A DNA stretch of 64,000 nucleotides. Origin: an uncultured Muribaculaceae bacterium. GTDB lineage: Bacteria > Bacteroidota > Bacteroidia > Bacteroidales > Muribaculaceae. The position numbers and the translations under genes were made by a program. The notes beneath the pieces are model-generated. The model was not told the origin of the DNA. It did no database searches and saw only the letters and a list, made by a program, of their open reading frames with translations. The stretch spans positions 19,837-83,836 of the forward strand of contig CAJUIW010000002.1 of the NCBI GenBank assembly GCA_910586895.1, written 5' to 3'. Every line of letters begins with the position of its first letter. Positions within the stretch are counted from its first letter, which is position 1. Positions 1 to 64,000 of the stretch are shown here, piece by piece.

Positions 1-995
1 TGCAGACCATCATCTCCACCCTTGTCATACTCTTCACCGGCGAATTCATCCCCAAATCCATCTTCCGCATCAACCCCAACACATCGCTGAAGGTGTTCGC
101 GCTGCCGGTCTACGTGTTCTACATCATCCTCTACCCCATCGCCGCATTCACATCCTGGCTTTCGCGTATGCTCATGAAAATGGCGGGTATAAAGTCGGGT
201 GAGGCACGTCTGGGCGCACTCTCAATGACCGAGCTGAATGAATATCTCGAGACAAAGATCGACGATCTTGACAATCCGCAGGAAACAGAGGTGGAGGATG
301 AGGTGAAGATATTCCACAACGCCCTCGACTTCTCGTCGACACAGCTCCGCGACTGCATGGCCCCCCGCAACGAGCTTGTGGCCATAGACCTTGACACGAC
401 CTCACGCGACGAACTGTCCGAACTGTTCACCTCCTCGGGCCGAAGCAAGATCCTGGTCTACCGCGAGGATATCGACAATGTGGTGGGTTATGTGCATATC
501 TCGGAACTGTTCGACCCCTCGAGCGACTGGAAGGAGCATATCAAGGATGTGCTGTACGCTCCGGAGACTCTTCTGGCCAACACGATGATGAAACGTCTGC
601 TCAGCCAGAAGAAATCAATGGCCGTGGTGGTGGATGAGTTCGGAGGCACCGCCGGACTCGTGACCCTCGAGGATCTCGTCGAGGAGATATTCGGCGACAT
701 CCAGGACGAGCATGACAAGAACGGAATCATAGCCACCGAGATCGAGCCGGGAGTCTACGAGATGTCAGGCCGTATCGAGGTGCGCACACTCCGCGACGAT
801 TACCGGCTCGACATACCCGAGGATGATGAATACCAGACCCTCGCCGGATACCTCATGCACGAGACAGGCACTCTCCCGGCCAAGGGGGAGACAATAGTTA
901 TAGACGAGCTCGCCTTCACCATAATAGAGCGCTCGGCCACACGTCTCGACCTCATCCGCGTGGAACGCCACACCCCCGGAGAACAGACAAGATAG
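1..995 (+). CDS. CNNM/DUF21-CBS-CorC_HlyC family (hemolysin-like, putative divalent-cation efflux) protein, 5' end outside window
   Basis: The reading frame is open back to nt 3 (..GEFIPKSIFRINP.. is the tail of a DUF21 TM domain). A CBS-pair region follows (ELVAIDLD.., VVVDEFGGTAGLVTLEDLVEEIFGDIQDEHD), then a CorC_HlyC-like C-terminus. It is a paralog of the gldE-like gene at 62224. Confidence 0.8.
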   Translation, partial: QTIISTLVILFTGEFIPKSIFRINPNTSLKVFALPVYVFYIILYPIAAFTSWLSRMLMKMAGIKSGEARLGALSMTELNEYLETKIDDLDNPQETEVEDEVKIFHNALDFSSTQLRDCMAPRNELVAIDLDTTSRDELSELFTSSGRSKILVYREDIDNVVGYVHISELFDPSSDWKEHIKDVLYAPETLLANTMMKRLLSQKKSMAVVVDEFGGTAGLVTLEDLVEEIFGDIQDEHDKNGIIATEIEPGVYEMSGRIEVRTLRDDYRLDIPEDDEYQTLAGYLMHETGTLPAKGETIVIDELAFTIIERSATRLDLIRVERHTPGEQTR

Positions 996-1043
996 AAGGG
1001 TGGCAGAGTCCTTGCCGCAAACCGGCCCTGATTTGCCATATTG

Positions 1044-1051
1044 TAACTTTG
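1044..1051 (+). promoter_or_regulatory. Bacteroidetes -7 promoter box (TAacTTTG) for the biotin operon
   Basis: Exact match to the TAnnTTTG consensus, 20 nt upstream of the bioA ATG at 1071. Confidence 0.5.
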
Positions 1052-1070
1052 CCTCCGCATTACTGAAGAT

Positions 1071-2357
1071 ATGGAAAAAGCATCCACGGTGCTTCATGAC
1101 CCCTTTGACAGGGAGCATCTATGGCACCCCTATACATCGACAATTGACCCCCTGCCGACATATATGGTCGAGGGGGCCGACGGAGTGAGAATCCGTCTGG
1201 CCGACGGACGCGAACTCATCGACGGAATGTCGTCGTGGTGGTGTGTGATCCACGGCTACAACCATCCCGCGCTCAACCGGGCCGCCACAGAGCAGATAGC
1301 CCGCATGAGTCATGTTATGTTCGGCGGTCTGACCCATCATCCGGCAGTGGAACTCGGGAAGATGCTCCTCGAGGTGGCCCCGCCATCCATGCACAACATT
1401 TTCTATGCCGATTCAGGTTCAGTGGCCACCGAAGTGGCCATGAAGATGGCCGTACAGGCATCGGTGAGCCGCTCGGGCGACCACCGCAAGACCAACTTCG
1501 TCACCATCCGGAGCGGATATCACGGCGACACATGGAATGCCATGAGCGTCTGCGACCCCGTGACCGGAATGCACGGCGCGTTCGGTCCGGCCCTTCCCAT
1601 ACGGTATTTCGCCCCGGCCCCTTCCATAAAACCGTGGGAGGAATGGGACGAGGCAGATGTAGAACCACTCGCCCGGATCATCCGTGAGCACAAGGATGAA
1701 TTGGCCGCCCTGATACTCGAGCCGATAGTGCAGGGAGCCGGTGGAATGAGATTCTATCACCCCGCCTATCTGCGTGCGGCCCGCCGCCTGTGTGACGAGA
1801 ATGGAATCTATCTGATATTTGACGAAATCGCCACCGGATTCTGGCGCACAGGCAAGATGTTTGCCTGGGAACACGCCGGCGTAGAGCCTGACATAATGCT
1901 CATAGGCAAGGGGCTTACCGCCGGATATCTCACCATGAGCGCGGTGCTCACCACACGCGATGTGGCCGACACCATCTCGCGCGGCGAAGCCGGAGTGATG
2001 ATGCATGGCCCTACCTTCATGGCCAATCCGCTGGCCTGCGCGATAGCCATCGAATCACTCAGGCTGCTCAACAGCCGTGACATGGCCGCCCGCATAGCCC
2101 ATATAGAGAGTGAGTTGCGCCGCCTGCTCGCCCCCGCCGCATCAATTCCCGGTGTCAGGGAGGTCAGGGTGCTCGGCTCGATCGGAGTGATGGAGATGGA
2201 GGAGCCTGTCAACGTAGGCGACTTCCAGAAGAAATGCGTCGACCGCGGGATCTGGGTGCGTCCCTTCGGACATAATGTCTACATCATGCCACCCTACATA
2301 ATCTCTGACGAGGATCTCCGCTTCCTCGCCGAGAAAACCATTGAATGTCTCCGATGA
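1071..2357 (+). CDS. bioA: adenosylmethionine-8-amino-7-oxononanoate aminotransferase
   Basis: 428 aa. Class-III aminotransferase features ([32 protein letters not shown] with PLP lysine context). It heads a bioF/bioC/bioD gene string. Confidence 0.93.
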
Positions 2358-3496
2358 GTGTTTATTCCGACATACTCGCGCAACTTTCAGCCCGTGGCAA
2401 CCTCCGCCGTATACCGGCAGGCACCGCCGCGGGGGGTGAAACGGTGGTCGACCTCTCGTCCAATGACTATCTCGGACTCGGGGCCGACCCGGAGCTGCAG
2501 CGGCAGTTCATGTCCGAAGAATCCAACCGGACCCTCCCCCTCACCTCGTCAGCATCGCGCCTGCTTGCAGGCCGGCAGGAGGAGTATGCCTCGCTCGAAG
2601 CCCTGCTCGAAGAGCTATATGGCCGTCCGGCACTGCTGTTCAACAGTGGATATCATGCCAACACCGGACTCGTTTCGGCCCTGGCCGGTGTGGCCGGATG
2701 CATGATCGTGGCCGACCGGCTTGTCCATGCGAGCATCATTGACGGCATCATGCTTTCCAAAGCACCGTTCACCCGCTTCCGCCACAATGACATGGATCAT
2801 CTCGAACGGATCCTCGCCAAGGAGTCGCCGCGCCATGAGCGTCTGATCGTGATCGTGGAAAGTGTCTACTCAATGGATGGAGACCGCGCGGACATAGATG
2901 CTCTCGTCGCACTCAAACGCCGCTATCCCAACGTGATGCTCTACGTCGACGAAGCCCATGCCTTGGGTGTGGAAGGTCCGCGGGGACTCGGTATATGCCG
3001 TGGCGCGGAGGGGTACGGCGAGATAGACGTCGTGGTCGGGACCTTCGGTAAAGCCTGTGCCTCGATGGGTGCGTTCGCAGCTGTCAGTGCAGAGCTCAAG
3101 GGATTTCTTATCAACAGTTCCCGCAGCTTCATTTTCTCAACCGCCCTGCCTCCCATCTCAGCGGCATGGACAGAATGGGTGATACGCCGCATGATCGGTA
3201 TGGACGACAGGAGGGAAGCCCTGAAAGCATTGGGGCGACGTCTCCACTCGATCCTCTCGCCTCTGCAACCCGGCACGGTCGTGACGCCGAGCCACATACA
3301 GCCATTGGTTACAGGTGATCCGCACAAGGCCGTGGCTCTGTCGGCAGCGCTGCTTGAACACGGGTTCAAAGTTCTGCCCATACGCACCCCCACAGTGCCT
3401 CCCGGAACAGAAAGGCTCCGCTTCAGCCTCTCGGCCTCGATAAGTCCCGGTCAGCTCGACCGCCTCGAAGATTTTTTCAGAAACAATGAGATATAA
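2345..3496 (+). CDS. bioF: 8-amino-7-oxononanoate synthase
   Basis: 383 aa alpha-oxoamine synthase ([30 protein letters not shown]-lysine motif). It overlaps the bioA stop by 13 nt. Confidence 0.9.
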
Positions 3497-4844
3497 GCTC
3501 CTTCACCCGCACCGCTCCCCGCGTCTGGCACTGATATTTGCCGGATGGGGCATGGATCCGCACCCGTTCGGAGGTGTCGGCCGCGAGGGCTATGACATTG
3601 CCCTGGTGTGGGACTACCGCGACCTCTCGGCCCCATGGGCCGGAGAACTTGCGGACTATACCGAGATTGCTGTCATTGCATGGTCGTTCGGAGTTCCCGC
3701 CGCCGCCCGTTTCATCATCGGCCATCCATCGCTGCCGTTCACCGCGAGGATAGCCGTCAACGGCACGAAGCAACCTGTCGATGACCGCCTCGGCATACCT
3801 GAAGAGATATTCGGGGGCACACTCGCCTCGCTCGACGGGAGAAATCTCATGAAATTCCACCGCCGTATGTGCGGAGGCGGCGCGGGGTTCAGGCTCTTCT
3901 CGGAGCATCTGCCACAGCGTGACGTCGAGGAGCTGCGTGACGAGCTCAGGGCCATCGGCGGGCGCGGCAGTGCCGGAGATGTGATGTGGGACACAGCCAT
4001 CATCTCATCCGGCGACCTCATCATCCCTCCCCGTAACCAGATGCGTGCGTGGGAAACGGATGCCTGCGGTATCATCACAACCGATGGCCCGCATCTGCCG
4101 GACTTCAACGCCCTGCTCAACAGCCACCTCACCGATAAACGGCTGGTAGAGACCAAGTTCAGAAAAGCCGCCGCCACATACGAGAGCAATGCCATGGTGC
4201 AGCGGGACATAACCGACCGGCTTCTCGCGGCGGTTCCGGAGGGAGGACACGCGCTCGAGATCGGGGCCGGTACCGGATATGCCACCGCCGAACTCGCCCG
4301 ACGGACATCCACTCTCGAAGTATGGGATCTCACCCTCAGTCCGGCAGTGGAGGAGCTGGCATCCACAGGTAAAATATCCGCACGGGCCTGCGATGCGGAG
4401 ACAGCGATAGCCTCCGTGGCCTCAGGCAGCATCGACCTGCTCTTCTCGGCATCGACCGTGCAATGGTTCAATTCCCTTCCCGCATTTCTCCGCGAGGTGT
4501 GGCGCGTGCTCGCTCCCGGAGGCACAGCGCTCATCTCAACCTTCGGCCCACAGACAATGACCGAGATACACACCACGGCAGGCACCACTCCGGGCTTCCC
4601 TGACGCCGACACCATACGCAGGATGATACCCATGGCCGAGGTGACCGAAGAGCTCATGACCCTCACATTCGCCTCTCCGGCCGAAGCGCTCCGCCATGTG
4701 CGCCTGACCGGAGTCAACTCGCTCGGCACGGCATCGTCGCCGGCTGTCACACGCCGCATCATCACATCCTATCCGCTCTCGCCCGACGGAAGCGCTCCCC
4801 TCACCTATCAACCGATCTATATCACCATCCGCAAGACCTCATGA
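3486..4844 (+). CDS. bioC: fused BioG (DUF452 pimeloyl-ACP methyl ester esterase) / BioC (malonyl-ACP O-methyltransferase)
   Basis: The N-terminal half has the BioG pattern (LIFAGWGMD .. VIAWSFGV nucleophile elbow). The C-terminal half is a class-I SAM methyltransferase (LEIGAGTGYAT) with a BioC-like context. It sits between bioF and bioD. Confidence 0.85.
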   Translation: MRYKLLHPHRSPRLALIFAGWGMDPHPFGGVGREGYDIALVWDYRDLSAPWAGELADYTEIAVIAWSFGVPAAARFIIGHPSLPFTARIAVNGTKQPVDDRLGIPEEIFGGTLASLDGRNLMKFHRRMCGGGAGFRLFSEHLPQRDVEELRDELRAIGGRGSAGDVMWDTAIISSGDLIIPPRNQMRAWETDACGIITTDGPHLPDFNALLNSHLTDKRLVETKFRKAAATYESNAMVQRDITDRLLAAVPEGGHALEIGAGTGYATAELARRTSTLEVWDLTLSPAVEELASTGKISARACDAETAIASVASGSIDLLFSASTVQWFNSLPAFLREVWRVLAPGGTALISTFGPQTMTEIHTTAGTTPGFPDADTIRRMIPMAEVTEELMTLTFASPAEALRHVRLTGVNSLGTASSPAVTRRIITSYPLSPDGSAPLTYQPIYITIRKTS

Positions 4845-5479
4845 ACAACAACATATATTTCATCTCAGGCATCGACACCGATGCCGGAAAAAGCTATGTC
4901 ACCGGCCATATAGCCCGCCGCCTCATGGAAGAGGGCAAGAGTGTGATAACCCAGAAGTTTATCCAGACCGGCAACACAGACTTCTCGGAAGACATCGAAC
5001 TCCACCGCCGCATAATGGGCACCGGACTGCTCCCCGAGGATATAGACCGCACCACCGCCCCGATCATATTCACATATCCCGCCTCGGCACAGCTCGCCGC
5101 AAGGATAGACGGGCGTGAGATCGACCTCGGACTCGTGGACCGCTCGGCCTCCCTGCTCTCCGACCGGTATGATGTGGTGCTCATTGAAGGTGCCGGCGGA
5201 CTCATGGTGCCGGTGACCGACGATATATTCACCATCGACTACATAGCCTCACGCCATATCCCGCTCATACTTGTGACCAACGGTGTGCTCGGGAGTATCA
5301 ACCATACCATACTCTCGCTCGAGGCGGTCAAAGCCCGCGGCATAGAGCTCGCGGCGGTGATATACAACGAGCATTTCGACTCCGATGCAGTCATAGCAGC
5401 CGATACCCGCGGATTCATCAGCCGCTATGTGGCCCGCCACTTCCCCACGGCACGTTTTGCCACTGTGCCCACCATCTGA
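4841..5479 (+). CDS. bioD: dethiobiotin synthase
   Basis: 212 aa. P-loop GIDTDAGKS, EGAGGLMVP motif. ATGA overlap with the upstream gene. Confidence 0.92.
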   Translation: MNNNIYFISGIDTDAGKSYVTGHIARRLMEEGKSVITQKFIQTGNTDFSEDIELHRRIMGTGLLPEDIDRTTAPIIFTYPASAQLAARIDGREIDLGLVDRSASLLSDRYDVVLIEGAGGLMVPVTDDIFTIDYIASRHIPLILVTNGVLGSINHTILSLEAVKARGIELAAVIYNEHFDSDAVIAADTRGFISRYVARHFPTARFATVPTI

Positions 5480-5510
5480 ATCCCAATTAGGATATTTCGG
5501 GGGAAATGCG

Positions 5511-5518
5511 TAATTTTG
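5511..5518 (+). promoter_or_regulatory. -7 promoter box (TAatTTTG)
   Basis: Exact TAnnTTTG. It lies inside the 5' end of the ORF-track model (5506), which argues for the ATG at 5539 as the true start. Confidence 0.45.
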
Positions 5519-5538
5519 CACCAAAATTAAGAGATGAG

Positions 5539-6183
5539 ATGGAAAATACCCCATTCCACATAGCCATAACCAAGGAACAGCTCTCCAAGCTCCCGCCCGT
5601 GGAGTTTGCCGGAGCCATCACCGTCGTGAGCGAGCCGGAAGACGTGGCTGCAGCGGTTGAATTTCTCCGTTCGCAGGATGTGGTGGGATTTGACACCGAG
5701 ACCAAGCCCAATTTCAAGAAGGGTATGACCAACAAGGTGTCGCTCATACAGGTATCGACCGAAGATCATTCATATCTCTTCCGCCTCAACAAGATCGGTT
5801 TCACTCCCGAGCTGAAGGAGTTCATGGAGTGTGATGATGTGGTCAAAGTGGGACTTTCGCTCAAAGATGACTTCCATGTGCTCCACCGCATAGCCGAATT
5901 CGAGCCCCGCAACTTCATTGACCTGCAGGAAGTGGTGAAGCGTTTCAGCATATCCGATCTGAGTCTGCAGAAGATCTACGCCATCCTCTTCGGCCACCGC
6001 ATCTCCAAGAGCCAGCGTCTCACAAACTGGGAAGCCTCGACGCTGACACCCTCGCAGATGGTCTATGCCTCCATCGACGCGTGGGCCTGCCTACGCATTT
6101 ACCGTCTGCTCCATTCCCGGACATTCATCCCCGAAGAATCCCCCTACAAAATAATTGCAACAGAAGCTCCTGAGCAGGCATGA
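5539..6183 (+). CDS. 3'-5' exonuclease domain protein (RNase D / WRN-exonuclease-like, DEDDy)
   Basis: ExoI-like VGFDTET, ExoII-like VKVGLSLKDDFHVL, ExoIII-like YASIDAWACLRIY. The start is moved to the Met downstream of the -7 box. Confidence 0.8.
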   Translation: MENTPFHIAITKEQLSKLPPVEFAGAITVVSEPEDVAAAVEFLRSQDVVGFDTETKPNFKKGMTNKVSLIQVSTEDHSYLFRLNKIGFTPELKEFMECDDVVKVGLSLKDDFHVLHRIAEFEPRNFIDLQEVVKRFSISDLSLQKIYAILFGHRISKSQRLTNWEASTLTPSQMVYASIDAWACLRIYRLLHSRTFIPEESPYKIIATEAPEQA

Positions 6184-6977
6184 GAATCCTTACACCCGCA
6201 CAGATCACAGAAGCAGCCACAACTGTCGGCGCCAACAAGGCCCGTATGGCCACATCGAACACCATTAGACTTCTTATAGCCGCAATGCTCGCCGGCGCCT
6301 ATATCTCTCTCGGCGGAGTGCTGTCGGTGATACTCGGGTGGGGTTTCCCCGGGCTGACGGCCGAAAATCCCGCGCTACAGCGCCTCATAGCCGGAGCAGC
6401 CTTTCCGATAGGCCTCATACTTGTGGTGGTGCTCGGAGCCGAACTCTTCACCGGCAACAATGCTCTCCTCATCCCGTCGTTCGTGCGCGGACGCCACTCA
6501 GCCGGAGCGATTCTGCTCAACTGGACTCTTGTCTATCTCGGCAATCTCGCCGGAGCCCTCGCATTCACATGGTTCATGGTATATCAATGCGGTCTCACAG
6601 CCACCGACCCCTGGCATTCGGCCGTGGTGAGGGTGGCCGAGGCGAAAGTGTCGATGCCGTGGTTCACCGTGTTTCTCAAGGGAATCGGGGCCAACTGGTG
6701 TGTATGTCTGGCCGTATGGCTCGCATTGTCCGGAAAGACACTGCTTGAGAAAGCTTTCGGATGCTGGCTGCCTGTGATGGCATTTGTGGCATTGGGCTAC
6801 GAGCACTGTATCGCCAATATGTTTTTCATCCCGCTCGGAATGCTCGAAGGGGCTGACGTCGGCGTGATGCAGTCGATCACCGCCAACTTCATCCCGTCGA
6901 CACTCGGCAACATAGCCGGAGGGGCGTTGCTCGTAGGAGCTGTCCACGCCTATCTTCACCGCGAGGAGAAGAAATAA
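6180..6977 (+). CDS. formate/nitrite transporter (FNT) family channel
   Basis: 265 aa polytopic membrane protein with FNT-type motifs (AELFTGNN, GANWCVCLAVW, YEHCIANMF). ATGA overlap with the upstream exonuclease gene. Confidence 0.85.
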   Translation: MRILTPAQITEAATTVGANKARMATSNTIRLLIAAMLAGAYISLGGVLSVILGWGFPGLTAENPALQRLIAGAAFPIGLILVVVLGAELFTGNNALLIPSFVRGRHSAGAILLNWTLVYLGNLAGALAFTWFMVYQCGLTATDPWHSAVVRVAEAKVSMPWFTVFLKGIGANWCVCLAVWLALSGKTLLEKAFGCWLPVMAFVALGYEHCIANMFFIPLGMLEGADVGVMQSITANFIPSTLGNIAGGALLVGAVHAYLHREEKK

Positions 6978-7035
6978 CGAACTTAATACCTTGCGGTCGC
7001 GTTAGTCATAGAGTAACCATTTATTATGAGATCCG

Positions 7036-8484
7036 ATGGATGCGACCGCATTAAGCCTGAAATTACAATCATCAATAGGGTCGGTGAGCGGAGTGCTGAC
7101 CGACTATGTGATGGTGAGCGTCCTGCTCATCGCCGCACTGTTTTTCACCATAGTCACCCGCGGAGTCCAGTTCCGCATGATCGGTGAGATGTGGCGCCTC
7201 CTCATCCACTCCGGGAAACGAGACAATGACACACGCAAGGTCGACGAACCCGCCCATGGCACGGTAAGTTCCTTCCAGGCATTCGCCATCTCGATAGCCT
7301 CGAGAGTAGGCACCGGCAATCTCGCCGGAGTCGCCACCGCCATAGCTCTCGGAGGGCCGGGAGCAGTATTCTGGATGTGGGTCATAGCTCTCCTAGGGGC
7401 GGCAAGCGCGTTTGTGGAATCAACACTCGCCCAGCTTTTCAAGGTCAAGGGTGACAGATCATTCCTCGGCGGTCCGGCTTATTATATAATGAAGGGTCTC
7501 CACAAACGCTGGTGGGCCGTGACATTTGCCGTGCTCATCACCCTGACATTCGGCTTCGCATTCAATACCGTCCAATCCAACACCATCTCCGATGCCCTCA
7601 TGACCTCATTCGCCATTCCCCGCGAGGTGACAGCATGGGCTCTGGCCATACTCACCCTTGTGATCATCTTCGGAGGGATCAGGCGCGTGTCAAGATTCAG
7701 CGAGGTTGTCGTGCCCGTGATGGCTGTGGCATATATCGTGATGGCTCTGGTGATAGTCTGCATGAACATATCCCGTTTTCCAGAGATCATGAGACTCATA
7801 GTCACCAATGCTTTCGGTTTTGACGAGGCGATGGGTGGCACGGTGGGTGCGGCCATGATCATGGGCATAAAGCGCGGTCTCTTCAGCAATGAGGCCGGCG
7901 AAGGCTCGACCCCTAACGCCGCCGCGACTGCATCGGTGACCCACCCGGTGAAACAAGGGCTGATACAGACCCTCGGGGTCTACACCGACACCCTGTTCGT
8001 CTGCACGGCCACAGCATTCATAATCCTGTGCAGCGGAGTGTTCAACGATGGTCACGACGGCATCATATTGACCCAGAAAGCCATCGACGCAGAGTTCGGA
8101 GGCGGCCATAATATCGGATCGACCCTCGTCAGCATAGCCATATTCTTTTTCGCGTTCACCAGCATTGTGGCCAACTATTATTATGGCGAAACAAACATCC
8201 GCTTCATACGCGACAGCCGCCTGGCAGTCAACATCTACCGCCTGGCAGTTGCCGTGACGGTCTATTTCGGGGCCATAATGTCGCTCGACCTCGTGTGGGG
8301 ATTCGCCGACATCACCATGGCGCTGATGACCCTCTGCAACCTCGCCGCAATACTCATGCTCGGCAAATATGCCGTCATTCTTCTCAAGGACTACACCGCA
8401 CAGAAACGGTTGGGTCATGATCCGGTCTATCACTCCTCTACAATTCCCGAGATAGCCGAGGAGACCGAGTGCTGGAACGACTGA
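7036..8484 (+). CDS. alanine/glycine:cation symporter (AGCS) family transporter
   Basis: 482 aa. AGCS-like motifs (FQAFAISIASRVGTGNLAGVATAI, GPGAVFWMW, RGLFSNEAGEGSTP). Confidence 0.9.
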   Translation: MDATALSLKLQSSIGSVSGVLTDYVMVSVLLIAALFFTIVTRGVQFRMIGEMWRLLIHSGKRDNDTRKVDEPAHGTVSSFQAFAISIASRVGTGNLAGVATAIALGGPGAVFWMWVIALLGAASAFVESTLAQLFKVKGDRSFLGGPAYYIMKGLHKRWWAVTFAVLITLTFGFAFNTVQSNTISDALMTSFAIPREVTAWALAILTLVIIFGGIRRVSRFSEVVVPVMAVAYIVMALVIVCMNISRFPEIMRLIVTNAFGFDEAMGGTVGAAMIMGIKRGLFSNEAGEGSTPNAAATASVTHPVKQGLIQTLGVYTDTLFVCTATAFIILCSGVFNDGHDGIILTQKAIDAEFGGGHNIGSTLVSIAIFFFAFTSIVANYYYGETNIRFIRDSRLAVNIYRLAVAVTVYFGAIMSLDLVWGFADITMALMTLCNLAAILMLGKYAVILLKDYTAQKRLGHDPVYHSSTIPEIAEETECWND

Positions 8485-8609
8485 GAACGGGTCAAATTGT
8501 TAATATAAGTTAAACAGAAAAATCTCGTGAACTTTCCATGACGGGACTTGTTCTAAAGATATAGTTACTACTATTTGCACTGTGTTTTCATGGTATTAGA
8601 TTTAAGGTT

Positions 8610-8649
8610 AAAAAACAAACGGCTGTCGTGATGACAGCCGTTTGTTTTT
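8610..8649. terminator. bidirectional rho-independent terminator
   Basis: AAAAACAAACGGCTGTC-gtgat-GACAGCCGTTTGTTTTT: a perfect 17-bp stem that includes an A-run and a T-run on either side. Confidence 0.7.
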
Positions 8650-8667
8650 GTCATATACCGACGGTAA

Positions 8668-8792
8668 GGAAAAGGATACAAATGGACAAAAGGTCAAAAG
8701 AGACAAAGTTTTTTGATTCAGATTCATCAGACTGATTATAAAATAAAAAAATCTGTTTCTTCTTGACCTTTTGTCCATTTGTATCCTTTTCC
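8668..8792. repeat. long intergenic inverted repeat (30-bp perfect arms, 65-bp spacer)
   Basis: GGAAAAGGATACAAATGGACAAAAGGTCAA (8668-8697) is the exact reverse complement of 8763-8792. Pairing continues imperfectly inward (AAGAGACAAAGTTTTTT vs AAGAAACAGATTTTTTT). Confidence 0.85.
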
Positions 8793-8844
8793 TGACCGGT
8801 AACTTTACAGCTACTCCCAATTTGGATATTCCGTGCTATTTGAG

Positions 8845-8852
8845 TAATTTTG
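8845..8852 (+). promoter_or_regulatory. -7 promoter box (TAatTTTG), near-leaderless arrangement
   Basis: Exact TAnnTTTG ending 7 nt before the ATG at 8860. Confidence 0.45.
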
Positions 8853-8859
8853 CACTGCC

Positions 8860-10992
8860 ATGACACTGCTTGACACACAGCCTCTGATAGCCCAGCCGAT
8901 ACCCATCTTCCTGACGGTGATGGGCATCATACTCGTGGCTCCGCTGTTGCTCAGCCGGCTCAAGATACCTCATGTGATCGGCCTTATCATAGCCGGAGTG
9001 GCTGTCGGGCCTGACGGGTTCGGAGTTCTGGCCCGCGACATGAGTTTCGAGGTGTTCGGACAGGTAGGCATCCTCTATCTTATGTTTCTTGCAGGCATAG
9101 AGATAGATATGTATCACCTGCGCAAGAATCTGAGGAAAGGGCTTGTGTTCGGACTTTTCACCTTCCTCGTGCCACTCATATTGGGAGCGGCGGCAGCCAT
9201 ACTCGTTCTCGGGATGGCCTTGCCCGAAGCCACACTTCTGGCCTCGATGTTCGCCGCCCATACCCTGCTCGCCTATCCGATCGTGGCGAGATTCGGGGTG
9301 ACCAAATCCCCGGCGGTCATAATAGCCATAGCAGGCACCATCGTGACGGTGCTCGGTTCGCTCATTGTGCTGGCCGGTGTGCTCGGCGTGGTCCGCGAGG
9401 GTTCGCTGACATCACTTTTAGGCACACTCTGCTATCTGGCCATATACTGCACGGCCATATTCTACATATATCCCCGTCTCACACGTTATTTCTTCAAGAA
9501 ATACCATGACGGCATACAGCAGTTTGTCTATGTGCTTTTCATGGTGTTTCTCGCCGCCGCCACCGCACAGTGGATAGGGATCGAAGGGGTGTTCGGCGCA
9601 TTCTATGCCGGACTCGTGCTCAACCGGTTCATTCCCGGACGCTCCACCCTTATGGGACGTCTGGAATTTGTGGGCAACGCTCTCTTCATCCCCTATTTCC
9701 TCATCGGTGTGGGTATGCTCATTGACCTCCGGGTGGTGACAGATGGATGGGATACGGTATATATAGCGTCCGTGATGAGCGCCGTGGCCATGACCACAAA
9801 GTGGATCGCCGCATGGCTCACCCAGAAGACATTCCGCCTCACCGGCGTGGACCGCAGCATCATGTATCAGCTCTCCAACGCCCACACAGCCGTGGCGCTG
9901 GCCGTAGTGATGATCGGCTACAGTATGGGACTGTTCGGGGTGGAGATACTCAACGGCACCGTGGTGATGATCCTTGTCACCTGTACCGTATCGTCGGTAG
10001 GCACAGCGAGGGCAGCATCGAAACTCAAGGTGCAATTGCTGGAGAAGGAGGCTGAGGAGATGGCCAAGGATGAATCCACCACCCGCCCACGCACCCTCAT
10101 CGCCATATCCAACCCGCTCACTTCGCCGTCAATTGTCGAGCTGGCGCTGTCAATGAGATTTCCCGACTCGTCGGTGCCGGGTGACTTCTACGCACTTCAT
10201 GTGCGCAACGACAACTCAGCCTCCTCACGGGCCATCGGACGCAATTCGCTCGATGTGGCCGAGCGCGCCGCGGCATCTGTGGAGGTGGCGCTCACCACCA
10301 TCGAGAGATATGATCTCAACTTCATCACCGGCGTGATAAACACCATGGAGGAGAGGGATATCACCGAGGTGATCATAGGGCTGCACCGCCGCACGGCATT
10401 CATCGACTCATTCCTCGGCGGAAAGATCGAGAGCCTCCTGCAGTCAACCAACCGCATGGTGGTGATCACACGCTGTTTCAATCCGCTGCAGACCATGAAG
10501 CGCATTTATGTGGCCGTGCCCAAGAAGGCTCAGTTCGAGACAGGATTCCGCCGCTGGGTGCAGGCCATAGGCAACATCGGACGCCATGCGGGATGCCAGA
10601 TGGTGTTCTGGTGCGATCCCTCCACCGAACCGATGATACGCACCGTGCTGAGCCAGGCCCGCATAGGTGTGAGACTGGCTTTTGACCAGGTGAGCAGCTA
10701 TGATGATTTTGTGCTCAAGTCACAGGTGGTGACCGACGATGATCTCCTCATAGTGATCTCGGCACGAAGAGCCTCGGTGTCTTTTGACGGCGATATGGAT
10801 GCCGTGCCGGAATATCTGCGCAAATACTTCGGAGGCACCAACCTCATCATGCTCTATCCCGGACAGTTCGGCACCGAACCGCCCATGACCATGGCTGAGG
10901 TGATGTCCACCGATCTTACATCGCCTCCCTCACCGTTCTATATCTATCTGAGCAATACATTCCGCCGCCTGTTCCGCAGCAAGGGGCAGTGA
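8860..10992 (+). CDS. cation:proton antiporter (CPA family) with large cytoplasmic C-terminal domain
   Basis: 710 aa. The N-terminal ~400 aa are polytopic with Na+/H+-exchanger-like segments (GLIIAGVAVGP, LMFLAGIEID). The C-terminal ~300 aa are soluble and look like tandem USP-like repeats. Confidence 0.85.
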   Translation: MTLLDTQPLIAQPIPIFLTVMGIILVAPLLLSRLKIPHVIGLIIAGVAVGPDGFGVLARDMSFEVFGQVGILYLMFLAGIEIDMYHLRKNLRKGLVFGLFTFLVPLILGAAAAILVLGMALPEATLLASMFAAHTLLAYPIVARFGVTKSPAVIIAIAGTIVTVLGSLIVLAGVLGVVREGSLTSLLGTLCYLAIYCTAIFYIYPRLTRYFFKKYHDGIQQFVYVLFMVFLAAATAQWIGIEGVFGAFYAGLVLNRFIPGRSTLMGRLEFVGNALFIPYFLIGVGMLIDLRVVTDGWDTVYIASVMSAVAMTTKWIAAWLTQKTFRLTGVDRSIMYQLSNAHTAVALAVVMIGYSMGLFGVEILNGTVVMILVTCTVSSVGTARAASKLKVQLLEKEAEEMAKDESTTRPRTLIAISNPLTSPSIVELALSMRFPDSSVPGDFYALHVRNDNSASSRAIGRNSLDVAERAAASVEVALTTIERYDLNFITGVINTMEERDITEVIIGLHRRTAFIDSFLGGKIESLLQSTNRMVVITRCFNPLQTMKRIYVAVPKKAQFETGFRRWVQAIGNIGRHAGCQMVFWCDPSTEPMIRTVLSQARIGVRLAFDQVSSYDDFVLKSQVVTDDDLLIVISARRASVSFDGDMDAVPEYLRKYFGGTNLIMLYPGQFGTEPPMTMAEVMSTDLTSPPSPFYIYLSNTFRRLFRSKGQ

Positions 10993-11002
10993 GGCGGGAG
11001 CG

Positions 11003-12568
11003 TCAGACGTGGGGGTAGTCCACAGTGAAGTGCAGTCCGCGTGACTCCTTGCGCTCCTTGGCCTGACGCATTATCAGATATCCTACATTTATGATGTTGC
11101 GCAGCTCGCATATCTCACGGGTGGCCTTCGAGCTTTTGAAAAGCTTCTCGGTCTCCTCATAGAGTATGTCGAGACGGTTCCAGGCGCGGTCAAGGCGCAG
11201 ATTGGAGCGCACGATGCCGACGTATGTTCCCATGATCTGGTTGACCTCCTTGATGCTCTGGGTGATGAGCACCATCTCCTCGGCATGGCGTGTGCCCTCG
11301 TCGTTCCATTCGGGTATATCCTCGCGGAAATCGTAGTGCGAGACATTCTCCATGGCATGGCGCGCGGCTGCATCGGCATAAACTACAGCCTCGATGAGCG
11401 AGTTGGAAGCCAGACGGTTGCCACCGTGGAGACCTGTGCACGAGCATTCGCCCACAGCATAAAGACGGCTTATGCTCGACTCGGCATTGCCGTCGACCTT
11501 GATTCCGCCGCACAGGTAATGGGCTGCAGGTGCCACCGGGATGTAATCTTTCGTGATATCTATACCCAACGAGAGACACTTGGCATATATGTTGGGGAAA
11601 TGCTTCTTTGTCTCCTCGGGATCCTTGTGTGTCACATCAAGATAGACATGATCGTCGCCATAGAGTTTCATCTCCGAGTCGATGGCACGGGCCACTATGT
11701 CGCGCGGAGCGAGAGAGAGACGCGGGTCATATTTGTGCATGAACTCCTCGCCACGCTTGTTGCGGAGCACCGCCCCGTAGCCGCGCATGGCTTCGGTGAT
11801 CAGAAACGAGGGGCGGTCACCGGGATGATAGAGCGCCGTGGGATGGAATTGTATGAACTCCATATCCTTTACTGTACCCTTGGCCCTGTAGACCATCGCT
11901 ATGCCGTCGCCGGTGGCCACGAGCGGATTGGTAGTGGTCTGATAGACCGCACCCACTCCTCCTGTGGCTATAAGTGTGACACGTGACAGGAAAGTGTCTA
12001 CCGTACCTGTGGCAGTGTCGAGCACGTATGCACCGTAGCAGGTTATGTCGGGAGTACGGCGTGTCACAATCTTGCCAAGGTGATGCTGGGTGAGAATCTC
12101 GATGGCGAAATGATGTTCGTATATGTCGATGTTGGGATTCGCCTTCACAGCCTTTATGAGCGAGTCCTGTATCTCGAAGCCGGTGTTGTCGGCATGATGC
12201 AGGATGCGGAACTCCGAATGTCCACCCTCTCGGTGCAGGTCAAACGACCCATCCTCCTTTTTGTCGAAATCAACACCCCAGCCTATCAGTTCCCGGATCT
12301 GCGCGGGTGCGTTACGCACCACCTTCTCCACCGCCTCGGGATCGGAGAGCCAGTCTCCGGCCACCATGGTGTCGTGGATATGTTTTTCGAAATCATCAAC
12401 TTTAAGGTCGGTGACTGAAGCCACTCCGCCCTGAGCGAGCGCTGTGTTGGCTTCATCAAGTGTGGTCTTGCATACGAGGGCCACCGAGCCGTGTCCGGCC
12501 ACTTTAAGGGCAAAGCTCATCCCGGCGATGCCCGACCCTATAACGAGGTAGTCATATTTACGTGTCAT
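11003..12568 (-). CDS. nadB: L-aspartate oxidase
   Basis: FAD dinucleotide fold at the chosen N-terminus (YDYLVIGSGIAGMS), succinate dehydrogenase/fumarate reductase flavoprotein-like core, RGLHFT near the C-terminus. The start is trimmed from 12673 to the in-frame ATG at 12568. Confidence 0.93.
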   Translation of the reverse strand: MTRKYDYLVIGSGIAGMSFALKVAGHGSVALVCKTTLDEANTALAQGGVASVTDLKVDDFEKHIHDTMVAGDWLSDPEAVEKVVRNAPAQIRELIGWGVDFDKKEDGSFDLHREGGHSEFRILHHADNTGFEIQDSLIKAVKANPNIDIYEHHFAIEILTQHHLGKIVTRRTPDITCYGAYVLDTATGTVDTFLSRVTLIATGGVGAVYQTTTNPLVATGDGIAMVYRAKGTVKDMEFIQFHPTALYHPGDRPSFLITEAMRGYGAVLRNKRGEEFMHKYDPRLSLAPRDIVARAIDSEMKLYGDDHVYLDVTHKDPEETKKHFPNIYAKCLSLGIDITKDYIPVAPAAHYLCGGIKVDGNAESSISRLYAVGECSCTGLHGGNRLASNSLIEAVVYADAAARHAMENVSHYDFREDIPEWNDEGTRHAEEMVLITQSIKEVNQIMGTYVGIVRSNLRLDRAWNRLDILYEETEKLFKSSKATREICELRNIINVGYLIMRQAKERKESRGLHFTVDYPHV

Positions 12569-12595
12569 GTGAAACGCAATGAATAATTGGTGATG

Positions 12596-12603
12596 CAAAC
12601 TTA
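12596..12603 (-). promoter_or_regulatory. -7 promoter box (TAagTTTG on minus strand) for nadB
   Basis: The plus-strand CAAACTTA equals TAAGTTTG on the minus strand, 28 nt upstream of the nadB ATG at 12568. Confidence 0.45.
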
Positions 12604-12797
12604 GCAAATTTTTCCGACATATCCAATCTATTGGAAAACAGGAAAAGCCAACGCTCGCTAATGGTGTCCACACACCACTCTACAGAGTAGCCGCCAACAC
12701 AGCATCACACTGAAATGATATATCATTCAAAAGCACAGCAAAATCAAGACACAGCAAAATTTAAGAGAGCTAATATATCATATAATAAATATTTTTA

Positions 12798-12822
12798 CTA
12801 TCTTTACAGCATTAAAAGATAG
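12798..12822 (+). promoter_or_regulatory. palindrome CTATCTTT-n9-AAAGATAG overlapping an imperfect -7 box (TAtcTTTa); candidate HipB operator
   Basis: 8-bp perfect inverted arms at 12798-12805 and 12815-12822, immediately upstream of the XRE-family gene. Confidence 0.4.
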
Positions 12823-12829
12823 ATTGGAG

Positions 12830-13150
12830 ATGGCAAAGAACACTATGGGGACAAAGATGCCCCGAAAGCTGGAGCAGAAAATGGCGATTATGGGTGAGCA
12901 GATAAAGCTTGCCCGCCTTCGCCGCAACCTGTCGATAGCTCAGGTTGCGGAGCGGGCAACGTGCTCACCCCTGACGATTAACCGCATTGAAAAAGGTTCT
13001 CCGACTGTTTCAATCGGAATCTATGCCCGCGTGCTCTATGCTCTCCAACTCGAAGATGATCTTCTGCTGATAGCTAAAGACGACCCTCTCGGTCGTACCT
13101 TGCAAGACTTAAACTTAAAGCACAGGCAAAGAGCCTCAAAAAAAGAATAA
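12830..13150 (+). CDS. hipB: XRE-family HTH antitoxin (HipB-like)
   Basis: Cro/C1-type HTH (IKLARLRRNLSIAQVAERATCSPLTINRIEKG). It ends 4 nt before the hipA-like gene. The start is uncertain (TTG 12824, ATG 12830 or later Met codons). Confidence 0.75.
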   Translation: MAKNTMGTKMPRKLEQKMAIMGEQIKLARLRRNLSIAQVAERATCSPLTINRIEKGSPTVSIGIYARVLYALQLEDDLLLIAKDDPLGRTLQDLNLKHRQRASKKE

Positions 13151-13153
13151 GCC

Positions 13154-14407
13154 ATGAAGAAGTTATTTGTTTATGCCGATTTTGATTGGCTTGATGCTCC
13201 TCGGTTGATTGGAGAATTGTCGTATGACTCGGTAAGGGGTGGCGAGACTTATGGCTTTGCTTTTGATAAAGAATGGCTTGCCAAATATCGTGATATTTTT
13301 CTGTCAGATGATTTGCAGAATTATTCGGGGCTTCAATATACGCGTCCCGGACACGATATTTTCTCGTGCTTTTCAGATGCACTGCCCGACCGTTGGGGGC
13401 GCACACTGTTGAATCGCAGGGAACAAATCACCGCGACAGATGAAAAACGGCCAGTTCGCCGGTTGACTTCATTTGACTATCTTATCGGCATTGATGATGC
13501 TTCACGAATGGGAGGCTTCCGTTTTGCGGAAAATCGAGATGGGAAATTCATAAATTGCGAGGAATCTTTGCGCGTGCCCCCATTGGCAAACGTAAGGGAG
13601 TTGATGCACGCCGCACATGAAATTGAGGCGAGCGAAGAGAAACATATTTTACCGGAGAAGAAATGGATAATACAGCTTCTCCACCCCGGCACGTCTTTAG
13701 GCGGCGCCCGCCCCAAGGCTTCTGTGATTGACGAAGACGGCAGGTTGACCATAGCAAAATTTCCTTCAAGGAAAGATGATTACGATGTAGCTTTGTGGGA
13801 ACATTTCTGTCACGTCATGGCCAAGAAAGCGGGTATAAATGTGGCGGAGACACGGACTATCATGGGTGAGGAATACCACATTCTTCTTTCCAAACGGTTC
13901 GACCGCGACGGGAGTGGGAAGAGAATACATTTTGCCTCAGCGTTAACACTCCTCGGATTGACAGATGGTGACAACGCATCAAATGGGTATGGTTATCCGG
14001 ACATCGTTGACTTCATATTGAGAAATGGGACTGATGTAGAGCAAAATCTCGAAGAGCTTTATCGCCGCGTTGTATTCAACATCATCGTCGGCAACTCTGA
14101 CGACCACTTCCGAAACCACGGTTTTCTGTTGACACGAAAGGGTTGGATTCTTTCTCCGGCATACGACATAAATCCAACCCTCGCCGAAGAACAGAGCTTG
14201 CTCATAAACCGCACTACAAACCTCTCAGACCTGAATATTCTGATGGAATCAGCCGAAGAGTATATGTTGCAGGATGAGAGAGCGAAGTCAATCATAAATG
14301 AAGTCAAAACCGCAATGAACCCATGGCGCACTGTCGCCGGTAAAATCGGCATACCCCAACGCGACATCGAAATGTTTGCGCCAAGGATAGATAAATGGTT
14401 GGAATAA
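13154..14407 (+). CDS. hipA: type II toxin-antitoxin system HipA-family serine/threonine kinase toxin
   Basis: 417 aa. HipA N-terminal coupling region, P-loop-like SLGGARPKASV, catalytic GNSDDHFRNHGFL, PAYDINP. Confidence 0.9.
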   Translation: MKKLFVYADFDWLDAPRLIGELSYDSVRGGETYGFAFDKEWLAKYRDIFLSDDLQNYSGLQYTRPGHDIFSCFSDALPDRWGRTLLNRREQITATDEKRPVRRLTSFDYLIGIDDASRMGGFRFAENRDGKFINCEESLRVPPLANVRELMHAAHEIEASEEKHILPEKKWIIQLLHPGTSLGGARPKASVIDEDGRLTIAKFPSRKDDYDVALWEHFCHVMAKKAGINVAETRTIMGEEYHILLSKRFDRDGSGKRIHFASALTLLGLTDGDNASNGYGYPDIVDFILRNGTDVEQNLEELYRRVVFNIIVGNSDDHFRNHGFLLTRKGWILSPAYDINPTLAEEQSLLINRTTNLSDLNILMESAEEYMLQDERAKSIINEVKTAMNPWRTVAGKIGIPQRDIEMFAPRIDKWLE

Positions 14408-14427
14408 ATCACATTAAACAAAATCAG

Positions 14428-14467
14428 ACCTGCCCGCCGCCGATATGTTAATCGACAGCGGGCAGGT
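14428..14467. terminator. hairpin between convergent hipA and the MIPS gene (probable bidirectional terminator)
   Basis: ACCTGCCCGC ... GCGGGCAGGT: 10-bp GC-rich stem with a 20-nt loop, followed by GTTATTT. Confidence 0.55.
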
Positions 14468-14501
14468 GTTATTTCAGTCTTATGCTGCTTCGCGGAGAGG
14501 A

Positions 14502-15809
14502 TCAGTCGATCTCTTCGTCAGCCTCATAACCACCCATCTCGCGGATGGCGTTCTTGAGCATGGTGTACTGCTTGAAGAGGTGGTTGACGGGCACTTCACC
14601 CTTGGTGTAGTCGTGCATGGGGCTCTTGAGGAAGAAGCTCAGGAAGCGCTGGATGCCGTAGCGGCCGTCGCGAGCGGCGAGGTCGCTGAGAAGAACGAGG
14701 TCAAGGCAGAGGGGAGCTGCGAGGATAGAGTCGCGGCAGAGGAAGTTGATCTTGATCTGCATGGGATAGCCCATCCAGCCGAAGATGTCGATGTTGTCCC
14801 AGCCTTCCTTGTTGTCGTTGCGCGGGGGATAGTAGTTGATACGTACCTTGTGGTAGTAGTTGGTGTAGAGGTCGGGCTGTTCTTCGGGAACCAGGATTGA
14901 TTCAAGTGTTGAGAGCTTTGAAACCTCCTTGGTGCGGAAGTTGGCGGGTTCGTCAAGAACGAGACCGTCACGGTTGCCGAGGATGTTGGTTGAGAACCAT
15001 CCGCTCAGACCGAGGCAGCGTGTGCCGATGATGGGAGCGAAACCTGACTTAACAAGTGTCTGACCTGTCTTGAAGTCCTTACCGGCGATAGGCATGCCAG
15101 TCTTTTCGCTGAGTTCCCACATAGCGGGGATGTCAACGGTGGTGTTGGGAGCACCCATGATGAAAGGAGCGCCTTCCTGAAGAGCTGCGTAAGCGTAGCA
15201 CATTGAGGGAGCAATGTGTTCCTTGTCGTCAGCCTTCATAGCTGCTTCAAGAGCTTCTACTGTGCCGTGGATCTGCTCGTCGACGGGTACGTATACTTCG
15301 GTTGAAGCGGCCCAGAGTACTACTACGCGGTCAAGGCCGTTTTCTTTCTTGAAGTTGCGGATATCCTCGCGGAGCTGTTCAGCCATTTCCCAACGGGTCT
15401 TGCCTACCATGATGTTGTCACCGTCAAGACGCTTTGCATAGTTGTGGTCAAAAGCGGCTTTGAGGGGCTTGATGGCTTCGAGTTCGTCCTTAACGGGGTT
15501 GATGTCCTTTTCCTTAAGAACTTCAGCGTTGATAGCGCTTTCGTAAGCGTTTTCAGGATATACGTCCCATGCGCCGAACACGATGTCGTTGAGGTCAGCG
15601 ATAGGAGCTATTTCGTTATATTTCAGATACTTTTTGTCGGCACCTTTTCCAACACGGATTTTGTCATATTGGGTCATTGAACCAACAGGCTTTGCAAGGC
15701 CTTTGCGGGCCATGAGCACGCCGGTCATGAAAGTGGTAGTTACGGCGCCGAGGCCTACTACAAGAACACCAAGTTTACCTTCTGCAGGTTTAACGTTTGT
15801 TTTGTTCAT
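14502..15809 (-). CDS. ino1: myo-inositol-1-phosphate (inositol-3-phosphate) synthase (MIPS)
   Basis: 435 aa. NAD-binding N-terminus (GVLVVGLGAVTTT) and MIPS signature regions (NILGNRDG, conserved C-terminal tetramerisation/catalytic block). Confidence 0.93.
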   Translation of the reverse strand: MNKTNVKPAEGKLGVLVVGLGAVTTTFMTGVLMARKGLAKPVGSMTQYDKIRVGKGADKKYLKYNEIAPIADLNDIVFGAWDVYPENAYESAINAEVLKEKDINPVKDELEAIKPLKAAFDHNYAKRLDGDNIMVGKTRWEMAEQLREDIRNFKKENGLDRVVVLWAASTEVYVPVDEQIHGTVEALEAAMKADDKEHIAPSMCYAYAALQEGAPFIMGAPNTTVDIPAMWELSEKTGMPIAGKDFKTGQTLVKSGFAPIIGTRCLGLSGWFSTNILGNRDGLVLDEPANFRTKEVSKLSTLESILVPEEQPDLYTNYYHKVRINYYPPRNDNKEGWDNIDIFGWMGYPMQIKINFLCRDSILAAPLCLDLVLLSDLAARDGRYGIQRFLSFFLKSPMHDYTKGEVPVNHLFKQYTMLKNAIREMGGYEADEEID

Positions 15810-16055
15810 GATAATCTTTGGGTTATTGATATTATGTTCTTATTTTCAGTGGCTTTTCCGGTGTATTTCATATGGTGTGACGCCAATGGAACACACATTT
15901 TTGGGAAATGCGTGTAAAAGTACATGTAATTTTTGAAATGCAAAATTATTTCTAATTTAATATTCGCTTATTTTTGCTAAAATATATCAAAAATATGTGT
16001 GAATAGTAAATTTAGGTTAATTTTAGTCGATTTTAATTATTTATGTGTTAACGCA

Positions 16056-16763
16056 TCAAAATGCTACGTCAAGCAGTTCGGCCAGATTTTTAATTATGGA
16101 CGGGTGCATGACGCTGTCTTCATCCTCAGTCCATCCTTTTCCTTTGAGCCATGCTGTGCGGCAGCCTATGGTTTCGGCCGGGATAATATCCTTTTTATAG
16201 CTGTCGCCTACCACGAGCACATTTTCAGGCTTCATGCCGAGAGCCTCCACCCCAAGGCGGAAAATCTGCGGGTCAGGTTTTCTGACGCCCACCACCGCAC
16301 TCTCTATTATGGCCTTGAAGTAGCGCCGCAGGTCAAAGTCAGTGAGTACCGCCTCCACATTGCCGTAGAAGTTTGACACGAGCACCATAGGGTAGCGTTC
16401 GGAAAGTTGTTCGAGTACCGGACGTGCCTCTTCTATGCAGCATCGCGCTCGGTCATAGCAGTAGTCGGCCACCGGGCCGGCGAATTTTGCAGCAGCTTCT
16501 TCCGGTATGATTCTCTGTTCAACAAGCCGGCCAAACTCAATGCGCATCTTTATCACCAGAAGGTCATGGAAGTTATGGTGGGGAAGTATATGGCGTGTGC
16601 GGGCCAGCTCGCGCTCAGCGTAGACGTATGCCTCGCGGAATTGCTCCTTGTCCACCGGCACGCCGCATGACTGATAGCCGTCCCATATTACTTCGCTCCA
16701 GTGCACGCCACGGCTGTCGATTGTGCCGCCGTAGTCAAATATGATACCGGTTATTTTCTCCAT
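16056..16763 (-). CDS. HAD-superfamily hydrolase (subfamily IA-like)
   Basis: Motif I IIFDYGGTID, motif II VSNF, motif III K (VRKPDP), motif IV VVGDSYKKDI. The motif-I +2 position is Gly rather than Asp. Confidence 0.8.
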   Translation of the reverse strand: MEKITGIIFDYGGTIDSRGVHWSEVIWDGYQSCGVPVDKEQFREAYVYAERELARTRHILPHHNFHDLLVIKMRIEFGRLVEQRIIPEEAAAKFAGPVADYCYDRARCCIEEARPVLEQLSERYPMVLVSNFYGNVEAVLTDFDLRRYFKAIIESAVVGVRKPDPQIFRLGVEALGMKPENVLVVGDSYKKDIIPAETIGCRTAWLKGKGWTEDEDSVMHPSIIKNLAELLDVAF

Positions 16764-16802
16764 GGTGATATGAATGTTTTTCGTGGTTGGTATATCTGTA
16801 GT

Positions 16803-17771
16803 TCAGAATTTTCCCTCCTTAAGCTCGGCGGTAAGGTCACGGCATAAACTTTCATGCCGGCTCACCATGTAGAGCAGCAGTATATTGAGCACTGTCAGCT
16901 CGAAGGCGAAGTAAAGCCATGGCATCTGAAGGAACAGGGATGCAAACAGGGCTATGGTGCGCCAGTTGAAAGAGAGGATATTGGTATATTTCATCAGCGG
17001 CAGACTCTTGCGGCGGAACGCATCGCGGAAGCTCTGCGGTATGTTGCCGTCAGGAAAACGGCGGCGCAGTTCGGCACGCAGTGTCTGCATGCTGCGTGAG
17101 AACACCTCCTGATTGGCTGTGTAGTTGGCGTATACTTTGAGAGTTATCTTGCGCCAGAAGTTGCCTCGCCATGGTATCTCACGGTTGCGTGCCCGCAGTT
17201 CGTCGCATGTGTCAAGCTCACTCCCCTCCTTGCCTTTGAGGAAGTAGAGATGAAACTGGCGGTAGTAATCGGCCATTGCAGCCTGCTTGGCATGGCATAT
17301 ACCGGTTATGACGGCCATGACCCATATGGCCCATTTGTGGGCTTCGAAGAATTCGGAGGTATGCACTTCGCGCAGACATATGGCTACATAGATGGTGGCA
17401 AACCATATATCGCCGCTTAGTCCGTCAAGTATGCGGCCTATGCGGGAGTATTGGTGAGTCATGCGCGCAAGCTGTCCGTCGGCGCTGTCAAATGAATTGG
17501 CCCATATCAGGAGCAGCATGCCTGCTATATTGATAAGCATGTTGTCGAAATAGAATGCTACTCCGGCACCGATGCCCAGGAATATCGATGCTATGGTTAT
17601 GGCATTGGGCGTCACGCCGAGTTTTTTGGCCAGACAGGCCCAGAACCAACCTATACGGCGGTAGAATATCAGGTCGATACCCTCTTCCGTATCAAGCGTT
17701 TTCAGCGACTGCTGGTAAGCATCCGAGGCTGATGTTGTATGGTTTATGTCGGGTTCTTCTTGTTTCATCAA
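16803..17771 (-). CDS. CDP-alcohol phosphatidyltransferase family protein (second copy in locus)
   Basis: 322 aa polytopic protein with DSADGQLAR-x8-GRILDGLSGD. This is the CDP-alcohol transferase signature with the last Asp displaced by one residue. Confidence 0.8.
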   Translation of the reverse strand: MMKQEEPDINHTTSASDAYQQSLKTLDTEEGIDLIFYRRIGWFWACLAKKLGVTPNAITIASIFLGIGAGVAFYFDNMLINIAGMLLLIWANSFDSADGQLARMTHQYSRIGRILDGLSGDIWFATIYVAICLREVHTSEFFEAHKWAIWVMAVITGICHAKQAAMADYYRQFHLYFLKGKEGSELDTCDELRARNREIPWRGNFWRKITLKVYANYTANQEVFSRSMQTLRAELRRRFPDGNIPQSFRDAFRRKSLPLMKYTNILSFNWRTIALFASLFLQMPWLYFAFELTVLNILLLYMVSRHESLCRDLTAELKEGKF

Positions 17772-18622
17772 TGGTACATTTCACGGAGTGCGTATGTTCG
17801 TTCGCGCAGGAATTGACCCAGCTCTTCGGGAGATGCGCTGTGTGCGGCCTGCTCCTCTACGGATATGGGCTGCCCAACGCTGACGTGTATCTCTTTGCCC
17901 ACTTTGCGCCACACCTCGGCGGGCAGGCGCAGTGAACGTCCCGGCCAGAAGGCATGTCCGAGGAAGTTGAACCACCAGCTGTTGCTGCCATGGAAGAATA
18001 TCGGTATCACAGGTACCTTGGCACGCTGTATTATCTGCAGGATGGTAGGCTGCCATTCGCGGTCAACGAGGCGGCCGCGCCAGTTTGTCTTGCTCATGGC
18101 TCCGGCGGGGAAAAATCCTACAGGCTCGCCGTTCTTGAGCATACGGATGGCCTGACGGATGCCGTTGACCGATACCTGACGCTTCTTCGGGTCCTGACTT
18201 GACCATGCATCCACAGCTATGAAGTTGGGGCGCATGGCGGTAATCTGGTTCAGAATCATATTGACCATCACGCGGAATTCCGGCCGGCGTGAGGCTATCA
18301 GGTGTATCAGTGTTATGCCGTCCAAAGCGCCGAACGGATGATTGCTGACGGTGATGAAAGCACCTTCAGGCAGGTGGTCGAGCACATCCTGTCCGTCAAT
18401 GCGGAGCTTGATATGGAATTCCTCGAAGAGAAGGCGGCGCACGAATTCCGGTCCGGGAGTGTCGCAGCATTTGGCATGAACAGCGTTGACTTTGTCAACG
18501 GAGAGGAAATGCAGAAGCCAGTTGACGAGCTTTTCGTGGCCGTCAAGTTTCGGGACCATCCGGCGTATATCATCATAGTTGAGTACGTCGGGGCGTATTT
18601 CGTTGTTTTGATCTTCAGCCAT
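17768..18622 (-). CDS. lysophospholipid acyltransferase (LPLAT/PlsC-like) family protein
   Basis: NHPFGALDG (H..D catalytic block), VGFFPAGAMS block. ATGA-type overlaps on both sides. Confidence 0.8.
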   Translation of the reverse strand: MAEDQNNEIRPDVLNYDDIRRMVPKLDGHEKLVNWLLHFLSVDKVNAVHAKCCDTPGPEFVRRLLFEEFHIKLRIDGQDVLDHLPEGAFITVSNHPFGALDGITLIHLIASRRPEFRVMVNMILNQITAMRPNFIAVDAWSSQDPKKRQVSVNGIRQAIRMLKNGEPVGFFPAGAMSKTNWRGRLVDREWQPTILQIIQRAKVPVIPIFFHGSNSWWFNFLGHAFWPGRSLRLPAEVWRKVGKEIHVSVGQPISVEEQAAHSASPEELGQFLRERTYALREMYH

Positions 18623-19565
18623 TTATATAATCGGTATATTTGTTTACGAATCGGTTGAATCCGGGTATCCGCATAAGCAGGTACTCAAATAAGGCATACC
18701 CTGTCAGGGCACATGCTATGCCGAGGAGCACATCTATTATATAGTGGTGCGATGTGTATACGGCAGTCAGCCATATACCCACGGTGATCACTGCAAGGGC
18801 TGTGATCCATGCGGCTCCGGTTCGGTAGCGCACGGCATAGAGCAGTGCTACAAGGGTGTAGGCCGAGTGGAGCGAGGGCACGGCGGCGAATATGTTGGAA
18901 TTGCGGGCGTACAGGCCGTCAAATACGTTCCAGCCTGTGATCTGCCCGAATGCAGCCAGGCCTGCCACCTCACCTTTGGTGCCGGGAATGGCCTCGAATC
19001 CATGTCCGGCCACATACCATGGTGGTGCCGCCGGATGAATATAGTAGCCGGCAAATCCTATCAGATTGACCAGCAGGAATACTATAGCGAAATGCAGATA
19101 TTCATTCCGCCTGCCCTTGAAATAGAGCCAGAGCCCGAATAATATCGGCACCGGAACCCAGCATAGGTAGAACACTCCGGCCAAGAAATCGGCTGCGGCA
19201 AAGGTATGGTGGGCAAAGAACTCGTTAGGTGTCAGCAGCCCCCACTGCTCCGTGTTGATTCCGAACAGGGCTTTCTCGGTATTGTAGAGACCTATGGTGT
19301 CAACCGGATTGACCGTATAGTTGGGGCACAGGTTCATCCAGTCATATGATATGCCGAAAAGAAAGAATGGTACCAGAGCCACGGTAAGCCTACGGGTGAC
19401 GCCCGAGGAGAAGAAGAGGGCCAGGATAAGCAGTGCCATGAACGTATGTTCAGGGCGGAAGCCTATGAACAGGGCTGTGACAACAAGCCATACCGCTAAT
19501 GCACCAACGCAGAGCAGGCTCTCACGCAGTGTGGCCCGGGTGGGTTGATGTTCTGTCATGTTCAT
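18615..19565 (-). CDS. PAP2-superfamily membrane protein, inositol-phosphoceramide-synthase-like
   Basis: 316 aa polytopic protein. PAP2 C2/C3-like motifs VPSLHSAY and YTSHHYIIDVLLG (AUR1/IPC-synthase-type H-H-x2-D). It is adjacent to the PIP synthase. Confidence 0.7.
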   Translation of the reverse strand: MNMTEHQPTRATLRESLLCVGALAVWLVVTALFIGFRPEHTFMALLILALFFSSGVTRRLTVALVPFFLFGISYDWMNLCPNYTVNPVDTIGLYNTEKALFGINTEQWGLLTPNEFFAHHTFAAADFLAGVFYLCWVPVPILFGLWLYFKGRRNEYLHFAIVFLLVNLIGFAGYYIHPAAPPWYVAGHGFEAIPGTKGEVAGLAAFGQITGWNVFDGLYARNSNIFAAVPSLHSAYTLVALLYAVRYRTGAAWITALAVITVGIWLTAVYTSHHYIIDVLLGIACALTGYALFEYLLMRIPGFNRFVNKYTDYING

Positions 19566-20254
19566 TTATTGCTGGCCTTGAGTATGCGTTTGCTGTAGTT
19601 TACGCGGGCAAATGCGGTGATGTTGGCGAACACGGCTATGAATCCCATGGCCACCATCAGTATCATGGCCGGGTCAAACTCCGCTCCGCACTGGCCTGTG
19701 ATACCGGTGGCAAGAGTGGCTATCGAGGTGATCACCACACGCTCCGGACGCTGCAGGAACCCGATTTTGCACTCTATGCCGAGACCTTCGGCACGGGCGC
19801 GCACATAGCTTACCATGATGCTGCCCACCAGCGCCAGGAATGTGACCAAGGCGCCAATGATGTGATCTGTCTGTATCAGGTAATATGATATGGCTCCGAG
19901 TGTGGCGAGCTCGCAGTAGCGGTCGAGCACGGAATCGTACATAGCTCCGAAAGTAGAGGCCATGTTGCCGAGGCGTGCCACCTGTCCGTCAAGCATGTCA
20001 AACAGAGAAAAGCCTATTATAAGCGCTCCACCCCATGTGAGCAGGCTCCAGTCAATGGTGCCGCTTATGCTGGCGTCGTAGCCGGCCCAGATAATTATTG
20101 CGGCGGCAGCCAGATTGCCTAACAGTCCTATGGTGGTGACTATGTTAGGGGTTATCTTCATTTTTATCAGAAGCCGTACAAAGGGATTGATCACGCAGTA
20201 GATGCCCTGCTGGAGGGAACCGCGGGTCTGAACAGCCGATTCTTTAATTTTCAT
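19562..20254 (-). CDS. CDP-diacylglycerol--inositol-3-phosphate 3-phosphatidyltransferase (PIP synthase) candidate
   Basis: Perfect CDP-alcohol signature DMLDGQVAR-x8-G-x3-D-x3-D. The start is trimmed to the ATG at 20254 (MKIKES..). Confidence 0.8.
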   Translation of the reverse strand: MKIKESAVQTRGSLQQGIYCVINPFVRLLIKMKITPNIVTTIGLLGNLAAAAIIIWAGYDASISGTIDWSLLTWGGALIIGFSLFDMLDGQVARLGNMASTFGAMYDSVLDRYCELATLGAISYYLIQTDHIIGALVTFLALVGSIMVSYVRARAEGLGIECKIGFLQRPERVVITSIATLATGITGQCGAEFDPAMILMVAMGFIAVFANITAFARVNYSKRILKASNK

Positions 20255-20801
20255 CTCTCTTATGTTTGTAAGTGAAAAGATTAACAAAGTTGATTGCCAC
20301 CTTGTCAAAGCGGGTGACGCTGTACACAAAGTAGCGCTGGAGCACGAAGTTCCAGAACCATGATACAAGCAGTGACACTATCAGACGGGCGGCGGCAAAG
20401 TAGCCGTCAGGACGGAAGCCTATTGTCTCGAGCCAGTGCCAGTTGTTGAGGATATGGTATAGCGCCTGTGTGCCGAACGAGTTGAGCAGAAGGCTTCCTA
20501 CCCATACCATGGCATATTTTACCGCCACGGCTTTCCAGGGGCAGTCCTTGGCATGGAATGTGAAGCGGTAGTTGATGATGCAGTTTATCACTCCGCCGAG
20601 CAGTGCTCCTATGGCTGTGGATAGCCATGGTGTGAGGCCCACCCATGCGAAGAGTGCGAATGCAGTAAAGAGGTCTGCCCACGATGCTGTCTGCGAGGAT
20701 ACGGCTGAGCGGAGAAACGAATAGATAAGTTTATCGCTCTTGATAATATCGGTTCCTACTTTCTTTATTTTATCCATATCACAGGCAGAAATAGTTGACA
20801 A
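20244..20801 (-). CDS. GtrA-like family membrane protein
   Basis: About 4 TM segments. Typical GtrA-like pattern (GGVINCIINYRFTFH .. WNFVLQRYFVY). The start is uncertain (20801 or 20777). Confidence 0.7.
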   Translation of the reverse strand: MSTISACDMDKIKKVGTDIIKSDKLIYSFLRSAVSSQTASWADLFTAFALFAWVGLTPWLSTAIGALLGGVINCIINYRFTFHAKDCPWKAVAVKYAMVWVGSLLLNSFGTQALYHILNNWHWLETIGFRPDGYFAAARLIVSLLVSWFWNFVLQRYFVYSVTRFDKVAINFVNLFTYKHKRDEN

Positions 20802-21297
20802 TAAGCAGTATCACCACGGAGTAGATGCCGGCCAATATGTCATCGGCCATCATTCCGTAGCCTCCGGGGAAGCGCTCCATGCTGCGGATGCCAAACGGTT
20901 TGTATATATCGAAGAATCTGAACAGCACGAGCGACAGCAGAATCTCCCACCATGGAGTGACGGCAATGCCTGACAGCGGCAGGAGCGATATCCACTGCCC
21001 TACCGTTTCGTCGGCGCACGCTATCACCGGATCCTTGCCCCAGTATTTTTCCGACTCTGAGCTTGCCCAGGTTCCGGCCACGGTGTAGACGGCGGCTGCG
21101 GTAAGCGTCACCCAGAATATCAGCGGCTGGCTTGCCCAGAAATAGAGCGGAAGCCACAGCAGTATGGCAAGCAGAGCTCCCCATGTGCCGGGTGCCACCG
21201 GAAGATACCCCACACCGAACGATGTGGCCAGCAGTCGTGGCAGCAGCGGGAACGGCTTGTCAGTTATAGGGACCGGACGTCGCGACTTGATTTTCAT
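20779..21297 (-). CDS. pgpA: PgpA-family phosphatidylglycerophosphatase A-like (candidate PIP phosphatase)
   Basis: FGVGYLPVAPGTWGAL .. FDIYKPFGIRSMERFPGGYGMMADDILAG: canonical PgpA motifs. Confidence 0.85.
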   Translation of the reverse strand: MKIKSRRPVPITDKPFPLLPRLLATSFGVGYLPVAPGTWGALLAILLWLPLYFWASQPLIFWVTLTAAAVYTVAGTWASSESEKYWGKDPVIACADETVGQWISLLPLSGIAVTPWWEILLSLVLFRFFDIYKPFGIRSMERFPGGYGMMADDILAGIYSVVILLIVNYFCL

Positions 21298-22169
21298 TAC
21301 TTCTTCTCGTTATGTTCCTTTATCAGGGTCATTATGCGCTTGGCTATGTGCGGGGCTGCCTCTACACGGCAAGGTGCGAAGCTGGGCCAGTCATTGAAGT
21401 CAATGATCTGTATCTCGCCTGTTTCCGATACGATACAGTCGCCTCCGTAGATTATGATATCCACTTCATCGGCGGCTTTCTGGCACATCTTCTTCAGGCT
21501 GTCAAGGTCAAAATGAAAGCCTGTGGAGTGACCGTTTATGCGCTCCATGCCGTATTTTGACTGTCCGTTGTCAAAGGGGTAGAACCAGTAGAAAAACTGT
21601 GTTCCGCGCACACCGTAGAATTTGATCAGGTCGCCCGGCAGATGGCGGTTAATTACGGCTCGCTTTATCCCGCGCATGAAATACTCCTGAAGCACCTCCT
21701 GAGCTTCTTCGGGGTGGCGGGCATAGCTCACATCCTCCTTGTGCATGGCGTGGCTGTCGCCGCGCTTTATCCAGCAGTTGGTGAAGCGTGCGTTGATCAG
21801 TTTGTCGCGCACTACCTCGTCAGTGTTTACCACGAGGCTTTCCGGATAGGGTATGCCTGAACCTACAAGTATGCGTGTCATGCGTTCGCGGGTGCAGTTC
21901 TCTATGCCGTAGCCTGAGTTGATTACCAGGGCGCCGGCATCCTCCAGTTGCTGGAGCTTGTCGATAGAGCCCTGCTCACGGCACATGTTGACTATGATAT
22001 TCTCCTGTACTTTTCCGGCCATCAGCTGCTCTTCACTGTAGACAGTCACCTGAGCTCCGCGTTTGCGCAGCTGCTCGGCCACTAAATTGAAAATGGCGGC
22101 GTCGTTGCCGATATGGTTAGGTGAATATGCGCCGGCACGCATTACGCCGGCTATGTTTATCTCAGCCAT
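21297..22169 (-). CDS. ATP-grasp-fold enzyme of unknown substrate
   Basis: C-terminal ATP-grasp Mg/ATP block (IIIYGGDCIVSETGEIQIIDFNDWPSF) and a central CWIKRGDSHAMHKEDV strand-loop. No specific family was recognised. Confidence 0.6.
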   Translation of the reverse strand: MAEINIAGVMRAGAYSPNHIGNDAAIFNLVAEQLRKRGAQVTVYSEEQLMAGKVQENIIVNMCREQGSIDKLQQLEDAGALVINSGYGIENCTRERMTRILVGSGIPYPESLVVNTDEVVRDKLINARFTNCWIKRGDSHAMHKEDVSYARHPEEAQEVLQEYFMRGIKRAVINRHLPGDLIKFYGVRGTQFFYWFYPFDNGQSKYGMERINGHSTGFHFDLDSLKKMCQKAADEVDIIIYGGDCIVSETGEIQIIDFNDWPSFAPCRVEAAPHIAKRIMTLIKEHNEKK

Positions 22170-22881
22170 TTGATTCGTTGGTTAAAAGCCTGTTGGCTGT
22201 TTCTATATCATGTTGGTGATCCACATCGATGATTTTGCCCATGGGCCATGCGCGCAGGTTGAGTCCGCATGCCACAAGACGGCGCTGGAAATTGCGCATG
22301 CGGCTTATCCCCTCTTCCATGCAGCGGTCAAGCACTTCCGTGGCCTTTGGCGACAGTGCGTATATGCCGCCTGAAATGTACTTGGTCGACGCGTCGGGTG
22401 CATCAAGGAATGCGGTTATGCGGTCATTTGCATCAGTGTCCACATACAGGGGCTTTTCATCGTCAATGAATGTGGTTACGGCCATATATCCGTCGGAAGT
22501 GGTATCGGCCTCGAATGCAGCTATGAATTCCCTGAAGCGGGCGGGGTGGAAAATGGTGTCGACTGTGGTGAGGCAGAAGCGCTCCCCTTTCGGCAGGATG
22601 CGGGTAAGCTCATGGAAGCTGTGCATGGAGCTTGGGGTTGACTTCACGCAGAGGCGCAGCTCCACAGGGAGTGTGGGGGCAAGCTCTTCGAGGTATCTTC
22701 TCACTTCGGTCATCTGCTCGTTGACAATGACGCTTATGGTCGTGGCATTGCAGCTGATGAATATATCTATCAGCCGCTTTATCATAGGCTTGCCGTCGAT
22801 TTCCACAAGCGGTTTCGGCAGACTCACACCCTCCTGCTGCAGCCGGGAGCCTTCACCGGCAGCTATAATGCCGTAGTTCAT
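22162..22881 (-). CDS. NTP-transferase (sugar/alcohol-phosphate nucleotidylyltransferase) family protein
   Basis: N-terminal GIIAAGEGSRL .. PKPLVEIDGKPMI signature of nucleotidylyltransferases (IPCT/LicC-like). Confidence 0.8.
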   Translation of the reverse strand: MNYGIIAAGEGSRLQQEGVSLPKPLVEIDGKPMIKRLIDIFISCNATTISVIVNEQMTEVRRYLEELAPTLPVELRLCVKSTPSSMHSFHELTRILPKGERFCLTTVDTIFHPARFREFIAAFEADTTSDGYMAVTTFIDDEKPLYVDTDANDRITAFLDAPDASTKYISGGIYALSPKATEVLDRCMEEGISRMRNFQRRLVACGLNLRAWPMGKIIDVDHQHDIETANRLLTNESNG

Positions 22882-23987
22882 TGGTCGGAATCGGTTTCGT
22901 TGAGGTTAAGCACCACATTGTCATTCTTGCTCTTTTCGTAATACTGCTTGCGGAGCGGATTGCGATGGGCCGAGCGGTGGCGGCGGCGGTTGCGCAGAAT
23001 GTCGATTGCTGAATATATGGCCTGACGCATTGATTCGGCATCGGCTACTCCTTTTCCGGCTATGTCAAATGCAGTGCCGTGGTCAGGCGAGGTGCGCACG
23101 TAGTCAAGTCCGGCAGTGAAGTTGACCCCTTCGTTCATGGCAAGGGCCTTGAAAGGGGCAAGCCCCTGGTCGTGGTACATGGCCAGAACGCCGTCAAACT
23201 TGTTGAACAGCCCGTTGCCGAAGAATCCGTCGGCCGCATACGGACCGAAACAGTTGATTTTCTTCTCACGTGCTTTCTCTATTGCCGGTGTTATGATTTC
23301 TTTCTCTTCGCTGCCGAGCAGTCCCTCCTCACCGGCATGCGGATTGAGTGCCAGAACGGCTATACGGGGGTGCGGAAGAGCAAAGTCCTTTTCCAGCGAC
23401 TCGGCAAGGCTCTCAATCTTGGCAAGAATTCCATCGGTAGTGAGCATCGACGGTACACGTGCTATGGGTACATGCGTTGTGGCGAGGGCCACGCGCATAT
23501 TGTCGGAGCATAGTATCATCAGCGCATGATCATTGCCGTTGTCGGAGAGAGATGCCTCGAGGTACTCGGTGTGGCCGGGGAAAGTGAAACGGTCGCTCTG
23601 TATGGTGTGCTTGTCAATCGGGGCTGTCACCAGCAGGTCGATATTACCTTGGCGCAGGTCGGCCACGGCACGTTCAAGAGCGCAGAAAGCAGCTTCGCCG
23701 GCGGCACGTGATGCCACCCCGGGCTCCACTTTCACATCCTCGCCCACTACGTTGATTATGTTGTATTCACCTATGCGCGCGTCAGCACCCGAGTTGACCT
23801 GGTTGAGGGGGAACTGTGCTATGCCGAGGTTCTTGCGGTAAAAAGCCGCTATTTTTGCCGAGCCGTAGATTATTGGGGTGCACAGCTCAAGTATGCGGTT
23901 GTCTTCTAATGCTTTAAGGATTACTTCGTAGCCTATTCCGTTGATATCGCCCTGAGTTATCCCTACTTTTATGCGGTTGTCTGCCAT
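22878..23987 (-). CDS. pdxA: 4-hydroxythreonine-4-phosphate dehydrogenase
   Basis: 369 aa. GDINGIGYEV, TTHVPI, HGTAFDIAGKGVA motifs. Confidence 0.93.
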   Translation of the reverse strand: MADNRIKVGITQGDINGIGYEVILKALEDNRILELCTPIIYGSAKIAAFYRKNLGIAQFPLNQVNSGADARIGEYNIINVVGEDVKVEPGVASRAAGEAAFCALERAVADLRQGNIDLLVTAPIDKHTIQSDRFTFPGHTEYLEASLSDNGNDHALMILCSDNMRVALATTHVPIARVPSMLTTDGILAKIESLAESLEKDFALPHPRIAVLALNPHAGEEGLLGSEEKEIITPAIEKAREKKINCFGPYAADGFFGNGLFNKFDGVLAMYHDQGLAPFKALAMNEGVNFTAGLDYVRTSPDHGTAFDIAGKGVADAESMRQAIYSAIDILRNRRRHRSAHRNPLRKQYYEKSKNDNVVLNLNETDSDQ

Positions 23988-24044
23988 TTGTTATATGATG
24001 AAAGTACACATTAAGCCTAATGTGTGCGCTAAATTACATATTTT

Positions 24045-24989
24045 TCAGCATTCCACCAATTTTTCCTCTATGAGGCGGATGGCATTGCGGCGCAGTCCGT
24101 CGAGCTTGGCGCGCTTCATCGGGCTGCGGCGGAATAGGCGGGTGTACTCCTCGGTGTCCATTGACATGATCTGTTGGGCCGATATGTCAAGCAGTGCCGG
24201 GCGCGGAGTGAATTCCGGTAGAGTGGTGTATGCCGGATGTGAGTTGTGGGGACACACTTCCGAGCAGCGGTCGCATCCGTAGAGACATCCTTGTAGCCGG
24301 GGTTCCGACGGTAGCGGTCCGCGGTGTTCTATGGTGAGGTATGACAGACAGCGGCGTGCGTCAAACGGATGGGAGGATGACAATGCTCCTCCGGGGCATG
24401 CCTCAATGCAACGCCGGCATGAGCCGCATGGGTTACCCGGCAGGGGAGAGGTAGGGGTGAAGCGTACCGTGGTCAGAATCTCTGCAAGAAAACAGTATGT
24501 ACCGGCTCCGGGAACGATTATCTGACCGGAACGTCCCTGACGTCCTACACCTGCGCGTATGGCCCAGTAGCGTTCATGGATAGGTGCCGTATCTACACAT
24601 ATGCGTGTCGCTCCTCCGGAGCGCTTCTCAATGGCTTCGGCCACTGCTTTCAAGCGCTTGCGAACCACGTCGTGATAGTCATCGCCCAAGGCATATGAGG
24701 CTATGCGTGCCGCCGGGTTTATTCTCCGGCTGTCAGGGTGACGGTAGGGGATGGCTATGCTGATTACGGAGCTTGTGCCGTCAAGCAGAAGCCGCGGGTC
24801 GGCTCTCAGCTCCTCGTGGCGGTCAAGGTAGTCCATGTCGGCGTGGTAGCCTTCGGCTATCCATCGGAGATAGGCGGAGTGGACCGCTTCATCCACAGGT
24901 ACGGCATCGGCTACTCCCCACCGTATGGCTCCGGCTTCGTTGAGAAGTTGCTGAAATTCAATGTCAGCGGGGAATGGTATGGAATTCAT
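24045..24989 (-). CDS. queG: tRNA epoxyqueuosine(34) reductase
   Basis: 314 aa. 4Fe-4S ferredoxin motifs CGSCRRCIEACP and CDRCSEVCP, with QueG-like N-terminal and HEAT-like C-terminal regions. Confidence 0.9.
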   Translation of the reverse strand: MNSIPFPADIEFQQLLNEAGAIRWGVADAVPVDEAVHSAYLRWIAEGYHADMDYLDRHEELRADPRLLLDGTSSVISIAIPYRHPDSRRINPAARIASYALGDDYHDVVRKRLKAVAEAIEKRSGGATRICVDTAPIHERYWAIRAGVGRQGRSGQIIVPGAGTYCFLAEILTTVRFTPTSPLPGNPCGSCRRCIEACPGGALSSSHPFDARRCLSYLTIEHRGPLPSEPRLQGCLYGCDRCSEVCPHNSHPAYTTLPEFTPRPALLDISAQQIMSMDTEEYTRLFRRSPMKRAKLDGLRRNAIRLIEEKLVEC

Positions 24990-25581
24990 AGCCGTTTTGC
25001 AGAAGCCATTCTATGGCACGCGGCAATGCGTAGCGCAGGTTACGTTCAGCTTTCAGGGAGTCGTGAAATACTATGATGGAGCCGTTGCGCACATAGTGTT
25101 TCACATTGCGCAGCACCTGTTCCGGCGTCAGTTTGCGGGAGTAGTCGCGTGTCACGAGGTCATACATCACTATGTTGTAGTGATTCTTGATGGCCTTGGC
25201 CTGTGCCCAGCGGATAAGTCCGTGGGGCGGACGGAACAGTGAGCTGTCAATCAGCGCATCGGCTTCAGTGATGTCGCGCATGTAGCGCACGGTTGACACC
25301 AGGCGTCCCTGCATGTGGTGCATGGTGTGGTTGCCGTAGCTGTGTCCGCGGCGGCGCACCTCTTCAAGCAGTTCGGGGTGGCGGCGTACATTGTCGCCCA
25401 CCATGAAGAATGTGGCTTTCACGCCGTAGCGGTCAAGCATGTCAAGAACCCACGGCGTCACTTCCGGAATGGGGCCGTCGTCGAAGGTCAGATATATCGC
25501 TTTCCGGCCGCGCTGTTTTATGCGCCATATTGCCTCGGGGAAGAGGAGCCGGTAAGCGAGTGGGGGCTGCTCAATCAGCAT
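24964..25581 (-). CDS. polysaccharide deacetylase (NodB homology domain) family protein
   Basis: LTFDDGP, HSYGNHTMHH, RPPHG motifs. Confidence 0.85.
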   Translation of the reverse strand: MLIEQPPLAYRLLFPEAIWRIKQRGRKAIYLTFDDGPIPEVTPWVLDMLDRYGVKATFFMVGDNVRRHPELLEEVRRRGHSYGNHTMHHMQGRLVSTVRYMRDITEADALIDSSLFRPPHGLIRWAQAKAIKNHYNIVMYDLVTRDYSRKLTPEQVLRNVKHYVRNGSIIVFHDSLKAERNLRYALPRAIEWLLQNGYEFHTIPR

Positions 25582-28500
25582 TACTGCTTCTTGGTGGCAG
25601 CCTCGTAGAGGCTTTGTGAGCGTTCGATGTTCACACCCTTGGCCTGTATCTCCTCAAGGAGCTTGGCAGTGTCGCCACCGTCATTATGATATGTCTGTAT
25701 CATATCCATGAAGAAGTAGGTGTCAATGGCATGATCCGTGCGGGTCAGTGTGGCGTAGAGGCGGGGCGACAGGCTCTGGTAGTACTTGACATTGTCGGCA
25801 TATCGCAGTACCTCGTTGCGCAGTATCTCAAGGCCTTTCTCGGAAGCTTTCTTGTCGTTGGTGGCGACACCGATGCGGCAGTAGAGGTCGCCTGTGTCCT
25901 GCCCTACTGAAAGTGAGAGCGGCATTGCCTCAACAGGAAGCTTGGTAAGCATAAGGTCGAGTACCTCACGGGCTTTCTTGAAGCGGTCAGCCGCATAGTC
26001 GGCCGACGACGAATCGCGTGCGGCGATACCTTCGTTGAACAGAGCTGTGGCAAGGTCGAGCATTGCGCTGCGGTGGGTCACTACCATACGGCGCACGGTT
26101 TCATCAAGATATATCTGACCAGGTGCGGTGACTTTGTCAAGTCCTCCCCAGCGGAAGCGTTCGGTCATGTTGCGGTACATCTTGTCGGTGTTGACCGAGG
26201 GATAGCCCGAAGCGTTGAGTTTCGGAGTCACTTCATAGGTCAGACCTGTGTTGTGCATGTAGGGGCTGAGGCCTATGTAGTATTCATCCGGAACAGTTAT
26301 AGCGAAGTAAACCGGACGGTTCCAGCCGTTCTTGGCTGAAGATGCGAGCATGTCAAGTGCCAGGATGCTGCTCAGGCGGAGTCCGCGCTGTGCCATAACT
26401 CTATCATCGGCCAGCAGATTGAGGTCCATCGTGTCGGATGTCATGGCGGCATCCTCGGCGGTGATACGGCCGCTCTTCACTGCCTGCTGGAGATTGACAG
26501 GTATGTACATGTTGGGCTTCTGCACCAGGGGTGCGCCGAATATATGGTTGTTCTTGCCGGAATAGATCTCGGCAAGGCTCTCAAGCACGCTTGTGCGTGA
26601 GCTGTCCGGCTCGAAGAAGTAGGCGAACTGGAGGCGGTCATATGCATAGTCCGAAGGCTTGGCAAGCATATCTATGCCAGGAGCTTCATAAGAGGGCCGG
26701 CGCACCTGATCGGCATACCAGTCGGTGGTCAGATAGCTGAGGTTGACCACCTTGACATCTGTGCGAGTGCCTTCAACCTCCTGTGCATACCAGAGAGGGA
26801 ATGTGTCGTTGTCACCGTTGGTGAACACTATGGCGTTTTCGTCAAGGCTGTTCAGGTAGTTCTGTCCGAAGTCACGTGCGGTGTATCGTCCTGAGCGGTC
26901 ATGGTCGTCCCATGTCTGCGATACCACCTGCAGCGGAACCAGGATGCCTATGATAGCGGCTACTACAGCTCCTATGGCCGACATGCGGCGGCTGCGGGGT
27001 GTGGACGGTTCTTCGCTTGTGGCGTTGGTTGCGGTTGTCTTGCTCTTCTGCTTGGTGGCAGCCACGAACAGGCGCCACAGGCCAGCGACGCCCATACCTA
27101 CCCATATGGCATAGGCATAGAACGAACCTGCAAATGCGTAGTCACGTTCGCGCGGCTGGGTGGGAGTCTGGTTGAGGTAGAGCACAATGGCTATACCGGT
27201 CATGAAGAAGAGGAAGAATATTACCCAGAATTGCTCGATGCCGCGCTTTGAGGTGAATGCCTGCCAGAGGAGGCCTATGATACCGAGCAGAAGCGGGAGC
27301 ATGAAGAAAACGTTGTGGCCGGCGTTGCCTTTGCCCATTTCGTCAGGCAGAAGGCTCTGGTCGCCCAGTCGGGGATTGTCGATGAACGGAATGCCTGATA
27401 TCCAGTTGCCGTGGTTCACTTCACCATTGCCCTGGATGTCGTTCTGACGTCCGGCGAAGTTCCACATGAAGTAGCGCCAGTACATATGGTTGAGCTGATA
27501 AGTCACCAGATATGTAAGGTTCTCGGCCATAGTGGGCTTGATGCGTGTGGTGCGCTGGTAGACGTTGCCGTCGGGTGTCACATATTGGGTGGCTTCCACA
27601 GGCTTGCCGCGTAGTCCGCCTATCCATCCGGAATAGTCGGCGGCATGTGCGCTGGAATAGATGCGGGGGAACACCATGTTCAGCTCCGGCATCATTTCAT
27701 ACTCCTTTTTGTAGCCGGTGTTGATATACTTGTCGGGTTCTGACTCAGACTCTTTCACCTGACGGGCGTAGAGGGCGTGCCCTTCATGGACCACAGGTGT
27801 GGTAGTGCCGTCGGAACCAACTTCGTAGACAGGTGATGAGTTGAACGTTTCGCCGTAGAACAGCGGACGGTCGCCGTACTGCTCGCGGTTGAGGTATGAA
27901 CTGAGTGCGAATACATTGTCAGGGGCATTCTGATTCATCGGGGTGTGGGCGCTTGAGCGGATGAGCAGAAGCGCGTAGGATGAATAGCCGGCAAATATCA
28001 CCAGTATGCTGATGGCCACAAGGTTCAGTATACGTATCGGGAGCTTCTTGGCCATGAAGAGCCATGCTCCGAGTGCGGCCATGATAAGCAGCGGTATAAG
28101 CAGGTTGTCGCCGATGAAGGGTATGCCTGACAGCAGTACGCTGAGCAGGAATGACACGCGGATTGCAGTGACATTGCGCTGTGCATAGAGTGAGTGGATG
28201 CACCATATCAACGAGGCTACAAGCAGTGTGGCATAGATCAGTACGCCCACGTTGAATGACATGCCTAATACGTTGACACAGAACAGTTCGAAATACTGAG
28301 ACACCTCAATGAATCCGGGCACCAGTCCGTAAAGAATAAGTCCTACAATGACGAATGACACCAGCAGGGCTATCAGTGAGCCTTTGGCTGTGGTATTTTT
28401 CCATTTCTTGTAGTAGATGACCAGAACTATGGCCGGAATACAGAGCAGGTTGAGCAGGTGCACCGCGATTGAGATGCCTATGATGTAGGCTATGAATATC

Positions 28501-29036
28501 AGATACTTATCGCTGTGCGGACGGTCGCAACGGTTTTCCCACTTCAGTATAAGCCAGAATACCAGCGCCGTGCAGAATGAAGAGAATGCGTAAACCTCAC
28601 CCTCTACGGCTGAGAACCAGAATGTGTCGCTCCATGCGTACATCAGCGCGCCGCAAAGGCCCGAGCCGAATATGACAAGCATCCTTACGGGATTGATTTC
28701 GGTAGCGTCGTCGCTTACTATCAGCTTCTTTACCAGATGTGTTATGGTCCAGAACAGAAGCAGTATGGTGCCGGCGCTGAGCAGGGCTGACATGGTGTTG
28801 ACCATAAGGGCCACTTTCGTTACGTCGCCTCCGGCAAAATTGACGAAGAAGCGTCCGGCGAGCATGAATATCGGGTTGCCCGGGGGGTGGCCTACTTCAA
28901 GTTTGAACGCTTGTAGAATGAATTCCGGGCAGTCCCAGAAGCTTGCTGTCGGCTCAAGGGTGAGCAGATAGCTCACAGCAGCTATGATGAAGCATAGCCA
29001 GCCGAGCGAGTTGTTGATTATGTTATACTTTTTCAT
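25581..29036 (-). CDS. DUF2723 (TMEM260-like, GT-C-fold) large membrane protein
   Basis: 1151 aa. N-terminal FWDCPEFI motif, more than 10 TM segments, long soluble helical-repeat C-terminal half. Confidence 0.8.
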   Translation of the reverse strand: MKKYNIINNSLGWLCFIIAAVSYLLTLEPTASFWDCPEFILQAFKLEVGHPPGNPIFMLAGRFFVNFAGGDVTKVALMVNTMSALLSAGTILLLFWTITHLVKKLIVSDDATEINPVRMLVIFGSGLCGALMYAWSDTFWFSAVEGEVYAFSSFCTALVFWLILKWENRCDRPHSDKYLIFIAYIIGISIAVHLLNLLCIPAIVLVIYYKKWKNTTAKGSLIALLVSFVIVGLILYGLVPGFIEVSQYFELFCVNVLGMSFNVGVLIYATLLVASLIWCIHSLYAQRNVTAIRVSFLLSVLLSGIPFIGDNLLIPLLIMAALGAWLFMAKKLPIRILNLVAISILVIFAGYSSYALLLIRSSAHTPMNQNAPDNVFALSSYLNREQYGDRPLFYGETFNSSPVYEVGSDGTTTPVVHEGHALYARQVKESESEPDKYINTGYKKEYEMMPELNMVFPRIYSSAHAADYSGWIGGLRGKPVEATQYVTPDGNVYQRTTRIKPTMAENLTYLVTYQLNHMYWRYFMWNFAGRQNDIQGNGEVNHGNWISGIPFIDNPRLGDQSLLPDEMGKGNAGHNVFFMLPLLLGIIGLLWQAFTSKRGIEQFWVIFFLFFMTGIAIVLYLNQTPTQPRERDYAFAGSFYAYAIWVGMGVAGLWRLFVAATKQKSKTTATNATSEEPSTPRSRRMSAIGAVVAAIIGILVPLQVVSQTWDDHDRSGRYTARDFGQNYLNSLDENAIVFTNGDNDTFPLWYAQEVEGTRTDVKVVNLSYLTTDWYADQVRRPSYEAPGIDMLAKPSDYAYDRLQFAYFFEPDSSRTSVLESLAEIYSGKNNHIFGAPLVQKPNMYIPVNLQQAVKSGRITAEDAAMTSDTMDLNLLADDRVMAQRGLRLSSILALDMLASSAKNGWNRPVYFAITVPDEYYIGLSPYMHNTGLTYEVTPKLNASGYPSVNTDKMYRNMTERFRWGGLDKVTAPGQIYLDETVRRMVVTHRSAMLDLATALFNEGIAARDSSSADYAADRFKKAREVLDLMLTKLPVEAMPLSLSVGQDTGDLYCRIGVATNDKKASEKGLEILRNEVLRYADNVKYYQSLSPRLYATLTRTDHAIDTYFFMDMIQTYHNDGGDTAKLLEEIQAKGVNIERSQSLYEAATKKQ

Positions 29037-29094
29037 ATTGCATGATTGCGCGTCACAGAGTGGCTTTGCCGTCAGCCTATAACGCGGGCGGGTG

Positions 29095-29102
29095 CAAAGT
29101 TA
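29095..29102 (-). promoter_or_regulatory. -7 promoter box (TAacTTTG on minus strand) upstream of the DUF2723 gene
   Basis: The plus-strand CAAAGTTA lies 59 nt upstream of the ATG at 29036. Confidence 0.4.
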
Positions 29103-29159
29103 GCGTTTTCCACCGTATCTTAAACTTCAGATAATAAAAGTTAACACTTTATTTCTGAA

Positions 29160-29954
29160 TTATCGTGGGATGGGCCATCGGAACCGCTTCAGCTCGCTAC
29201 GCCAGAGGGTACCGTTGCCTCTGCAATAGGCATTGCAGAGCCTGTGGAACGCTGCGGAGTGGTTCATGTGGGTCAGATGCGCGAGTTCATGGCATATCAC
29301 GTACTGGCGCAGATGCGGCGGCAGGAATATCAGCGCTGCCGACAGGCGGATATGTCCGTACGACGAACATGACCCGAGTGTTTTTAGTCCTGAGCCTGTC
29401 GACCAGCCTGTTACCCTGCAGTTGAGCTCCTCGGCCGTTTTCATGGCATGCGGGATGATATGGGCTTTTGTGCCGGCAGCGGCTATACGCATTATGATGC
29501 GCATGATGGAGGCTGTCACTTCGGGGGTGTTGATGTCGAGACGATGGTCAACTGTTACGGTAATCACACCTATCGGGGCTCCGCGCAATATGCCGGCGGC
29601 TACTTTTGGCGTCCGCAGCTCTCCGATGCAGATTGCTATGCTGAATTCCGTGCAGTCTATGCAGGTGCCGTCGGCAAACGGCGAACGCCTCTCCCCTCCC
29701 CTCTCCGTCCGCGAGCGGTATTTTTCGACCAAGCGGTCCAGTATATCCGTCAGCTGCAAGCGTGGAGTGCCGGGCGGAAGGCTTACAAGCACCGCGCCTC
29801 CCGAGGCCGGGATGCGTGCGGTGATGCTGCGGGCGTTGCGGCGCACTGTCACCTTCACCTCCCCTAACGTGGGATGTGTGAGTGTCAGGGAGCTGTCTAT
29901 CTTCCCTTCAGAGGCACGTTGTCGGGTGAATATGCGGCTCAGTCGGAACCCCAC
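29160..29954 (-). CDS. YgjP/DUF45-like (SprT-like) zinc metallohydrolase
   Basis: C-terminal HELAHLTHMNHSAAFH motif typical of YgjP-like M48-clan proteins. Confidence 0.8.
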   Translation of the reverse strand: MGFRLSRIFTRQRASEGKIDSSLTLTHPTLGEVKVTVRRNARSITARIPASGGAVLVSLPPGTPRLQLTDILDRLVEKYRSRTERGGERRSPFADGTCIDCTEFSIAICIGELRTPKVAAGILRGAPIGVITVTVDHRLDINTPEVTASIMRIIMRIAAAGTKAHIIPHAMKTAEELNCRVTGWSTGSGLKTLGSCSSYGHIRLSAALIFLPPHLRQYVICHELAHLTHMNHSAAFHRLCNAYCRGNGTLWRSELKRFRWPIPR

Positions 29955-30808
29955 AGAAGTTTGGTGCGGATGGTGTTGATGAAAGTCTGCCCCGGACGGT
30001 GCACGACGTTTACCTCGTAGGGTGCGCGGCTGATATGCAGCGTGGCTCCTATGGGGAGTACCGTGGCCTTGCCGTCAACGCTGAGCAGATATGACTCCGA
30101 CCGGGCGCGTGCGGCGATGCGCAGTGTCGATGTGTCGCTTACCACAAGCGGGCGCATATTCAGTGCGTGAGGGGCTATCGGGGCTATTATCCAGCATGGT
30201 GTGCCGGGCTCAACGAGCGGCCCACCTACCGACAGATTGTAGCCGGAGCTGCCTGTGGGAGTGGACACTATCAGTCCGTCACCGCGGTATGATGCGAGCG
30301 GCTCCCCGTTGAGCGTGGCATCGACGGTAATCATGGAGGCTGTGTCGCGCCTCACTATGGCCGCTTCATTCAGGGCATAGAGCGTGTTGGGAAAAGACGG
30401 GTGGCTCGACTGTACCGCAAGGACCGAGCGGGGCTCTACGCGGAAGCGCCCTGAAAGGATGTCGGCTATCAGGCGCGGCCCTTCATCGAGGGTGGCTGCC
30501 GACAGATAGCCTAAATGTCCGGTGTTGATACCCATTATTGGTGTGCCGTGCTGCGAAACGAGCCGGCTTACGCGCAGGAATGTTCCGTCGCCCCCTATAC
30601 TGAGGGCCATATCGGCCGGAGGGGTGTCCGGCGTTATGACCTCGGCTTTAGGATCGAGTCCGAGCGATTCACGCAGATATGTGTTGAACCGGTGCTCGAT
30701 GGTGACACGCAGGGTGGCCGGATGTGAGGCCAGCTCATTGAGGAAATCGGCCAGCAACTGCGCGTGTGGCTCCTGATGACGGCTTCCATAAAGCGATACA
30801 GTAATCAT
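29939..30808 (-). CDS. nadK: NAD+ kinase
   Basis: 289 aa. GGDGTFL, NTGHLGYL, STPTGSSGYNLSVGGP motifs. Confidence 0.92.
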   Translation of the reverse strand: MITVSLYGSRHQEPHAQLLADFLNELASHPATLRVTIEHRFNTYLRESLGLDPKAEVITPDTPPADMALSIGGDGTFLRVSRLVSQHGTPIMGINTGHLGYLSAATLDEGPRLIADILSGRFRVEPRSVLAVQSSHPSFPNTLYALNEAAIVRRDTASMITVDATLNGEPLASYRGDGLIVSTPTGSSGYNLSVGGPLVEPGTPCWIIAPIAPHALNMRPLVVSDTSTLRIAARARSESYLLSVDGKATVLPIGATLHISRAPYEVNVVHRPGQTFINTIRTKLLWGSD

Positions 30809-31209
30809 ACGTTAAGATGTGCCATTAACTCGCTTATGCGGGCTATTGCGGTTTCGGTGACTTGTTGTTCGGCTGACGGTGTGTGGACGGCTGTCACGGT
30901 GTAGCCGTAGCGCTCAAGCGACCGTATTGCCGTCAGCGGGTTGCGGAGTCCTATGCGCAGCAGCACAGTCATCTCGCCGCTCTCAAGGGGGCACGAGGTG
31001 ATGTTCATGTTCAGCAGATGGGCGTCACAGTCCTCTATGGCGCGGGCTATGCGCGAGGCGCTGTAGTCGGCTCTGAAGCATGCAACGGTTATCTCGCAGC
31101 AATCCTCTACGGGCGGGAACAGGAATTCCTCGCTGTGCAGAGGCGAAACAGCCGCGCCCTGATGTATCGGGCCGCCATTATTGTCATATATGTTATCTTT
31201 TGCTGCCAA
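30805..31209 (-). CDS. hypothetical small protein (ACT-like fold suspected)
   Basis: ATGA-type overlap with nadK. No recognisable motif. The only start in frame at the 5' end is TTG. Confidence 0.45.
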   Translation of the reverse strand: MAAKDNIYDNNGGPIHQGAAVSPLHSEEFLFPPVEDCCEITVACFRADYSASRIARAIEDCDAHLLNMNITSCPLESGEMTVLLRIGLRNPLTAIRSLERYGYTVTAVHTPSAEQQVTETAIARISELMAHLNV

Positions 31210-31266
31210 TTCGTTTCAATTTTGTTTTTTTCTGCCTAATTTTGCGCTGAGGAATCTTTACATGTG

Positions 31267-31274
31267 CAAATGTA
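31267..31274 (-). promoter_or_regulatory. -7 promoter box (TAcaTTTG on minus strand) for the nadK operon
   Basis: Plus-strand CAAATGTA in the divergent intergenic region. Confidence 0.4.
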
Positions 31275-31332
31275 TAAATAATTCCTGATATATTATTAAC
31301 GCGTGGAGTTCCACGCTTGTTTTGTACAATAG

Positions 31333-32046
31333 ATGACTAATCTGAGTGTAAATATCAATAAAGTGGCCACTCTCCGTAATGCCCGCGGTGAAAACTGTCC
31401 GAATGTGGAGAAGTTTGCCACTGATTGTGAGATGATGGGGGCTCAGGGTATCACCGTCCATCCCCGTCCTGACGAGCGTCATATCCGTTACGCCGATGTC
31501 TATGCCCTGCGTCCGTTGGTGAAAACCGAGTTCAACATCGAAGGGTATCCGTCGCCTGAATTCATGGAACTTGTTCTCAAGGTACGCCCTGAGCAGGTGA
31601 CGCTTGTGCCGGACTCCCCTACTGACCTTACCTCCCACGGAGGCTGGGACGTGGAGGCCAACATGCAGTTTCTGACCGATATCGTCGACCGCCTGCGTGA
31701 GGCCGGTATCCGGTCATCGATTTTCGTGGAGGCCGATGTGGATGTGGTGCGCGCCGCCGCACGCACAGGAGCCGACCGCGTGGAGCTGTACACCAAGCCG
31801 TATGCCGACCGCTATTCCGAAAATCCCGAAGAGGCCGTGAAGCCCTTTGTGGCCGCCAGCGATGCAGCCCACCGCTGCGGACTCGGGGTGAATGCCGGCC
31901 ATGACCTGAATCTTGACAATCTGCATTTCTTCTACCAGCAGCTCCCCTATCTCAACGAGGTGTCGATAGGTCATGCCATAATCTCCGATGCGCTCTACTA
32001 CGGAATTGAGGAGACTATCCGGCTTTACCGCCAGTGCCTGAAATAA
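31333..32046 (+). CDS. pdxJ: pyridoxine 5'-phosphate synthase
   Basis: 237 aa. [32 protein letters not shown]-type and GHAII motifs. Confidence 0.93.
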
Positions 32047-32085
32047 CATTCTCACGTTTTATCCAATCAATATCTTCCCTTAAAA

Positions 32086-32826
32086 ATGATTCTTTCATTC
32101 ATCCAGACGGCCACAGGAGAGATGGCCGACACAATTACCTCCGTGGCGGACACATATACCGCTACAGTCGATAACGTTGTCACAGCCGCCGCTCCGGTAG
32201 CCAAGTCAATGTCAGTATGGGACCTCTGCATGCAGGGCGGTTTCATAATGATAGTGCTCGGTGTGCTGGTGCTGATAAGCGTATATATATTTGTGGAGCG
32301 CTTCTTCACCATCCGCTCCGCAGCCCGTGAGGACTCTACATTCATGCAGCGTATCAAGGATTATATACATGACGGTGAGATTGACTCGGCGCTCAACATG
32401 TGCCGACGTACCAACACCCCCTATGCACGTCTGATAGAGAAGGGTATCACCCGCATAGGCCGTCCGATGAACGATGTGCTGGTGGCCATTGAGAATGTGG
32501 GTAACATCGAGGTGGCCACACTCGGCAAGGGACTCCCCTGGCTCGCCACCACAGCCGCCGGTGCGCCTATGCTCGGCTTCCTCGGCACTGTGATAGGTAT
32601 GGTGGAGGCTTTCTACAATCTGGCAAGCGCCGGCAACAGCGCCAACATCGATATTCTGGCCGGAGGCATATATGAGGCCCTTGTCACCACTGTGGCCGGT
32701 CTGATAGTCGGTATCGTGGCTCTGTTTGCCTACAACTATCTCGTGGCCCGCATCAACGGTGTGATGAACTCTCTTGAGAGCAAAACCATGGAATTCATGG
32801 ACCTGCTTAACGAACCCGCAGCTTAA
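32086..32826 (+). CDS. exbB: MotA/TolQ/ExbB proton-channel family protein
   Basis: 246 aa. Three TM segments, conserved APMLGFLGTVIGM and EALVTTVAGL motifs. Confidence 0.88.
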   Translation: MILSFIQTATGEMADTITSVADTYTATVDNVVTAAAPVAKSMSVWDLCMQGGFIMIVLGVLVLISVYIFVERFFTIRSAAREDSTFMQRIKDYIHDGEIDSALNMCRRTNTPYARLIEKGITRIGRPMNDVLVAIENVGNIEVATLGKGLPWLATTAAGAPMLGFLGTVIGMVEAFYNLASAGNSANIDILAGGIYEALVTTVAGLIVGIVALFAYNYLVARINGVMNSLESKTMEFMDLLNEPAA

Positions 32827-32831
32827 ACGAT

Positions 32832-33293
32832 ATGGCGCTGAAACGACAATATGACATGACGTCGATATTCTCCATGGCTTCCATGACTGACGTCATATTT
32901 CTTCTGCTCATCTTCTTCATGGTGACGAGCACATTCGTATTCCCTACGGCTCTGGAGATAAATCTGCCGCAAAGCTCGGAGCAGACTGCCATAAAGCCCT
33001 CTACACGTGTCTACATTGACAAGCAGATGAATATGGCTGTGTCAATGTCAGGTTCTGAGGACGAGCCTGTTATGGTGGCCTCTACCGATGAACTGCTCGG
33101 CTATCTGCAGCAGGCGGCCGCTCAGGCCCCGGCTGACAGCACCGGCCTGACATCCGGCGTCATAGCTATCTATGCCGATGAGGAAGTGACGTATGGCAAG
33201 CTCGTGGAGGTGCTTGACCTCGGAGCTCGTAATAATCTGAAGATGGTGCTGGCCACCAAGCCTGCTCCATCATCGGCAATACCTGCGCAATGA
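32832..33293 (+). CDS. exbD: ExbD/TolR biopolymer transport protein
   Basis: 153 aa. MTDVIFLLLIFFMVTS TM segment with a periplasmic ExbD domain. Confidence 0.85.
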   Translation: MALKRQYDMTSIFSMASMTDVIFLLLIFFMVTSTFVFPTALEINLPQSSEQTAIKPSTRVYIDKQMNMAVSMSGSEDEPVMVASTDELLGYLQQAAAQAPADSTGLTSGVIAIYADEEVTYGKLVEVLDLGARNNLKMVLATKPAPSSAIPAQ

Positions 33294-34084
33294 ACAGAAA
33301 ATCACGTATAGCGGCGCTCTGCATCACTCTGCTTGTGGCTATCCTCACATGGGTGGTGCTGGTGTCCACATACCTCAATTTTACTCCGCTGTCCGAACGG
33401 TCGGCACATCAGTGGCCTCCGGTCGACTCGGCCGAACTGCTGTTTGCCGATGAATTTGTGGCGGCCGGAAATGTCACGGAGCCTGATGCTACCGACGATC
33501 CCGCTCCTGTGGCCGAAAGTGCTCCCGCTCCTGAGGCGCATGACATGGTGGATGCTGGTGAGAAGGCCGAAGTGGCACCTCCCGTGGTGACCACCAAGCA
33601 ACCGTCGCCGGCCAAGATTGTTGAGAAAAAGCCTGTGGAAAAGAAGAAGACAGGCCCAACAAAGGAGGAGCTTGCCGCAATAGCCAAGGCCAAGCAGGAG
33701 AAGGAGACATCGCAGAACATAAGCAACCGTGTGAACTTCGGCAAGAAAGCTGCCGGAGGAGAGGGGAGCGGCACCCCGGCATCGGCCTCTACATCTGACA
33801 ACAGCGGCTCACGTTCAGGTTCGGCGAGTGGAAAGCTCGGCGGACGTTCGCTTGAGCGTTGGGCAAAGCCATCGGCTACAGCTACAGGTACAATAGTGGT
33901 GACCGTGCGTGTCGATCGCGAAGGACGCGTCACAAGCGCTTCCTACAGCAGTGGAACCGGAGCGGTGGCCTCTCTTACCGCCGCACGCCGCAGCTGCGAG
34001 CAGGCGGCCTTGAAATCGCAATTTTCCGTTGCGCTTGACGGACCTGCCACTCAGGTAGGTACCATCACCTACCGATTCAAATAG
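33290..34084 (+). CDS. TonB-like energy-transducer protein
   Basis: N-terminal TM anchor, Pro/Ala/Lys/Glu-rich linker, C-terminal TonB-like domain (GTIVVTVRVDREGRV .. GTITYRF). ATGA overlap with exbD. Confidence 0.7.
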   Translation: MNRKSRIAALCITLLVAILTWVVLVSTYLNFTPLSERSAHQWPPVDSAELLFADEFVAAGNVTEPDATDDPAPVAESAPAPEAHDMVDAGEKAEVAPPVVTTKQPSPAKIVEKKPVEKKKTGPTKEELAAIAKAKQEKETSQNISNRVNFGKKAAGGEGSGTPASASTSDNSGSRSGSASGKLGGRSLERWAKPSATATGTIVVTVRVDREGRVTSASYSSGTGAVASLTAARRSCEQAALKSQFSVALDGPATQVGTITYRFK

Positions 34085-34117
34085 CGCCGGACAGATGACA
34101 ATACATAGAACAGATAT

Positions 34118-35662
34118 ATGAAGAAATCAATCATACCGGCCTTGGCATTTGCTCTGGCCGGTTTTTTTATGAATGCCGGGAATGTAGTGATTGTAGGGCG
34201 GAATATGCCTCAGGCTGACGGTGACCGTGTGGTATTGCTGAATGTGAGCGGTTATTTCTCACAGATGATAGGAAATGCGGAGGTGACCGGCGGCGAATTC
34301 CGTCTGGAGGCTGATTTTGACGATGATGAGCCGGTGCTGATGGAGCTGGTCTGTCCGGTGGAAGGGGTCGGTAGCCTGCGGAGGGAGCTGTCTGTGAGAT
34401 CGGATGCTTACATTGAGGTCGACGGGTCAACGGATCTGATTCCTCTGATGGCTGTGAAGAGCAATGTAGGGGAGCAGCGACTGCTTGACTCTCTGCTGCA
34501 TGAGTCGCGTGGCCTGATTGAACTGCAAAGCAGGCCGCGGATCAAGGCTTCGGCAGTACTTACCGATACCACTGCATCGGACGATGAGAAGCGCAAGGCG
34601 TATGCAATGCTTCGGCAGCTCGAAAAGTCGTCTGACAGTCTGCAATGTGAAGTGGATATACGCTATGCGCGTGCACTGATGGAGCTGCCGCACAGCAGCT
34701 TGTGGTTTGACCGTCTGGTGGCCATGAGCCGGCGTGAGAATATAAAGTCCGATTCATTACGCCGCAGTCTGCTGACAGGGATGTACAATACGCTTGACCA
34801 TGATGAGCGTGGCAGCGATATCGGGCAGATGGTTAGCACTTTTCTGTTTCCGCCCGTGATTATTGAGCAGGGTGATACGGTGCCCTCTACTGTATTCTAC
34901 GATATCGACGGTAGGAAGCATTCATTAGCTGAGTTTGCCGGAAAATGGATTCTGCTTGACTTCTGGTCAGGCTCATGCGGGCCCTGTATAGCCTCTTTTC
35001 CCGAACTCAGTGCAGTGGCCGCCGAACGTGCCGATTCGCTTGCTGTGGTAAGCCTGAGTATCGATATTGAGGACGCATGGGTGGAAGCCTCCAAAAGGCA
35101 TGGATTGACCGGTAATAACTGGAATGAAAAGATGGTGGATGCCGGAATATTCCAGAAGTTCGGATTCCGTCCGGTGCCTGACTATGTGCTGATTGCACCT
35201 GACGGAACGGTGAGGCGCAAATGGACCGGATATATGCAAGGGCATATACGCAGAAATCTGCATCAGCTCATGGACCGACGTCCTCAGGCGAAAGTCTCCA
35301 TCAAGGATAATCATCGGATAATCACTAATCCGGCATATGAATCCAACAACACGGAGGGGATTCTGGAGATTGAGGAGATAGATGTCAATGATAAGTCAAC
35401 GGTATTGACACTTCTGCTGGATTATGCCAAGGACAGGCCTTATATTATCTCTGATAAGGTTAAGTTGATAGCTCCTGACGGTACTGAATATTCACTGAGT
35501 GGAGCCGATGGGATTGAGCTGAATAAGCATAACTGGATTCATGAAGAGGGCAATGCACGCTTCCGTCTGGTGTTCCCGGCGTTGGCTCCTGGTACCGGGA
35601 GTATTGATTTTGTGTCAGGACGCAACTCGGCGACGGGTATTTCAGGAATTAAACTGAACTGA
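34118..35662 (+). CDS. TlpA/redoxin-family thiol-disulfide oxidoreductase with extra N- and C-terminal domains
   Basis: Signal peptide. Thioredoxin-fold core with WSGSCGPCIASFPEL (CxxC). Confidence 0.8.
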   Translation: MKKSIIPALAFALAGFFMNAGNVVIVGRNMPQADGDRVVLLNVSGYFSQMIGNAEVTGGEFRLEADFDDDEPVLMELVCPVEGVGSLRRELSVRSDAYIEVDGSTDLIPLMAVKSNVGEQRLLDSLLHESRGLIELQSRPRIKASAVLTDTTASDDEKRKAYAMLRQLEKSSDSLQCEVDIRYARALMELPHSSLWFDRLVAMSRRENIKSDSLRRSLLTGMYNTLDHDERGSDIGQMVSTFLFPPVIIEQGDTVPSTVFYDIDGRKHSLAEFAGKWILLDFWSGSCGPCIASFPELSAVAAERADSLAVVSLSIDIEDAWVEASKRHGLTGNNWNEKMVDAGIFQKFGFRPVPDYVLIAPDGTVRRKWTGYMQGHIRRNLHQLMDRRPQAKVSIKDNHRIITNPAYESNNTEGILEIEEIDVNDKSTVLTLLLDYAKDRPYIISDKVKLIAPDGTEYSLSGADGIELNKHNWIHEEGNARFRLVFPALAPGTGSIDFVSGRNSATGISGIKLN

Positions 35663-35677
35663 TCAGTATGTAAAATC

Positions 35678-35706
35678 AGAAAGCCCGGAGCATCTCCGGG
35701 CTTTCT
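35678..35706. terminator. bidirectional rho-independent terminator
   Basis: AGAAAGCCCGGAG-cat-CTCCGGGCTTTCT: perfect 13-bp stem between convergent genes. Confidence 0.75.
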
Positions 35707-35733
35707 TGCTTTGTATTGCTGGGGAAGTAAGGT

Positions 35734-37218
35734 CTACTTTTTCAGACTCCATTCAAAGCCGTCCTTTGTGTCCTTGACTGCAAATCCTATCTCCGACAGG
35801 CGGTCGCGGATCAGGTCGCTTGTGGCCCAGTCCTTGCGCGATTTAGCTTCGGAACGAATCTGCAGAAGCAGGTCAACGGCATCCTCAAACGGCTTTGTAG
35901 CCGAGCCGCCGTCTGTGCCGGCAATGTCGGTACGTATGCCGAGGATATCGCGCAGGAATGTATCAAACAGGCTCTGCAGGGCAGCTATATCATCGGCTGT
36001 GGCCTTGTCATGACCATCGTTGATACGGTTTACCATAGCTACGGCATCGAACAGGTGCGAAAGCAGGATAGGGGTGTTCAGGTCATCGTCAAGAGCCTCG
36101 TAGCAGCGCTTTTCGATATCAGCTACATTGACTGTTGAGCTGTCCGACGGTTTCAGTGACGCTATGCGGCGGTAGCCTTCGAGCATGCGTGTGAGTGCCT
36201 TTTCGGCTCCCTGGAGCGCCTCGTTGCTGAAATCAACCGTGCCACGGTAATGTGCCTGCAATATGAAGAAACGGATGGTCATAGGGGAGTAGGCCTGCTC
36301 CAGCAGCTTGTGTGAGCCGGTGAAGAACTCGTCGAGGGTTATGAAGTTGCCCAGCGATTTGCCCATCTTCTGACCATTGATGGTTATCATATTGTTGTGC
36401 ATCCAGTAGTGTACGGTATCATGGCCGTTGTGAGCCACTGACTGTGCTATCTCACATTCATGATGGGGGAATTTGAGGTCCATGCCTCCGCCATGTATGT
36501 CAAATGTCTCACCCAAGTATTTCTCACCCATGGTGGAGCACTCAAGGTGCCAGCCGGGGAATCCGTCGCTCCATGGTGAGGGCCAGCGCATTATATGCTC
36601 GGGCGATGCCTTTTTCCAGAGCGCGAAGTCGGCAGGATTGCGTTTCTCCTGCTGGCCGTCAAGCGAGCGGGTGGCTGAGAGCAACTCCTCGATATTGCGT
36701 CCCGAAAGCTTGCCGTAGTTGTGGTCACGGTTGTAGCGGGGCACATCGAAATACACTGATCCGTTGCTTTCATAGGCATAGCCGCTGTCAAGAATCTTCT
36801 TGATATACTCGATCTGCTCTATGATATGGCCTGATGCGTGCGGCTCAATGGAGGGGGGAAGCACGTTGAGCTCATCCATGGCATGGTGGTAGCGGTTGAG
36901 ATAGAACTGTACCACTTCCATCGGCTCAAGGCTCTCCAGGCGTGCTTTCTTGGCTATCTTGTCCTCACCTTCGTCAGCGTCATGCTCCAGATGGCCCACG
37001 TCGGTAATGTTGCGCACGTAGCGCACTTTGTAGCCTAAATGAGTCAGATAGCGGTAGAGAATGTCAAACGTTATGGCAGGACGGGCGTGGCCCAGATGGC
37101 CGTCGCCGTATACCGTAGGGCCGCATACGTACATCCCTACACGTCCTTCGTGTATAGGTTTGAACAGCTCTTTACGCCGGCTGAGTGAGTTATATATAGT
37201 AAAATTATTCGGTTTCAT
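35734..37218 (-). CDS. cysS: cysteine--tRNA ligase
   Basis: 494 aa. HLGHAR (HIGH) and KMGKS (KMSKS) class-I motifs, CysRS-like anticodon-binding C-terminus. Confidence 0.95.
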
Positions 37219-37222
37219 CGGT

Positions 37223-37549
37223 TCAGGCTTTTCCGCCGGTCATGAAGGGGTTGGGTATTTCGCCGTTGTTGCCGTTAGGACGCTGGATGGGCTGCTTGTG
37301 GGTGATTTCGCCGAATGTGTTTTCGTACTTCTTCACGTTTTCCATCAGTGCGCCCAGGAGATTTTTGGCATTCTCGGGAGTCATGACGATACGGCTCTGC
37401 ACCTTAGCCTGAGGCATGTTGGGGGCCATGGTGATGAAGTCGAGGAAGAATTCGTTGGGGCCGTGTGAAATAACGGTGAAGTTAGAGTATGTTCCGCCGG
37501 CTACTTCGGGAGCCATTTCGATTTTTATTTCCTTATTTTGCTTTTCCAT
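37223..37549 (-). CDS. DUF3467-like small protein
   Basis: 108 aa. [18 protein letters not shown] pattern typical of DUF3467. Confidence 0.6.
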
Positions 37550-37563
37550 AATTAATGATTTTT

Positions 37564-38238
37564 TTATTGTTTGTTAAATGTGAATACGTTGTTATAGGGG
37601 TTTGTGGCGTTTGCCACATGTATCTTCACTCCCTGCAGATCCTCGCGTTCCCATAGCTCGCTGATGTCAAACGATGCTGCGGTGCGGGTCATGTAGGCCG
37701 GTGCATCGCCTGTGGTGCTCCGTGTGCTCAGATATAGATCGGGGCATGATGAGCTGATAGTTGACATGTCAGGAATCAGATAGAACGTGCGGGTGGTGGA
37801 GTTGGCCACCTGAGCGAACATGTTGATGTAGCTTCCGGAGCGCCAGAGGGTAGTTATGGCTATCGGTTCGTTGTCCCAGCCGTCAAGTGTGCCGGGGTCA
37901 AGCAGATTGAGCTCAACGTTGTATATCTTGCTCAGTGCGCGTACGTTTACGGCTCCGCTCTCACCGTAATCCTGCCCGTCGGCGGGGGAGTAGGTGAGCA
38001 TCAGGCGTGTGCCGGGAGGTGTGGTTTTTGTATCGATGGATCCGGGGGCGTAGAGCATCACGGCAGGGGAGTCGTCCACCACCTGAAACTCGAAGCTTAC
38101 GCGGTTGGACTCGCTTGATGTGAAGGTGACAATATCCTGATAGATGTTTACCGTAGGTATATCCTTACTGCTGTCCGAGCATGATGCAAGGACAATGAGT
38201 GCTGTCAGTAGGGACGTTATGCGTGTTATGGTATTCAT
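37564..38238 (-). CDS. lipoprotein (NigD-like suspected)
   Basis: Lipobox LASCSD after a signal peptide. Weak resemblance to NigD-like proteins, so the family call is tentative. Confidence 0.55.
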   Translation of the reverse strand: MNTITRITSLLTALIVLASCSDSSKDIPTVNIYQDIVTFTSSESNRVSFEFQVVDDSPAVMLYAPGSIDTKTTPPGTRLMLTYSPADGQDYGESGAVNVRALSKIYNVELNLLDPGTLDGWDNEPIAITTLWRSGSYINMFAQVANSTTRTFYLIPDMSTISSSCPDLYLSTRSTTGDAPAYMTRTAASFDISELWEREDLQGVKIHVANATNPYNNVFTFNKQ

Positions 38239-38247
38239 TATCAGTAT

Positions 38248-38925
38248 CTACGATATGCCGGTGTTGGTGTCAATGCCTGTTATCATGCCGTCGCGCATGG
38301 TCACGCGGCGGTCGGCCTGCAGGGCCAGTTGTTCGTCATGTGTCACTATCACGAAGGTGTGTCCCATGTCGCGGCGCAGATTGAAGAAGAGCCGGTGAAG
38401 CTCTTCGCGGTTGTGCGAATCGAGGCTTCCGGAGGGCTCGTCGGCGAGCACCACACGTGGATTGTTGATCAGAGCACGTGCCACTGCGGCGCGCTGCCTC
38501 TCCCCACCCGACAGCTGTGCCGGACGGTGGGCAGCACGGTCGGAAAGTCCCAGATAGTCAATCAGCTTGGCGGCGCGGGCCATGGCGTCGGAGCGCGAAG
38601 CGCCTCCTATCATGGCCGGAAGTGCCACATTTTCAGCCATCGTGAATTCTGGCAGCAGCTGGTGAAACTGAAACACGAATCCTATATGGGTGTTGCGGAA
38701 CTGGGCCAGCTTGTTGTCCGACAGGCGGAATATGTCAGTGCCGTCAAACTTTACCGAGCCGCTGTCCGGGCGATCAAGTGATCCCGCTATCTGGAGCATG
38801 GTGGTTTTACCGGCTCCGCTCGGGCCTACTACGGATACTATCTCACCCTGACCTATGTCGAGGTCAATGCCGCGGAGCACCTGCAGTCCGTCGAAGCTCT
38901 TGGTTATGCCACGTAACTCTATCAT
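38248..38925 (-). CDS. lolD: lipoprotein-releasing ABC transporter ATP-binding protein
   Basis: Walker [10 protein letters not shown], signature LSGGERQR, Walker B VVLADEP. The ATG at 38925 is preferred over the TTG at 38940 because a -7 box (38930-37) sits upstream of it. Confidence 0.88.
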
Positions 38926-38949
38926 ATCACAAAAGTACAAAAAATCCGC

Positions 38950-40614
38950 TCAATACTTGAATGAGCTGCCTCCTAAAAATTCGCGTATAAGCGATGTGGA
39001 GGGTATGAATTCCTCGCTGATGGGGGAGAAATAGCTCAGGAAGGTGCGAAGGCGCGACGCTTCGGCATGTTCCGGCATGTCATGCGGCACACGTTTCAGG
39101 ATATCCTCGCCGCGCTCTTTCATCACGCCAAGTTCAAACAGCAGCGATGAATTGAACGTGGAGTCGGCATTTTCCTGATAGGGGAATATCCAGCGTTCCT
39201 CACCACGGCGCACGCTCGGCCATCGGCGTATGGTGGAGGCTGCATCGGTGCCGCGGTATTTGGCATCGCGTATTATGCGGCGCAGCAGGCGGTTGTCAGT
39301 CGTCGGTATCCAGTTGTGGTCATCGATCGATATTGTGGTCAGAGCTGATACATACACGCGGTATTTCATGTCATGCGGCACCTGTTCGGTCAATTCCGGG
39401 TTCAGCCCGTGGATACCCTCTATCAGCAGTATGGAGCGGTCGCCGAGCTTGATGCGGTTGCCGCGGTACTCACGTTCGCCGGTGGCGAAGTTGTAATAGG
39501 GGAGTTCGACTTCCTCACCGTTGATGAGCGCATTGAGGTCCTTGTTGAACTGCTTGATATCAAGGGCATAGAGCGATTCGTAGTCATATTCGCCTGACTC
39601 GTCGCGCGGCGTGTGGGCGCGGTCCACGAAGTAGTCGTCAAGCGATATCATCTGAGGCTCTATCAGGTTGGTTATAAGGTGAATGGCAAGGCGTTTGGTG
39701 AACGTGGTCTTGCCTGACGACGATGGGCCGGCAATCAGCACTACCCTCGCGCCCCCCTGCCGGAACCGTTCGGTGATGGCATCGGCTATGGTGGATATAC
39801 GTTTGTCATGCAGCGCCTCGCTGACGTTGATAAGCATTGCTGAGCGCCCTTCATTGACAGCGCGGTTCAACTCCCCTACATCGCGCACACCAACTATGCG
39901 GTTGAATGCCAGGTAGTCAGTGAATGCGCGGTACATCTTCTCCTGAGTTATATGCTGTGGCGGCACATCGGGGTTGGCCATGTCAAATCCGGTGAGCAGG
40001 AATCCCTCCTTGTAGCGGCGCAGGTCGAAGGTGCGGAGCAGTCCGGTAGATGGTGCCAAGGCGCCGTAATAGCTGTCGGCAAGGCCGCCAAGACGGTAGA
40101 ACACCGTGTAGAGTTCGTGGCGGGTGGATAGCAGAGTCACTTTATCTTCAAGTCCCTGGCTGCGGAATATGTCAATCACATCCTTGGTGAGCATCTCGTG
40201 GCGTTCGAAGCGCATGTCGCTGCGGATTATGGCAGCCATGTGTGCGCGTATGCGTTCCACATCGGCCTCGTCGGGTTCGAAGTCGATAAGACGGCAGTAG
40301 TAACCGCGTGATATCGAATGCTCTATTCGGAGCGTGACGCCGGGCATAAGATCATGCACGGCCTTGTAGAGCACCATGCAGAGCGAGCGTATGTAGCAGC
40401 GCTGTCCGGAGTCGGAGGTGATGGGGAGGAATTCCACTACTTTCGGGGCATAGACAGGAAAGTTGAGGTCCTCGGTTTTATTGTTGACGCGGGCGCATAT
40501 CGGGGTGAACGGTAGCTGGGCTGATATGCGGAAGTAGATGTCCAGCAGGGTGTCACCTCCGCTGGCATCAATGTACCGGTCAAGGTTCTTGCAGTATATT
40601 TTAAGTGTTCTCAT
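38950..40614 (-). CDS. uridine-kinase-family nucleoside kinase with N-terminal TGS-like extension
   Basis: 554 aa. P-loop GPSSSGKTTF and PRK/uridine-kinase-like core in the C-terminal half. Confidence 0.78.
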   Translation of the reverse strand: MRTLKIYCKNLDRYIDASGGDTLLDIYFRISAQLPFTPICARVNNKTEDLNFPVYAPKVVEFLPITSDSGQRCYIRSLCMVLYKAVHDLMPGVTLRIEHSISRGYYCRLIDFEPDEADVERIRAHMAAIIRSDMRFERHEMLTKDVIDIFRSQGLEDKVTLLSTRHELYTVFYRLGGLADSYYGALAPSTGLLRTFDLRRYKEGFLLTGFDMANPDVPPQHITQEKMYRAFTDYLAFNRIVGVRDVGELNRAVNEGRSAMLINVSEALHDKRISTIADAITERFRQGGARVVLIAGPSSSGKTTFTKRLAIHLITNLIEPQMISLDDYFVDRAHTPRDESGEYDYESLYALDIKQFNKDLNALINGEEVELPYYNFATGEREYRGNRIKLGDRSILLIEGIHGLNPELTEQVPHDMKYRVYVSALTTISIDDHNWIPTTDNRLLRRIIRDAKYRGTDAASTIRRWPSVRRGEERWIFPYQENADSTFNSSLLFELGVMKERGEDILKRVPHDMPEHAEASRLRTFLSYFSPISEEFIPSTSLIREFLGGSSFKY

Positions 40615-40615
40615 A

Positions 40616-41368
40616 TTATTTGAAGATATCTTTTATGCGATGTCGTATACGCCTTGAGCGTTCAAAATGTTCAAGTCCTTTCTGTACTTCCCGGATTGTT
40701 GACTCCGGGTTGCGCCCGGTTAGCAGCGCATATTCGCGGGTCAGGGCTTCCGATAGGGGTCGGATATGGGTCAGGCGCACCAGATTGGTTATTATCTCGC
40801 TGTGGCTGAGATGCTTTTTGAACTTGCTACGGTTGGTGTCAATCAGCTCGAATACAGGTGGATTGACTGACGTATCGACAAGGATATTTGTAAGGTTGGG
40901 GTCGCCGTGCAGTATGCCCCTGTCATGTAGCGTGGCTATGAAGGCGGCGGTGCTCTTCACCAGCGGAAGGTCAATCCGGGTTTTGCCGTCCATCTTGTCA
41001 TGTAGCGATTCAAGCGGTGTGAACGCGCTTATGAAATAGCTCTCGGCCAACAGCCCTCCGCGGTACAGCTCTATGCAGGCTATCCCTTCCGGAGTGCGTA
41101 TGCCGGAGCTGATAAGCCGTGAGGCATATTCATACGCTCTCAGAGCCTTGCTTTTGCGGAAAAAGGTATAGACCACGCGCTGAAACAGCCTTGGAATACG
41201 ATAGCTTTTCACCACTATAGGTGCTCCATCAGGCGTGGGGTGGAATATCTTGACGCGGTTACGGGCATCATATATCGTATTCCCCTCTTCGCTGAACCGC
41301 GAGGGGAGTGCTTCTATGAATGCCGTGAGGTCGCTGTATTTTTCGTTGATTCTGATATGCTGTTTCAT
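40616..41368 (-). CDS. lipopolysaccharide kinase (InaA/Kdo-kinase-like) family protein
   Basis: Protein-kinase-like fold (ILHGDPNLTNIL catalytic loop, ELIDTNR). It sits next to the LPS-core glycosyltransferases. The start is set at the ATG overlapping the upstream stop. Confidence 0.75.
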   Translation of the reverse strand: MKQHIRINEKYSDLTAFIEALPSRFSEEGNTIYDARNRVKIFHPTPDGAPIVVKSYRIPRLFQRVVYTFFRKSKALRAYEYASRLISSGIRTPEGIACIELYRGGLLAESYFISAFTPLESLHDKMDGKTRIDLPLVKSTAAFIATLHDRGILHGDPNLTNILVDTSVNPPVFELIDTNRSKFKKHLSHSEIITNLVRLTHIRPLSEALTREYALLTGRNPESTIREVQKGLEHFERSRRIRHRIKDIFK

Positions 41369-42432
41369 CAGCGGTTGAAAAGTGATGAATACATGGCCAT
41401 CATGCTTGCACCATACGTATCGAAGGCGCATTTGTCGGCTCTGTTTTCCTTCTGCTCAGCACGGTGTGTGTAGGCGTCCCTTATCGCACCGGCCAGACTC
41501 TCGGCATCGCCCGGTGTGAAGAATGTTGTAGTGGCTTCAGATAGCATTTCATGGTGCTGCGGCAGGTCCGAGGCTATGGCACGCAGTCCGTAGGTGGCGG
41601 CTGCTGTGGTGAGCCAGCGGTACATGGTCGCCGATTTGTCAGGCAGGATAATGGCATCGGCGCTTTCCACTACTGTATCAGGCAGTGAGATAGGGCCGCG
41701 CCAGTCAATGCGGTCGGCCACGCCTAAGGTGCGTGATGCTTTGACTACCGGCATCACTACCGGGCCCTGCCCCTGCCCTGCCACTACAAGACGCAGAGGC
41801 AGATCCTTGCATAGACCTATGGCTTTCACAAGGGTGTCAATGCCTGATTCAGGATTGAGGTTTCCGGCAAAGACAAGAGAGAACAGCTCCGGGTCCTTTA
41901 CCGGCTGAATGGCGCTGTCGCCCGACAGATATTCTGTGGCGGGATGGATTACATGCATCTTCTCCTGAGCTACTCCCGGTGAGGTGGATGCAAATGTCTG
42001 CATTGAGTCCGATGTGGGAAACACCATGGCATCCAAATCGTTATATATCGCCGATGCTGAAACACCTTTCTTGCCCGCGGAGGTGATGTGGCGTGTCAGA
42101 ACTATCTTGACATTGGAGCCATCGGTAAGTGTGCGGGCGCGGGAAGCGATGACGGCATCAGCGAAGCGGTGGACATGTATCACCGTAGGGGTGTCCTTGG
42201 CCTCGCGTAGGAGCTTGGCTATCCTTACCGGACTGATTACGTCAAGATTGCCCAGCAGCGGAGCTGTTACGGATGTGATGTTTGAAAGCTTCAGGCGTGA
42301 GCGTATTTCATCTGAATTGCGGCATACGGCTGTCACCTTATGCCCTGCCGTCTGCATGGCGCGGCATAGGTCAAGGGCATAGCGTTCGCTCGGTTCCCAG
42401 TGATTGTTGGATATGATATGTATGATGTTCAT
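41368..42432 (-). CDS. glycosyltransferase family 4 (GT-B)
   Basis: GT-B architecture with a C-terminal EX7E-like region. Start trimmed to MNIIHIISN. Confidence 0.78.
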   Translation of the reverse strand: MNIIHIISNNHWEPSERYALDLCRAMQTAGHKVTAVCRNSDEIRSRLKLSNITSVTAPLLGNLDVISPVRIAKLLREAKDTPTVIHVHRFADAVIASRARTLTDGSNVKIVLTRHITSAGKKGVSASAIYNDLDAMVFPTSDSMQTFASTSPGVAQEKMHVIHPATEYLSGDSAIQPVKDPELFSLVFAGNLNPESGIDTLVKAIGLCKDLPLRLVVAGQGQGPVVMPVVKASRTLGVADRIDWRGPISLPDTVVESADAIILPDKSATMYRWLTTAAATYGLRAIASDLPQHHEMLSEATTTFFTPGDAESLAGAIRDAYTHRAEQKENRADKCAFDTYGASMMAMYSSLFNR

Positions 42433-42445
42433 TGTCAATTGTTTT

Positions 42446-43210
42446 TTATCGGTCGTTTTTCTTGCGGAGAGCCCGTGCTTTTGACCATGCAATGCGTGCG
42501 CAGCGGTATTTTTCGCTGGCAATGGCAAGCCCTGTCAGTCCGTCGGATATCCCCTGTTTGGTAATATAGCAGTGCATGAATTCACGCACTCCGTGAATCA
42601 GCGGGCTGACTGAGGTGATACGGGTACGCGACGCGGCCAGGACGTTGGCTCTCATATCGGCATGCGTACGCTCCTTCCGGGTGTATTCAGTAGGGGTATC
42701 ACACCGGTAGTGAAGGATATCTCCATCGATGATGCAGGGGCGCACTGAATCGCGGAATATCACCCGCTCGGCAACATCGCGCAGGTTCCAGTTGGCATAG
42801 CGCTTGTCGAACAGGCGTATCTGCACATCGGGGTACCAGCCGCAGTGATGCACCGGTCGGCCGCAGTAGAAGTTGAGGCGCGACATCGCGTATATCCTGT
42901 GCGTGAATCCCTCCTCTTTCAGCTTAATTATTGACTGGGCCAGCCTGGGCGACAGCACTTCATCGGCATCTATTGACAGCACGTAGCTGTGGGTGGTCAG
43001 TGAGGTGGCGTACTGACGCTGGGCACCGAATCCTTTCAGATGCCGTTGTGTCACATGACAGCCATATTCGCGGCATATATCCACGGTACGGTCCGTTGAG
43101 AAAGAGTCAACCACAATAATCTCCTCAGCCACACCGGCGAGTGATTTCAGGCACTCCTCTATGCGGGCTTCCTCGTTATAGGTCAATATTGTTGCAGATA
43201 TGGCTTTCAT
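42446..43210 (-). CDS. glycosyltransferase family 2
   Basis: SATILTYNEE .. VVDSFSTD .. DADE (DxD): GT-A fold motifs. Confidence 0.85.
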   Translation of the reverse strand: MKAISATILTYNEEARIEECLKSLAGVAEEIIVVDSFSTDRTVDICREYGCHVTQRHLKGFGAQRQYATSLTTHSYVLSIDADEVLSPRLAQSIIKLKEEGFTHRIYAMSRLNFYCGRPVHHCGWYPDVQIRLFDKRYANWNLRDVAERVIFRDSVRPCIIDGDILHYRCDTPTEYTRKERTHADMRANVLAASRTRITSVSPLIHGVREFMHCYITKQGISDGLTGLAIASEKYRCARIAWSKARALRKKNDR

Positions 43211-43254
43211 AATATGGTATTACGGCATATAATGGCAAAAGTAGCAAATATTTA

Positions 43255-43974
43255 TTATTTACCGCGCAATTTGGCAATTATATACGTGGGGAGCAGGTGC
43301 AATATGAATTGGGCGCCGTGCAGGGGACCGTCAGTTTCGAGTATCACGCGCATATTGTCGGCCAGCCCGGCGGAGCGGCGGGTGTTTGACACTCCCCCGG
43401 TATCGAATATGGCCACCGGTATGTCGGTACGGTGAAACTGTGCTCCGGCACGCATCAGTGTCTTGAAGAATTTGAAGTCGGCTGACAGGCGATGTCTGAT
43501 ATCGAAAGGATATTTCAAGAGCAATTCCCGTCGGCACATGACGCTCTGATGGCAGAATATCATGCGGTGCGAATTGCGGGGTTTGGCGGCCGGATAGGTC
43601 ACCGGTGTGCCGTCGGGCGCGAGTTTTATCACTGAGCCATACACTACGTCATCCCCTTCGGCTATGCTCTGCATTAGCCGGGAGGCTGTGTCGGGTGTGG
43701 CGAATCGGTCGCCGGCGTTCATGAAAATAATCCACTCGCCGGTGGCAAGACGGGCTCCCTTGTTCATGGCATCGTAGATGCCCCGGTCAGGTTCTGAAAG
43801 TCGTATGTCGATGGCCGGGTTTGTCCTGACAATATCTGCCGTTTCATCGGTTGAGGCACCGTCGATCACCACGTATTCAATATCAGTATAGTCCTGCCGG
43901 GCCACGCTTTCGATGGTTGTACGGAGCGCATCGGCGCAGTTGCGGCATACGGTTACGATGCTCAGGCGTTGCAT
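43255..43974 (-). CDS. glycosyltransferase family 2
   Basis: SIVTVCRN .. IDGASTD .. NAGD: GT-A fold motifs. Confidence 0.85.
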   Translation of the reverse strand: MQRLSIVTVCRNCADALRTTIESVARQDYTDIEYVVIDGASTDETADIVRTNPAIDIRLSEPDRGIYDAMNKGARLATGEWIIFMNAGDRFATPDTASRLMQSIAEGDDVVYGSVIKLAPDGTPVTYPAAKPRNSHRMIFCHQSVMCRRELLLKYPFDIRHRLSADFKFFKTLMRAGAQFHRTDIPVAIFDTGGVSNTRRSAGLADNMRVILETDGPLHGAQFILHLLPTYIIAKLRGK

Positions 43975-45047
43975 AGTGTGCGGTATACGTTAGCGGTTTG
44001 ACAAGCGGTTTTCTCCCACGAGTACTCTTTAAGTTTCTGAGCGGCTGTTGAAGTAAGTTCGGTCCGGTAGGCGGTGTCGGTGAGCACGCGTTCAATTGTG
44101 GCTGCCATATCTTCAGGTTCGGTAGGATTGAAGTAGGCTCCCGCGCTGCCTGCTATCTCAGGCATGCAGGAGGTATTGCTGAGAGCCACGGGGCAGTTGG
44201 CGGCGAAAGCCTCCAGTATCGGCATACCGAATCCTTCCATCAGCGAGGGGAGCACGAAGCACTCGGCATTGGCATAGAGTGAGTGCATCTGGTCCGTTCC
44301 GAACATCTGTTGGACTACCCGTCCGGTAAGGCCTGCGGCAGCAATCTCCGTTCGTTCATCTTTGGTGAGCGGGCGACCCGTACATACGAGCTTCAGGTCG
44401 GGATAGCGTGGGGCGAGGATGGCGAATGCTTTTATGAGAGTAGCGAAGTTCTTGTAGAGGTTTCTTTCGCCCACATATAATATATAGGGGCCAAGGTGGG
44501 GTAGGGGAGAGGAGGCGATGGCGGAGGCTGGGGTGTATCCGTGATGGACCACTGTGATTTTGCGTTCATCGATTCCGTAGATCTCCATGACGTCGCGCTT
44601 AGTGGATTCGCTTATGGCTATGATGGCGTCGGCACCTTTGACACATTGCTCCATTACCAGCATATTCCGGTGGCGCGGTTGTGAGGGGCGGTGTGTTTTT
44701 TCAAGAATCAGGTCGTGCACTGTCACAACATAAGGCTTTCGGTTTCGCCCTGTAAGATATGTGTTGTAGTCCGTGGGGTGCATCACATCATAGTCGCCGC
44801 GTTTCATTATCCGGGCATCAAACCGGTGATTGATGATTCGGGCGAGGTGTTTGTGGTCAGGGATTCCACGGAGTGTCACATGGCGGCGCGGATGTTTCAG
44901 CGAAGGGAGGTATATGTTGTCGCTGGCACGAAGTCCCAGTATCGGTTCGACATCGTCCGGCAGATGGTTGATCAGCTCAACGATGTAGCGTGATATTCCA
45001 CCGAAGGTCTGTCGTGAAAAAATTGTGCTGTCATAGAAAATCTTCAT
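43962..45047 (-). CDS. glycosyltransferase family 4 (GT-B)
   Basis: C-terminal FVLPSLMEGFGMPILEA motif. Start trimmed to MKIFYDSTIF. Confidence 0.85.
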   Translation of the reverse strand: MKIFYDSTIFSRQTFGGISRYIVELINHLPDDVEPILGLRASDNIYLPSLKHPRRHVTLRGIPDHKHLARIINHRFDARIMKRGDYDVMHPTDYNTYLTGRNRKPYVVTVHDLILEKTHRPSQPRHRNMLVMEQCVKGADAIIAISESTKRDVMEIYGIDERKITVVHHGYTPASAIASSPLPHLGPYILYVGERNLYKNFATLIKAFAILAPRYPDLKLVCTGRPLTKDERTEIAAAGLTGRVVQQMFGTDQMHSLYANAECFVLPSLMEGFGMPILEAFAANCPVALSNTSCMPEIAGSAGAYFNPTEPEDMAATIERVLTDTAYRTELTSTAAQKLKEYSWEKTACQTANVYRTLCNA

Positions 45048-45284
45048 AGTATGCAAAAATACGAATAAGTTGAGAGCAAAACCAAATCTTGTTTGAGTTT
45101 TGCCTTGGTCAGAATCGAAAATTCGGCACATCTGTGCGGATTGCTGTTGAATTTTCAATTCTCAGAGGGATAAATTTTGCTCTTTTTATTGAAATATAGG
45201 GGTTTGAGCCTATTTTTGGCCTTCGTGAAAATATTTGAAATAGCTCGCGGAGGTTGTTGAGTTGCATAGAACGTGCGGAATTAC

Positions 45285-45292
45285 TATTTTTG
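45285..45292 (+). promoter_or_regulatory. -7 promoter box (TAttTTTG) for ybeY
   Basis: Exact TAnnTTTG, 10 nt upstream of the ATG at 45302. Confidence 0.45.
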
Positions 45293-45301
45293 TATGTGAT
45301 T

Positions 45302-45733
45302 ATGAACAGACAGAGTATAAACTGGTATGCCGAACAACCGGCAGTGATGCCTGACATCGATAGGAGCGCTACCGAGAGGTGGCTCTGCGAAGTTGCGGCC
45401 GCGCATGGCTTCCGTATCGGAGTCATGAACTATATATTCTGCGACGATGAAAAAATACTGGAGGTCAACCGCCAGTTTATCAATCACGACTATTATACCG
45501 ACATCATAACATTCGACTACTCACGCGGAGATGTAGTGAGTGGCGATATATATATATCACTTGATACTGTGGCTACCAATGCCTCGGCATACGCGCCTGA
45601 CTACCGTAGGGAACTGTTCAGGGTCATAGCGCACGGACTTCTGCATCTGTGCGGTATTGACGACAAGGGTCCCGGAGAACGTGAAATAATGGAGCGCAAC
45701 GAGGACGAGGCTTTGGCTATGCTTGACAAGTAG
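45302..45733 (+). CDS. ybeY: rRNA maturation endoribonuclease YbeY
   Basis: HGLLHLCGIDD zinc-binding motif. Start chosen downstream of the -7 box. Confidence 0.9.
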   Translation: MNRQSINWYAEQPAVMPDIDRSATERWLCEVAAAHGFRIGVMNYIFCDDEKILEVNRQFINHDYYTDIITFDYSRGDVVSGDIYISLDTVATNASAYAPDYRRELFRVIAHGLLHLCGIDDKGPGEREIMERNEDEALAMLDK

Positions 45734-45753
45734 TTGGTAATCAAAGAAATAAT

Positions 45754-47631
45754 ATGCATTTTGACTACGACGTAATAGTTGTGGGCGCAGGTCATGCCGG
45801 CTGTGAGGCGGCATCGGCGGCTGCGCGCCTTGGCTCGCGCACCTTGCTTATCACCATTGATATGAACAAGATAGCGCAGATGAGCTGTAACCCTGCGGTG
45901 GGTGGGATAGCCAAGGGACAGATAGTCAGAGAAATTGATGCGCTGGGAGGTCAGATGGGTATTGTCACTGACCGCAGTGCCATCCAGTTCCGTATGCTTA
46001 ACCGCTCGAAAGGTCCTGCAATGTGGAGCCCGCGAGCGCAGAGCGACCGCATGGTGTTCAGCAAAATCTGGCGCGAGACACTCGAGAATACCCCTAACCT
46101 TTATATGTGGCAGGACAACGTGAACCGTCTTCTTATCGAGAATGGAGCTGTTTGCGGTGTTGTGACAGATATGGGAGTCGAGTTCAAGGCAAAAGCTGTG
46201 ATTCTTACTGCCGGTACGTTCTTGAACGGGCTTATGCATATCGGGCCGGTGAAACTTGCCGGTGGACGTGTTGCCGAGCCTGCCTCACGTGGGCTCACTG
46301 AGCAGCTGCGTGAGTTGGGCTTTACCACTGACCGTATGAAAACGGGTACTCCCGTGCGTATTGACGGACGCTCGGTAGACTTTACAAAGACAATTCCCCA
46401 GGAAGGAGATTCGGACTTCCATAAGTTCAGTTATCTCCCCTCGGTTCACCGCGAGCTGAAACAGCGCGAATGCTATATACTCTATACCGGGAAAGATACA
46501 CATCAGATACTTCGTGATGCGCTCCCGGAATCACCTCTCTACAACGGACAGATTCAGAGCATAGGGCCGCGCTACTGCCCGAGCATCGAAACCAAGATTG
46601 TAACCTTTGCCGATAAGGATTCCCACCAGCTGTTTCTTGAGCCGGAGGGAGAGAGCACATGCGAATTCTATCTCAATGGATTCAGCAGCTCGCTTCCCCT
46701 GAATGTGCAGATCGAGGCGCTGCATACTATCCCCGCCTTGTCCGATGTGCATATCTACCGCCCCGGCTATGCTATAGAATATGACTTCTTCGATCCTACC
46801 CAGCTTCTGCATACATTGGAGACGAAGCTCGTAAGCGGACTGTTCTTTGCCGGGCAGGTAAACGGTACTACAGGCTACGAAGAGGCGGCAGGGCAGGGCA
46901 TTGTTGCCGGTATAAACGCACATCAGAAAGCTACCGGAGGTGCACCTTTTATTCTTTCGCGCGATGAAGCATATATAGGTGTTCTTATCGACGACCTTGT
47001 GACCAAAGGGGTGGATGAGCCTTACCGTATGTTTACCTCAAGGGCTGAATATAGAATTCTGCTCCGGCAGGATGATGCTGATATGCGTCTTACTCCCCGG
47101 GCCTACGAACTGGGACTCGCTTCGGAGGAGCGCTATGCGCTTATGATGTCGAAGCGTCAGCTTCGCGACGAGCTTATCGAGTTTGCCGAATCCTACTCTG
47201 TTCGTCCAGCCGATTTGAACCCGTATCTGGAGAGCATAAATGAATCGCCGCTCAAACAGGGCGTGAAACTGCGTGACCTGATACTGCGTCCGGCTCTTAA
47301 TTTCGGAATGCTTGCCGAGGTTGTTCCCGCACTTGCCGAGCGTATTTCTGCACTGCCGGCCGACCGTAGGGACGAGATTGTGGAGTGTGCCGAGATATTG
47401 CTGAAGTATCGTGGCTACATCGAACGTGAGCAGCAGATAGCTGATAAGATACGCCGGCTTGAAGATGTGAAGCTCCGCGGTAAGCTTGACTTTGACAGTA
47501 TCAAGTCCATCTCAACCGAGGCGCGGCAGAAGCTGAAGCGTATTGACCCGCTGACGGTGGGCCAGGCTTCTCGAATACCCGGAATTTCTCCGGCCGATAT
47601 AAATATACTTCTTCTGTTGCTTGGAAGATAG
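45754..47631 (+). CDS. mnmG: tRNA uridine-5-carboxymethylaminomethyl(34) synthesis enzyme
   Basis: 625 aa. FAD fold YDVIVVGAGHAGCEA, GidA signature regions. Confidence 0.95.
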   Translation: MHFDYDVIVVGAGHAGCEAASAAARLGSRTLLITIDMNKIAQMSCNPAVGGIAKGQIVREIDALGGQMGIVTDRSAIQFRMLNRSKGPAMWSPRAQSDRMVFSKIWRETLENTPNLYMWQDNVNRLLIENGAVCGVVTDMGVEFKAKAVILTAGTFLNGLMHIGPVKLAGGRVAEPASRGLTEQLRELGFTTDRMKTGTPVRIDGRSVDFTKTIPQEGDSDFHKFSYLPSVHRELKQRECYILYTGKDTHQILRDALPESPLYNGQIQSIGPRYCPSIETKIVTFADKDSHQLFLEPEGESTCEFYLNGFSSSLPLNVQIEALHTIPALSDVHIYRPGYAIEYDFFDPTQLLHTLETKLVSGLFFAGQVNGTTGYEEAAGQGIVAGINAHQKATGGAPFILSRDEAYIGVLIDDLVTKGVDEPYRMFTSRAEYRILLRQDDADMRLTPRAYELGLASEERYALMMSKRQLRDELIEFAESYSVRPADLNPYLESINESPLKQGVKLRDLILRPALNFGMLAEVVPALAERISALPADRRDEIVECAEILLKYRGYIEREQQIADKIRRLEDVKLRGKLDFDSIKSISTEARQKLKRIDPLTVGQASRIPGISPADINILLLLLGR

Positions 47632-47701
47632 AGGATGTTTCATGTTTCACGTGGAACATAAATAAAATTCAAATTATCAACTTATTAATAGAATAATTGC
47701 G

Positions 47702-48220
47702 ATGGAATACATCAAATCAAAAATCCGCGACGTTGTGGATTTCCCTCAGAAGGGTGTAGTGTTCAAGGACCTCACCACAGTGTTTAAGGACCCCCGCGCT
47801 CTTCACATCATAGGCTGGGACCTTTCGCAGCTTTACCGCGACAAGGGTGTCACCAAAGTGGTGGGCATCGAATCACGCGGATTTATCGGAGGCTCAATCC
47901 TTGCGTTTGAACTTGGTGCCGGTTTCGTGCCTGCCCGTAAGCCCGGCAAGCTCCCCGCTGATACCGTGAAGGCATCATATCAGAAAGAGTATGGTGTTGA
48001 TACAATCGAGATTCATAGCGACGCCATCACTCCTGATGATATCGTGGTGATACATGACGATGTTCTGGCTACAGGCGGAACCATGGCTGCATGCTACGAA
48101 CTGGTGAAGAGCATGAATCCGAAAAAGATTTATGTCAACTTCATCATTGAGCTCGGCGCTCTGAACGGCCGCGCCAACCTCCCTGCCGATGCAGAGGTGA
48201 CATCGCTTATAGCTTATTGA
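47702..48220 (+). CDS. apt: adenine phosphoribosyltransferase
   Basis: 172 aa. PRPP-binding VVIHDDVLATGGT motif. Confidence 0.93.
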   Translation: MEYIKSKIRDVVDFPQKGVVFKDLTTVFKDPRALHIIGWDLSQLYRDKGVTKVVGIESRGFIGGSILAFELGAGFVPARKPGKLPADTVKASYQKEYGVDTIEIHSDAITPDDIVVIHDDVLATGGTMAACYELVKSMNPKKIYVNFIIELGALNGRANLPADAEVTSLIAY

Positions 48221-48266
48221 TTGCACTGTCGTAAAACCGGACTCTGGTCCGCAGTGTTATAACAGT

Positions 48267-50075
48267 ATGCCTAAGCATAGAAAATCGGCTGAGCTGGAGG
48301 AGAAGATTTCCATCCTCCCCACCACCCCCGGAGTGTACATGTATTTCGATTCCGAGGGTACGGTTATCTATGTAGGAAAGGCGAAGAATCTGAAGCGGAG
48401 AGTGTCGTCGTATTTCAACCGCACTCACGATTCGCTCCGCACCAATCTCCTTGTCCGCGCCATTGCGGACATGAAGTATATTGTAGTACCTACCGAGGCT
48501 GATGCTCTGAATCTGGAAAACGCCATGATCAAGGAGTATCAGCCTCGCTATAATGTGCTGCTTAAGGACGACAAATCCTATCCCTGGATTGTGGTGACAA
48601 AAGAACCGTTTCCACGGGTGTTCATGACGCGCCAGAAGATAAAGGACGGCTCCCGGTATTATGGCCCCTACACTGACAGCGGGGCGGCGCGGATGGTGCT
48701 CGAGCTTATCCACTCGCTCTATAAGCTACGCTCATGCCGGATGCTGATCACGCCGGAATATGTGGCCTCTGGCAAAGGACGGCTCTGTCTTGACTATCTC
48801 ATCAAGCGCTGTTCAGGGCCGTGTACAGGACTTGTCAGCGAGGAGGAATATGGGCAGCAGATAGAGCGTGTGAAGCAGATATTGCGCGGCGACCTTGCTG
48901 AGCTGAATGACTATCTCCGCAGCGAGATGATGCAGTATGCCTCGGAGCTGCGGTTTGAGGAGGCGCAAGCTGTGAAGGATAAGCTTGCCGTACTCGAGCG
49001 GTACACGGTGAAGAGCTCCATTGTAAGCCAGACGGTGGAGGATCTTGACGTATTCGGCATATACGACGACGGCTCGCCGGAGGTATTCATCAATTATATG
49101 CATGTGCGTCGCGGGGCGGTGGTGCGCAGCCTTACGCTTGAATTCCGCCGCCGTATGGAGGAATCGTCGGAGCAGCTTTTAGCCTACGCCATGGCCGAGG
49201 TTGAGCGCTCGCTTGAGGTGCGGTTCCGTGAGGTTGTAGTGCCGGTGCTTCCGGATGTGGAGATGCCGGAAGTGACATTCACCATACCGCAGAGGGGCGA
49301 CAAGGCAAAGCTCCTCGATGTGTCGGTGCGCAATGCCCGTCAGCACAAGGTGGACATGCTTAAGCATATGGAAAAGCGCGACCCGGAGCAGCGTACACAG
49401 CGGTTGCTTGAACGCATCAAACAGGACTTCCGGCTGTCGGAATTGCCGGCGCATATAGAGTGCTTCGACAACTCGAATATACAGGGCACGAATCCTGTGG
49501 CGAGTTGCGTGGTGTTCCGCAACGGAAAGCCCTCGAAAAAGGACTACCGGCATTTCAATATCAAAACCGTGGAGGGCCCTGACGACTTTGCCTCGATGAA
49601 AGAGGTGCTCACCCGGCGTTATACCCGATTGGTCGAGGAGGGTGAGGAGCTGCCTCAGCTTATAGTGGTGGATGGTGGCAAAGGACAGCTAAGCGCCGCT
49701 GTGGAGGCTCTTGATGCGATGGGGCTGCGCGGACGGATAGCCGTGGTGGGTATCGCCAAGCGGCTTGAAGAGATTTATTTCCCGGGCGACAGCGTGCCTC
49801 TCTATATTGATAAGAACAGCGAGACTCTGCGCGTGGTGCAGCATCTGCGCGACGAGGCTCACCGCTTCGGCATAACCCATCACCGCAACCGCCGCAGCAA
49901 GACTCAGGCTGTATCGGCTCTTGACTCAATAAAGGGTGTGGGTGAGAAAACCCGACAGGCTCTGCTGACGCATTTCAAGAGCGTGAAGCGCATCCGTGAG
50001 GCTGATATTGATGAAATTGCATCGGTTATAGGACCTGCTAAAGCATCTATTGTATACAATGCTCTGGATGACTGA
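48267..50075 (+). CDS. uvrC: excinuclease ABC subunit C
   Basis: 602 aa. GIY-YIG (GVYMYFD .. VIYVGKA), UVR domain, Endo V-like domain and C-terminal HhH. Confidence 0.95.
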   Translation: MPKHRKSAELEEKISILPTTPGVYMYFDSEGTVIYVGKAKNLKRRVSSYFNRTHDSLRTNLLVRAIADMKYIVVPTEADALNLENAMIKEYQPRYNVLLKDDKSYPWIVVTKEPFPRVFMTRQKIKDGSRYYGPYTDSGAARMVLELIHSLYKLRSCRMLITPEYVASGKGRLCLDYLIKRCSGPCTGLVSEEEYGQQIERVKQILRGDLAELNDYLRSEMMQYASELRFEEAQAVKDKLAVLERYTVKSSIVSQTVEDLDVFGIYDDGSPEVFINYMHVRRGAVVRSLTLEFRRRMEESSEQLLAYAMAEVERSLEVRFREVVVPVLPDVEMPEVTFTIPQRGDKAKLLDVSVRNARQHKVDMLKHMEKRDPEQRTQRLLERIKQDFRLSELPAHIECFDNSNIQGTNPVASCVVFRNGKPSKKDYRHFNIKTVEGPDDFASMKEVLTRRYTRLVEEGEELPQLIVVDGGKGQLSAAVEALDAMGLRGRIAVVGIAKRLEEIYFPGDSVPLYIDKNSETLRVVQHLRDEAHRFGITHHRNRRSKTQAVSALDSIKGVGEKTRQALLTHFKSVKRIREADIDEIASVIGPAKASIVYNALDD

Positions 50076-50140
50076 ATGATAGCTGACGGATGTGGCGCGA
50101 GATAAGAGCGCGGCCGTTGCTAACGGACTTTTAAGAATTT

Positions 50141-50180
50141 GTTATCATTTCGCTGTAAATGGTAACATTTTTTTATTTTT
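50141..50180 (+). terminator. rho-independent terminator downstream of uvrC
   Basis: GTTATCATTT-cgctgt-AAATGGTAAC: 10-bp stem with one G-U pair, followed by ATTTTTTTATTTTT. Confidence 0.75.
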
Positions 50181-50366
50181 CTTGAAGTATTTTTGGAAAA
50201 TTGAAATTTAAAAGATATTTTTGAGGCGTCTAATTGAGCGAAACCCTTACAAGCTTCAAAAACACAACCCATGCGATTCCGTTCATTTAGGTCGGTCCGT
50301 CCGGATATACTGAATATTTTCAGATGTGGCCAAGGGTATTTTTATTTTTAATCATTAACACAAAAA

Positions 50367-51968
50367 TTGCAGATGAAGAAATTTTACACAACACTCGCCA
50401 TGGCCGCCGCCATCGCATTCTCTGCGTCAGCCACCGTTCAACTGTCAAATGACTTTACCAAGGCTGCATCTTCACTCAACTCCGGAACTGTGAATCTTTC
50501 GGAACGAATCACTGACTACCCTGTTTCAGGCAATGCTTTCGGAGCTCCCGAACTTAAGGCTCCCGAAGGAACATGGAAAGAAGTCAGCACCGGAATCTGG
50601 TTTGAAGGACTGCTTGGCAACCGTTTCTCTGATGTTGAAAATACATGGTCATGGGACGTGAAGATAGAGGAGAATGAAGGCAATCCCGGATGGTACCGCC
50701 TGCTTCCTTATTCAGGATCCAATCCCGTTGCATCAATAATAGGTCAATCTGACGAAACCAACTACATGTATATCTGTGCTACAAATCCTGACAAGGTATA
50801 CATGGAACGTTTTGCCGCTTTCGGAAGCACGAATTTCACATTCCTGTCTGCTTGTCCTGAAACCGGTTTTACCAATCAGCTGTACGGAACCCTCACCGAT
50901 GGCGTGATTACATTTCCTTCCGGTACATTGGCATATGTCTCCAGTGGAAAATATTATCTTCTCAACGGGGAGTTCAAACTGGTTCTTAACAAGGAAACTT
51001 ACAAGGACTACACCATGACCTTCGATGTTGAGCTGTGCAATGCGGACAATGCTCCGATTTTCGAGCTTACCACAGGTGCTGATCTGGATGCTGTCTATAT
51101 GACAGAACTTGCCGGCGTTTATCCCATGAATGCCCAGAATGCCGATGTAGTCGTTGCAAGAGGTATTGATATAACACAATACAAGAATAAGCGTGTGCAG
51201 TATCCGTTTAATGGTGCATCAGCTCCCGGTGTCCACACTTTCCTCGTAGTAGGTTTGGATGCTGCCGGAAATATCAAGGAATCAACCGCGCAGTATGCTT
51301 TCAACATGGCTGATGATGATTCAAACTGGGGCGATTCAATTAAAGCTACATACAAGGAAGGTATCCTCAGCCAGATGTTTAGTGATGTTGATGCTGAAGA
51401 TCTGACTGTTTTTGTTCAGGAACACAAGACAAAGCCCGGCTACTTCCGTATCGGTGAGGCTTATGCCACCCACAGCATGTTTGGAGGGAATGCCGTTGAC
51501 CACAAGGAAGGACACGCTCACTACATGTATATCGATGCAACCAACCCCGATCAGGTATATCTCGAACCGAGCGCACTTGGTGTATCTGTAGGCCCGAGCT
51601 GGGGTGAAGCATGTGCTTATTCATGGGGCTATATCTATACTCTCGGTGGCAATCAGGGTCAGGGCGTTACCGATGGCGTCTACGGAACCTTCAAGGATGG
51701 TAAGATCACAATACCGAAAGGCAACATCATGCTCAGCCAGAAGAAGTATTCAAAAGGCTCATTCCTGCAGCTTCCTTCTTCAGACGACTTCGTTGTTGAG
51801 TTGCCCGAGGATTATGCCGCTATCGACGGTGTGGTTATGGATGGCGACAATACCAACGCTCCTGTTGAATACTTCAACCTCCAGGGTGTGAAGGTTGCCA
51901 ATCCCGCCGAAGGTGGTATCTATATCCGCCGTCAGGGTTCGGACGTGAAGAAAATCTATGTAAAATAA
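50367..51968 (+). CDS. secreted protein with internal domain duplication and T9SS C-terminal sorting domain
   Basis: Signal peptide (AFSASA). Two homologous modules (..GWYRLLPY..NYMYICATNPDKVYME.. and ..GYFRIGEAY..HYMYIDATNPDQVYLE..). C-terminal VEYFNLQGVKVANPAEGGIYIRRQGSDVKKIYVK is a T9SS CTD pattern. Confidence 0.7.
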   Translation: MQMKKFYTTLAMAAAIAFSASATVQLSNDFTKAASSLNSGTVNLSERITDYPVSGNAFGAPELKAPEGTWKEVSTGIWFEGLLGNRFSDVENTWSWDVKIEENEGNPGWYRLLPYSGSNPVASIIGQSDETNYMYICATNPDKVYMERFAAFGSTNFTFLSACPETGFTNQLYGTLTDGVITFPSGTLAYVSSGKYYLLNGEFKLVLNKETYKDYTMTFDVELCNADNAPIFELTTGADLDAVYMTELAGVYPMNAQNADVVVARGIDITQYKNKRVQYPFNGASAPGVHTFLVVGLDAAGNIKESTAQYAFNMADDDSNWGDSIKATYKEGILSQMFSDVDAEDLTVFVQEHKTKPGYFRIGEAYATHSMFGGNAVDHKEGHAHYMYIDATNPDQVYLEPSALGVSVGPSWGEACAYSWGYIYTLGGNQGQGVTDGVYGTFKDGKITIPKGNIMLSQKKYSKGSFLQLPSSDDFVVELPEDYAAIDGVVMDGDNTNAPVEYFNLQGVKVANPAEGGIYIRRQGSDVKKIYVK

Positions 51969-52009
51969 GCCAAGGACTATACAGAATAGAATCCTAACTT
52001 AATACAAGC

Positions 52010-52050
52010 GCGGCGCCACAGCCTCCGTTATCCGGGGAGCGTGGCGCCGC
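52010..52050. terminator. hairpin terminator between convergent genes
   Basis: GCGGCGCCAC ... GTGGCGCCGC: 10-bp GC stem followed by TTCTGTTTATT. Confidence 0.6.
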
Positions 52051-52074
52051 TTCTGTTTATTGTAATTAATGCGG

Positions 52075-52566
52075 TCAGCGTCGGGGGAAGGGGCGGAGTT
52101 CGTAGCGCTGGAGAGCTTCGACCCATTCGTCGGCTATGGGTAGGCTGGTGTTGGTATGGCGGTCAAATCCGGCCATCACTACGCGTCCTATGCACTTGGT
52201 CTCGCCCGAATGGCGGTCAACCACACGCTGCTCCATGTGGAGCGAACGGTGGCCTACGGAGGTAACCGTGGTCCATACATCCACTTCCTGACCGAAGAAT
52301 GTTGGGTGATAGAAATCGACATCAATGTGTACCACCACCATGTTCAGGTTGTTCATATCCACCTCTCCGGGACGCAGAGTGGTGAAGTAGTCAATCTTGG
52401 CGAGGTCCATGAAAGTCAGGTAGACGTTGTTGTTCAGGTGGCCCATCATGTCAATGTCGGTGAAGCGTATCTGCATGGGCATGCAGTGGCGGAACGGCTG
52501 CTCGGCCTTCGGTACACGAGGGTTTGACGAGGGGAGGAATGTAGGGGTATCAACAGTATGGTTCAT
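52075..52566 (-). CDS. acyl-CoA thioesterase (4HBT/YbgC-like hotdog fold)
   Basis: 163 aa. IRFTDIDMMGHLNNNVYLTFMD pattern of the 4HBT family. Confidence 0.8.
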   Translation of the reverse strand: MNHTVDTPTFLPSSNPRVPKAEQPFRHCMPMQIRFTDIDMMGHLNNNVYLTFMDLAKIDYFTTLRPGEVDMNNLNMVVVHIDVDFYHPTFFGQEVDVWTTVTSVGHRSLHMEQRVVDRHSGETKCIGRVVMAGFDRHTNTSLPIADEWVEALQRYELRPFPRR

Positions 52567-52856
52567 CAGTGAAATATTATTGATGTGATAACATCCGAAC
52601 CCACCGCGCGGTTTATCTGCTCCACAAGGCGTGTGCGGATATATGATAGTTCGTTCTTAAGTACGGCGGAGGTGATATAGACATGCATCACTCCGCGCTC
52701 CACGTAGCGGCGCGTGGTGTAGCGGTTCACTCCCGGGCCTACAATCTCGGGCCAGAGGAAGCATGCTTTCTGCTCGGCCATTACGCCGGTGAGCCCCTCC
52801 TGAGCGAGGGCGTCGGCTATGATCTGTCCTATCTGTTTCGGCTCGGTGCGCTTCAT
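52566..52856 (-). CDS. DUF721 domain protein
   Basis: 96 aa. It sits in the usual position immediately downstream of recF, with start/stop overlaps on both sides. Confidence 0.72.
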   Translation of the reverse strand: MKRTEPKQIGQIIADALAQEGLTGVMAEQKACFLWPEIVGPGVNRYTTRRYVERGVMHVYITSAVLKNELSYIRTRLVEQINRAVGSDVITSIIFH

Positions 52857-53956
52857 GCCGGGGTGAATGTGCCGTTTTCTACGGTCCAGAGGCGGTAGTC
52901 GCCGGCTGTGTGTGCCACTATCCCGTCAAGGTGACGGCGGTTGGTGTCGGTGATGAATATCTGGCCGAAGCTGCTGTCGGTGACGAGCTGCATGATGCGC
53001 TCCACGCGGTCGGCATCGAGCTTGTCGAATATATCGTCGAGCAGCAGGAGCGGTTTCAGGCCTGTGGCGCGGTGCAGAAATTCGTACTGGGCAAGGCGCA
53101 GGGCTATGGCGAATGTCTTGCACTGGCCCTGCGAGCCGGCGCGCTTCATTGGCATGCCGTCGAGCGTGAGCAGCAGGTCGTCGCGGTGGGGCCCCACGGA
53201 TGTGTGGCGCACTATTTCATCATGGCGGCGGGCGGAGTCGAGGAGTGCCGTGAGCGATCCGTCGGGCGATGCGGCGAGCGATCCGCTGTAGGCTATGCCG
53301 GGAATTTCGGCTGAAGGCCCCGCAATTGCCGCGTAATGACTCCGGAGCATGCCGGTAAGGCAATCGGTCCACTCGGTGCGTCGGGCGTGAATATAGCGTG
53401 CTGAGAGCTCCAGCTGTGTTTCTACGGCCAGATACAGGTTGTAGTCCACACATCCGTCGCGCAGGAGCTTGTTGCGCTGTTCAAGGGCGTTGTTGTAGCG
53501 AAGCAGCGCGTCAAGATAGCGTGCATCGCTCTGCGATATGACGAGGTCCATCCAGCGGCGGCGCTCCTCGCCCCCTCCGCGTATCAGGTCAATGTCCTGC
53601 GGGGCTGCCATGACGAGGGGCACGGTGCCGATATGCTCGCTCAGGCGGCGGTATTCCTTGCCTCCGCGGCGCAGGCTCTTGCGCTTGCCGGGTGCGAGCC
53701 CGAGGGTTATCTCCTGCGGTTCGCCGTGGCGCAGATACAGGGCGCGTGCCGTGGCAAAGGATTCGCCCCGGCGTATCACCATGGCGTCGGTCATGCCGGT
53801 GAAGCTTTTGGTGAAGCTCAGGTAGTAGATGGCGTCAAGCAGATTGCTCTTCCCCATGCCGTTGTTGCCGAGAAAGCAGTTGATTTTTGGCGAGAAGTCA
53901 AGCGAGGCTTCCGCTATGTTCTTGAAGTTGACCAGTGTGAGGGTACTCAGTTCCAT
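52853..53956 (-). CDS. recF: DNA replication and repair protein RecF
   Basis: Walker A GNNGMGKSN, signature GSQGQCKT, Walker B LLLLDDIFDKLD. Start trimmed to MELSTLTLVNFKNI, with a -7 box at 53964-53971. Confidence 0.93.
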   Translation of the reverse strand: MELSTLTLVNFKNIAEASLDFSPKINCFLGNNGMGKSNLLDAIYYLSFTKSFTGMTDAMVIRRGESFATARALYLRHGEPQEITLGLAPGKRKSLRRGGKEYRRLSEHIGTVPLVMAAPQDIDLIRGGGEERRRWMDLVISQSDARYLDALLRYNNALEQRNKLLRDGCVDYNLYLAVETQLELSARYIHARRTEWTDCLTGMLRSHYAAIAGPSAEIPGIAYSGSLAASPDGSLTALLDSARRHDEIVRHTSVGPHRDDLLLTLDGMPMKRAGSQGQCKTFAIALRLAQYEFLHRATGLKPLLLLDDIFDKLDADRVERIMQLVTDSSFGQIFITDTNRRHLDGIVAHTAGDYRLWTVENGTFTPA

Positions 53957-54032
53957 ATCGGTGCAAAGGTACAAAAAAATCCCGCATTGCCGGAGCAATA
54001 CGGGATTGGGAGGTATGGTAAATAAAATGAGC

Positions 54033-55961
54033 TTAGCGGATGATGATTTTTGCTGAAGCGGATCCTGCGCGCAGGATATATATGCCTGTAGCGGGAATGG
54101 TGAAAGTGGCTGTACCGTCGGTGTCAACCATGGCTGAAACAACTGAGCGACCTGTTACGTCAAAGGCGGTGATGGTGCCAGCCGGTGCGCCGGCTATGCT
54201 TACCTCGCGGCCCGAGCAGCTGACGGCGAATGTGTCTGCAGCGTCCGATTCTATGCCGGTGATGGCGGCCAGTACTTCATCTTCGCCGAGTACGTTGGTG
54301 TACGCACCGCGGTCAGGTGCGCCGTCGACGCTGAAGCACATGTAGTCCTTGCCGTTCTTGGCCTTGTTGCCTATGCTTGTGATGCGGGCTGCATTGCCAT
54401 TGGCAAGATTCATTGATTTGCCGGCAGCTGAGAGGAATGCGGGCGAGGATGACGGTGAGAACTCCGTATTTCCTGTTGAGCCGGGGAACGGATCTCCTTC
54501 AAGATATGGGTCTGTCTTGTAGAAAATTGTATTGTAATAGCTAACGGATGTGTTGTCACCGTTGCTTCCATCGGCAGCCACAAGGCGTACGCGTGGATTG
54601 CTCGAGTTGTTGTTGGGGCCATTGTTGTTCCAGCTGTTCTGGTCAAACTGGATCTGCCATATCAGAAGGCCCTTGCCGCAGTGGTACTGGTCCCAGCCTG
54701 TCTGGTCGCGGTATTCGAAGTAGAATACTTCGTTTTCGTCAGATGGGTTATGGAACATGGCGGCCTGACCATTGTTTTCGTTTGACTGCATGTAGATGAA
54801 CTCAGCCTTGTTCAACTCGTAAGGTTCGGTCCAGCCGAGTGCGTGGCGCTCGAATGCGCTGAGGTTCGGGGGATAATATCCGTACAGAAGGTCGCAACCG
54901 GTATCCATTACATCCCAATAGGTGGGTGTCCAATAGTTAGTGGAATTGGAGGGATAGTTGCCAGCAGTAGTGTAGAGGTCGGCAAGGCCGAGCACATGGC
55001 CGAATTCATGGACGAATGTGCCTATGCCCTGTTGATAGTTGGCGTCGTCAACTTCGTTGACATAGCTGTAGCGGTTGATTTTCAGTCCCTGGTATGAAAG
55101 GTTGGTTGTAGCATTGGCAGGCCATATATACTGGCTGTCAAGATGGCCACCCATGCCGGCAAAAATGATGTATACATTGTCGACAGCGCCGTCGCCGTTC
55201 ACATCATATTTCTTAAGGTCGATATCACCCTGAAGAGCTTCGAGGGCCTCTTTGAGCATCGTGCCTTCACGTCCCTGATACGATGCGGCTGTGCCGGATA
55301 GTGTTGCAGTGCCGTAGAGGTCAAACTGGGGGCGGAATTTGTTGCGTGACTGCTTGATGTAGTAGCTGCGGACGCTACCGCCTTCCCATCCTCCCCATTG
55401 GGCCGAGGGGGTATCGGAGTTGAGCCAGCTGTTGATGTCGGCGGTGCTTGTGGAAATCTTTTTGTCGGAGAACTGCACGAGGAGCACAAGGCAGGGAACG
55501 TCGCCCTCGAGCACGAAGTTCTTTGGCACTCCGTTGATGTTTGCCCCGAGGCCGAATCCGCCGGTAGTGGCGCGTGAGTCGGTTGAGAGTGTGCTGATGC
55601 CGTTGTCGGTGATGACGGCCTGCTGCATTGTAGCTGCACGCATGGCCTCGGCCACATTTTCGCGGGCTTCAATGAAGCTTTTGTCAGTAGGCCGGGCTGT
55701 CACAGCCACAGCTGATGCTTCGGCAAGTCCGGTAGCGGGATTGACCACGGCGTAGAAATATGTGCCGTTCTGTTTGATGACGGGAGCACCGGATTTAGCC
55801 TCGACGGTGAAATGGAAGTGCTCGTCACCTAATGTACGCAGTGTGATTTCAGTACCATCGGCCTGACGCACATTGTAGGGTACCGGTCGTGCCGGTCGTG
55901 CAGAGGCTGTGAAAGTGGCGGTCACTGCAAGAGAGAGCATTGCAAGTTTTACTAATTTCAT
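54033..55961 (-). CDS. secreted zinc metalloprotease (M6 immune-inhibitor-A-like) with T9SS C-terminal domain
   Basis: Signal peptide. HEFGHVLGLADLY (HExxH). C-terminal beta-rich tail ..ATGIYILRAGSASAKIIIR typical of T9SS cargo. Confidence 0.78.
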   Translation of the reverse strand: MKLVKLAMLSLAVTATFTASARPARPVPYNVRQADGTEITLRTLGDEHFHFTVEAKSGAPVIKQNGTYFYAVVNPATGLAEASAVAVTARPTDKSFIEARENVAEAMRAATMQQAVITDNGISTLSTDSRATTGGFGLGANINGVPKNFVLEGDVPCLVLLVQFSDKKISTSTADINSWLNSDTPSAQWGGWEGGSVRSYYIKQSRNKFRPQFDLYGTATLSGTAASYQGREGTMLKEALEALQGDIDLKKYDVNGDGAVDNVYIIFAGMGGHLDSQYIWPANATTNLSYQGLKINRYSYVNEVDDANYQQGIGTFVHEFGHVLGLADLYTTAGNYPSNSTNYWTPTYWDVMDTGCDLLYGYYPPNLSAFERHALGWTEPYELNKAEFIYMQSNENNGQAAMFHNPSDENEVFYFEYRDQTGWDQYHCGKGLLIWQIQFDQNSWNNNGPNNNSSNPRVRLVAADGSNGDNTSVSYYNTIFYKTDPYLEGDPFPGSTGNTEFSPSSSPAFLSAAGKSMNLANGNAARITSIGNKAKNGKDYMCFSVDGAPDRGAYTNVLGEDEVLAAITGIESDAADTFAVSCSGREVSIAGAPAGTITAFDVTGRSVVSAMVDTDGTATFTIPATGIYILRAGSASAKIIIR

Positions 55962-56085
55962 GGAAGTATGATAAATTTATGAATATTAATCTAATAAGCG
56001 GAGTATTGTATTGCAAATATATTCAAAAAGAGGGTTTTGGTCAATTGCTTTGCAATTATTAACATAAATGTAACAGGCATCTGTT

Positions 56086-56093
56086 TATCTTTG
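56086..56093 (+). promoter_or_regulatory. -7 promoter box (TAtcTTTG)
   Basis: Exact TAnnTTTG, 13 nt upstream of the ATG at 56106. Confidence 0.45.
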
Positions 56094-56105
56094 CATAAAA
56101 ATTGG

Positions 56106-57851
56106 ATGAAAATAATGATAAGATATTCTGCAGTACGCTTGCTCGCATTCCTAACCTTGATGTCGGTACTTGCGGGGTGTAACCGCGATAATGTGATAAC
56201 CGGCTCGTTGCCTCCTGTAATAAATTTTGATAATGGTACGGGTATGTACTCCGTTGTGGCGGGCGAGGAGCTGGTGATAGCGCCTGTATATACCAACGTG
56301 GATGATGCCACTACCTACCGATGGACACTTGACGGAAGGGTGATTGGCGACGGACCTCAGCTTTGCCGCGTGTGGGAGGATGTTGGGGAGCATTATGTCA
56401 TTCTGTCGGTGCGCTCCGAAGGGGGCTCGGCATCGGAGGAGGTGCTCGTTGAGGTGACTCCTACCCCGCTGCCAGGTATATTGTTGCCGCTTGATGGCGA
56501 TGCGCTTACTGTGCGTGTCGATTCGGAATATAAGTTTGCACCGGTATTCACTAATGCCGATGGACTGCAGGTGCGGTGGATAGTTGATGGCGAGCCGGTG
56601 TCGGACGAACGGGAATATACCTACCGTGCAGGTAGCGATGCTGGAACTCACACTCTTGTCATAGAGGCAGCCAACAGCTACGGGACATCGCGCCGTGAAA
56701 TCAGTATAGATGTCGTGGCGGAGCTCCCCGTGCGGCTTGAGTTTCTTCCGCTTACTAATCTGTCGGCCTCCACTATGCGCTATACTTTTGCGGGGCGTGG
56801 GGTGTATCTGAGTCCGTTTACGGCGGGAGTTGACGCCTCAGGGCTGGAGTGGAGCGTTGACGGCCGGGCCACAGGGCACAGTGGAGCAGGATATATGTTT
56901 GTTCCATCGGCTCCGGGGGAGTATGTGGTTACTGTCACGGCAGCCGGACGCTACGCCGCCTCGGTGACGGTGGTGTGCGTAAGTGTGACGGAGGACTCGC
57001 GCTTCCGTGCCGGATCTGTGGGAACGCAGACACGCGTGTTTGAGTATATGCCGGCCCCCGGACAGTTTATCAATGACACCGGTATCGGAGGAATGACCGG
57101 CGCTGAAACTACGCCTGATGCGGCGGCGCAGTGGGCACAGCGGCGCATGGAGCGGGGAACTGCAGTGTCGCTTGGTGGTTTCGGCGGATATATAGTGGTC
57201 GGTTTTGACCATAGCATCCCCGCTACCGCAGGCGAGTTTGATTTTTCGGTTTTAGGCAATGCTTTTCTTGGCGACAATACCGGTGCCGGCACCGGAGGCT
57301 CTAACGAGCCGGGAATAGTGTATGTGATGCAGGATGTGAACGGCAACGGACTTCCTGACGATGAATGGTATGAACTCCGCGGAAGCGAAGATGATAAGGC
57401 GGTGGTGCAATATGCCGTCACCTATTTCCGTCCGCAGGGTGTGCGGCTCCCGGTGATGTGGCTTGACAGCCGCGGCAGCTCGGGAAGCATCGACTATATC
57501 GCTGACATTCATCCGCAGGAAAGCTACTATCCGGCATGGATTCAGGAGGATTCCTATACGCTGTATGGTACCTGTCTGCCGGCGGCCAACTATCAGGAGG
57601 CATCGGGGCTGTGGGTAAACCCTCCGTTTGGCTGGGGTTATGCCGACAATTACGGCTCGGACGTCGTGGCCTCGGGCGACGACAATGGCACGGGGCAACG
57701 CAACGGCTTCAGCATATCGCGGGCCGTGTACCCTGACCGCACACCTGTAAAGCTGAAATACATTGACTTCATCAAGGTGCAGACGGGAGTCAACAGCAAG
57801 TCGGGCCACCTCGGCGAGCTCTCCACCGAAGTGTGCGGCTTCGAGGGCTGA
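56106..57851 (+). CDS. surface lipoprotein with three PKD/Ig-like repeats and a C-terminal domain of unknown function
   Basis: Lipobox LAGCN. Three ~75-aa repeats, each with ..(Y/F)xW(T/I/S)(L/V)DG.. and ..G.H/Y.V.. . C-terminal domain with GNGLPDDEWYEL. Start moved to MKIMIRY. Confidence 0.7.
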   Translation: MKIMIRYSAVRLLAFLTLMSVLAGCNRDNVITGSLPPVINFDNGTGMYSVVAGEELVIAPVYTNVDDATTYRWTLDGRVIGDGPQLCRVWEDVGEHYVILSVRSEGGSASEEVLVEVTPTPLPGILLPLDGDALTVRVDSEYKFAPVFTNADGLQVRWIVDGEPVSDEREYTYRAGSDAGTHTLVIEAANSYGTSRREISIDVVAELPVRLEFLPLTNLSASTMRYTFAGRGVYLSPFTAGVDASGLEWSVDGRATGHSGAGYMFVPSAPGEYVVTVTAAGRYAASVTVVCVSVTEDSRFRAGSVGTQTRVFEYMPAPGQFINDTGIGGMTGAETTPDAAAQWAQRRMERGTAVSLGGFGGYIVVGFDHSIPATAGEFDFSVLGNAFLGDNTGAGTGGSNEPGIVYVMQDVNGNGLPDDEWYELRGSEDDKAVVQYAVTYFRPQGVRLPVMWLDSRGSSGSIDYIADIHPQESYYPAWIQEDSYTLYGTCLPAANYQEASGLWVNPPFGWGYADNYGSDVVASGDDNGTGQRNGFSISRAVYPDRTPVKLKYIDFIKVQTGVNSKSGHLGELSTEVCGFEG

Positions 57852-58044
57852 CCCCTCCCTCTCCATATGGGTAACGGTGAACTTTTTTTGTGACAGAGTT
57901 TTGTCCTGTCGTTATTCATCACGATAGCTTTTCCGCCATTTTCTGATCACTCATTACAGTATGAGAGCTACTCAGGTGTCGTAATATAATTGAGATTGTC
58001 TGCAAAGGTTTTGTATACTGGTTGATAATATCATCCTTTTTACC

Positions 58045-58070
58045 TAAATTTGCAATTCGCGAATCGCAAA
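58045..58070 (+). promoter_or_regulatory. -7 promoter box (TAaaTTTG) overlapped by a 22-bp palindrome (candidate operator)
   Basis: TAAATTTG at 58045-58052. TTTGCAATTCG|CGAATCGCAAA at 58049-58070 pairs at 10 of 11 positions. Confidence 0.5.
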
Positions 58071-58082
58071 TTCATTTCAAAT

Positions 58083-58616
58083 ATGGCTAAGAATCACAAT
58101 GGTATGCGACCACAGGATATAGTAATATTGCTTAAAAAGGTCACGGACAAAGGCCGTGGGCTTCTGAACGGGCAAATTGCAAAAGAATTATGCATCAGCG
58201 CTTCTGAGGTATCGGAGGCATTGGAGCGTTGCCGCATTGCACGTTTGGTGGATACAACCAAGCAACGTGTGAATATCCTTGCTCTGGAGGAGTTTCTGGT
58301 ACATGGTTTGAAATATGTGTTTCCGGTGCAACCACAAAGTGTGGTTCGAGGTGTTGCCACTGCAATATCTGCCTCACCGATGAAAGAAAAAATCGTGAGC
58401 GGAAATGAGCAGTATGTGTGGCCGGATGCAAAGGGCAATATGCGTGGCACTGCCATTACACCGCTCTACAAGACAGTTCCGGCAGCTGTTGCTGCAGATG
58501 ATATGCTCTACAAACTGCTGGCTATCGTTGACACGTTGCGCATAGGCCGTGCGCGGGAGGTGGAGATTGCAAAAGTAGAACTTAAATCCCTACTCGCAGG
58601 ATATGATGTCAAGTAA
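58083..58616 (+). CDS. winged-helix DNA-binding protein (AbiEi-like antitoxin/regulator candidate)
   Basis: 177 aa. N-terminal wHTH-like segment RPQDIVILLKKV..GQIAKELCISASEVSEALERCRIARLV. Start chosen downstream of the promoter/palindrome. Overlaps the next gene by 14 nt. Confidence 0.6.
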   Translation: MAKNHNGMRPQDIVILLKKVTDKGRGLLNGQIAKELCISASEVSEALERCRIARLVDTTKQRVNILALEEFLVHGLKYVFPVQPQSVVRGVATAISASPMKEKIVSGNEQYVWPDAKGNMRGTAITPLYKTVPAAVAADDMLYKLLAIVDTLRIGRAREVEIAKVELKSLLAGYDVK

Positions 58617-59301
58617 TTTGGAACGATTGAAGATTATAGCCGAAGGGCTTGGAGAGCTGAACAAGCAAGTCGCGTTTGTCGGAGGTTCTGTTGCGGAACT
58701 TTATGCAGACAATCCTGCTGCAACCGAAATCCGTATGACCGAAGATGTAGACTGTGTGATTGAACTGGCTACATACCGTGGACTATATGAATTGGAGGAT
58801 ATAATCCGCAAAAAAGGTTTTGCTAATGATACCACTCCCGGCGCACCGATATGCCGTTGGACATACAAAGGGGAAACGGTAGATATCATGCCTGATGACC
58901 GAAACGTACTTGGCTTTACAAACCAATGGTATAAACCGGCTTTTGCTCACCGTGTCAAGGTTGAATTGTCCGATGGTACACCTGTCTTCATCTTTCCGGC
59001 ACTTTATTATGTCGCTACCAAGATTGAAGCAATCAAAGGACGCGGAGGTAATGATTTGCGCTTTTCGCATGACTTTGAGGATCTGATTTATGTCCTGAAT
59101 AACTGTGACGGGATTGTCAGCATGTTCGATTCGGAGGAGAATGAGGCACTGATATCTTATCTGGCGACATGGGCCAATGAAATGATTGTCCGACAGAATG
59201 GGCGGGAGGAGATAGAATGCGCATTGCCATATGGTGATTATGAACGCCTTGATTATATCCTTGAAATTCTTTCACATTTTGCAAAGGGATACCGCCAATG
59301 A
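58603..59301 (+). CDS. minimal nucleotidyltransferase-fold protein (AbiEii/DUF1814-like toxin candidate)
   Basis: 232 aa. Pol-beta-type NTase signature FVGGSVAELY-x12-MTEDVDCVI plus a downstream acidic strand GETVDIMPDD. Confidence 0.6.
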   Translation: MMSSNLERLKIIAEGLGELNKQVAFVGGSVAELYADNPAATEIRMTEDVDCVIELATYRGLYELEDIIRKKGFANDTTPGAPICRWTYKGETVDIMPDDRNVLGFTNQWYKPAFAHRVKVELSDGTPVFIFPALYYVATKIEAIKGRGGNDLRFSHDFEDLIYVLNNCDGIVSMFDSEENEALISYLATWANEMIVRQNGREEIECALPYGDYERLDYILEILSHFAKGYRQ

Positions 59302-60062
59302 AAATCCAGTATGCTTCAGATCTGCACCTCGAATTTGGCGCAAACTCAGTTTATATAAAGAACAAACCGTTGATTCCGATAGGCGATGTGCTTGTTCTGG
59401 CCGGAGATATTGGCTATCTGAATGATGACCTGTATTTCAAGCACCCATTCTGGGATTGGGCAAGCTACAACTTTGAGCAGGTCATCGTCATTCCGGGCAA
59501 TCATGAATTGTATAAATATTTTGACATAAACGAACTGCACGAAGACTGGAACCTGCAGATCAGGGGTAATGTGAGATGCGTATATAATTCAATAATCAAT
59601 CTTGATACTGATACCGATTTGATTGCATCGACATTATGGTCGGAAATTCGTGATGGAGATGCTTGTTATACAGAGCGGTGTGTAAGTGATTTTCATCGGA
59701 TACGCCACGGTGAATGCCGATTGACTTGGGAGCGGTTTAATGATGAACACCGCCGTTGTCGCGAATTTATTGAGAGGAGCGTTCAAAATAGTAGTGCGGA
59801 AAATTTAATAGTGGCAACTCACCATGTGCCGTCATTTCAATTGATGGCTGACGAATTCACTGATAGTCCGATTAACGGAGCGTTTACTTCCGAATTGGGC
59901 CGTCTTATCGCGAACAGCCGTATAAAATACTGGATATACGGTCATTCACATCGTAATATAGATAAGGTTATTGGAAATACACGTTGCGTATGCAACCAGC
60001 TTGGATATGTTTCACATGGCGAGCACCATACATTCCGATCTGATACTGTGATAGAGATATAA
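59298..60062 (+). CDS. calcineurin-like metallophosphoesterase
   Basis: All canonical motifs are present: SDLHLE (DxH), LAGDIG (GD), IPGNHE (GNHE), VATHHVP (H), YGHSHRN (GHxH). ATGA overlap with the upstream gene. Confidence 0.85.
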   Translation: MKIQYASDLHLEFGANSVYIKNKPLIPIGDVLVLAGDIGYLNDDLYFKHPFWDWASYNFEQVIVIPGNHELYKYFDINELHEDWNLQIRGNVRCVYNSIINLDTDTDLIASTLWSEIRDGDACYTERCVSDFHRIRHGECRLTWERFNDEHRRCREFIERSVQNSSAENLIVATHHVPSFQLMADEFTDSPINGAFTSELGRLIANSRIKYWIYGHSHRNIDKVIGNTRCVCNQLGYVSHGEHHTFRSDTVIEI

Positions 60063-60198
60063 AAACAGCGTGCCGAACGCGCTCCTTGTAAATACTCGGA
60101 TAAGCCCGAATAGGAGGACGTTATAGCACACAGGCGTTCCTGTAGTTTCTTATCTGCAGGCTTTAAGGCTTGTAGTAGGATATCTCAGTTCATTTGTT

Positions 60199-60206
60199 TA
60201 TTTTTG
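60199..60206 (+). promoter_or_regulatory. -7 promoter box (TAttTTTG), near-leaderless
   Basis: Exact TAnnTTTG ending 4 nt before the ATG at 60211. Confidence 0.4.
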
Positions 60207-60210
60207 TGCA

Positions 60211-61752
60211 ATGGGACTAAGATATTTAATATTAGCTTTTGTAGCGGCAGTTGTGCCTCAATTGGTCAATGCGCAGTGGAACACGACTCCTCCTGATGCA
60301 GTTGAGCCCGACTGGCGTCAGTCAGCTCCCGAAGTGGTGTTTCCCGATTCGTCATTGGTTGAGCTGTACAATCGCGCGTGGGCCACGGCTTCCGGACGTG
60401 TACGTCGCGGCCCGGAAGGAATGGTGGCATCGCCTTATCTTGACGAAAACTGCTACGATGACCAGATATGGATATGGGACGGATGCTTCATGGTCATGTT
60501 CTCAAAATATGCACCTGACGCATTTCCTGGAAAGGAGACGCTGATGAACTATTACGCTCCAATTCATGATGGCGCCCCGTCGCCGCTGAGGATACATCTG
60601 ATAGATAATCCGCCTCTGTTTGCCTGGACAGAACTGGAGAATTTCCGTTTCAGTGCCGATACTACCCGTCTTGCCATGCTTCTGGGGCCTCATGGATACC
60701 TTGAACGGCATTATCATTTTTTCAATAATCTCAAAACCGGCGACCGCAATCCTCAGCTTACACCTAATCCTGTGTTCATCCGGGTGTGCCGCAACGATAA
60801 GGATGAGCCGATAGGCTATATCTGCACAGGTAATAGCTCAGGCATGGACAACACGCCACGTGGTCGTGAGTCAGGCGGCTGGGGTTCCATAATGTGGGTG
60901 GATGCCATAGGGCAACAGGCTTTGGCCGCAAAGAGTATTTCGGAACTGAATAAATTGAATGGAGATACAATTGCCGCGGCGCGATGGATGGAAGAGTTCG
61001 AGCGATTGAAGACGGAGATAAACAATCGTTATTGGGATGATGAGGCCGGATTTTATTTCGATGTGGACATATCTACCGGAAAGCCTTGCCGTGTGATGAC
61101 TGTAGCCTCGTATTGGCCTATGCTTGCCGGCGTGGCATCGCCAGAGCAGGCCGAACGTATGGTTGAGAAACTCCGTGATCCGGATATCTTCGGAGGGGAA
61201 CTTCCATGGAATTCACTGTCACGTGCAGATGCTGACTATGATTCCGTGTCAGGCAATTATTGGCGTGGTGGCATCTGGATTCCAATGGTTTATATGGGGA
61301 CGAAGGCGCTTGAACGTTATGGATACACAGCCTTGGCTGACTCGCTTGCCGAAAAGGTGGTAAGAATGCAGGCCCGGGTGTACAAATCGGAGGAGCCGCA
61401 TACTATATGGGAAACGTATAATCCGAACTTCGACGGCCCCTCTACCGAACATGGTCGGCGTGTGCGACAGGAGTTTTGCGGCTGGTCGGCATTGGGCCCC
61501 ATATCTCTCTTTATTGAGAATATTATGGGATTCAGACGTGCCGATGGATTGAAGCGCGAGTTGCAATGGGATATAAAACCGCAAAATGGACGGCATGGGT
61601 TGCGACATTTCCGTTTTGGTGATATCGTAACGGATCTTATATATGATCCATTGACATCTACGATACGGACCAAATCGAATTGCCGGTACATATTGCTTAC
61701 GCCCGATCGACGTATTGAAGTGCCCGCCGGCGAATCAACAATAAGCCTTTGA
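60211..61752 (+). CDS. GH63/MGH1-like (alpha/alpha)6-barrel glycoside hydrolase, secreted
   Basis: Signal peptide. Blocks such as DQIWIWDGCFM, NSSGMDNTPR and YWRGGIWIPMVYM resemble GH63/trehalase-clan enzymes. Confidence 0.72.
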   Translation: MGLRYLILAFVAAVVPQLVNAQWNTTPPDAVEPDWRQSAPEVVFPDSSLVELYNRAWATASGRVRRGPEGMVASPYLDENCYDDQIWIWDGCFMVMFSKYAPDAFPGKETLMNYYAPIHDGAPSPLRIHLIDNPPLFAWTELENFRFSADTTRLAMLLGPHGYLERHYHFFNNLKTGDRNPQLTPNPVFIRVCRNDKDEPIGYICTGNSSGMDNTPRGRESGGWGSIMWVDAIGQQALAAKSISELNKLNGDTIAAARWMEEFERLKTEINNRYWDDEAGFYFDVDISTGKPCRVMTVASYWPMLAGVASPEQAERMVEKLRDPDIFGGELPWNSLSRADADYDSVSGNYWRGGIWIPMVYMGTKALERYGYTALADSLAEKVVRMQARVYKSEEPHTIWETYNPNFDGPSTEHGRRVRQEFCGWSALGPISLFIENIMGFRRADGLKRELQWDIKPQNGRHGLRHFRFGDIVTDLIYDPLTSTIRTKSNCRYILLTPDRRIEVPAGESTISL

Positions 61753-61937
61753 CCCGACATAGTTTGTCCACATATTGTCCTAAATTTAGGGACAAATATA
61801 GTAGTTTTTGTCCTAAATTCAAGGACATCATGATGCTTTCTACTGCAGTCGGTCTAAAAAAATAATACAGTCGGAAATATCTATTGACCCGAAATGTGGG
61901 TCAGCTGTCTTTATTTTGATATCTTAGGGGAGAAGAT

Positions 61938-61966
61938 AAAAAAAAGGACAACCGATTGGTTGTCCT
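61938..61966 (-). terminator. rho-independent terminator of tRNA-Lys
   Basis: Minus strand AGGACAACC-aatc-GGTTGTCCT followed by an 8-nt T-run. Confidence 0.7.
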
Positions 61967-61969
61967 TTG

Positions 61970-62042
61970 TGACCCCGGAGAGGCTCGAACTCTCGACCCA
62001 ATGATTAAGAGTCATTTGCTCTACCAACTGAGCTACGGAGTC
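61970..62042 (-). tRNA. tRNA-Lys (anticodon CTT)
   Basis: A 73-nt cloverleaf folded by hand: acceptor GACTCCG/CGGGGTC, D-arm GCTC/GAGC, anticodon stem AATGA/TCATT with loop CT-CTT-AA, T-arm GAGAG/CTCTC with TTCGAGC loop. No CCA is encoded. Confidence 0.9.
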
Positions 62043-62178
62043 AATAATTTAATATCCCTCAGCGAAACGTTTTTCGCATTTGCGATGCAAAGGTACGGCT
62101 TTTTTTGATATGCGCAAAATATTTTGAAATTTTTTTCTGAAAAATTTGTGAGGGGCTATTTAATAGGTTGTTTTTACT

Positions 62179-62186
62179 TATCTTTG
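62179..62186 (+). promoter_or_regulatory. -7 promoter box (TAtcTTTG) for gldE
   Basis: Exact TAnnTTTG. It overlaps the position of the GTG start of the ORF-track model, which favours the ATG at 62224. Confidence 0.45.
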
Positions 62187-62223
62187 TAGCGTGGGACGGG
62201 CATATCGGCTTTTTGTCCCAAGA

Positions 62224-63594
62224 ATGTTTAACAAAAACGAATTATCCTTGGATATTGACCCTTTACCGGCCACAGATCCGCTTTTATGCGCTGTGGCTAA
62301 TCTTCTGACTGTGATTCCCGATTTTGATTTCGGGCATGTGATGGCTATCCTGTGTGCGCTGTGCGCGCTTTGCTTGTCGGCTTTTGTGTCGGGCAGTGAG
62401 ATAGCGTATTTTTCCATAACTCCCGAGCAGGCTGAGGAGCTTGAGGACGAGCCGCGTTGGACTCGGGTGATGCAATTGGTTTCGAATCCGGAGCGATTGC
62501 TGGCTACAATACTTATAGTAAACAATCTGGTGAATGTCACGATAGTGGTGTTGCTCAATTATGCGCTGGCACCGCTGTTTGAGAGTCTGCAGAGTCCGTT
62601 GGTGGCTTTTATCCTCCAGTCGGTACTGCTTACATTCCTGATTCTGCTTTTCGGAGAGATTCTGCCCAAGCTGATGGCCAATACCAATACGCTACGTTGG
62701 GCGCGTGTGGCTGCCGGAGGTGTTCAGGTGATGATGAAGATTGTCTACCCGCTGTCATCGCTTCTGGTGCGTAGCTCCGGTTTTGTAGGACGTGTGGTGA
62801 CAAAGCGCGATGAGGATGTGACGGCTCAGGATCTGTCGCAGGCTCTGGAGATAACTGACGTTCAGGCCGGAAGCGACAAGGAGATGCTTGAAGGCATTCT
62901 GCGGTTTGGCGACACTACCGCTTCGGAGGTGATGACTCCGCGTGTGGACATGACTGATATCGATATCAACGCCACATTTGACGAGGTGATGGCCACGGTG
63001 ATAGAATCGGGCTATTCGCGTCTGCCGGTCTATGACGGTTCGCAGGACAATATCCGCGGTGTGCTTTATTCGCGCGACCTGCTCCCTTATGTGGGCAAGG
63101 CTGATGATGATTTTGACTGGCGCAAACTGCTGCGCGATCCATATTATGTGCCTGAGTCGCGCATGATTGACGACCTGCTTGAGGATTTCCGCCGCCGCCG
63201 GATACACATGGCTATCGTAATCGATGAATTCGGCGGTACGCAGGGTGTGGTGACTCTGGAAGATGTGCTTGAGGAGATTGTTGGCGACATCAATGATGAA
63301 TATGATACGGAGGAGAAAACCTACCGCAAGCTTCCCGATGACACGTATGTGTTCGAGGGTAAGACGGTGCTGAGCGATTTCTTCCGTGTCACGGGCCTTA
63401 ACGAGGAGGATTATGCCGAAGTGGCGGAGGACTGCGAAACGCTGGCCGGAATGCTGCTGGCCATAAAGGGGGATTTCCCTAAGGATAAGGAGCCTCTTGT
63501 GTATGGCCGTTGCCGCTTCCTGGTGCTTAATGTGGTGAATCACCGCATCACGGATGTTCGCGTAAAGGTTATGCCCGACATCCAGCATGAATAA
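62224..63594 (+). CDS. gldE: gliding-motility-associated GldE (DUF21-CBS-CorC_HlyC hemolysin-like family)
   Basis: DUF21 TM domain, CBS pair (IVIDEFGGTQGVVTLEDVLEEIVGDINDEYD), CorC_HlyC C-terminus. A GldD-like lipoprotein gene follows immediately. Confidence 0.78.
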   Translation: MFNKNELSLDIDPLPATDPLLCAVANLLTVIPDFDFGHVMAILCALCALCLSAFVSGSEIAYFSITPEQAEELEDEPRWTRVMQLVSNPERLLATILIVNNLVNVTIVVLLNYALAPLFESLQSPLVAFILQSVLLTFLILLFGEILPKLMANTNTLRWARVAAGGVQVMMKIVYPLSSLLVRSSGFVGRVVTKRDEDVTAQDLSQALEITDVQAGSDKEMLEGILRFGDTTASEVMTPRVDMTDIDINATFDEVMATVIESGYSRLPVYDGSQDNIRGVLYSRDLLPYVGKADDDFDWRKLLRDPYYVPESRMIDDLLEDFRRRRIHMAIVIDEFGGTQGVVTLEDVLEEIVGDINDEYDTEEKTYRKLPDDTYVFEGKTVLSDFFRVTGLNEEDYAEVAEDCETLAGMLLAIKGDFPKDKEPLVYGRCRFLVLNVVNHRITDVRVKVMPDIQHE

Positions 63595-64000
63595 CCGCCT
63601 TTTATATCTGTGGGCTATTATAGTACTGCTGTCGGTGGCTTCTTGCTCGGGCGGCGGTGCTACGGCTCCGCTGCCAAAGGCGTATCCGCGGATAGCGGTG
63701 TGCGATTCTGTATATGTGCCGCTCGATACCATGGGGCGTCATCTGGAATTCAATGCCGGGGCGCAGGTGTCGGTCGACTCTGTAGGTGAGGGTGGACTGC
63801 CGCTATGGCTCACTGCCGACTATCCGTTGTATAAAAACGTGCGTATCTATATCACTATCAGCTCTTACGGTGTGGATGTGATGGCCAACAGGCGGGAGCG
63901 CATGGCGCTTAATGCCGGAGATGCCGACGGGGTGCTTACCGAGTTGCGTAATCCGTATGGCTTCAGCTCGGAGGTGCTGCTTACACGCTATGGCTCTATG
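63587..64000 (+). CDS. gldD: gliding-motility lipoprotein GldD, 3' end outside window
   Basis: Not in the ORF track because the frame runs off the window. My translation is MNNRLLYLWAIIVLLSVASCSGG..PLPKAYPRIAV..WLTADYPLYKNVRIYITIS. It has a lipobox plus a GldD-like PKxYxRI pattern and overlaps the gldE stop by 8 nt. Confidence 0.62.
   Translation, partial: MNNRLLYLWAIIVLLSVASCSGGGATAPLPKAYPRIAVCDSVYVPLDTMGRHLEFNAGAQVSVDSVGEGGLPLWLTADYPLYKNVRIYITISSYGVDVMANRRERMALNAGDADGVLTELRNPYGFSSEVLLTRYGSM

Follow-up and report, generated by a model that had tools for sequence, protein, structure and literature searches.

A probable composite inositol-lipid locus in an uncultured Muribaculaceae bacterium: a Bacteroides thetaiotaomicron-type module inside a putative alternative module

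Results

Organization of the gene chain

The window, i.e., the 64,000-nucleotide stretch of DNA analyzed here, comes from a gut Muribaculaceae bacterium and carries eleven open reading frames on the minus strand from position 23987 down to 14502, a tightly packed chain with the gene of myo-inositol-phosphate synthase (MIPS) at its end. All eleven had been listed with these coordinates in the initial annotation, and an independent gene caller returned identical calls on 98%-identical contigs. The domain assignments were supported by Pfam and NCBIfam with the exception of the ATP-grasp protein, which was assigned by its fold alone. As read from the sequence, overlaps join pdxA to the NTP transferase gene (4 nt, ATGA), the latter to the ATP-grasp gene (8 nt), ATP-grasp to PgpA (1 nt), GtrA to PIPS (11 nt), PIPS to PAP2 (4 nt), and PAP2 to LPLAT (8 nt). 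The second CDP-alcohol phosphotransferase gene (CDP2) and the HAD gene are 39 nt apart, and an AT-rich gap separates HAD from MIPS. Most of the junctions reported earlier stood, but this last gap measures 246 rather than 245 nt, and PgpA and GtrA overlap by 23 nt only if GtrA begins at a TTG; the gene callers chose the ATG at 20777 instead (e.g., on the near-identical contig L081), which leaves a 1-nt spacer. LPLAT and CDP2 overlap by 1 nt with an ATG start and by 4 nt with the TTG start assumed before. Start/stop overlaps are ordinary in operons and common in compact genomes. The chain is more than a chance arrangement, because its synteny is kept at 54–68% protein identity and member genes are fused to each other in relatives. 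It is not bounded by pdxA: beyond this gene, as far as 30808, the minus strand also carries queG and genes for a polysaccharide deacetylase, a TMEM260-like protein, YgjP, and NAD kinase. These upstream genes are of the housekeeping type.

The assignment of MIPS (14502–15809, minus strand) follows from its near-identical counterpart in L081, which matches Pfam NAD_binding_5 and Inos-1-P_synth; MIPS shares 83–93% identity with the MIPS of 80 Bacteroidales species. A Bacteroidetes-type promoter is predicted at 15915–15944 (minus strand), with TTTG at −33, a spacer of 18 nt, and TACTTTTA at −7. It is the only minus-strand match to TTTG-N17-21-TAnnTTT[GA] between 14000 and 31500. A scan of 78 sequences (77 related loci plus the window) placed the pattern upstream of the MIPS gene in 31, in most cases at a distance of 90–120 nt from the ATG. 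An intrinsic-terminator-like hairpin (14428–14467, minus strand), which consists of a 17-bp stem with 11 G-C pairs and a T-rich tail, lies 35 nt past the MIPS stop codon and would mark the end of the unit.

The B. thetaiotaomicron-type module

Four minus-strand genes resemble the BT_1522–BT_1526 cluster (Heaver 2022, PMC9246714), which, like the window, combines MIPS with a phosphatidylinositol phosphate (PIP) synthase, a PgpA phosphatase, a GtrA-like protein, and a PAP2/AUR1-like phosphoinositol dihydroceramide (PI-DHC) synthase. The PgpA-family protein (20779–21297; Pfam PgpA, 135.6 bits) is a candidate PIP-DAG phosphatase of the BT_1525 type, and the place of its gene within the module is kept in six related loci (L007, L022, L029, L031, L041, L054). 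The BT_1524-type small membrane protein (20244–20777) matched GtrA_DPMS_TM with 44.3 bits; a BT_1524 knockout had no lipid phenotype (Heaver 2022, PMC9246714). The PIP synthase-type CDP-alcohol phosphatidyltransferase (PIPS, 19562–20254) matched the BT_1523 model NF052561 PIPSynBT1523 best. Its scores of 270.6 bits for this model (cut-off 350) and 127.5 bits for PIPSynth (cut-off 170) are both below the cut-offs, which counts against the composite reading; the motif DX2DGX2AR-X8-GX3DX3D is canonical in PIPS and in all 11 homologues, in line with the perfect signature noted earlier. The BT_1522-type PAP2/AUR1-like protein (18615–19565; Pfam PAP2_3) exceeded the equivalog cut-off of NF052609 PhinosDhcerSyn (486.6 vs. 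480 bits) and displays the catalytic motifs PSLH and SHHYIID. The initial annotation's claim of a complete core is thus borne out by the PAP2 score, the PIPS motif, and the presence of PgpA, GtrA-like protein, and MIPS. The order PgpA, GtrA, PIPS, PAP2 equals that of other BT-type loci in Bacteroidales. In contrast to BT_1522–BT_1526, MIPS is remote from PgpA, with LPLAT, CDP2, and HAD in between, and the module is embedded in another cluster with LPLAT and ATP-grasp genes alongside.

The alternative module

The NTP transferase (22162–22881, minus strand; Pfam NTP_transf_3 and NTP_transferase) is a soluble protein and a candidate CTP:inositol-phosphate cytidylyltransferase. It matched the archaeal IPCT/DIPPS model NF041135 weakly over its full length (30.6 bits, E 1.7e-7). 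CDP2 (16803–17768, minus strand; Pfam CDP-OH_P_transf, 48 bits) appears as the hub of the module, since its relatives are fused to NTP transferase, ATP-grasp, HAD, or LPG_synthase_TM domains. The LPG_synthase_TM domain is the lipid flippase part of MprF. Among solved structures, AF2299 (E 1.4e-5) and IPCT/DIPPS (4mnd) match CDP2 best. About 110 hydrophilic residues separate its N- and C-terminal hydrophobic segments, and its family-wide motif DX2DGX2AR-X8-GX3D-X4-D has one residue extra, so that the spacing of the last acidic residue is non-canonical; this, too, speaks against the composite reading. The HAD-IA hydrolase (16056–16763, minus strand; Pfam Hydrolase and HAD_2) is a probable phosphatase and scored above the cut-off of Pfam PGP_phosphatase (23.3 vs. 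20.4 bits). HAD phosphatases typically possess an Asp+2 general acid. Motif I, however, reads FD(Y/F)GGT in 24 of 25 homologues, with glycine replacing Asp+2, while motifs II–IV are canonical; the missing general acid is a further point against the composite reading.

A putative alternative cluster of three enzymes has been described for B. vulgatus (BVU_RS13095/13105/13115), and PI-DHC was detected in two species devoid of the BT genes, B. vulgatus and P. veroralis (Heaver 2022, PMC9246714). Judged by sequence, the NTP transferase, CDP2, and HAD genes of the window are this putative cluster, because the three families, their order, and the adjacency to MIPS all match; CDP2-HAD fusions are also seen, as reported for P. 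veroralis. The "five additional enzymes" proposed initially therefore do not constitute an unknown expansion. The window differs from the B. vulgatus-type cluster in carrying the BT-type module between the ATP-grasp and transferase genes, and from the Bacteroidaceae/Prevotella version in lacking the LPG_synthase_TM gene between transferase and HAD.

The ATP-grasp protein

An orphan ATP-grasp protein (21297–22169, minus strand) matched no family in the Pfam search. It has 5703 homologues and, among the matches listed, all named ones are "hypothetical". The confident AF2 model (pLDDT 91.8, pTM 0.88) suggests the three-domain fold of ATP-grasp ligases (ArgX/LysX, RimK, MptN, D-Ala:D-Ala, and D-Ala:D-lactate ligases); the best Foldseek matches were Ddl, ArgX/LysX, RimK, and PsnB (E ~1e-12 to 1e-13, TM 0.67–0.75). 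In its fold, the model is akin to ligases (ArgX, RimK, Ddl) and unlike inositol kinases. Conserved residues are K135, D244, and D257-x-N259, which retain the ATP-binding lysine and the D...D-x-N metal ligands of the ligases. NCBIfam matches to MptN, RimK, and LysX were weak. Unlike these ligases, the protein reaches no Pfam or NCBIfam family, shares 11–18% identity with any solved structure, has Asp as both metal-binding acids, and is found in an inositol-lipid genomic and fusion context unlike that of any characterized ATP-grasp ligase. Its gene, unnamed in the published three-enzyme scheme (Heaver 2022), lies between the NTP transferase and transferase genes in every alternative-type cluster examined. 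Because of this constant position and of fusions to CDP2 (P0122, P0138, P0145) or to both NTP transferase and CDP2 (P0128), it appears to be an overlooked, integral core part of the putative second pathway.

The flanking pdxA and the LPLAT gene

The first gene of the chain, pdxA (22878–23987, minus strand; 4-hydroxythreonine-4-phosphate dehydrogenase, Pfam PdxA 366 bits), passed the equivalog cut-off of TIGR00557 (369.9 vs. 290 bits). It has pdxJ close by (31333–32046) and adjoins the MIPS regions of both cluster types; in L044 and L053 it lies upstream of MIPS regions without the alternative module. It is therefore most likely a housekeeping neighbor and not a member of the pathway.

The LPLAT-type O-acyltransferase (17768–18622, minus strand; Pfam Acyltransf_2, 92 bits) is a paralogue of the N-terminal O-acyltransferases of GlsA and OlsF from Bacteroidetes aminolipid synthesis, with which it shares the Pfam family. 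Both NCBIfam scores are below cut-off (OlsF 133 bits; GlsA 121.6 bits, about half of the required 260). GlsA/OlsF-type enzymes esterify the 3-hydroxyl of amide-linked 3-OH fatty acids, a structure also present in Bacteroidetes dihydroceramides; in "substituted" PG-DHC of P. gingivalis, this fatty acid is O-acylated (PMC5126122). In contrast to GlsA/OlsF, the window gene is located in an inositol-lipid cluster without an N-acyltransferase partner. The gene occurs in some cluster variants only (in L023 downstream of MIPS), so we regard it as a variable accessory gene and a candidate tailoring enzyme.

Nesting, synteny, and gene fusions in relatives

Of 63 related species loci, 5 share with the window the nesting of both modules in one chain, while 16 are alternative-only and 5 BT-only. 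In alternative-only loci, ATP-grasp directly adjoins CDP2; in the fused clusters, the BT module has a constant internal place between these two genes (window, L041, and L022; likewise L007, L029, and L031, which lack NTP transferase). L041 has all 11 genes intact in the window's order at 54–68% protein identity, and L022 has the same order minus LPLAT. The longest 98%-identical strain contigs (L081, L082) also contain all 11 genes intact; in the near-identical L083, the NTP transferase gene is split into two ORFs. Phocaeicola/Bacteroides loci (L052, L064, L034) show the order NTP-ATPgrasp-CDP2-(LPG_synthase_TM)-HAD. The initial annotation had staked its reading on accessory genes being syntenic with MIPS in related genomes, and they are: the order of NTP transferase, ATP-grasp, CDP2, and HAD beside MIPS is kept across Bacteroidales families. 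In five loci (L007, L029, L031, L026, L004), no NTP transferase gene adjoins the retained ATP-grasp, CDP2, and HAD genes; either CDP-inositol would come from elsewhere in these genomes or the assignment is wrong, which again counts against the composite reading. Four others (L005, L015, L019, L054) have ATP-grasp alongside BT-type modules and lack CDP2. In neighbor-joining trees of CDP2 and ATP-grasp, fused clusters are polyphyletic, and the window groups with alternative-only L001 and L002.

Natural fusions among members indicate functional coupling of the alternative-module genes. They comprise NTP-CDP2 (P0125), ATPgrasp-CDP2 (P0122, P0138, P0145), CDP2-HAD (P0132, P0133), and CDP2-LPG_synthase_TM (P0158, P0159), as well as the triple fusion NTP-ATPgrasp-CDP2 of P0128, whose cluster has 31 members that stem from four sources. 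In one MAG locus (L085), an NTP-ATPgrasp-CDP2 fusion is followed by an LPG_synthase_TM-HAD fusion and then by MIPS, a condensed form of the putative pathway.

Discussion

These findings are best explained by a composite inositol-lipid locus, in which a BT-type module with LPLAT lies inside the alternative module immediately upstream of MIPS; judging from homology and gene context, we consider it probable that the modules act as follows. MIPS would make inositol phosphate, as its strong homology indicates. By homology to characterized enzymes, PIPS would form PIP-DAG from CDP-DAG and inositol phosphate, PgpA would dephosphorylate it to PI-DAG, and PAP2 would move phosphoinositol onto dihydroceramide. 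In the alternative route, the NTP transferase may produce CDP-inositol, from which CDP2 may transfer phosphoinositol to dihydroceramide or DAG in the manner of archaeal IPCT/DIPPS. The ligase-like ATP-grasp protein and the atypical HAD, physically coupled to CDP2, may catalyze further steps, and LPLAT may act as tailoring O-acyltransferase.

The CDP-inositol route is proposed because the NTP-CDP2 fusion mirrors IPCT/DIPPS, and IPCT/DIPPS (4mnd) and AF2299 (4o6m) are the nearest solved CDP2 relatives. The shared logic runs from MIPS via cytidylyltransferase and CDP-alcohol phosphotransferase to a phosphatase, and NTP-transferase fusions are found in relatives. However, the similarity is weak (27–31 bits vs. 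a cut-off of 580), CDP2 has the large hydrophilic insertion and the D-X4-D variant motif, IPCT/DIPPS has no counterpart of the ATP-grasp and flippase-like partners, and its product is a solute, whereas the Bacteroidetes product is believed to be a lipid.

The joint maintenance of both modules suggests that they are complementary. A minor but serious possibility is redundancy: two routes to the same PI-DHC/PI-DAG, co-resident through frequent gain and loss at a hotspot, would yield neither a new nor a more elaborate product. The single-module loci and the polyphyly of the fused state are compatible with it, the split gene of L083 favors it, and PI-DHC occurs in species with either cluster (Heaver 2022, PMC9246714). 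Against redundancy stand the intact, tightly coupled modules at the distance of L041 and L022, the never-varying place of the BT module, and the loci with ATP-grasp but without CDP2, which argue for cross-pathway interaction.

It is improbable that NTP transferase, ATP-grasp, CDP2, and HAD make an inositol phosphodiester that is soluble or attached to glycans (a solute similar to di-myo-inositol phosphate, DIP, formed through a phosphorylated intermediate, or CDP-inositol with which the capsule is decorated), with lipids stemming from the BT module alone. MIPS, cytidylyltransferase, CDP-alcohol transferase, and phosphatase do make up exactly the archaeal set for DIP synthesis, AF2299 and IPCT/DIPPS are the closest solved structures to CDP2, NTP transferase and CDP2 both match the IPCT/DIPPS model, if far below cut-off, and MIPS-dependent inositol has been found in capsule (Heaver 2022, PMC9246714). 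Species with the alternative module only nevertheless make PI-DHC (Heaver 2022, PMC9246714), CDP2 and HAD occur fused to the LPG_synthase_TM flippase domain, and HAD passes the cut-off of a lipid-headgroup phosphatase family. Hardly credible is a chance packing of unrelated housekeeping or generic phospholipid genes beside the inositol core: the housekeeping-type upstream genes and the commonness of overlaps would fit, but for NTP transferase, ATP-grasp, CDP2, and HAD this is largely refuted by synteny across families and by fusions in several lineages, once directly before MIPS; it is still preferred for pdxA.

In the composite locus, both routes, a ligase-like ATP-grasp protein, and an O-acyltransferase are encoded together, which makes a more elaborate inositol lipid plausible. 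Beyond the literature, in which the two clusters are described as either/or, they here form one chain, and the ATP-grasp protein appears to be integral to the alternative module.

Organization of the gene chain and its flanks

All eleven minus-strand open reading frames that the initial annotation had placed between 23987 and 14502 were recovered there in the window sequence: pdxA, an NTP transferase (NTP), an ATP-grasp protein, PgpA, a GtrA-like protein, a first CDP-alcohol transferase (PIPS), PAP2, an acyltransferase (LPLAT), a second CDP-alcohol transferase (CDP2), HAD, and myo-inositol-phosphate synthase (MIPS). Re-reading of the junctions upheld the chain of start/stop overlaps, which amount to 4 nt (ATGA) for pdxA/NTP, 8 nt for NTP/ATP-grasp (22162–22169), 1 nt for ATP-grasp/PgpA, 11 nt for GtrA/PIPS, 4 nt for PIPS/PAP2, 8 nt for PAP2/LPLAT (18615–18622), and 1 nt for LPLAT/CDP2. 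The 23-nt overlap claimed for PgpA/GtrA requires an upstream TTG; with the ATG at 20777, the two genes are separated by a 1-nt spacer. Gaps of 39 nt (CDP2/HAD) and 246 nt (HAD/MIPS, AT-rich) follow. Gene calls of 98%-identical public contigs used the same start codons. Both 8-nt overlaps have the identical sequence ATGGCTGA and both downstream proteins start with MAE, which is probably a coincidence of overlap design.

The co-directional run does not begin at pdxA. It is preceded by queG and by genes for a polysaccharide deacetylase, a TMEM260-like membrane protein, YgjP, and NAD kinase (up to approximately 30808); pdxJ is divergently oriented at 31333. The TMEM260-like gene directly upstream of the locus (25581–29036, minus strand) encodes a putative protein O-mannosyltransferase of 1151 amino acids and is overlap-coupled to the deacetylase gene and queG. 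The same block also precedes pdxA in the related locus L001. Since the TMEM260-like gene is preceded by a −7-like box (TAACTTTG), transcription of the upstream chain may start there. The 57-nt queG–pdxA spacer contains a perfect 8-bp inverted repeat (ACACATTA-GGCT-TAATGTGT, 24006–24025, minus strand) followed by the −7-like sequence TACTTTCA, possibly a putative internal promoter or operator.

A sigma-70 scan is uninformative for Bacteroidetes, and the −33/−7 Bacteroidetes pattern was used in its place. It predicted a promoter (TTTG, 18-nt spacer, TACTTTTA; 15944–15915, minus strand) some 105 nt ahead of the MIPS start codon, which was the sole match on the minus strand within 14000–31500. Of 77 related loci that were scanned, 30 have a comparable site ahead of MIPS. 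A strong terminator-like hairpin was found 3′ of MIPS; the HAD–MIPS gap contains none. Rfam matched nothing in the locus, and the predicted 5′ leader was no more stably folded than shuffled sequences (z −0.97), so that a riboswitch or structured leader in front of MIPS was rejected.

Sequencing runs SRR28467954 to SRR28467971 yielded contigs that share 97.4%–97.9% DNA identity with the window across the locus. The alignment of one near-identical strain contig (L081) runs from 32169 down to 14501, and those of all three such contigs (L081–L083) end at 14501, immediately after the MIPS stop codon. Beyond this position, the window has the terminator and a low-GC hipB/hipA-like toxin–antitoxin pair (12824–14407, plus strand; GC 0.43–0.49 vs. 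about 0.55 in the flanks), in place of which the three strains carry EamA and fucosidase genes. The hipB/hipA-like stretch is suggestive of an insertion or a rearrangement specific to the strain of the window. Farther along, the sRNA FopS of Bacteroidetes (RF04319) was matched on the plus strand at 8582–8651 (69.8 bits, gathering score 56), flanked by Na:alanine symporter and Na/H exchanger genes.

Two predicted inositol lipid gene modules in one chain

Two types of MIPS-associated clusters have been described. The first is typified by Bacteroides thetaiotaomicron, in which BT_1522, BT_1523, BT_1525, and BT_1526 were characterised (Heaver 2022, PMC9246714). The second, "alternative" cluster, typified by B. 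vulgatus and proposed as a hypothesis, comprises an NTP transferase, a CDP-alcohol phosphatidyltransferase, and a HAD hydrolase (Heaver 2022, PMC9246714). The initial annotation had interpreted the locus as the known core expanded by five extra enzymes; because three of these (NTP, CDP2, and HAD) correspond to the published alternative cluster, this interpretation holds only in part. As both gene sets were already known, the locus is not a new kind of system. Instead, we consider it very probable that it is a composite of the two.

For each gene of the BT-type module, the window has at least a candidate. The Pfam domains NAD_binding_5 and Inos-1-P_synth were matched in the MIPS gene of L081, and MIPS of the window is 83%–93% identical to that of 80 species representatives of the Bacteroidales, mostly Muribaculaceae MAGs, which are its closest relatives and not a random sample. 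On this basis, the window was assigned to a member of the Muribaculaceae. PIPS contains a perfect DX2DGX2AR-X8-GX3DX3D motif, and its best NCBIfam match is the BT_1523-type PIP synthase model PIPSynBT1523 (270.6 bits, below the cut-off of 350). PgpA is a candidate BT_1525-like PIP phosphatase according to its conserved position and the Pfam PgpA score (135.6 bits). The BT_1522-like PAP2 protein passed the cut-off of the phosphoinositol dihydroceramide synthase equivalog NF052609 (486.6 vs. 480 bits), and the GtrA-like protein scored 44.3 bits against Pfam GtrA_DPMS_TM. By homology to the characterised enzymes, MIPS would provide inositol phosphate, PIPS and PgpA would form PI-DAG via PIP-DAG, and PAP2 would form PI-DHC.

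The NTP, CDP2, and HAD genes of the window occur in the same order as in three Phocaeicola/Bacteroides-type loci (L052, L064, and L034), with 44%–57% identity and Pfam matches. This architecture and the related Phocaeicola/Bacteroides MAGs are the basis for the proposed orthology with the B. vulgatus genes named in the literature. MIPS-bearing species were said to have "one of two clusters" (Heaver 2022, PMC9246714), whereas a single chain holds both in the window and in the related loci L007, L022, L029, L031, and L041. Supplementary Table 5 of that study lists no Muribaculaceae; Prevotella buccalis, P. timonensis, and P. brevis match both gene sets in it, without comment, and neither the ATP-grasp protein nor the acyltransferase is mentioned in the paper (Heaver 2022, PMC9246714). 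Our searches of the later literature brought up no study characterising the alternative route, and nothing relevant on inositol or sphingolipids of Muribaculaceae or on ATP-grasp genes in inositol clusters. New with respect to the searchable literature is the nested two-module architecture, which recurs in Muribaculaceae.

Cluster variants among related loci

The cluster census covered 63 species loci in which the sequence upstream of MIPS extended for 6 kb or more. The alternative module alone was present in 16 of them, typically in the order pdxA-NTP-ATPgrasp-CDP2-HAD-MIPS, the BT-type module alone in five, and both modules in five; three loci were partial, and 34 had none of these genes within 10 kb. 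The initial annotation's expectation that accessory genes are syntenic with MIPS in relatives was borne out for NTP, ATP-grasp, CDP2, and HAD. Among the loci with both modules, L041 has an eleven-gene order identical to that of the window (proteins 54%–68% identical), and L022 lacks only LPLAT. In L007, L029, and L031, the cluster begins with ATP-grasp, NTP and pdxA are absent, and the upstream genes are unrelated. Further variants were ATPgrasp-GtrA-PIPS-PAP2-MIPS (L005, L015, and L019), ATPgrasp-LPLAT-CDP2-(HAD)-MIPS (L004 and L026), and ATPgrasp-MIPS (L066).

ATP-grasp directly adjoins CDP2 in the alternative-only loci, whereas the BT-type module separates the two in every fused locus. In the Phocaeicola/Bacteroides-type loci L052, L064, and L034, NTP and the transferase flank the ATP-grasp gene, its position being unchanged. 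L052 and L064 also contain an LPG_synthase_TM-like gene between the transferase and HAD; no homologue of it was found in the window or the Muribaculaceae loci. In L052, genes for an MFS transporter and, on the opposite strand, a pfkB-family sugar kinase lie between HAD and MIPS (7440–9668) and could be linked to uptake or phosphorylation of exogenous inositol. In neighbor-joining trees of CDP2 and ATP-grasp, which were calculated without bootstrap and are indicative only, the fused clusters fell into different clades, with the window beside the alternative-only loci L001 and L002, so the fused state may have been assembled or lost repeatedly.

Natural fusions of the alternative module

Searching CDP2 against 1.84 billion representative proteins yielded 2167 relatives, several of which carry additional domains. 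The fusions comprised NTP-CDP2 (P0125), ATPgrasp-CDP2 (P0122, P0138, P0145, and, partially, P0129), NTP-ATPgrasp-CDP2 (P0128, 818 amino acids), CDP2-HAD (P0132 and P0133; the same fusion is reported for P. veroralis), and CDP2-LPG_synthase_TM (P0158, P0159, and P0263, the last assigned by length and sequence only, without a Pfam scan). These fusions are not assembly accidents, since the triple fusion is represented by a cluster of 31 proteins, among them full-length copies from NCBI, JGI, ENA, and Logan. In a Bacteroidales MAG (L085/L086; L085 is GCA_017647105.1, 8001–13354), a triple fusion of 814 amino acids is followed by an LPG_synthase_TM-HAD fusion (565 amino acids) and a short MIPS (387 amino acids), so that the entire alternative pathway appears condensed to two polypeptides plus MIPS. 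About 1 kb upstream of the condensed cluster, L085 has a gene of the TetR family. This condensed version is an obvious minimal construct for heterologous reconstitution. The fusions are strong evidence of the Rosetta-stone kind for a single membrane-associated pathway in which NTP, ATP-grasp, CDP2, and HAD work together and which is supplied by MIPS. Together with its conserved position, they argue that the ATP-grasp protein belongs to the alternative pathway, and the published scheme would therefore be short of at least one ATP-dependent step.

Enzymes of the alternative module and the acyltransferase

The ATP-grasp protein is an orphan. Its family has 5703 detectable homologues, and all named ones among the matches listed are hypothetical proteins. 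The window protein had no Pfam match at E < 0.01, distant members gave sub-threshold matches only, and it could not be assigned to a named ATP-grasp family such as RimK, Ddl, or ITPK1 (NCBIfam MptN: 34 bits, cut-off 350); the NCBIfam profile hints were RimK, MptN, and LysX. A first AlphaFold2 model, built on a shallow alignment, was of low quality (pLDDT 67.5) and gave a mixed Foldseek list including inositol-phosphate kinases, with ITPK1 and Vip1 among the top matches; a profile search also hit Entamoeba ITPK1 at E 0.018. A second model, based on a more diverse alignment that included domains of the fused proteins, reached a pLDDT of 91.8 and a pTM of 0.88. Its best structural matches were carboxylate–amine/alcohol ligases (Ddl, ArgX/LysX, RimK, PsnB, and DcsG; E approximately 1e-12 to 1e-13, TM 0.67–0.75), and ITPK1 was absent from the top 50. 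For this reason, an ITPK1-like inositol-phosphate kinase was dropped as the preferred reading; the modeled fold makes ligase-type chemistry more likely than phosphoryl transfer.

The predicted fold, the ATP-binding lysine, and the acidic/Asn Mg ligands of the superfamily appear to be present (K135, D244, D257, and N259). These residues and K183 are invariant in the alignment of the second model (32%–87% identity to the window protein), so the protein is probably an active ATP-dependent enzyme; in the wider alignment A2, D244 is replaced by Glu in two BT-type sequences. Modification of the acidic C-terminal tail of MIPS in the manner of RimK/LysX found no support, as the GGYxADExID motif is kept with or without an ATP-grasp gene nearby. 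Two subtypes of the ATP-grasp protein were distinguished. The loop HSKYGxExINGxxxGxxFD (21506–21562 in the window, residues 203–221) is kept in alternative and fused clusters and is replaced by a shorter, unrelated sequence in NTP-less clusters with the BT-type module only, LPLAT-CDP2 only, or nothing else (L004, L005, L015, L019, L054, and L066). The fused loci L007, L029, and L031 also have no adjoining NTP gene; L031 nonetheless keeps the loop, which may be a partner- or substrate-recognition element.

The NTP transferase is a generic sugar-phosphate nucleotidylyltransferase with a full-length but weak match to the archaeal IPCT/DIPPS model. Both it and CDP2 fall outside that family (NF041135: 30.6 and 27.1 bits, respectively, vs. 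a cut-off of 580). In IPCT/DIPPS, which serves DIP synthesis, a cytidylyltransferase is coupled to a CDP-alcohol transferase; the window has separate genes for the two, while relatives have them in the NTP-CDP2 and NTP-ATPgrasp-CDP2 fusions. In the strain assembly L083, the NTP gene is broken into open reading frames of 119 and 107 amino acids (2063–2781), which is either an assembly error or a frameshift; a frameshift might mean that this strain is losing the alternative route to pseudogenisation.

CDP2 is a distinct CDP-alcohol transferase (Pfam domain 48 bits, cut-off passed), longer than PIPS, with about 110 hydrophilic residues separating its N- and C-terminal hydrophobic segments. The superfamily signature D1xxD2GxxAR…GxxxD3xxxD4 reads DSADGQLAR-X8-GRILD-GLSG-D in CDP2, and it is closed by D-X4-D rather than D-X3-D in CDP2 as well as in each of the 27 homologues that contain the motif. 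HAD is an HAD-IA protein and also scored above the Pfam threshold for the mitochondrial PGP phosphatase family. Motifs II (LVSNF), III (RKPDP), and IV (GDSxxKD) are canonical. Motif I of classical HAD phosphatases is DxD, with the Asp at +2 as the general acid/base, whereas the motif here is FD(Y/F)GGT, in which the nucleophile Asp is kept and +2 is Gly, in 24 of 25 homologues. One key catalytic residue is thus missing from HAD, for which a role as PI-DHC synthase or as phosphatase has been proposed, and in some lineages fusion tethers the protein to the membrane. LPLAT is an Acyltransf_2 protein and a paralogue of GlsA and the OlsF N-terminus.

Proposed routes and significance

The assignment of specific routes within the alternative module is tentative, and we rate it at somewhat less than an even chance. 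Based on the fusions and the IPCT/DIPPS analogy, the NTP transferase would form CDP-inositol, which CDP2 would use as donor. Its acceptor would most likely be a lipid alcohol, because species that have just the alternative module make PI-DHC (Heaver 2022, PMC9246714). On the same grounds, HAD would be located at the membrane beside CDP2, possibly acting on a phosphorylated headgroup, and the ATP-grasp protein would add a further ATP-dependent ligation or activation step. From its family chemistry, LPLAT may O-acylate a hydroxylated lipid, with the 3-OH acyl chain of dihydroceramide as candidate site; the "substituted" PG-DHC of Porphyromonas gingivalis is a precedent (PMC5126122).

The two routes might simply be redundant, as both PAP2 and the alternative module are associated with PI-DHC; since both gene sets stand in one chain in Muribaculaceae, they are probably not simple substitutes for each other. 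A non-lipid product of the alternative module, DIP-like or directed to the capsule, would suit the likeness to IPCT/DIPPS; the PI-DHC of alternative-only species points to a lipid. Unrelated packing of genes is tenable only for pdxA, which scored above the TIGR00557 equivalog cut-off and was set aside as a housekeeping gene on account of this score, the proximity of pdxJ, and its occurrence beside BT-only or cluster-less MIPS regions.

Returning to the composite locus, a bolder proposal, which we regard as unlikely in its entirety, replaces the three-enzyme Kennedy-like scheme for the alternative pathway with an assembly line tethered to the membrane, in which up to five domains would take part (cytidylyltransferase, ligase-type ATP-grasp, CDP-alcohol transferase, atypical HAD, and flippase-like). 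The ATP-grasp protein would add or activate a group that no known bacterial inositol lipid carries; an aminoacyl residue attached to the inositol headgroup without tRNA, or another decoration linked through a carboxyl group, would be an example. In cooperation with the BT-type route and the O-acyltransferase, the pathway could in this locus yield an undescribed decorated or acylated inositol sphingolipid.

Besides the architecture, two features are new with respect to the searchable literature: the evidence placing an orphan, ligase-like ATP-grasp protein within the alternative pathway as an integral member, with a flippase-like domain in other lineages, and the atypical catalytic motifs in the HAD and the transferase of this pathway. 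Inositol lipids of gut Bacteroidetes influence the capsule, antimicrobial-peptide resistance, and host fitness (Heaver 2022, PMC9246714), and Muribaculaceae are a dominant family of the mouse gut. The alternative pathway, which serves most Prevotella as well as B. vulgatus/dorei, is so far a hypothesis, for which this locus and its relatives offer three concrete handles.

Follow-up and report, generated by a model that had tools for sequence, protein, structure and literature searches.

Can one locus hold two routes to inositol lipids? We asked this of a 64,000-nucleotide stretch of DNA (the window) from a mouse-gut metagenome Muribaculaceae bacterium, in which an earlier note had proposed that a PIP-intermediate route and a CDP-inositol-type route share one operon. 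We found both gene sets in one chain of overlapping genes, while the chemistry of the second route stays a prediction. Taken as a whole, we believe that the locus is best explained as a composite of a first route, assigned by orthology, and a predicted CDP-inositol route, and we consider this explanation probable.

Architecture of the locus

The minus strand from 14502 to 23987 carries a run of 11 intact overlapping genes. Their order is pdxA, NTP-transferase, ATP-grasp, PgpA-like, GtrA-like, PIP synthase, PI-DHC synthase (phosphoinositol-dihydroceramide synthase), acyltransferase, a second CDP-alcohol transferase that we call PT2, HAD and MIPS (myo-inositol-phosphate synthase); all features described below are on this strand. 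The first gene, pdxA (22878–23987), encodes 4-hydroxythreonine-4-phosphate dehydrogenase (TIGR00557, 369.9 bits against a cut-off of 290), and its adjacency to the NTP-transferase gene is common to most loci of other Bacteroidales families.

By ORF coordinates, the junctions overlap by 4 nt (pdxA/NTP-transferase), 8 nt (NTP-transferase/ATP-grasp), 1 nt (ATP-grasp/PgpA), 11 nt (GtrA/PIP synthase), 4 nt (PIP synthase/PI-DHC synthase), 8 nt (PI-DHC synthase/acyltransferase) and 1–4 nt (acyltransferase/PT2), and a gap of 39 nt lies between PT2 and HAD. These overlaps and short gaps support a putative single transcription unit. The cassette that resembles the B. thetaiotaomicron cluster (BT-like cassette) has the ATP-grasp gene on one side and PT2 on the other, and all of the genes read as one chain.

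The BT_1526-like MIPS gene (14502–15809; PF07994 343.2 bits, PF01658 104.3 bits) comes last, as it does 3' of the cluster in most related loci. It is set apart from HAD by an AT-rich spacer of 246 bp (15810–16055), which likely serves MIPS as its own promoter, and the enzyme would supply inositol phosphate for both routes. Judged by its genes, the window holds a candidate composite inositol-lipid locus, with the gene sets of both published Bacteroidota routes in one chain.

The BT-like cassette

The cassette resembles the B. thetaiotaomicron cluster BT_1522–BT_1526 (Heaver et al. 2022, PMC9246714) in that its order of PgpA, GtrA, PIP synthase and PI-DHC synthase is that of BT_1525 to BT_1522, with MIPS nearby. 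The PgpA-like phosphatase (20779–21297; PF04608, 135.6 bits) has the position of BT_1525, the PIP-DAG phosphatase, and is its counterpart. The GtrA-like membrane protein (20244–20801; PF04138, 44.3 bits) corresponds to BT_1524, which gave no lipid phenotype in B. thetaiotaomicron (PMC9246714). The PI-DHC synthase (18615–19565), a BT_1522-like protein of the PAP2/AUR1 type (PF14378), matches the NCBIfam model NF052609 over its full length with 486.6 bits, above the cut-off of 480.

The putative BT_1523-like PIP synthase, a CDP-diacylglycerol:inositol-phosphate transferase (19562–20254; PF01066, E 1e-11), is one of the two CDP-alcohol phosphatidyltransferases that the earlier note had named; both are there, 1.8 kb apart, the other being PT2. 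As that note had said, its motif (D-ML-DG-QV-AR-x8-G-AMY-D-SVL-D) fits the signature D-x2-DG-x2-AR-x8-G-x3-D-x3-D exactly. Its best NCBIfam match is NF052561 (PIPSynBT1523) at 270.6 bits, and it differs from BT_1523 equivalogs in scoring under their cut-off of 350. The PIPSynth and AIP synthase models score 127.5 and 125.8; AIP and PIP synthases are users of CDP-lipid donors.

There are further differences from the B. thetaiotaomicron cluster. The block in the window is embedded within the cluster of the other route, PT2 and HAD stand between it and MIPS, and it is preceded by an ATP-grasp gene that has no counterpart in the description of BT_1521–BT_1527 by Heaver et al. (PMC9246714). The block also carries an additional acyltransferase (17768–18622; PF19576, 92.1 bits) of the OlsF N-terminal or GlsA-like kind, with scores on NF052615 (133 bits) and NF053697 (121.6 bits) that are both under cut-off. 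This gene accompanies the cassette in the window's genus, yet elsewhere it adjoins PT2 where there is no cassette, in the architectures AGrasp-AcT-PT2 and AGrasp-GtrA-AcT-PT2 (AGrasp, ATP-grasp; AcT, acyltransferase).

By orthology to the characterised B. thetaiotaomicron proteins, MIPS would make inositol phosphate, the BT_1523-like synthase would combine it with CDP-diacylglycerol, yielding PIP-DAG, the PgpA-like phosphatase would turn PIP-DAG into PI-DAG, and the PAP2/AUR1-like enzyme would transfer phosphoinositol onto dihydroceramide.

The NTP-transferase and PT2 module

The earlier note had treated the second route as a pair of enzymes. Our reading is instead that it is a module of NTP-transferase, ATP-grasp, PT2 and often HAD, because natural fusions link all four: NTP-PT2 (P0128), NTP-ATPgrasp-PT2 (P0131, 818 aa, with full-length members of its cluster on several contigs), ATP-grasp-PT2 (P0125, P0132, P0141 and P0148) and PT2-HAD (P0135 and P0136). 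The module resembles the putative alternative cluster of B. vulgatus and Prevotella (Heaver et al. 2022: an NTP-transferase, a CDP-alcohol phosphatidyltransferase and a HAD hydrolase close to MIPS), having homologous NTP, PT2 and HAD genes in a conserved order beside MIPS. Our link to the B. vulgatus-type cluster runs through two loci and not through the BVU sequences themselves. The window's NTP-transferase, PT2 and HAD are 54, 50 and 50% identical to those of the syntenic locus of Phocaeicola coprophilus DSM 18228 (L100) and 50, 58 and 34% identical to those of B. ihuae (L126), and in both loci the order NTP, ATP-grasp, PT2, HAD is kept. The genomes of P. coprophilus DSM 18228 and B. ihuae have strong matches to the B. 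vulgatus Ptrans, HAD and NTP proteins in Table S5 of Heaver et al. (PMC9246714). The alternative cluster as published has three genes, to which our survey adds a conserved fourth, ATP-grasp, between NTP and PT2. Unlike the published description, some lineages have ATP-grasp fused to NTP or PT2, part of Muribaculaceae can dispense with HAD, and in the window the BT-like cassette splits the module.

PT2 (16803–17771; PF01066, 48.4 bits, E 1.8e-12) probably starts at the ATG at 17768, giving 321 aa as in a 98%-identical database protein (P0004). Its motif is D-SA-DG-QL-AR-x8-G-RIL-D-GLSG-D, with the last Asp one residue late (D-x4-D), just as the earlier note had described. The fourth Asp has been put forward as the catalytic base in the CDP-alcohol transferase family. 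Across 34 diverse relatives of PT2 it varies: some have it at the canonical place, the Bacteroidales group has it one residue off, and others do not have it. The motif residues D, D, G, A, R, G, R, D and G are either invariant or conserved to 90% or more. The lack of a fixed fourth Asp counts against the chemistry of the second route. There was no NCBIfam match above cut-off for PT2; among curated models it matches AIP synthases (42.9 bits) and PIP synthases (33 bits) best, whose use of CDP-lipid donors also counts against this route, and the IPCT-DIPPS model NF041135 gives 27.1 bits against a cut-off of 580.

The predicted structure of PT2 (pLDDT 95.6) finds its top fold match in the A. fulgidus IPCT-DIPPS 4mnd (Z 16.1, with an rmsd of 2.7 A across 187 residues), and its best PDB sequence match is AF2299 (4o6m; E 1.4e-5). 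PIP synthases follow at Z 14.1 and 13.1, choline phosphotransferases at about 10, and PS and PGP synthases at about 9 (8.7–8.9). DIPPS is the best match in both comparisons, although fold likeness says nothing certain about substrate. The pairing of an NTP-transferase with a CDP-alcohol transferase, and the fusion of the two in some relatives, is shared with the archaeal and Thermotoga IPCT-DIPPS. PT2 differs from IPCT-DIPPS in its varying fourth Asp, a helical insert of roughly 100 residues (~165–265), a longer C-terminus and a predicted acceptor that is a lipid rather than inositol phosphate. The predicted chemistry, CDP-alcohol plus lipid alcohol giving phosphodiester lipid and CMP, is that of the Kennedy-type enzymes CHPT1 and CEPT1, but their fold match is clearly weaker (Z 9.6–10.0) than those of DIPPS and PIP synthases, and there is no sequence family match. 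In the predicted route, PT2 would act as a DIPPS-like membrane transferase that moves phosphoinositol from CDP-inositol onto diacylglycerol or dihydroceramide as the lipid alcohol.

PT2 could also be imagined as the genome's housekeeping PgsA or PssA, given that the genome has only three PF01066 genes and none scores as PgsA. We regard this as extremely improbable. PT2 scores 26.8 bits on TIGR00560 (pgsA, cut-off 109) and 22.6 on TIGR00473 (pssA, cut-off 107), the PGP and PS synthase folds lie far below DIPPS, and PT2 was not found in whole genera of Muribaculaceae. The third PF01066 gene, on contig C13, adjoins psd (phosphatidylserine decarboxylase), which suggests that it is pssA.

The NTP-transferase (22162–22881, 239 aa; PF12804/PF00483) carries the nucleotidylyltransferase signature that had been noted (AAGEGSRL...PKPL, for GxGxRL...K), and in the prediction it would activate inositol phosphate to CDP-inositol. 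No curated NCBIfam model matched it above cut-off. The IPCT half of NF041135 aligns with residues 5–236 at only 30.6 bits (cut-off 580), and generic sugar-1-phosphate nucleotidylyltransferase models score slightly higher, at about 50 bits, which counts against the second route. The earlier note would have counted grouping with sugar-1-phosphate nucleotidylyltransferases, together with a lack of activity on inositol phosphate, against its proposal. Such grouping does not discriminate: IPCT itself falls in these broad nucleotidyltransferase families, and no curated match is above cut-off.

These generic matches also agree with the alternative in that note, a different CDP-activated head group. 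The module would then make a glycerol, ethanolamine, choline, sugar phosphate or similar head group, leaving a single inositol route. PG-DHC has been reported from B. vulgatus and P. copri (Extended Data Fig. 9 legend, PMC9246714), and in sixteen Bacteroidaceae loci (L081–L096) MIPS was not found within 10 kb of the module, which counts against the second route. We consider this alternative the less likely one, and quite improbable, since most Muribaculaceae loci have MIPS directly 3' of the module, many other families have it on a flank, and among solved folds the closest to PT2 is DIPPS, which uses CDP-inositol. Moreover, B. vulgatus and P. veroralis, which have only the alternative cluster with MIPS and no BT_1522/23/25 homologues, produce PI-DHC (PMC9246714). 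Either PT2 or a BT-like synthase is present in 283 of 300 Muribaculaceae genomes, and whole genera have only one, which is the pattern to be expected of alternatives for a single task.

The HAD-family protein (16056–16763; PF00702/PF13419) has the motif I sequence FDYGGT in all Bacteroidales orthologues examined. It lacks the Asp+2 acid/base of phosphatases, and this counts against a clear role in the second route, of which it may be a frequent yet dispensable helper. HAD bears on another explanation, in which PT2 is a second PIP-type synthase. PT2 would join CDP-diacylglycerol (or a CDP-activated ceramide) and inositol phosphate into a phosphorylated intermediate that HAD dephosphorylates, the NTP-transferase would have another task, and both routes would pass through a PIP-like intermediate. 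The PT2-HAD fusions, a weak HAD match (E 5e-5) to PF09419, the family of mitochondrial PGP phosphatases, the AIP and PIP synthases as best curated matches of PT2, and the M. tuberculosis PIP synthase as second-best fold (the Z of 14.1) all speak for it. About a third of the genomes with both routes lack HAD, and there the PgpA phosphatase of the cassette could replace it. Against this, HAD has no Asp+2 general acid, and PT2 occurs with neither HAD nor cassette in AGrasp-AcT-PT2-MIPS loci. The NTP-PT2 and NTP-ATPgrasp-PT2 fusions resemble IPCT-DIPPS, NTP is absent from the same genera as PT2, and the DIPPS fold match is better by 2 Z units with a much lower rmsd. We therefore find a second PIP-type synthase unlikely and prefer the CDP-inositol reading.

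The ATP-grasp protein (21297–22169) had no Pfam match, PF05770 included. Its AlphaFold model (pLDDT 92.6) matches the ATP-grasp fold, with RimK (Z 21.7), ArgX (21.4), Ddl (20.3) and the inositol-phosphate kinase human ITPK1 (20.3) tied. The gene is common to BT-like loci in genomes that have no PT2. We infer that in Muribaculaceae the enzyme would serve both routes, probably by acting on the pool of soluble inositol phosphate that the two share, or on a product common to them.

Distribution across Muribaculaceae and meaning of the coexistence

We surveyed 300 Muribaculaceae genomes and crossed the presence lists by hand. The PI-DHC synthase was present in 90, PT2 in 251, NTP in 244, ATP-grasp in 285 and HAD in 215. 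PT2 alone was found in 193 genomes, the BT-like route alone in 32, and neither in 17. The alternative and BT-like clusters did not occur on an either/or basis, as both are in the window's locus and in 58 of the 300 genomes. In every one of these hybrids whose coordinates were listed, the PI-DHC synthase gene was less than 2 kb from PT2. HAD was absent from 19 of the 58, so some cassette gene may stand in for it, which is compatible with more than one model.

Genus by genus, the presence of the NTP-transferase tracks PT2. In genus g3, NTP, PT2 and HAD were each found in 2 of 17 genomes and ATP-grasp in 16; in g15, the first three were found in none of 11 and ATP-grasp in 10. NTP and PT2 are lost together, and the ATP-grasp gene remains with either route; the loci of g3 and g15 read AGrasp-GtrA-PIPS-PIDHCS (PIP and PI-DHC synthases). 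Among 80 Muribaculaceae loci the commonest order was pdxA-NTP-AGrasp-PT2-HAD-MIPS, and 10 had the cassette. The usual order in Bacteroidales is NTP, ATP-grasp, PT2 and HAD, and cassette genes lay within 10 kb in only one of 80 wider Bacteroidales loci, itself labelled Muribaculaceae.

The cassette is in only 6 of 18 genomes of the window's own genus, and either route has been lost in some related species. One route could thus be a leftover from recent transfer that is now decaying, which would leave the coexistence without functional meaning. We think this very unlikely. The eleven genes are all intact and tightly overlapping, and hybrid loci in other genera show 60–80% protein identity and no stops. 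Nearly all sampled members of two genera retain both routes (PI-DHC synthase in 16 of 16 and PT2 in 15 of 16 genomes of g7; each in 7 of 8 of g21).

For a few Prevotella, supplementary data in print already show both routes together in one genome, and a 2023 review still calls the second route predicted in silico (PMC10191378). We likewise call it a route to inositol lipids as a prediction. Some related species have both routes and others a single one, which suggests overlapping function, and both are stably kept in whole genera, which suggests that the overlap is incomplete. About a fifth of Muribaculaceae species retain the arrangement with both, although in the literature the two routes figure as alternatives.

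Gene chain and surroundings of the locus

The genome that holds the window is 2.47 Mb in size with a completeness of 99.8%. The nearest protein relatives of the locus are labelled Muribaculum or Muribaculaceae, and mouse-gut metagenomes from several studies contain near-identical DNA.

We defined the gene chain from ORF coordinates and family scans, and all of it lies on the minus strand. It runs from pdxA (22878-23987) through an NTP-transferase (22162-22881), an ATP-grasp protein with no Pfam match (21297-22169), a PgpA-like phosphatase (20779-21297), a GtrA-like membrane protein (20244-20801), a PIP synthase (19562-20254), a phosphoinositol-dihydroceramide (PI-DHC) synthase (18615-19565), an OlsF/GlsA-like acyltransferase (17768-18622) and a second CDP-alcohol transferase, which we call PT2 (16803-17771), to a HAD protein (16056-16763). 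An AT-rich spacer of 246 bp then separates the HAD gene from that of myo-inositol-phosphate synthase (MIPS, 14502-15809). Every ORF of the chain is intact. Each adjoining pair from pdxA to PT2 overlaps by 1-23 nt if the longest GtrA ORF is taken, whose TTG start is uncertain, and the gap between PT2 and HAD is 39 nt.

The pdxA gene sits directly upstream of the NTP-transferase gene and overlaps it by 4 nt. It is also directly upstream in most of the loci that we surveyed in Bacteroidaceae, Prevotellaceae, Tannerellaceae and Dysgonomonadaceae (L081-L160), and in genus g15 of the Muribaculaceae it abuts the genes of the B. thetaiotaomicron type rather than the NTP-transferase gene. Further upstream on the same strand, ahead of queG and pdxA, are a 1151-aa TMEM260-like (PF11028) membrane protein and a polysaccharide deacetylase (24964-29036), a block that several Muribaculaceae loci also have ahead of the cluster. 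Between nadB and MIPS (12824-14407) the plus strand encodes an XRE-type HTH protein and, after it, a HipA-family kinase, which together resemble a toxin-antitoxin pair of the hipBA type.

Among the listed sequencing runs containing this stretch, none was recorded as RNA. Four runs guessed to be RNA were compared by contig cover, and in two of these it is flat and looks like DNA. In the other two the cover is concentrated on MIPS (14721-15900) and the remaining genes appear as short low-depth pieces, as would be expected if MIPS had a strong promoter of its own. Genes cannot be ranked from contigs, and this cover therefore says nothing firm about expression.

Two published gene sets and their joint occurrence

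In gut Bacteroidota, inositol lipids and inositol sphingolipids influence capsule expression, resistance to antimicrobial peptides and fitness inside the host (PMC9246714). In B. thetaiotaomicron, Heaver et al. 2022 characterised BT_1522 (PI-DHC synthase), BT_1523 (PIP synthase), BT_1525 (PIP phosphatase) and BT_1526 (MIPS), here called route 1. For B. vulgatus and Prevotella they proposed a putative alternative cluster (here route 2), in which genes for an NTP-transferase, a CDP-alcohol transferase and a HAD hydrolase lie close to MIPS, and PI-DHC is made by species carrying the alternative cluster only (PMC9246714). Each species is described as having "one of two clusters" (PMC9246714), and a 2023 review likewise writes "either ... 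or", with the second route predicted in silico (PMC10191378).

The window holds both sets. Its PgpA, GtrA, PIP synthase and PI-DHC synthase genes are colinear with BT_1525 to BT_1522. The PI-DHC synthase scores 486.6, above the NCBIfam equivalog cut-off of 480, and the best match of the PIP synthase is the BT_1523 model, at 270.6, below the cut-off of 350. The link to the B. vulgatus type runs via two genomes, Phocaeicola coprophilus DSM 18228 (L100) and Bacteroides ihuae (L126), which have very strong matches to the B. vulgatus proteins (Heaver Table S5, PMC9246714). In both, the NTP-transferase, ATP-grasp, PT2 and HAD genes stand in the same order as in the window, and the proteins are about 50% identical to ours, except for the HAD protein of B. 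ihuae at only 34%.

We surveyed one sample of 300 Muribaculaceae genomes, mostly from mouse and other animal gut samples, searching with five proteins and crossing the lists by hand. The ATP-grasp protein was matched in 285 genomes, PT2 in 251, the NTP-transferase in 244, the HAD protein in 215 and the PI-DHC synthase in 90. PI-DHC synthase and PT2 occur together in 58 of the 300 (19%), which we call hybrids; 193 have PT2 only, 32 PI-DHC synthase only and 17 neither. Every hybrid with given coordinates has the two genes on the same contig; they either flank the acyltransferase gene at a distance of about 0.9 kb or adjoin each other directly (genus g7; L164, L165). Among sampled members, the combination is close to fixed in genus g7 (PI-DHC synthase 16/16, PT2 15/16) and genus g21 (7/8 for each), and the window's own genus has the cassette (PgpA, GtrA, PIP synthase, PI-DHC synthase and acyltransferase) in 6 of 18 genomes; these genus counts are descriptive only because the surveyed genomes are related to one another.

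The commonest order across 80 Muribaculaceae loci is pdxA-NTP-ATPgrasp-PT2-HAD-MIPS, and 10 of them share the window's layout, with the cassette placed after the ATP-grasp gene and ahead of PT2. Among 80 loci from the wider Bacteroidales, cassette genes lie within 10 kb in a single one (L129), which is labelled Muribaculaceae. Single-locus hybrids are thus found almost only in Muribaculaceae-labelled records, a statement that rests on these 160 loci. In a quick PT2 tree labelled by architecture the hybrids need six changes, and the starred branches are compatible with a single origin; hybrid rows branch off early within the Muribaculaceae clade, with weak support.

Our search for literature after 2022 on the alternative route, or on Muribaculaceae inositol lipids, gave nothing beyond Heaver et al. 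2022 and the 2023 review. Both gene sets are already published, and co-occurrence at the genome level is already in Table S5 for a few Prevotella: P. buccalis, P. timonensis and P. brevis strongly match both sets and are not discussed in the text (PMC9246714). Relative to the literature searched, what is new is the joining of both sets in one apparent operon, how often and how stably Muribaculaceae carry it, a fourth conserved gene (ATP-grasp) with its natural fusions, and the pattern of joint and separate gene losses.

Composition of the predicted second route

In 79 loci from Bacteroidaceae, Prevotellaceae, Tannerellaceae and Dysgonomonadaceae the genes stand almost without exception in the order NTP, ATP-grasp, PT2, HAD, often with pdxA in front and MIPS flanking; the ATP-grasp gene is therefore missing from the published description with three genes. 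Many of the Bacteroidaceae and Prevotellaceae loci have a stretch of about 1 kb between PT2 and HAD, which in P. coprophilus (L100:10945-11952) encodes an LPG-synthase-TM (flippase-like) protein.

A PT2 search against 1.8 billion representative proteins, whose matches then went through domain scans and BLAST, revealed natural fusions. One protein of 818 aa joins NTP, ATP-grasp and PT2 (P0131), with full-length cluster members on several contigs, and four representatives join ATP-grasp and PT2. An NTP-PT2 fusion (P0128) has the same architecture as archaeal IPCT-DIPPS. PT2 is fused to HAD in P0135 and P0136 and to an LPG-synthase-TM (flippase-like, BT_1521-type) domain in P0161 and P0162, and NTP and ATP-grasp form a single ORF in L142 and L144. 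On gene order and fusions, the predicted route 2 is a module of four genes: NTP, ATP-grasp, PT2 and HAD.

The earlier note had read an exact CDP-alcohol transferase signature in the PIP synthase, a last Asp one residue late in PT2 and GxGxRL...K in the NTP-transferase, and the sequence bears out all three. We aligned 34 PT2 relatives of wide diversity (A1; it was too diverse for the locus scan, which used a smaller alignment, A2). Across A1 the opening part of the signature, together with an additional GR..DG, is either invariant or at least 90% conserved. The fourth Asp varies: some relatives have it in the canonical place, the Bacteroidales group has it shifted and others lack it. The shift is therefore a family trait and not a lesion.

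No curated NCBIfam model matched PT2 above its cut-off. The best scores, all far below, were 42.9 bits for AIP synthase, 33 for PIP synthase and 27 each for IPCT-DIPPS and PgsA, and the best PDB sequence match was the DIPPS-like AF2299 (E 1.4e-5). We compared the PT2 model (pLDDT 95.6) with 48,161 chains. A. fulgidus IPCT-DIPPS ranked ahead (Z 16.1, rmsd 2.7 A over 187 residues) of the PIP synthases of M. tuberculosis (Z 14.1, 4.4 A, 190 residues) and R. salmoninarum (Z 13.1, 4.8 A, 218 residues), followed by choline phosphotransferases (Z 10.0 and 9.6, 4.2 and 4.0 A, 193 and 205 residues), PS synthase (Z 8.9, 4.6 A, 152 residues) and PGP synthase (Z 8.7, 5.8 A, 162 residues). This ranking of a modelled fold favours CDP-inositol as the PT2 donor, short of proof. 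The genome has three PF01066 genes, two in the locus and one, probably pssA, on contig C13 (17727-18224, L161) beside a phosphatidylserine decarboxylase gene; the PF01066 family model did not find a PgsA-type gene in the genome.

The ATP-grasp model (pLDDT 92.6) has the classic fold, and RimK, ArgX/LysX, Ddl and human ITPK1 tie in the fold search at Z 20-22. With ITPK1 level with peptide and amino-acid ligases, kinase and ligase are indistinguishable for this protein. In the HAD protein FDYGGT replaces DxDxT in every orthologue inspected, so it is without the usual general acid of HAD phosphatases.

Gene losses and proposed working

The NTP-transferase and PT2 are missing from the same genera (2/17 each in g3, 0/11 each in g15). 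HAD shows the same genus pattern and is also absent from about 36 further PT2-positive genomes; it is absent from 19 of the 58 hybrids (about a third) versus about 17 of the 193 PT2-only genomes (about a tenth). In genera g6 and g20 the hybrids are those without HAD, and HAD and the cassette are mutually exclusive. The ATP-grasp gene is present in the PT2-less genera (16/17 in g3, 10/11 in g15), where the loci read ATPgrasp-GtrA-PIPS-PIDHCS (PIP and PI-DHC synthases), then MIPS or pdxA. Where unrelated genes stand upstream, as in several loci, an NTP-transferase gene without an ATP-grasp neighbour is on another contig (for example in genomes G296, G177 and G286). From the genus-wise pattern we read the NTP-transferase and PT2 as one putative functional unit, the HAD protein as an apparent accessory whose role some cassette gene may take over, and the ATP-grasp protein as a predicted part of Muribaculaceae inositol-lipid synthesis generally, not of one route.

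Next to PT2, the acyltransferase gene comes together with the full cassette, with GtrA as its only companion, or by itself. The clade that has it by itself carries neither HAD nor an adjacent NTP gene. Two further ideas were rejected. Reliance of g15, whose locus is without MIPS, on inositol salvage via ATP-grasp fails because MIPS is encoded elsewhere in 5 of 5 genomes tested, and genomes with route 1 only are not short of a PgpA phosphatase, which they encode elsewhere.

By orthology, route 1 would follow the B. thetaiotaomicron scheme. In route 2 the NTP-transferase most likely makes CDP-inositol, and PT2 would then pass phosphoinositol to diacylglycerol or dihydroceramide; we infer this from the architecture of the fusions, the joint loss of NTP and PT2, the fold, and PI-DHC in species with the alternative cluster only. 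Some lineages have lost the first route and others the second, suggesting that either can stand in for the other. Both are also stably kept in small (2-4 Mb) genomes, which suggests that they are not fully equivalent, and their joint retention over long evolutionary periods in Muribaculaceae argues against simple redundancy.

One specific form of non-redundancy, which we think unlikely as a whole, has PT2 making a diastereomeric head-group linkage or loading dihydroceramide directly, with ATP-grasp as a new step on the inositol-phosphate pool. By known stereochemistry, the phosphate of CDP-inositol built from the 1L-inositol-1-phosphate that MIPS supplies sits enantiotopic to the position that canonical PI uses. 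Route 1 would then make canonical PI-DAG and PI-DHC, and the PT2 lipid could possibly be attached at the enantiotopic position, a difference that ordinary mass spectrometry would miss; in the other version, dihydroceramide would receive phosphoinositol straight from PT2. If such non-redundancy were true, the ATP-grasp protein, common to both routes, would represent a step of inositol-lipid synthesis in bacteria that had so far gone unrecognised. The gene is absent from the published three-gene model, fused to the transferase in some bacteria, and kept even where the alternative route is lost.

The field describes the two gene clusters as alternatives, the second of them predicted, and Muribaculaceae can hold both. 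Natural presence/absence variants inside single genera make the roles of PT2, HAD and ATP-grasp directly testable by comparative lipidomics.

Follow-up and report, generated by a model that had tools for sequence, protein, structure and literature searches.

We analyzed a 64,000-nucleotide stretch of DNA from an uncultured Muribaculaceae bacterium (hereafter the window) and found a cassette of three overlapping forward-strand genes, at positions 58083–60062 and behind a conserved palindrome, that is a candidate tripartite toxin–antitoxin (TA) or defence module. Its genes encode a winged helix-turn-helix (wHTH) protein (g1), a nucleotidyltransferase (NTase) with the fold and motifs of MenT/AbiEii-like toxins (g2) and an intact calcineurin-type metallophosphoesterase (MPE; g3). 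MPEs were linked to NTase pairs recurrently and independently, in one lineage as a fusion with the NTase. We propose that the cassette is a single autoregulated operon, a three-component TA-type switch of the AbiE/MenAT kind. As our leading reading, held tentatively and short of probable, g3 would remove an inhibitory auto-phosphate from g2.

Open reading frame calling on the window placed g1 at 58083–58616 (177 aa), g2 at 58603–59301 (232 aa) and g3 at 59298–60062 (254 aa), all on the + strand. The longest reading frame of g1 spans 58050–58616 from a TTG; its true start is almost certainly the ATG at 58083, because the public gene calls and 27 of 27 aligned homologues begin there. Inspection of the letters revealed the 14-nt overlap of g1 and g2 (58603–58616) and the ATGA shared by g2 and g3 (59298–59301), in agreement with the three coupled reading frames of a preliminary description of the locus. 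The same description had called the cassette AT-rich, and the direction is right: the GC content, 0.447, compares with 0.533 for the window on average (SD 0.034, 2-kb windows) and is the lowest among 311 sliding 2-kb windows, whereas the contrast drawn from single lines (35–48% against 65%) was overstated. The genes are not chance reading frames, since their homologues in a large protein collection number 1400, 1419 and 6902 for g1, g2 and g3, respectively.

Two of the three products matched a catalogued defence candidate. In PADLOC, g1 was assigned to PDC-M21A (2e-48) and g2 to PDC-M21B (9e-46), both over nearly the full length. In the accessible part of its source, PDC-M21 is a candidate only, predicted because its genes occur within BREX, DISARM or type I RM loci; it is published as the three-family cassette FAM_01665>>FAM_00091>>FAM_01402, the two-family form having been rejected (Payne et al., bioRxiv 10.1101/2024.01.29.577857, supplementary table 8). 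The present cassette differs in lying outside a defence island, flanked in the window by a PKD protein and a GH63 enzyme. None of the PDC-M21 models was matched by g3, by the alternative MPEs of two related loci (L030 and L035) or by eight other neighbours. A PADLOC search had been suggested earlier as a check; it gave these two candidate matches and, on the other side, no match to an AbiEi or AbiEii model.

Upstream of g1 lies a palindromic operator with 13-nt arms and one mismatch (left half AATTTGCAATTCG, right half CGAATCGCAAATT; 58047–58072), its centre 24 nt before the g1 ATG. The palindrome occurs once in the window, with 0 chance matches expected, and its left arm is overlapped by a candidate Bacteroidetes −7 promoter element on the + strand (TAAATTTG, 58045–58052), recognized by inspection of the letters, a sigma-70 scan being uninformative; the Bacteroides −7 promoter consensus is TAnnTTTG. 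The sequence TTTGCAATTCGCGAATTGCAAA was found at −36 to −12 in about 25 loci with a g1 58–90% identical, and the operator is kept across loci whose proteins have diverged to below 60% identity. Related palindromes with a TTCGCGA core are present in distant loci of Chitinophagaceae and Dyadobacter. Judged from sequence, the operator is presumed to be the binding site of a g1 wHTH autorepressor, and the conserved palindrome across a putative −7 box would fit negative autoregulation of the kind that AbiEi exerts through promoter inverted repeats.

The g1 protein resembles an antitoxin or autorepressor. In a profile search, residues 7–84 matched MarR/ArsR-type proteins (best E 1.4e-3), and the value for Pfam Fe_dep_repress was 0.06; the signals are weak but consistent with the N-terminal winged helix described before. 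The C-terminal half is conserved among homologues, and nothing matched its domain. The gene lies directly upstream of g2 in 68 of 74 loci and has the layout of AbiEi, an N-terminal wHTH followed by a C-terminal domain, in a first gene that overlaps the gene of the toxin. No AbiEi match at E ≤ 1 was obtained in Pfam or PADLOC, and the comparison with AbiEi of g3-linked loci was non-significant (hhalign probability 0.2%).

For g2, the AF2 model (pLDDT 90.3) retrieved MenT1 structures as all five top Foldseek matches (8an4, 8an5 and 8rr5; E 9.5e-6 to 6e-4, probability 1.0), with TM-scores of 0.51–0.63 on the target and 8an5_B as the best (E 9.5e-6). A lack of NTase-fold similarity had been named beforehand as evidence against the toxin reading; the best PDB match is a toxin of the DUF1814 superfamily. 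Across 21 homologues there is little or no variation in the motifs G27-G28-S29, R44-x-T46-x-D48-x-D50, VDIM at 93–96 (D94), K140 and D157-x-x-D160, among them the GGS, DVD and VDIM elements of the Pol-beta signature recognized earlier; they follow the AbiEii order hG[GS], [DE]h[DE]h, h[DE]h, K, D-x-x-D. HMM alignment set irpTkDvD of g2 on prfTrDvD of MenT1, and thereby T46 on T39 of MenT1, and g2 has a Thr at the AbiEii-type phospho-acceptor position two residues before the catalytic Asp (T46, D48). The R-x-T-x-D-h-D motif was present in 68 of 69 relatives of g2, in 40 of 40 c1 proteins (putative NTases of another g3 neighbourhood, below) and in all three AbiEii genes adjoining g3. At E ≤ 1, g2 matched AbiEii neither in Pfam (PF08843, DUF1814) nor in any PADLOC AbiEii model, and its alignment to AbiEii of g3-linked loci was non-significant (hhalign probability 1.6%), yet had the motifs in register. 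We regard g2 as a divergent toxin-like NTase, with tRNA 3′ ends as its most likely target. Some NCBI records label g2 homologues 'AbiEii/AbiGii toxin family'.

Two other identities were considered and rejected. The sole match of g2 to a CBASS CD-NTase (CdnE, 6wt9) had an E of 0.024 and a TM-score of 0.25–0.31, far under MenT1, and the cassette matched no PADLOC CBASS model. A HEPN–MNT type VII TA pair was dismissed on the lack of any HEPN or MNT family match for g1 or g2 in Pfam, NCBIfam and PADLOC and on the partner being a wHTH protein.

AbiE, formerly type IV and reclassified as type VII (bioRxiv 10.64898/2026.01.19.700257), shares with the cassette a two-gene core of overlapping frames, wHTH regulator first and NTase second, an inverted repeat in the promoter and, in AbiEii, the motifs GG[ST], R-x-T-x-D-h-D, K and D-x-x-D in the order of g2; genuine AbiEi–AbiEii pairs are also adjoined by the g3 orthogroup. 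The two differ in that g1 and g2 escape all Pfam and PADLOC AbiE models and profile–profile comparison, that g2 has 232 aa against ~285 aa for AbiEii, that the C-terminal domain of g1 is unmatched and that canonical AbiE has no third gene. The AbiE-like wHTH–NTase pair with a co-translated phosphoesterase, proposed in the preliminary description, is supported by the NTase fold near MenT1, the pairing, the operator and the fusion, with the correction that g1 and g2 stand outside the AbiEi and AbiEii HMM families. The best structural match of g2 belongs to MenAT1 of Mycobacterium tuberculosis (MenA1/MenT1, Rv0078B/Rv0078A), in which the phospho-acceptor Thr and catalytic Asp align with those of g2 at a sequence identity of ~16%. 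The cassette is nevertheless not a MenAT1 system: the antitoxin there is small, binds two toxin protomers and lacks both a wHTH and transcriptional autoregulation, whereas g1 is a 177-aa wHTH protein with a conserved operator, and MenAT1 is without a phosphoesterase gene. With these results, PDC-M21 becomes interpretable as a divergent relative of AbiE/MenAT.

The product of g3 matched Pfam Metallophos (PF00149; 5.4e-10, 40.5 bits against a cutoff of 21.5, residues 2–219) and phrog_1649 (4.6e-43). Its motifs D8-x-H10, G36-D37, G67-N68-H69-E70, H175-H176 and G215-H216-x-H218 are invariant among homologues, a complete calcineurin-type set as noted before. At E ≤ 1e-3, the AF2 model (pLDDT 76.6) retrieved 34 matches from the PDB, exclusively MPEs and generic in kind (purple acid phosphatase, Rv0805, Dbr1, GpdQ, MPPED2). 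The best TM-score, 0.55–0.60, was to PptH (Rv2795c, 6unc), also the best PDB match by sequence (E 0.016); the two have in common the five-motif dinuclear metal site and differ in sequence, with only 14–18% identity. PptH cleaves a phosphodiester attached to a serine of its protein substrates, the holo-carrier proteins, and in the calcineurin-like metallophosphoesterase superfamily the substrate is not predictable from the fold. A PPP-family Ser/Thr phosphatase was rejected, as g3 carries DLH, GDIGY and GNHE instead of GDxHG, GDxVDRG and GNHE, and PPP enzymes were absent from its fold and sequence matches. Nuclease-specific features were not found in g3, and its N-terminus weakly matched the single-gene PADLOC candidate PDC-S10 (1.7e-8). 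Relatives with ~30% identity occur in 183 records of lytic or jumbo phages. In Dolichocephalovirinae phages, distant relatives stand within a tRNA gene array, beside a peptide deformylase, a placement absent in the four other phage lineages checked.

Relative to the core g1–g2 pair, g3 is a lineage-restricted accessory. It follows g2 directly, with the 4-nt overlap, in ~21 of the 25 closest loci, and the ATGA is kept across 63–82% g2 identity; g3 was found with the pair only in gut Bacteroidales. About two-thirds of g1–g2 loci have no MPE of any kind. Conversely, among the 68 metagenome loci of g3 whose upstream sequence was long enough, only 2 have g1–g2 beside it. In Bacteroides, a g3-like gene (38% identity) precedes g1–g2. 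In L030 and L035, representing two other lineages, different and unrelated Metallophos proteins overlap the g2 stop and fill the same slot; that of L030 has GDIHG and GNHD, with weak PP2A matches (E 0.035–0.1) and equally weak rival matches to YfcE/SbcD. In one lineage, g2 and g3 are naturally fused (9 variants on at least 16 contigs, with g1 upstream), which groups the MPE with the toxin. Copies of g3 that accompany g1–g2 form a distinct, co-diverging clade, and the association is therefore old.

Seen from g3, its orthogroup adjoins a confirmed or putative NTase pair in 161 of 183 loci (88% of those determinable), usually with overlapping stop and start codons, and in 63 of 78 clusters at 95% identity. 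Besides g1–g2, there are three further partner sets, including bona fide AbiEi–AbiEii, in two gene orders, and c2–c1. The arrangement c2–c1–g3 is the commonest setting of g3, occurs on many virus-like contigs and is not recognized by current defence-system catalogues; c1 is a putative NTase (Pfam AbiEii, 0.003). Settings without a recognizable NTase comprise c5–g3–c3 (16 loci) and prophage-like contigs in which g3 stands by itself (6 loci). The phosphoesterase is thus not usually found alone in a housekeeping context, the case named beforehand as a refutation, although its NTase partner is rarely the g1–g2 pair. The link of g3 to NTase pairs looks functional, because it recurs with the three other partner sets, unrelated MPEs have entered the same slot and g2 and g3 have fused.

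Work from 2024–2026 has found MenT1, MenT3 and AbiEii to be silenced by antitoxin-induced self-phosphorylation in the active site. In MenT1, a tRNA 3′-end NTase, the phosphorylated residue is T39 (PMC11375011), and its AbiEii counterpart is T65, after R63-S64 (bioRxiv 10.64898/2026.01.19.700257). Since g2 keeps T46 and such Thr auto-phosphorylation operates in MenT1 and AbiEii, we consider that g3 may remove the phosphate. In the switch that we tentatively favour, g1 would bind the palindrome across its own promoter and neutralize g2, which when active would most likely add nucleotides to tRNA 3′ ends and stop translation. By analogy with MenA1–MenT1 and AbiEi–AbiEii, g1 would induce g2 to phosphorylate itself at T46 in the active site and so leave a store of inert phospho-g2. 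Translational coupling would hold g3 at a fixed ratio to g2, and g3 would strip the phosphate, or an equivalent phospho-linked adduct, so that the store could be quickly re-armed upon loss or blockade of g1, for instance during phage infection. We hold more cautiously, as a possibility, the general form of the idea: in the MPE, such operons would encode a reactivator devoted to MenT/AbiEii-type toxins that have phosphorylated themselves, and gut Bacteroidota and their mobile elements would have exchanged this module among three or more toxin families unrelated in sequence, one lineage having fused it to the toxin. The preliminary description had offered a second effector and an eraser of the added NMP; both are retained below as rivals, and removal of an auto-phosphate, now rated likeliest, was missing from it.

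The reactions required have precedents among housekeeping enzymes. A housekeeping phosphatase dephosphorylates AbiEii-p in vitro, SaSTP and PstP (PP2C) act on AbiEii-p and MenT3-p, and the authors describe the role of phosphatases in reactivation in vivo as unexplored (bioRxiv 10.64898/2026.01.19.700257). Like the proposed g3, SaSTP and PstP reverse toxin phosphorylation and RNase PH and PcnA trim modified tRNA; these enzymes are encoded by unlinked chromosomal housekeeping genes and have PP2C, RNase PH and class II CCA-adding enzyme folds, whereas g3 belongs to the operon and is a calcineurin-type MPE. Antitoxin-driven phosphorylation is not universal, because MenT4 is not phosphorylated by its own antitoxin (bioRxiv 10.64898/2026.01.19.700257). 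Several observations count against a reactivator: g3 resembles generic MPEs in fold, with no PPP protein phosphatase among the matches, some g3 copies have no recognizable NTase and the c1 partner is a putative one, two-thirds of g1–g2 loci manage without an MPE, and a toxin activator is of no obvious use to the phages of the 183 records. A constitutive phosphatase combined with an antitoxin-driven kinase reaction would also run as a futile cycle unless the site is protected by g1.

The fusion and the coupling of g3 to the toxin, not the antitoxin, could alternatively mean that g3 and g2 act successively on one RNA 3′ end, fusions usually uniting steps on a single substrate. Here the first step, by g3, would be to trim the end or to take off a 3′-phosphate, a 2′,3′-cyclic phosphate or part of the CCA, and g2 would then extend it, leaving damage harder for the CCA-adding enzyme to repair. 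The MPE fold covers RNA phosphodiesterases, with Dbr1 among the top fold matches of g3, and in bacterial Pnkp an MPE healing domain is joined to an NTase-fold ligase. MenT3, moreover, acts on both CCA and CC(ΔA) tRNA ends, and trimmed 3′-end species accumulate in vivo. We consider such a co-effector unlikely: most g1–g2 pairs and the characterized AbiE and MenAT systems work without an MPE, no nuclease-specific features were found in g3 and the substrate of g2 is itself inferred.

The same fusion and the 1:1 coupling downstream of the toxin weigh against g3 as a second antidote that removes the nucleotides added by g2 or repairs the target and permits recovery from arrest, since joining a toxin to its own eraser would be self-defeating and the antidote of a TA system is normally the upstream gene. 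A parallel exists in RNase PH and the CCA-adding enzyme, which counter MenT3: toxicity is suppressed when RNase PH and PcnA trim the tRNAs that MenT3 has extended. The tRNA-array location of the Dolichocephalovirinae relatives would suit a phage tRNA-repair counter-measure, but is limited to that one phage subfamily. Overall, we judge an eraser quite improbable.

Very unlikely, too, is that g3 shares only its regulation with the NTase pair and works on a separate target (DNA, RNA or cyclic or linear nucleotides), either as a second, independent defence or toxic activity or by degrading a nucleotide signal. The g3 copies without an NTase, the phage homologues that function without a g2-type NTase, the weak PDC-S10 match and the cNMP phosphodiesterase Rv0805 and MPPED2 among the fold matches would fit such an effector; the placement of g3 against an NTase pair in 88% of determinable loci, the independent recruitment of unrelated MPEs to one slot, the shared function suggested by the fusion and the tRNA-modifying toxin as the nearest fold of g2, with its poor CD-NTase match (TM ~0.3), all speak against it. 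That g3 is a chance neighbour, landed in the same AT-rich insertion as g1–g2, would account for the g1–g2 loci without g3 and for the majority of g3 genes lying elsewhere, but appears close to refuted by the comparative data, namely the conserved ATGA, the co-diverging clade and the recurrence with four partner sets plus a fusion.

The favoured reading bears on a gap in the 2024–2026 work, namely how the stock of phosphorylated toxin is re-activated, for which just housekeeping phosphatases have been tried, and those only in vitro. Coupled or fused to such toxins in four partner architectures, g3 is a concrete and clonable candidate for this step and may be the missing enzyme that turns MenT/AbiEii-like toxins back on. 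Natural two-gene and three-gene versions, the fusion form, a defined Thr and the metal site provide experimental handles. Should g3 prove not to be such a phosphatase, its linkage still marks a phosphoesterase as integral to many NTase toxin modules. Several related loci adjoin defence genes or candidates, including PD-T4-6 kinases, PDC-S41, a KAP NTPase, JetD and a PARIS-like pair, and the cultured or named hosts of the cassette include Sangeribacter muris and Bacteroides hominis.

Three plus-strand ORFs extend over 58050–60062 in the ORF listing, the first of them listed from a TTG at 58050 that lies inside the promoter/operator element. Public gene calls and 27 of 27 aligned homologues choose the in-frame ATG at 58083, giving the first gene (g1, 58083–58616) a product of 177 aa. 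The preliminary description of the cassette as three overlapping reading frames was correct: the second gene (g2, 58603–59301) overlaps g1 by 14 nt and the third (g3, 59298–60062) overlaps g2 through an ATGA. It had also noted AT-richness, and the GC content of 0.447, against 0.533 for the window, is indeed the minimum among 311 sliding 2-kb windows. RefSeq labels the three proteins hypothetical, hypothetical and metallophosphoesterase; the host is an uncultured Muribaculum sp.

The folds read from the sequence alone were confirmed for g2 and g3 and weakly but consistently supported for g1. In g1, residues 7–84 are covered by profile matches to MarR/ArsR-type winged helices; the C-terminal half is conserved yet without any match, and the protein matched no Pfam family. 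For g2, searches of Pfam and NCBIfam found no match and a PDB sequence search gave weak ones only (5uvd 0.2, MenT1 1.5). The five best PDB fold matches of its AlphaFold model (pLDDT 90.3) were all the Mycobacterium tuberculosis tRNA-modifying toxin MenT1 (E 9.5e-6, probability 1.0), followed by aminoglycoside nucleotidyltransferases, and the nucleotidyltransferase (NTase) motifs are invariant in the homologue alignment. The third protein scored above the gathering score of Pfam Metallophos, with every metal ligand invariant among its homologues. Its model (pLDDT 76.6) matched metallophosphoesterases exclusively, with the best TM-score for the phosphopantetheinyl hydrolase PptH and then purple acid phosphatases, Rv0805, Dbr1, GpdQ and MPPED2; a PDB sequence search returned weak matches only.

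The proposed kinship with AbiE stood in part. The cassette resembles AbiE and MenAT systems in gene order and overlap, in its presumed operator, and in the NTase motifs, fold and predicted phospho-acceptor of g2, but in a PADLOC scan the AbiEi and AbiEii models were all without a match to g1 and g2, which were assigned to PDC-M21A (2e-48) and PDC-M21B (9e-46), models of a candidate phage defence system. Because the two proteins fail the AbiEi and AbiEii HMM tests, we file the pair, on its profile matches, as PDC-M21, a divergent relative of AbiE/MenAT and not AbiE itself. A survey of g2 relatives with one genome per species gave 74 loci, mostly from Bacteroidota and a few from Ignavibacteriota. 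A g1 homologue lay directly upstream of g2 and overlapped it in 68 of them, the six exceptions being contig ends or ORF-picking artefacts, and the family sizes agree (1400 g1 and 1419 g2 homologues). A g2 profile search produced 4575 clusters at 50% identity; in IMG/VR, no g2 relatives were found.

Upstream of g1, at 58047–58072, lies a palindrome with arms AATTTGCAATTCG and CGAATCGCAAATT (presumed operator sequence TTTGCAATTCGCGAATCGCAAA). It overlaps a TAAATTTG element that we take to fit the Bacteroides −7 consensus. Its 22-nt core occurs just once in the window (0 expected by chance) and recurs nearly perfectly at −36 to −12 in about 25 loci, although g1 identity there is only 58–90%; related palindromes with a TTCGCGA core occupy the same position in distant Chitinophagaceae and Dyadobacter loci. 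The palindrome looks like an autorepressor operator, presumably bound by g1.

Conservation of the three-gene order, proposed as a check, was found among close relatives but seldom beyond them. Of the 25 loci with g2 at 63% identity or more, which come from gut Muribaculaceae and their relatives, about 21 have g3 next, overlapping g2 by 4 nt; g3 is missing in L006, L013 and L025 and in nearly all loci with a more distant g2. From the opposite direction, we collected 80 metagenome loci with g3 at 60–69% identity, 68 of them with enough upstream sequence, and g1-g2 stood beside g3 in only two of the 68. Such rarity could have spoken against the linkage; in these loci, however, g3 closes other operons, and stop and start codons overlap there too. 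Its partners there are two proteins of 323 and 258 aa (c2 and c1, in the order c2-c1-g3) or bona fide AbiEi (PADLOC 1e-56) and AbiEii (Pfam 1e-43 to 1e-49). A third set lacks an NTase and consists of c5 (376 aa), g3 (261 aa) and c3 (193 aa), the last a second Metallophos protein. Among 80 loci on IMG/VR virus-like contigs, 63 had c2-c1-g3, eight had the reverse order g3-AbiEi-AbiEii, one combined the two as c2-c1-g3-AbiEi-AbiEii and a few had a solitary g3. One reverse-order locus (L224:5001–7298) adjoins a group II intron reverse transcriptase.

Pooling gave 185 g3-family genes in 80 clusters at 95% identity, with 183 loci (78 clusters) determinable. In 161 of these (63 clusters), g3 is the immediate neighbour of an NTase pair, confirmed or putative; the g1-g2-g3 loci in this count were ascertained through g2 and are to be left aside in any estimate of frequency. 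The remainder comprises 16 loci with c5-g3-c3 and six with a solitary g3; of the earlier concern that the phosphoesterase might usually stand alone, only the rarity of g1-g2 as its neighbour was borne out. Those g3 genes that accompany g1-g2 group in a clade of their own (mean identity 0.76 inside it and 0.60–0.64 to the other classes), which argues that the association is old and not a recent accident. The commonest home of g3 is c2-c1-g3, with 120 of the 185 loci (L080, L093, L097 and L100–L153, e.g., L117:2254–4762, and 66 IMG/VR loci), and is frequent on virus-like contigs.

The c1 protein carries the N-terminal NTase signature GGT..RATKDID and matches AbiEii below threshold only. Neither c2 nor c1 was recognised in PADLOC, Pfam, NCBIfam or PHROGs, c2 being without a family match, and a PDB sequence search with c1 was uninformative; their sizes suggest a COG4861-COG4849 pair. 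Profile-profile comparisons of g1 with c2, g1 with AbiEi, g2 with AbiEii and c1 with AbiEii gave no significant relation, and that of g2 with c1 (probability 45%, over the N-terminal 70 columns only) was not significant either. Judged by their sequences, the partner families g1-g2, c2-c1 and AbiEi-AbiEii cannot be united. An R-x-T-x-D-h-D motif, by contrast, is found in 68 of 69 g2 relatives, in 40 of 40 c1 proteins and in all AbiEii genes adjoining g3. In g2, R44-x-T46-x-D48-x-D50 aligns with the MenT1 segment holding T39 and D41.

The MenT1 segment has a known regulatory role. MenA1 causes MenT1 to phosphorylate its own T39, and MenA3 causes MenT3 to do so at S78, and the phosphorylated toxins are inactive (PMC11375011). 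A 2026 preprint describes the same for AbiEi and AbiEii at T65, preceded by R63-S64, and reports that a housekeeping PP2C phosphatase reverses AbiEii phosphorylation in vitro; its authors call the part of phosphatases in toxin reactivation in vivo unexplored (bioRxiv 10.64898/2026.01.19.700257).

The g2 profile search also found P0402, a 492-aa fusion with a g2 domain at residues 3–226 (E 8.5e-81) and a g3 domain at 234–481 (E 4.1e-96). A g1 homologue precedes it with a 17-nt overlap, along with the usual palindrome. The fusion (492–493 aa; L250/L251:2502–4479, with g1 and a GTTCGCGATTCGCGAAC palindrome in front) is no assembly error, as it occurs in nine sequence variants on at least 16 contigs of up to 401 kb from three sources.

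We tentatively favour, at somewhat less than even confidence, a model in which g3 would free the toxin of an inhibitory phosphate or an equivalent adduct; we infer every step from the toxicity of g2 onward. A single phosphoesterase orthogroup would serve NTases that are unrelated in sequence and share only the active-site loop, and g3 would be either fused to the toxin or produced at a fixed ratio to it. Phosphate removal may be the most economical explanation because it accounts for one orthogroup, unrelated NTases with a common loop, and the fixed ratio or fusion. The c5-g3-c3 architecture (L082–L099, e.g., L086:2850–5345; 16 loci in 12 clusters, with a tight g3 clade of 0.88 identity) does not fit this idea.

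Fusion and coupling to the toxin would agree equally well with g3 as a co-effector that works on the same RNA 3′ end as g2, either before nucleotides are added or afterwards. Dbr1-type RNA phosphodiesterases have the fold predicted for g3, and MenT3 also acts on CC(ΔA) tRNA ends; we regard this explanation as rather unlikely but the strongest competitor to phosphate removal. It is improbable that g3 is an eraser trimming the nucleotides added by g2. Housekeeping enzymes such as RNase PH and PcnA provide precedents, but there is little sense in fusing a toxin to the enzyme that would undo its work. A hint in its favour comes from phages, where full-length g3 relatives of about 29–30% identity (phrog_1649) occur in 183 records, mostly of jumbo phages (e.g., L244, Caulobacter phage CcrPW 72853–73614, and L249, Brevundimonas phage Gurke). 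In Dolichocephalovirinae, the relative sits inside a tRNA gene array near peptide deformylase; the setting is absent in Synechococcus B23, Vibrio 2.275.O, Stenotrophomonas RAS14 and Rhizobium P10VF phages, and with its limitation to one subfamily among these lineages, the hint is weak. The same 183 phage records, the architectures without an NTase and a weak PDC-S10 match of g3 would suit an effector acting independently of the NTase, but the adjacency statistics oppose this and make it slightly more doubtful still. A chance neighbourhood is nearly excluded.

Metallophosphoesterases recruited independently appear beside g1-g2 in other forms as well. In L030 and L035, where g2 is about 50% identical, a Metallophos protein of another kind, undetected by the g3 profile, begins with a 4-nt overlap of the g2 stop. 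An attempt to class these as PPP protein phosphatases gave no usable evidence: PP2A matches were weak and YfcE/SbcD matches equally so, and the L035 protein had none. In Bacteroides (L026, B. hominis), a g3-like gene of 38% identity lies immediately upstream of g1; at L236 (Bacteroides hominis GCA_033042735.2, 2588–7659), the order is phosphoesterase (252 aa)-g1-g2, which places the phosphoesterase ahead of the operator. Two genes away are an AAA_15/AAA_21 ATPase and a DUF4435 protein (PARIS-like). B. hominis offers a cultured host for experiments, and Sangeribacter muris has g1-g2-g3.

The fusion adjoins JetD (Wadjet) and a KilA-N protein, and other g1-g2 loci adjoin PD-T4-6-type kinases, PDC-S41, HEC-05-like proteins, a KAP NTPase or a PARIS-like pair. 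The defence-island context raised earlier thus has some support for the g1-g2 family but not for the copy in the window, whose setting is not a defence island. In two Bacteroidales MAGs (L041:5698–7581 and L046:5685–7646), Ser/Thr kinases with PD-T4-6 and mad6 matches start 7–17 nt after g2; they could be mere island neighbours or another phospho-regulatory partner.

The PDC systems are 145 candidates, predicted from their position inside BREX, DISARM or type I RM loci, and the published PDC-M21 cassette lists three families, its two-family form having been rejected (bioRxiv 10.1101/2024.01.29.577857). A three-gene form may already be catalogued there as a candidate; g3 matched none of the PDC-M21 models, and no third family was assignable from the paper's supplement or a PADLOC scan of 18 neighbouring proteins. 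Literature searches combining AbiE or DUF1814 with metallophosphoesterase found no relevant paper in the collection searched. The functional claims are all predictions, and the cassette is of real interest to the toxin-antitoxin and phage-defence field: it makes the re-arming of a phosphorylated toxin a problem that a few simple experiments can address.

Within the species, the cassette has a fixed place, flanked by a PKD-domain gene and a GH63 gene, and is present on each of 24 contigs read; no cassette-free version was found among them, and no insertion boundary could be defined. There were no flanking direct repeats of note around the cassette, no excess over chance in a sigma-70 promoter and terminator scan, and no Rfam match inside it. 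A tRNA-Lys (CTT) gene on the minus strand (61969–62042), about 1.9 kb downstream, bears no sign of use as its integration site. Two further low-GC patches occur in the window. The first (12.4–14.6 kb, GC about 0.465) holds a plus-strand HipA-like kinase toxin gene (13154–14407; Pfam HipA_C 5.5e-50 plus Couple_hipA), a putative second toxin-antitoxin-type module. The other (49.8–52 kb) contains a plus-strand 533-aa ORF without a Pfam match (50367–51968), just downstream of uvrC (48267–50075).
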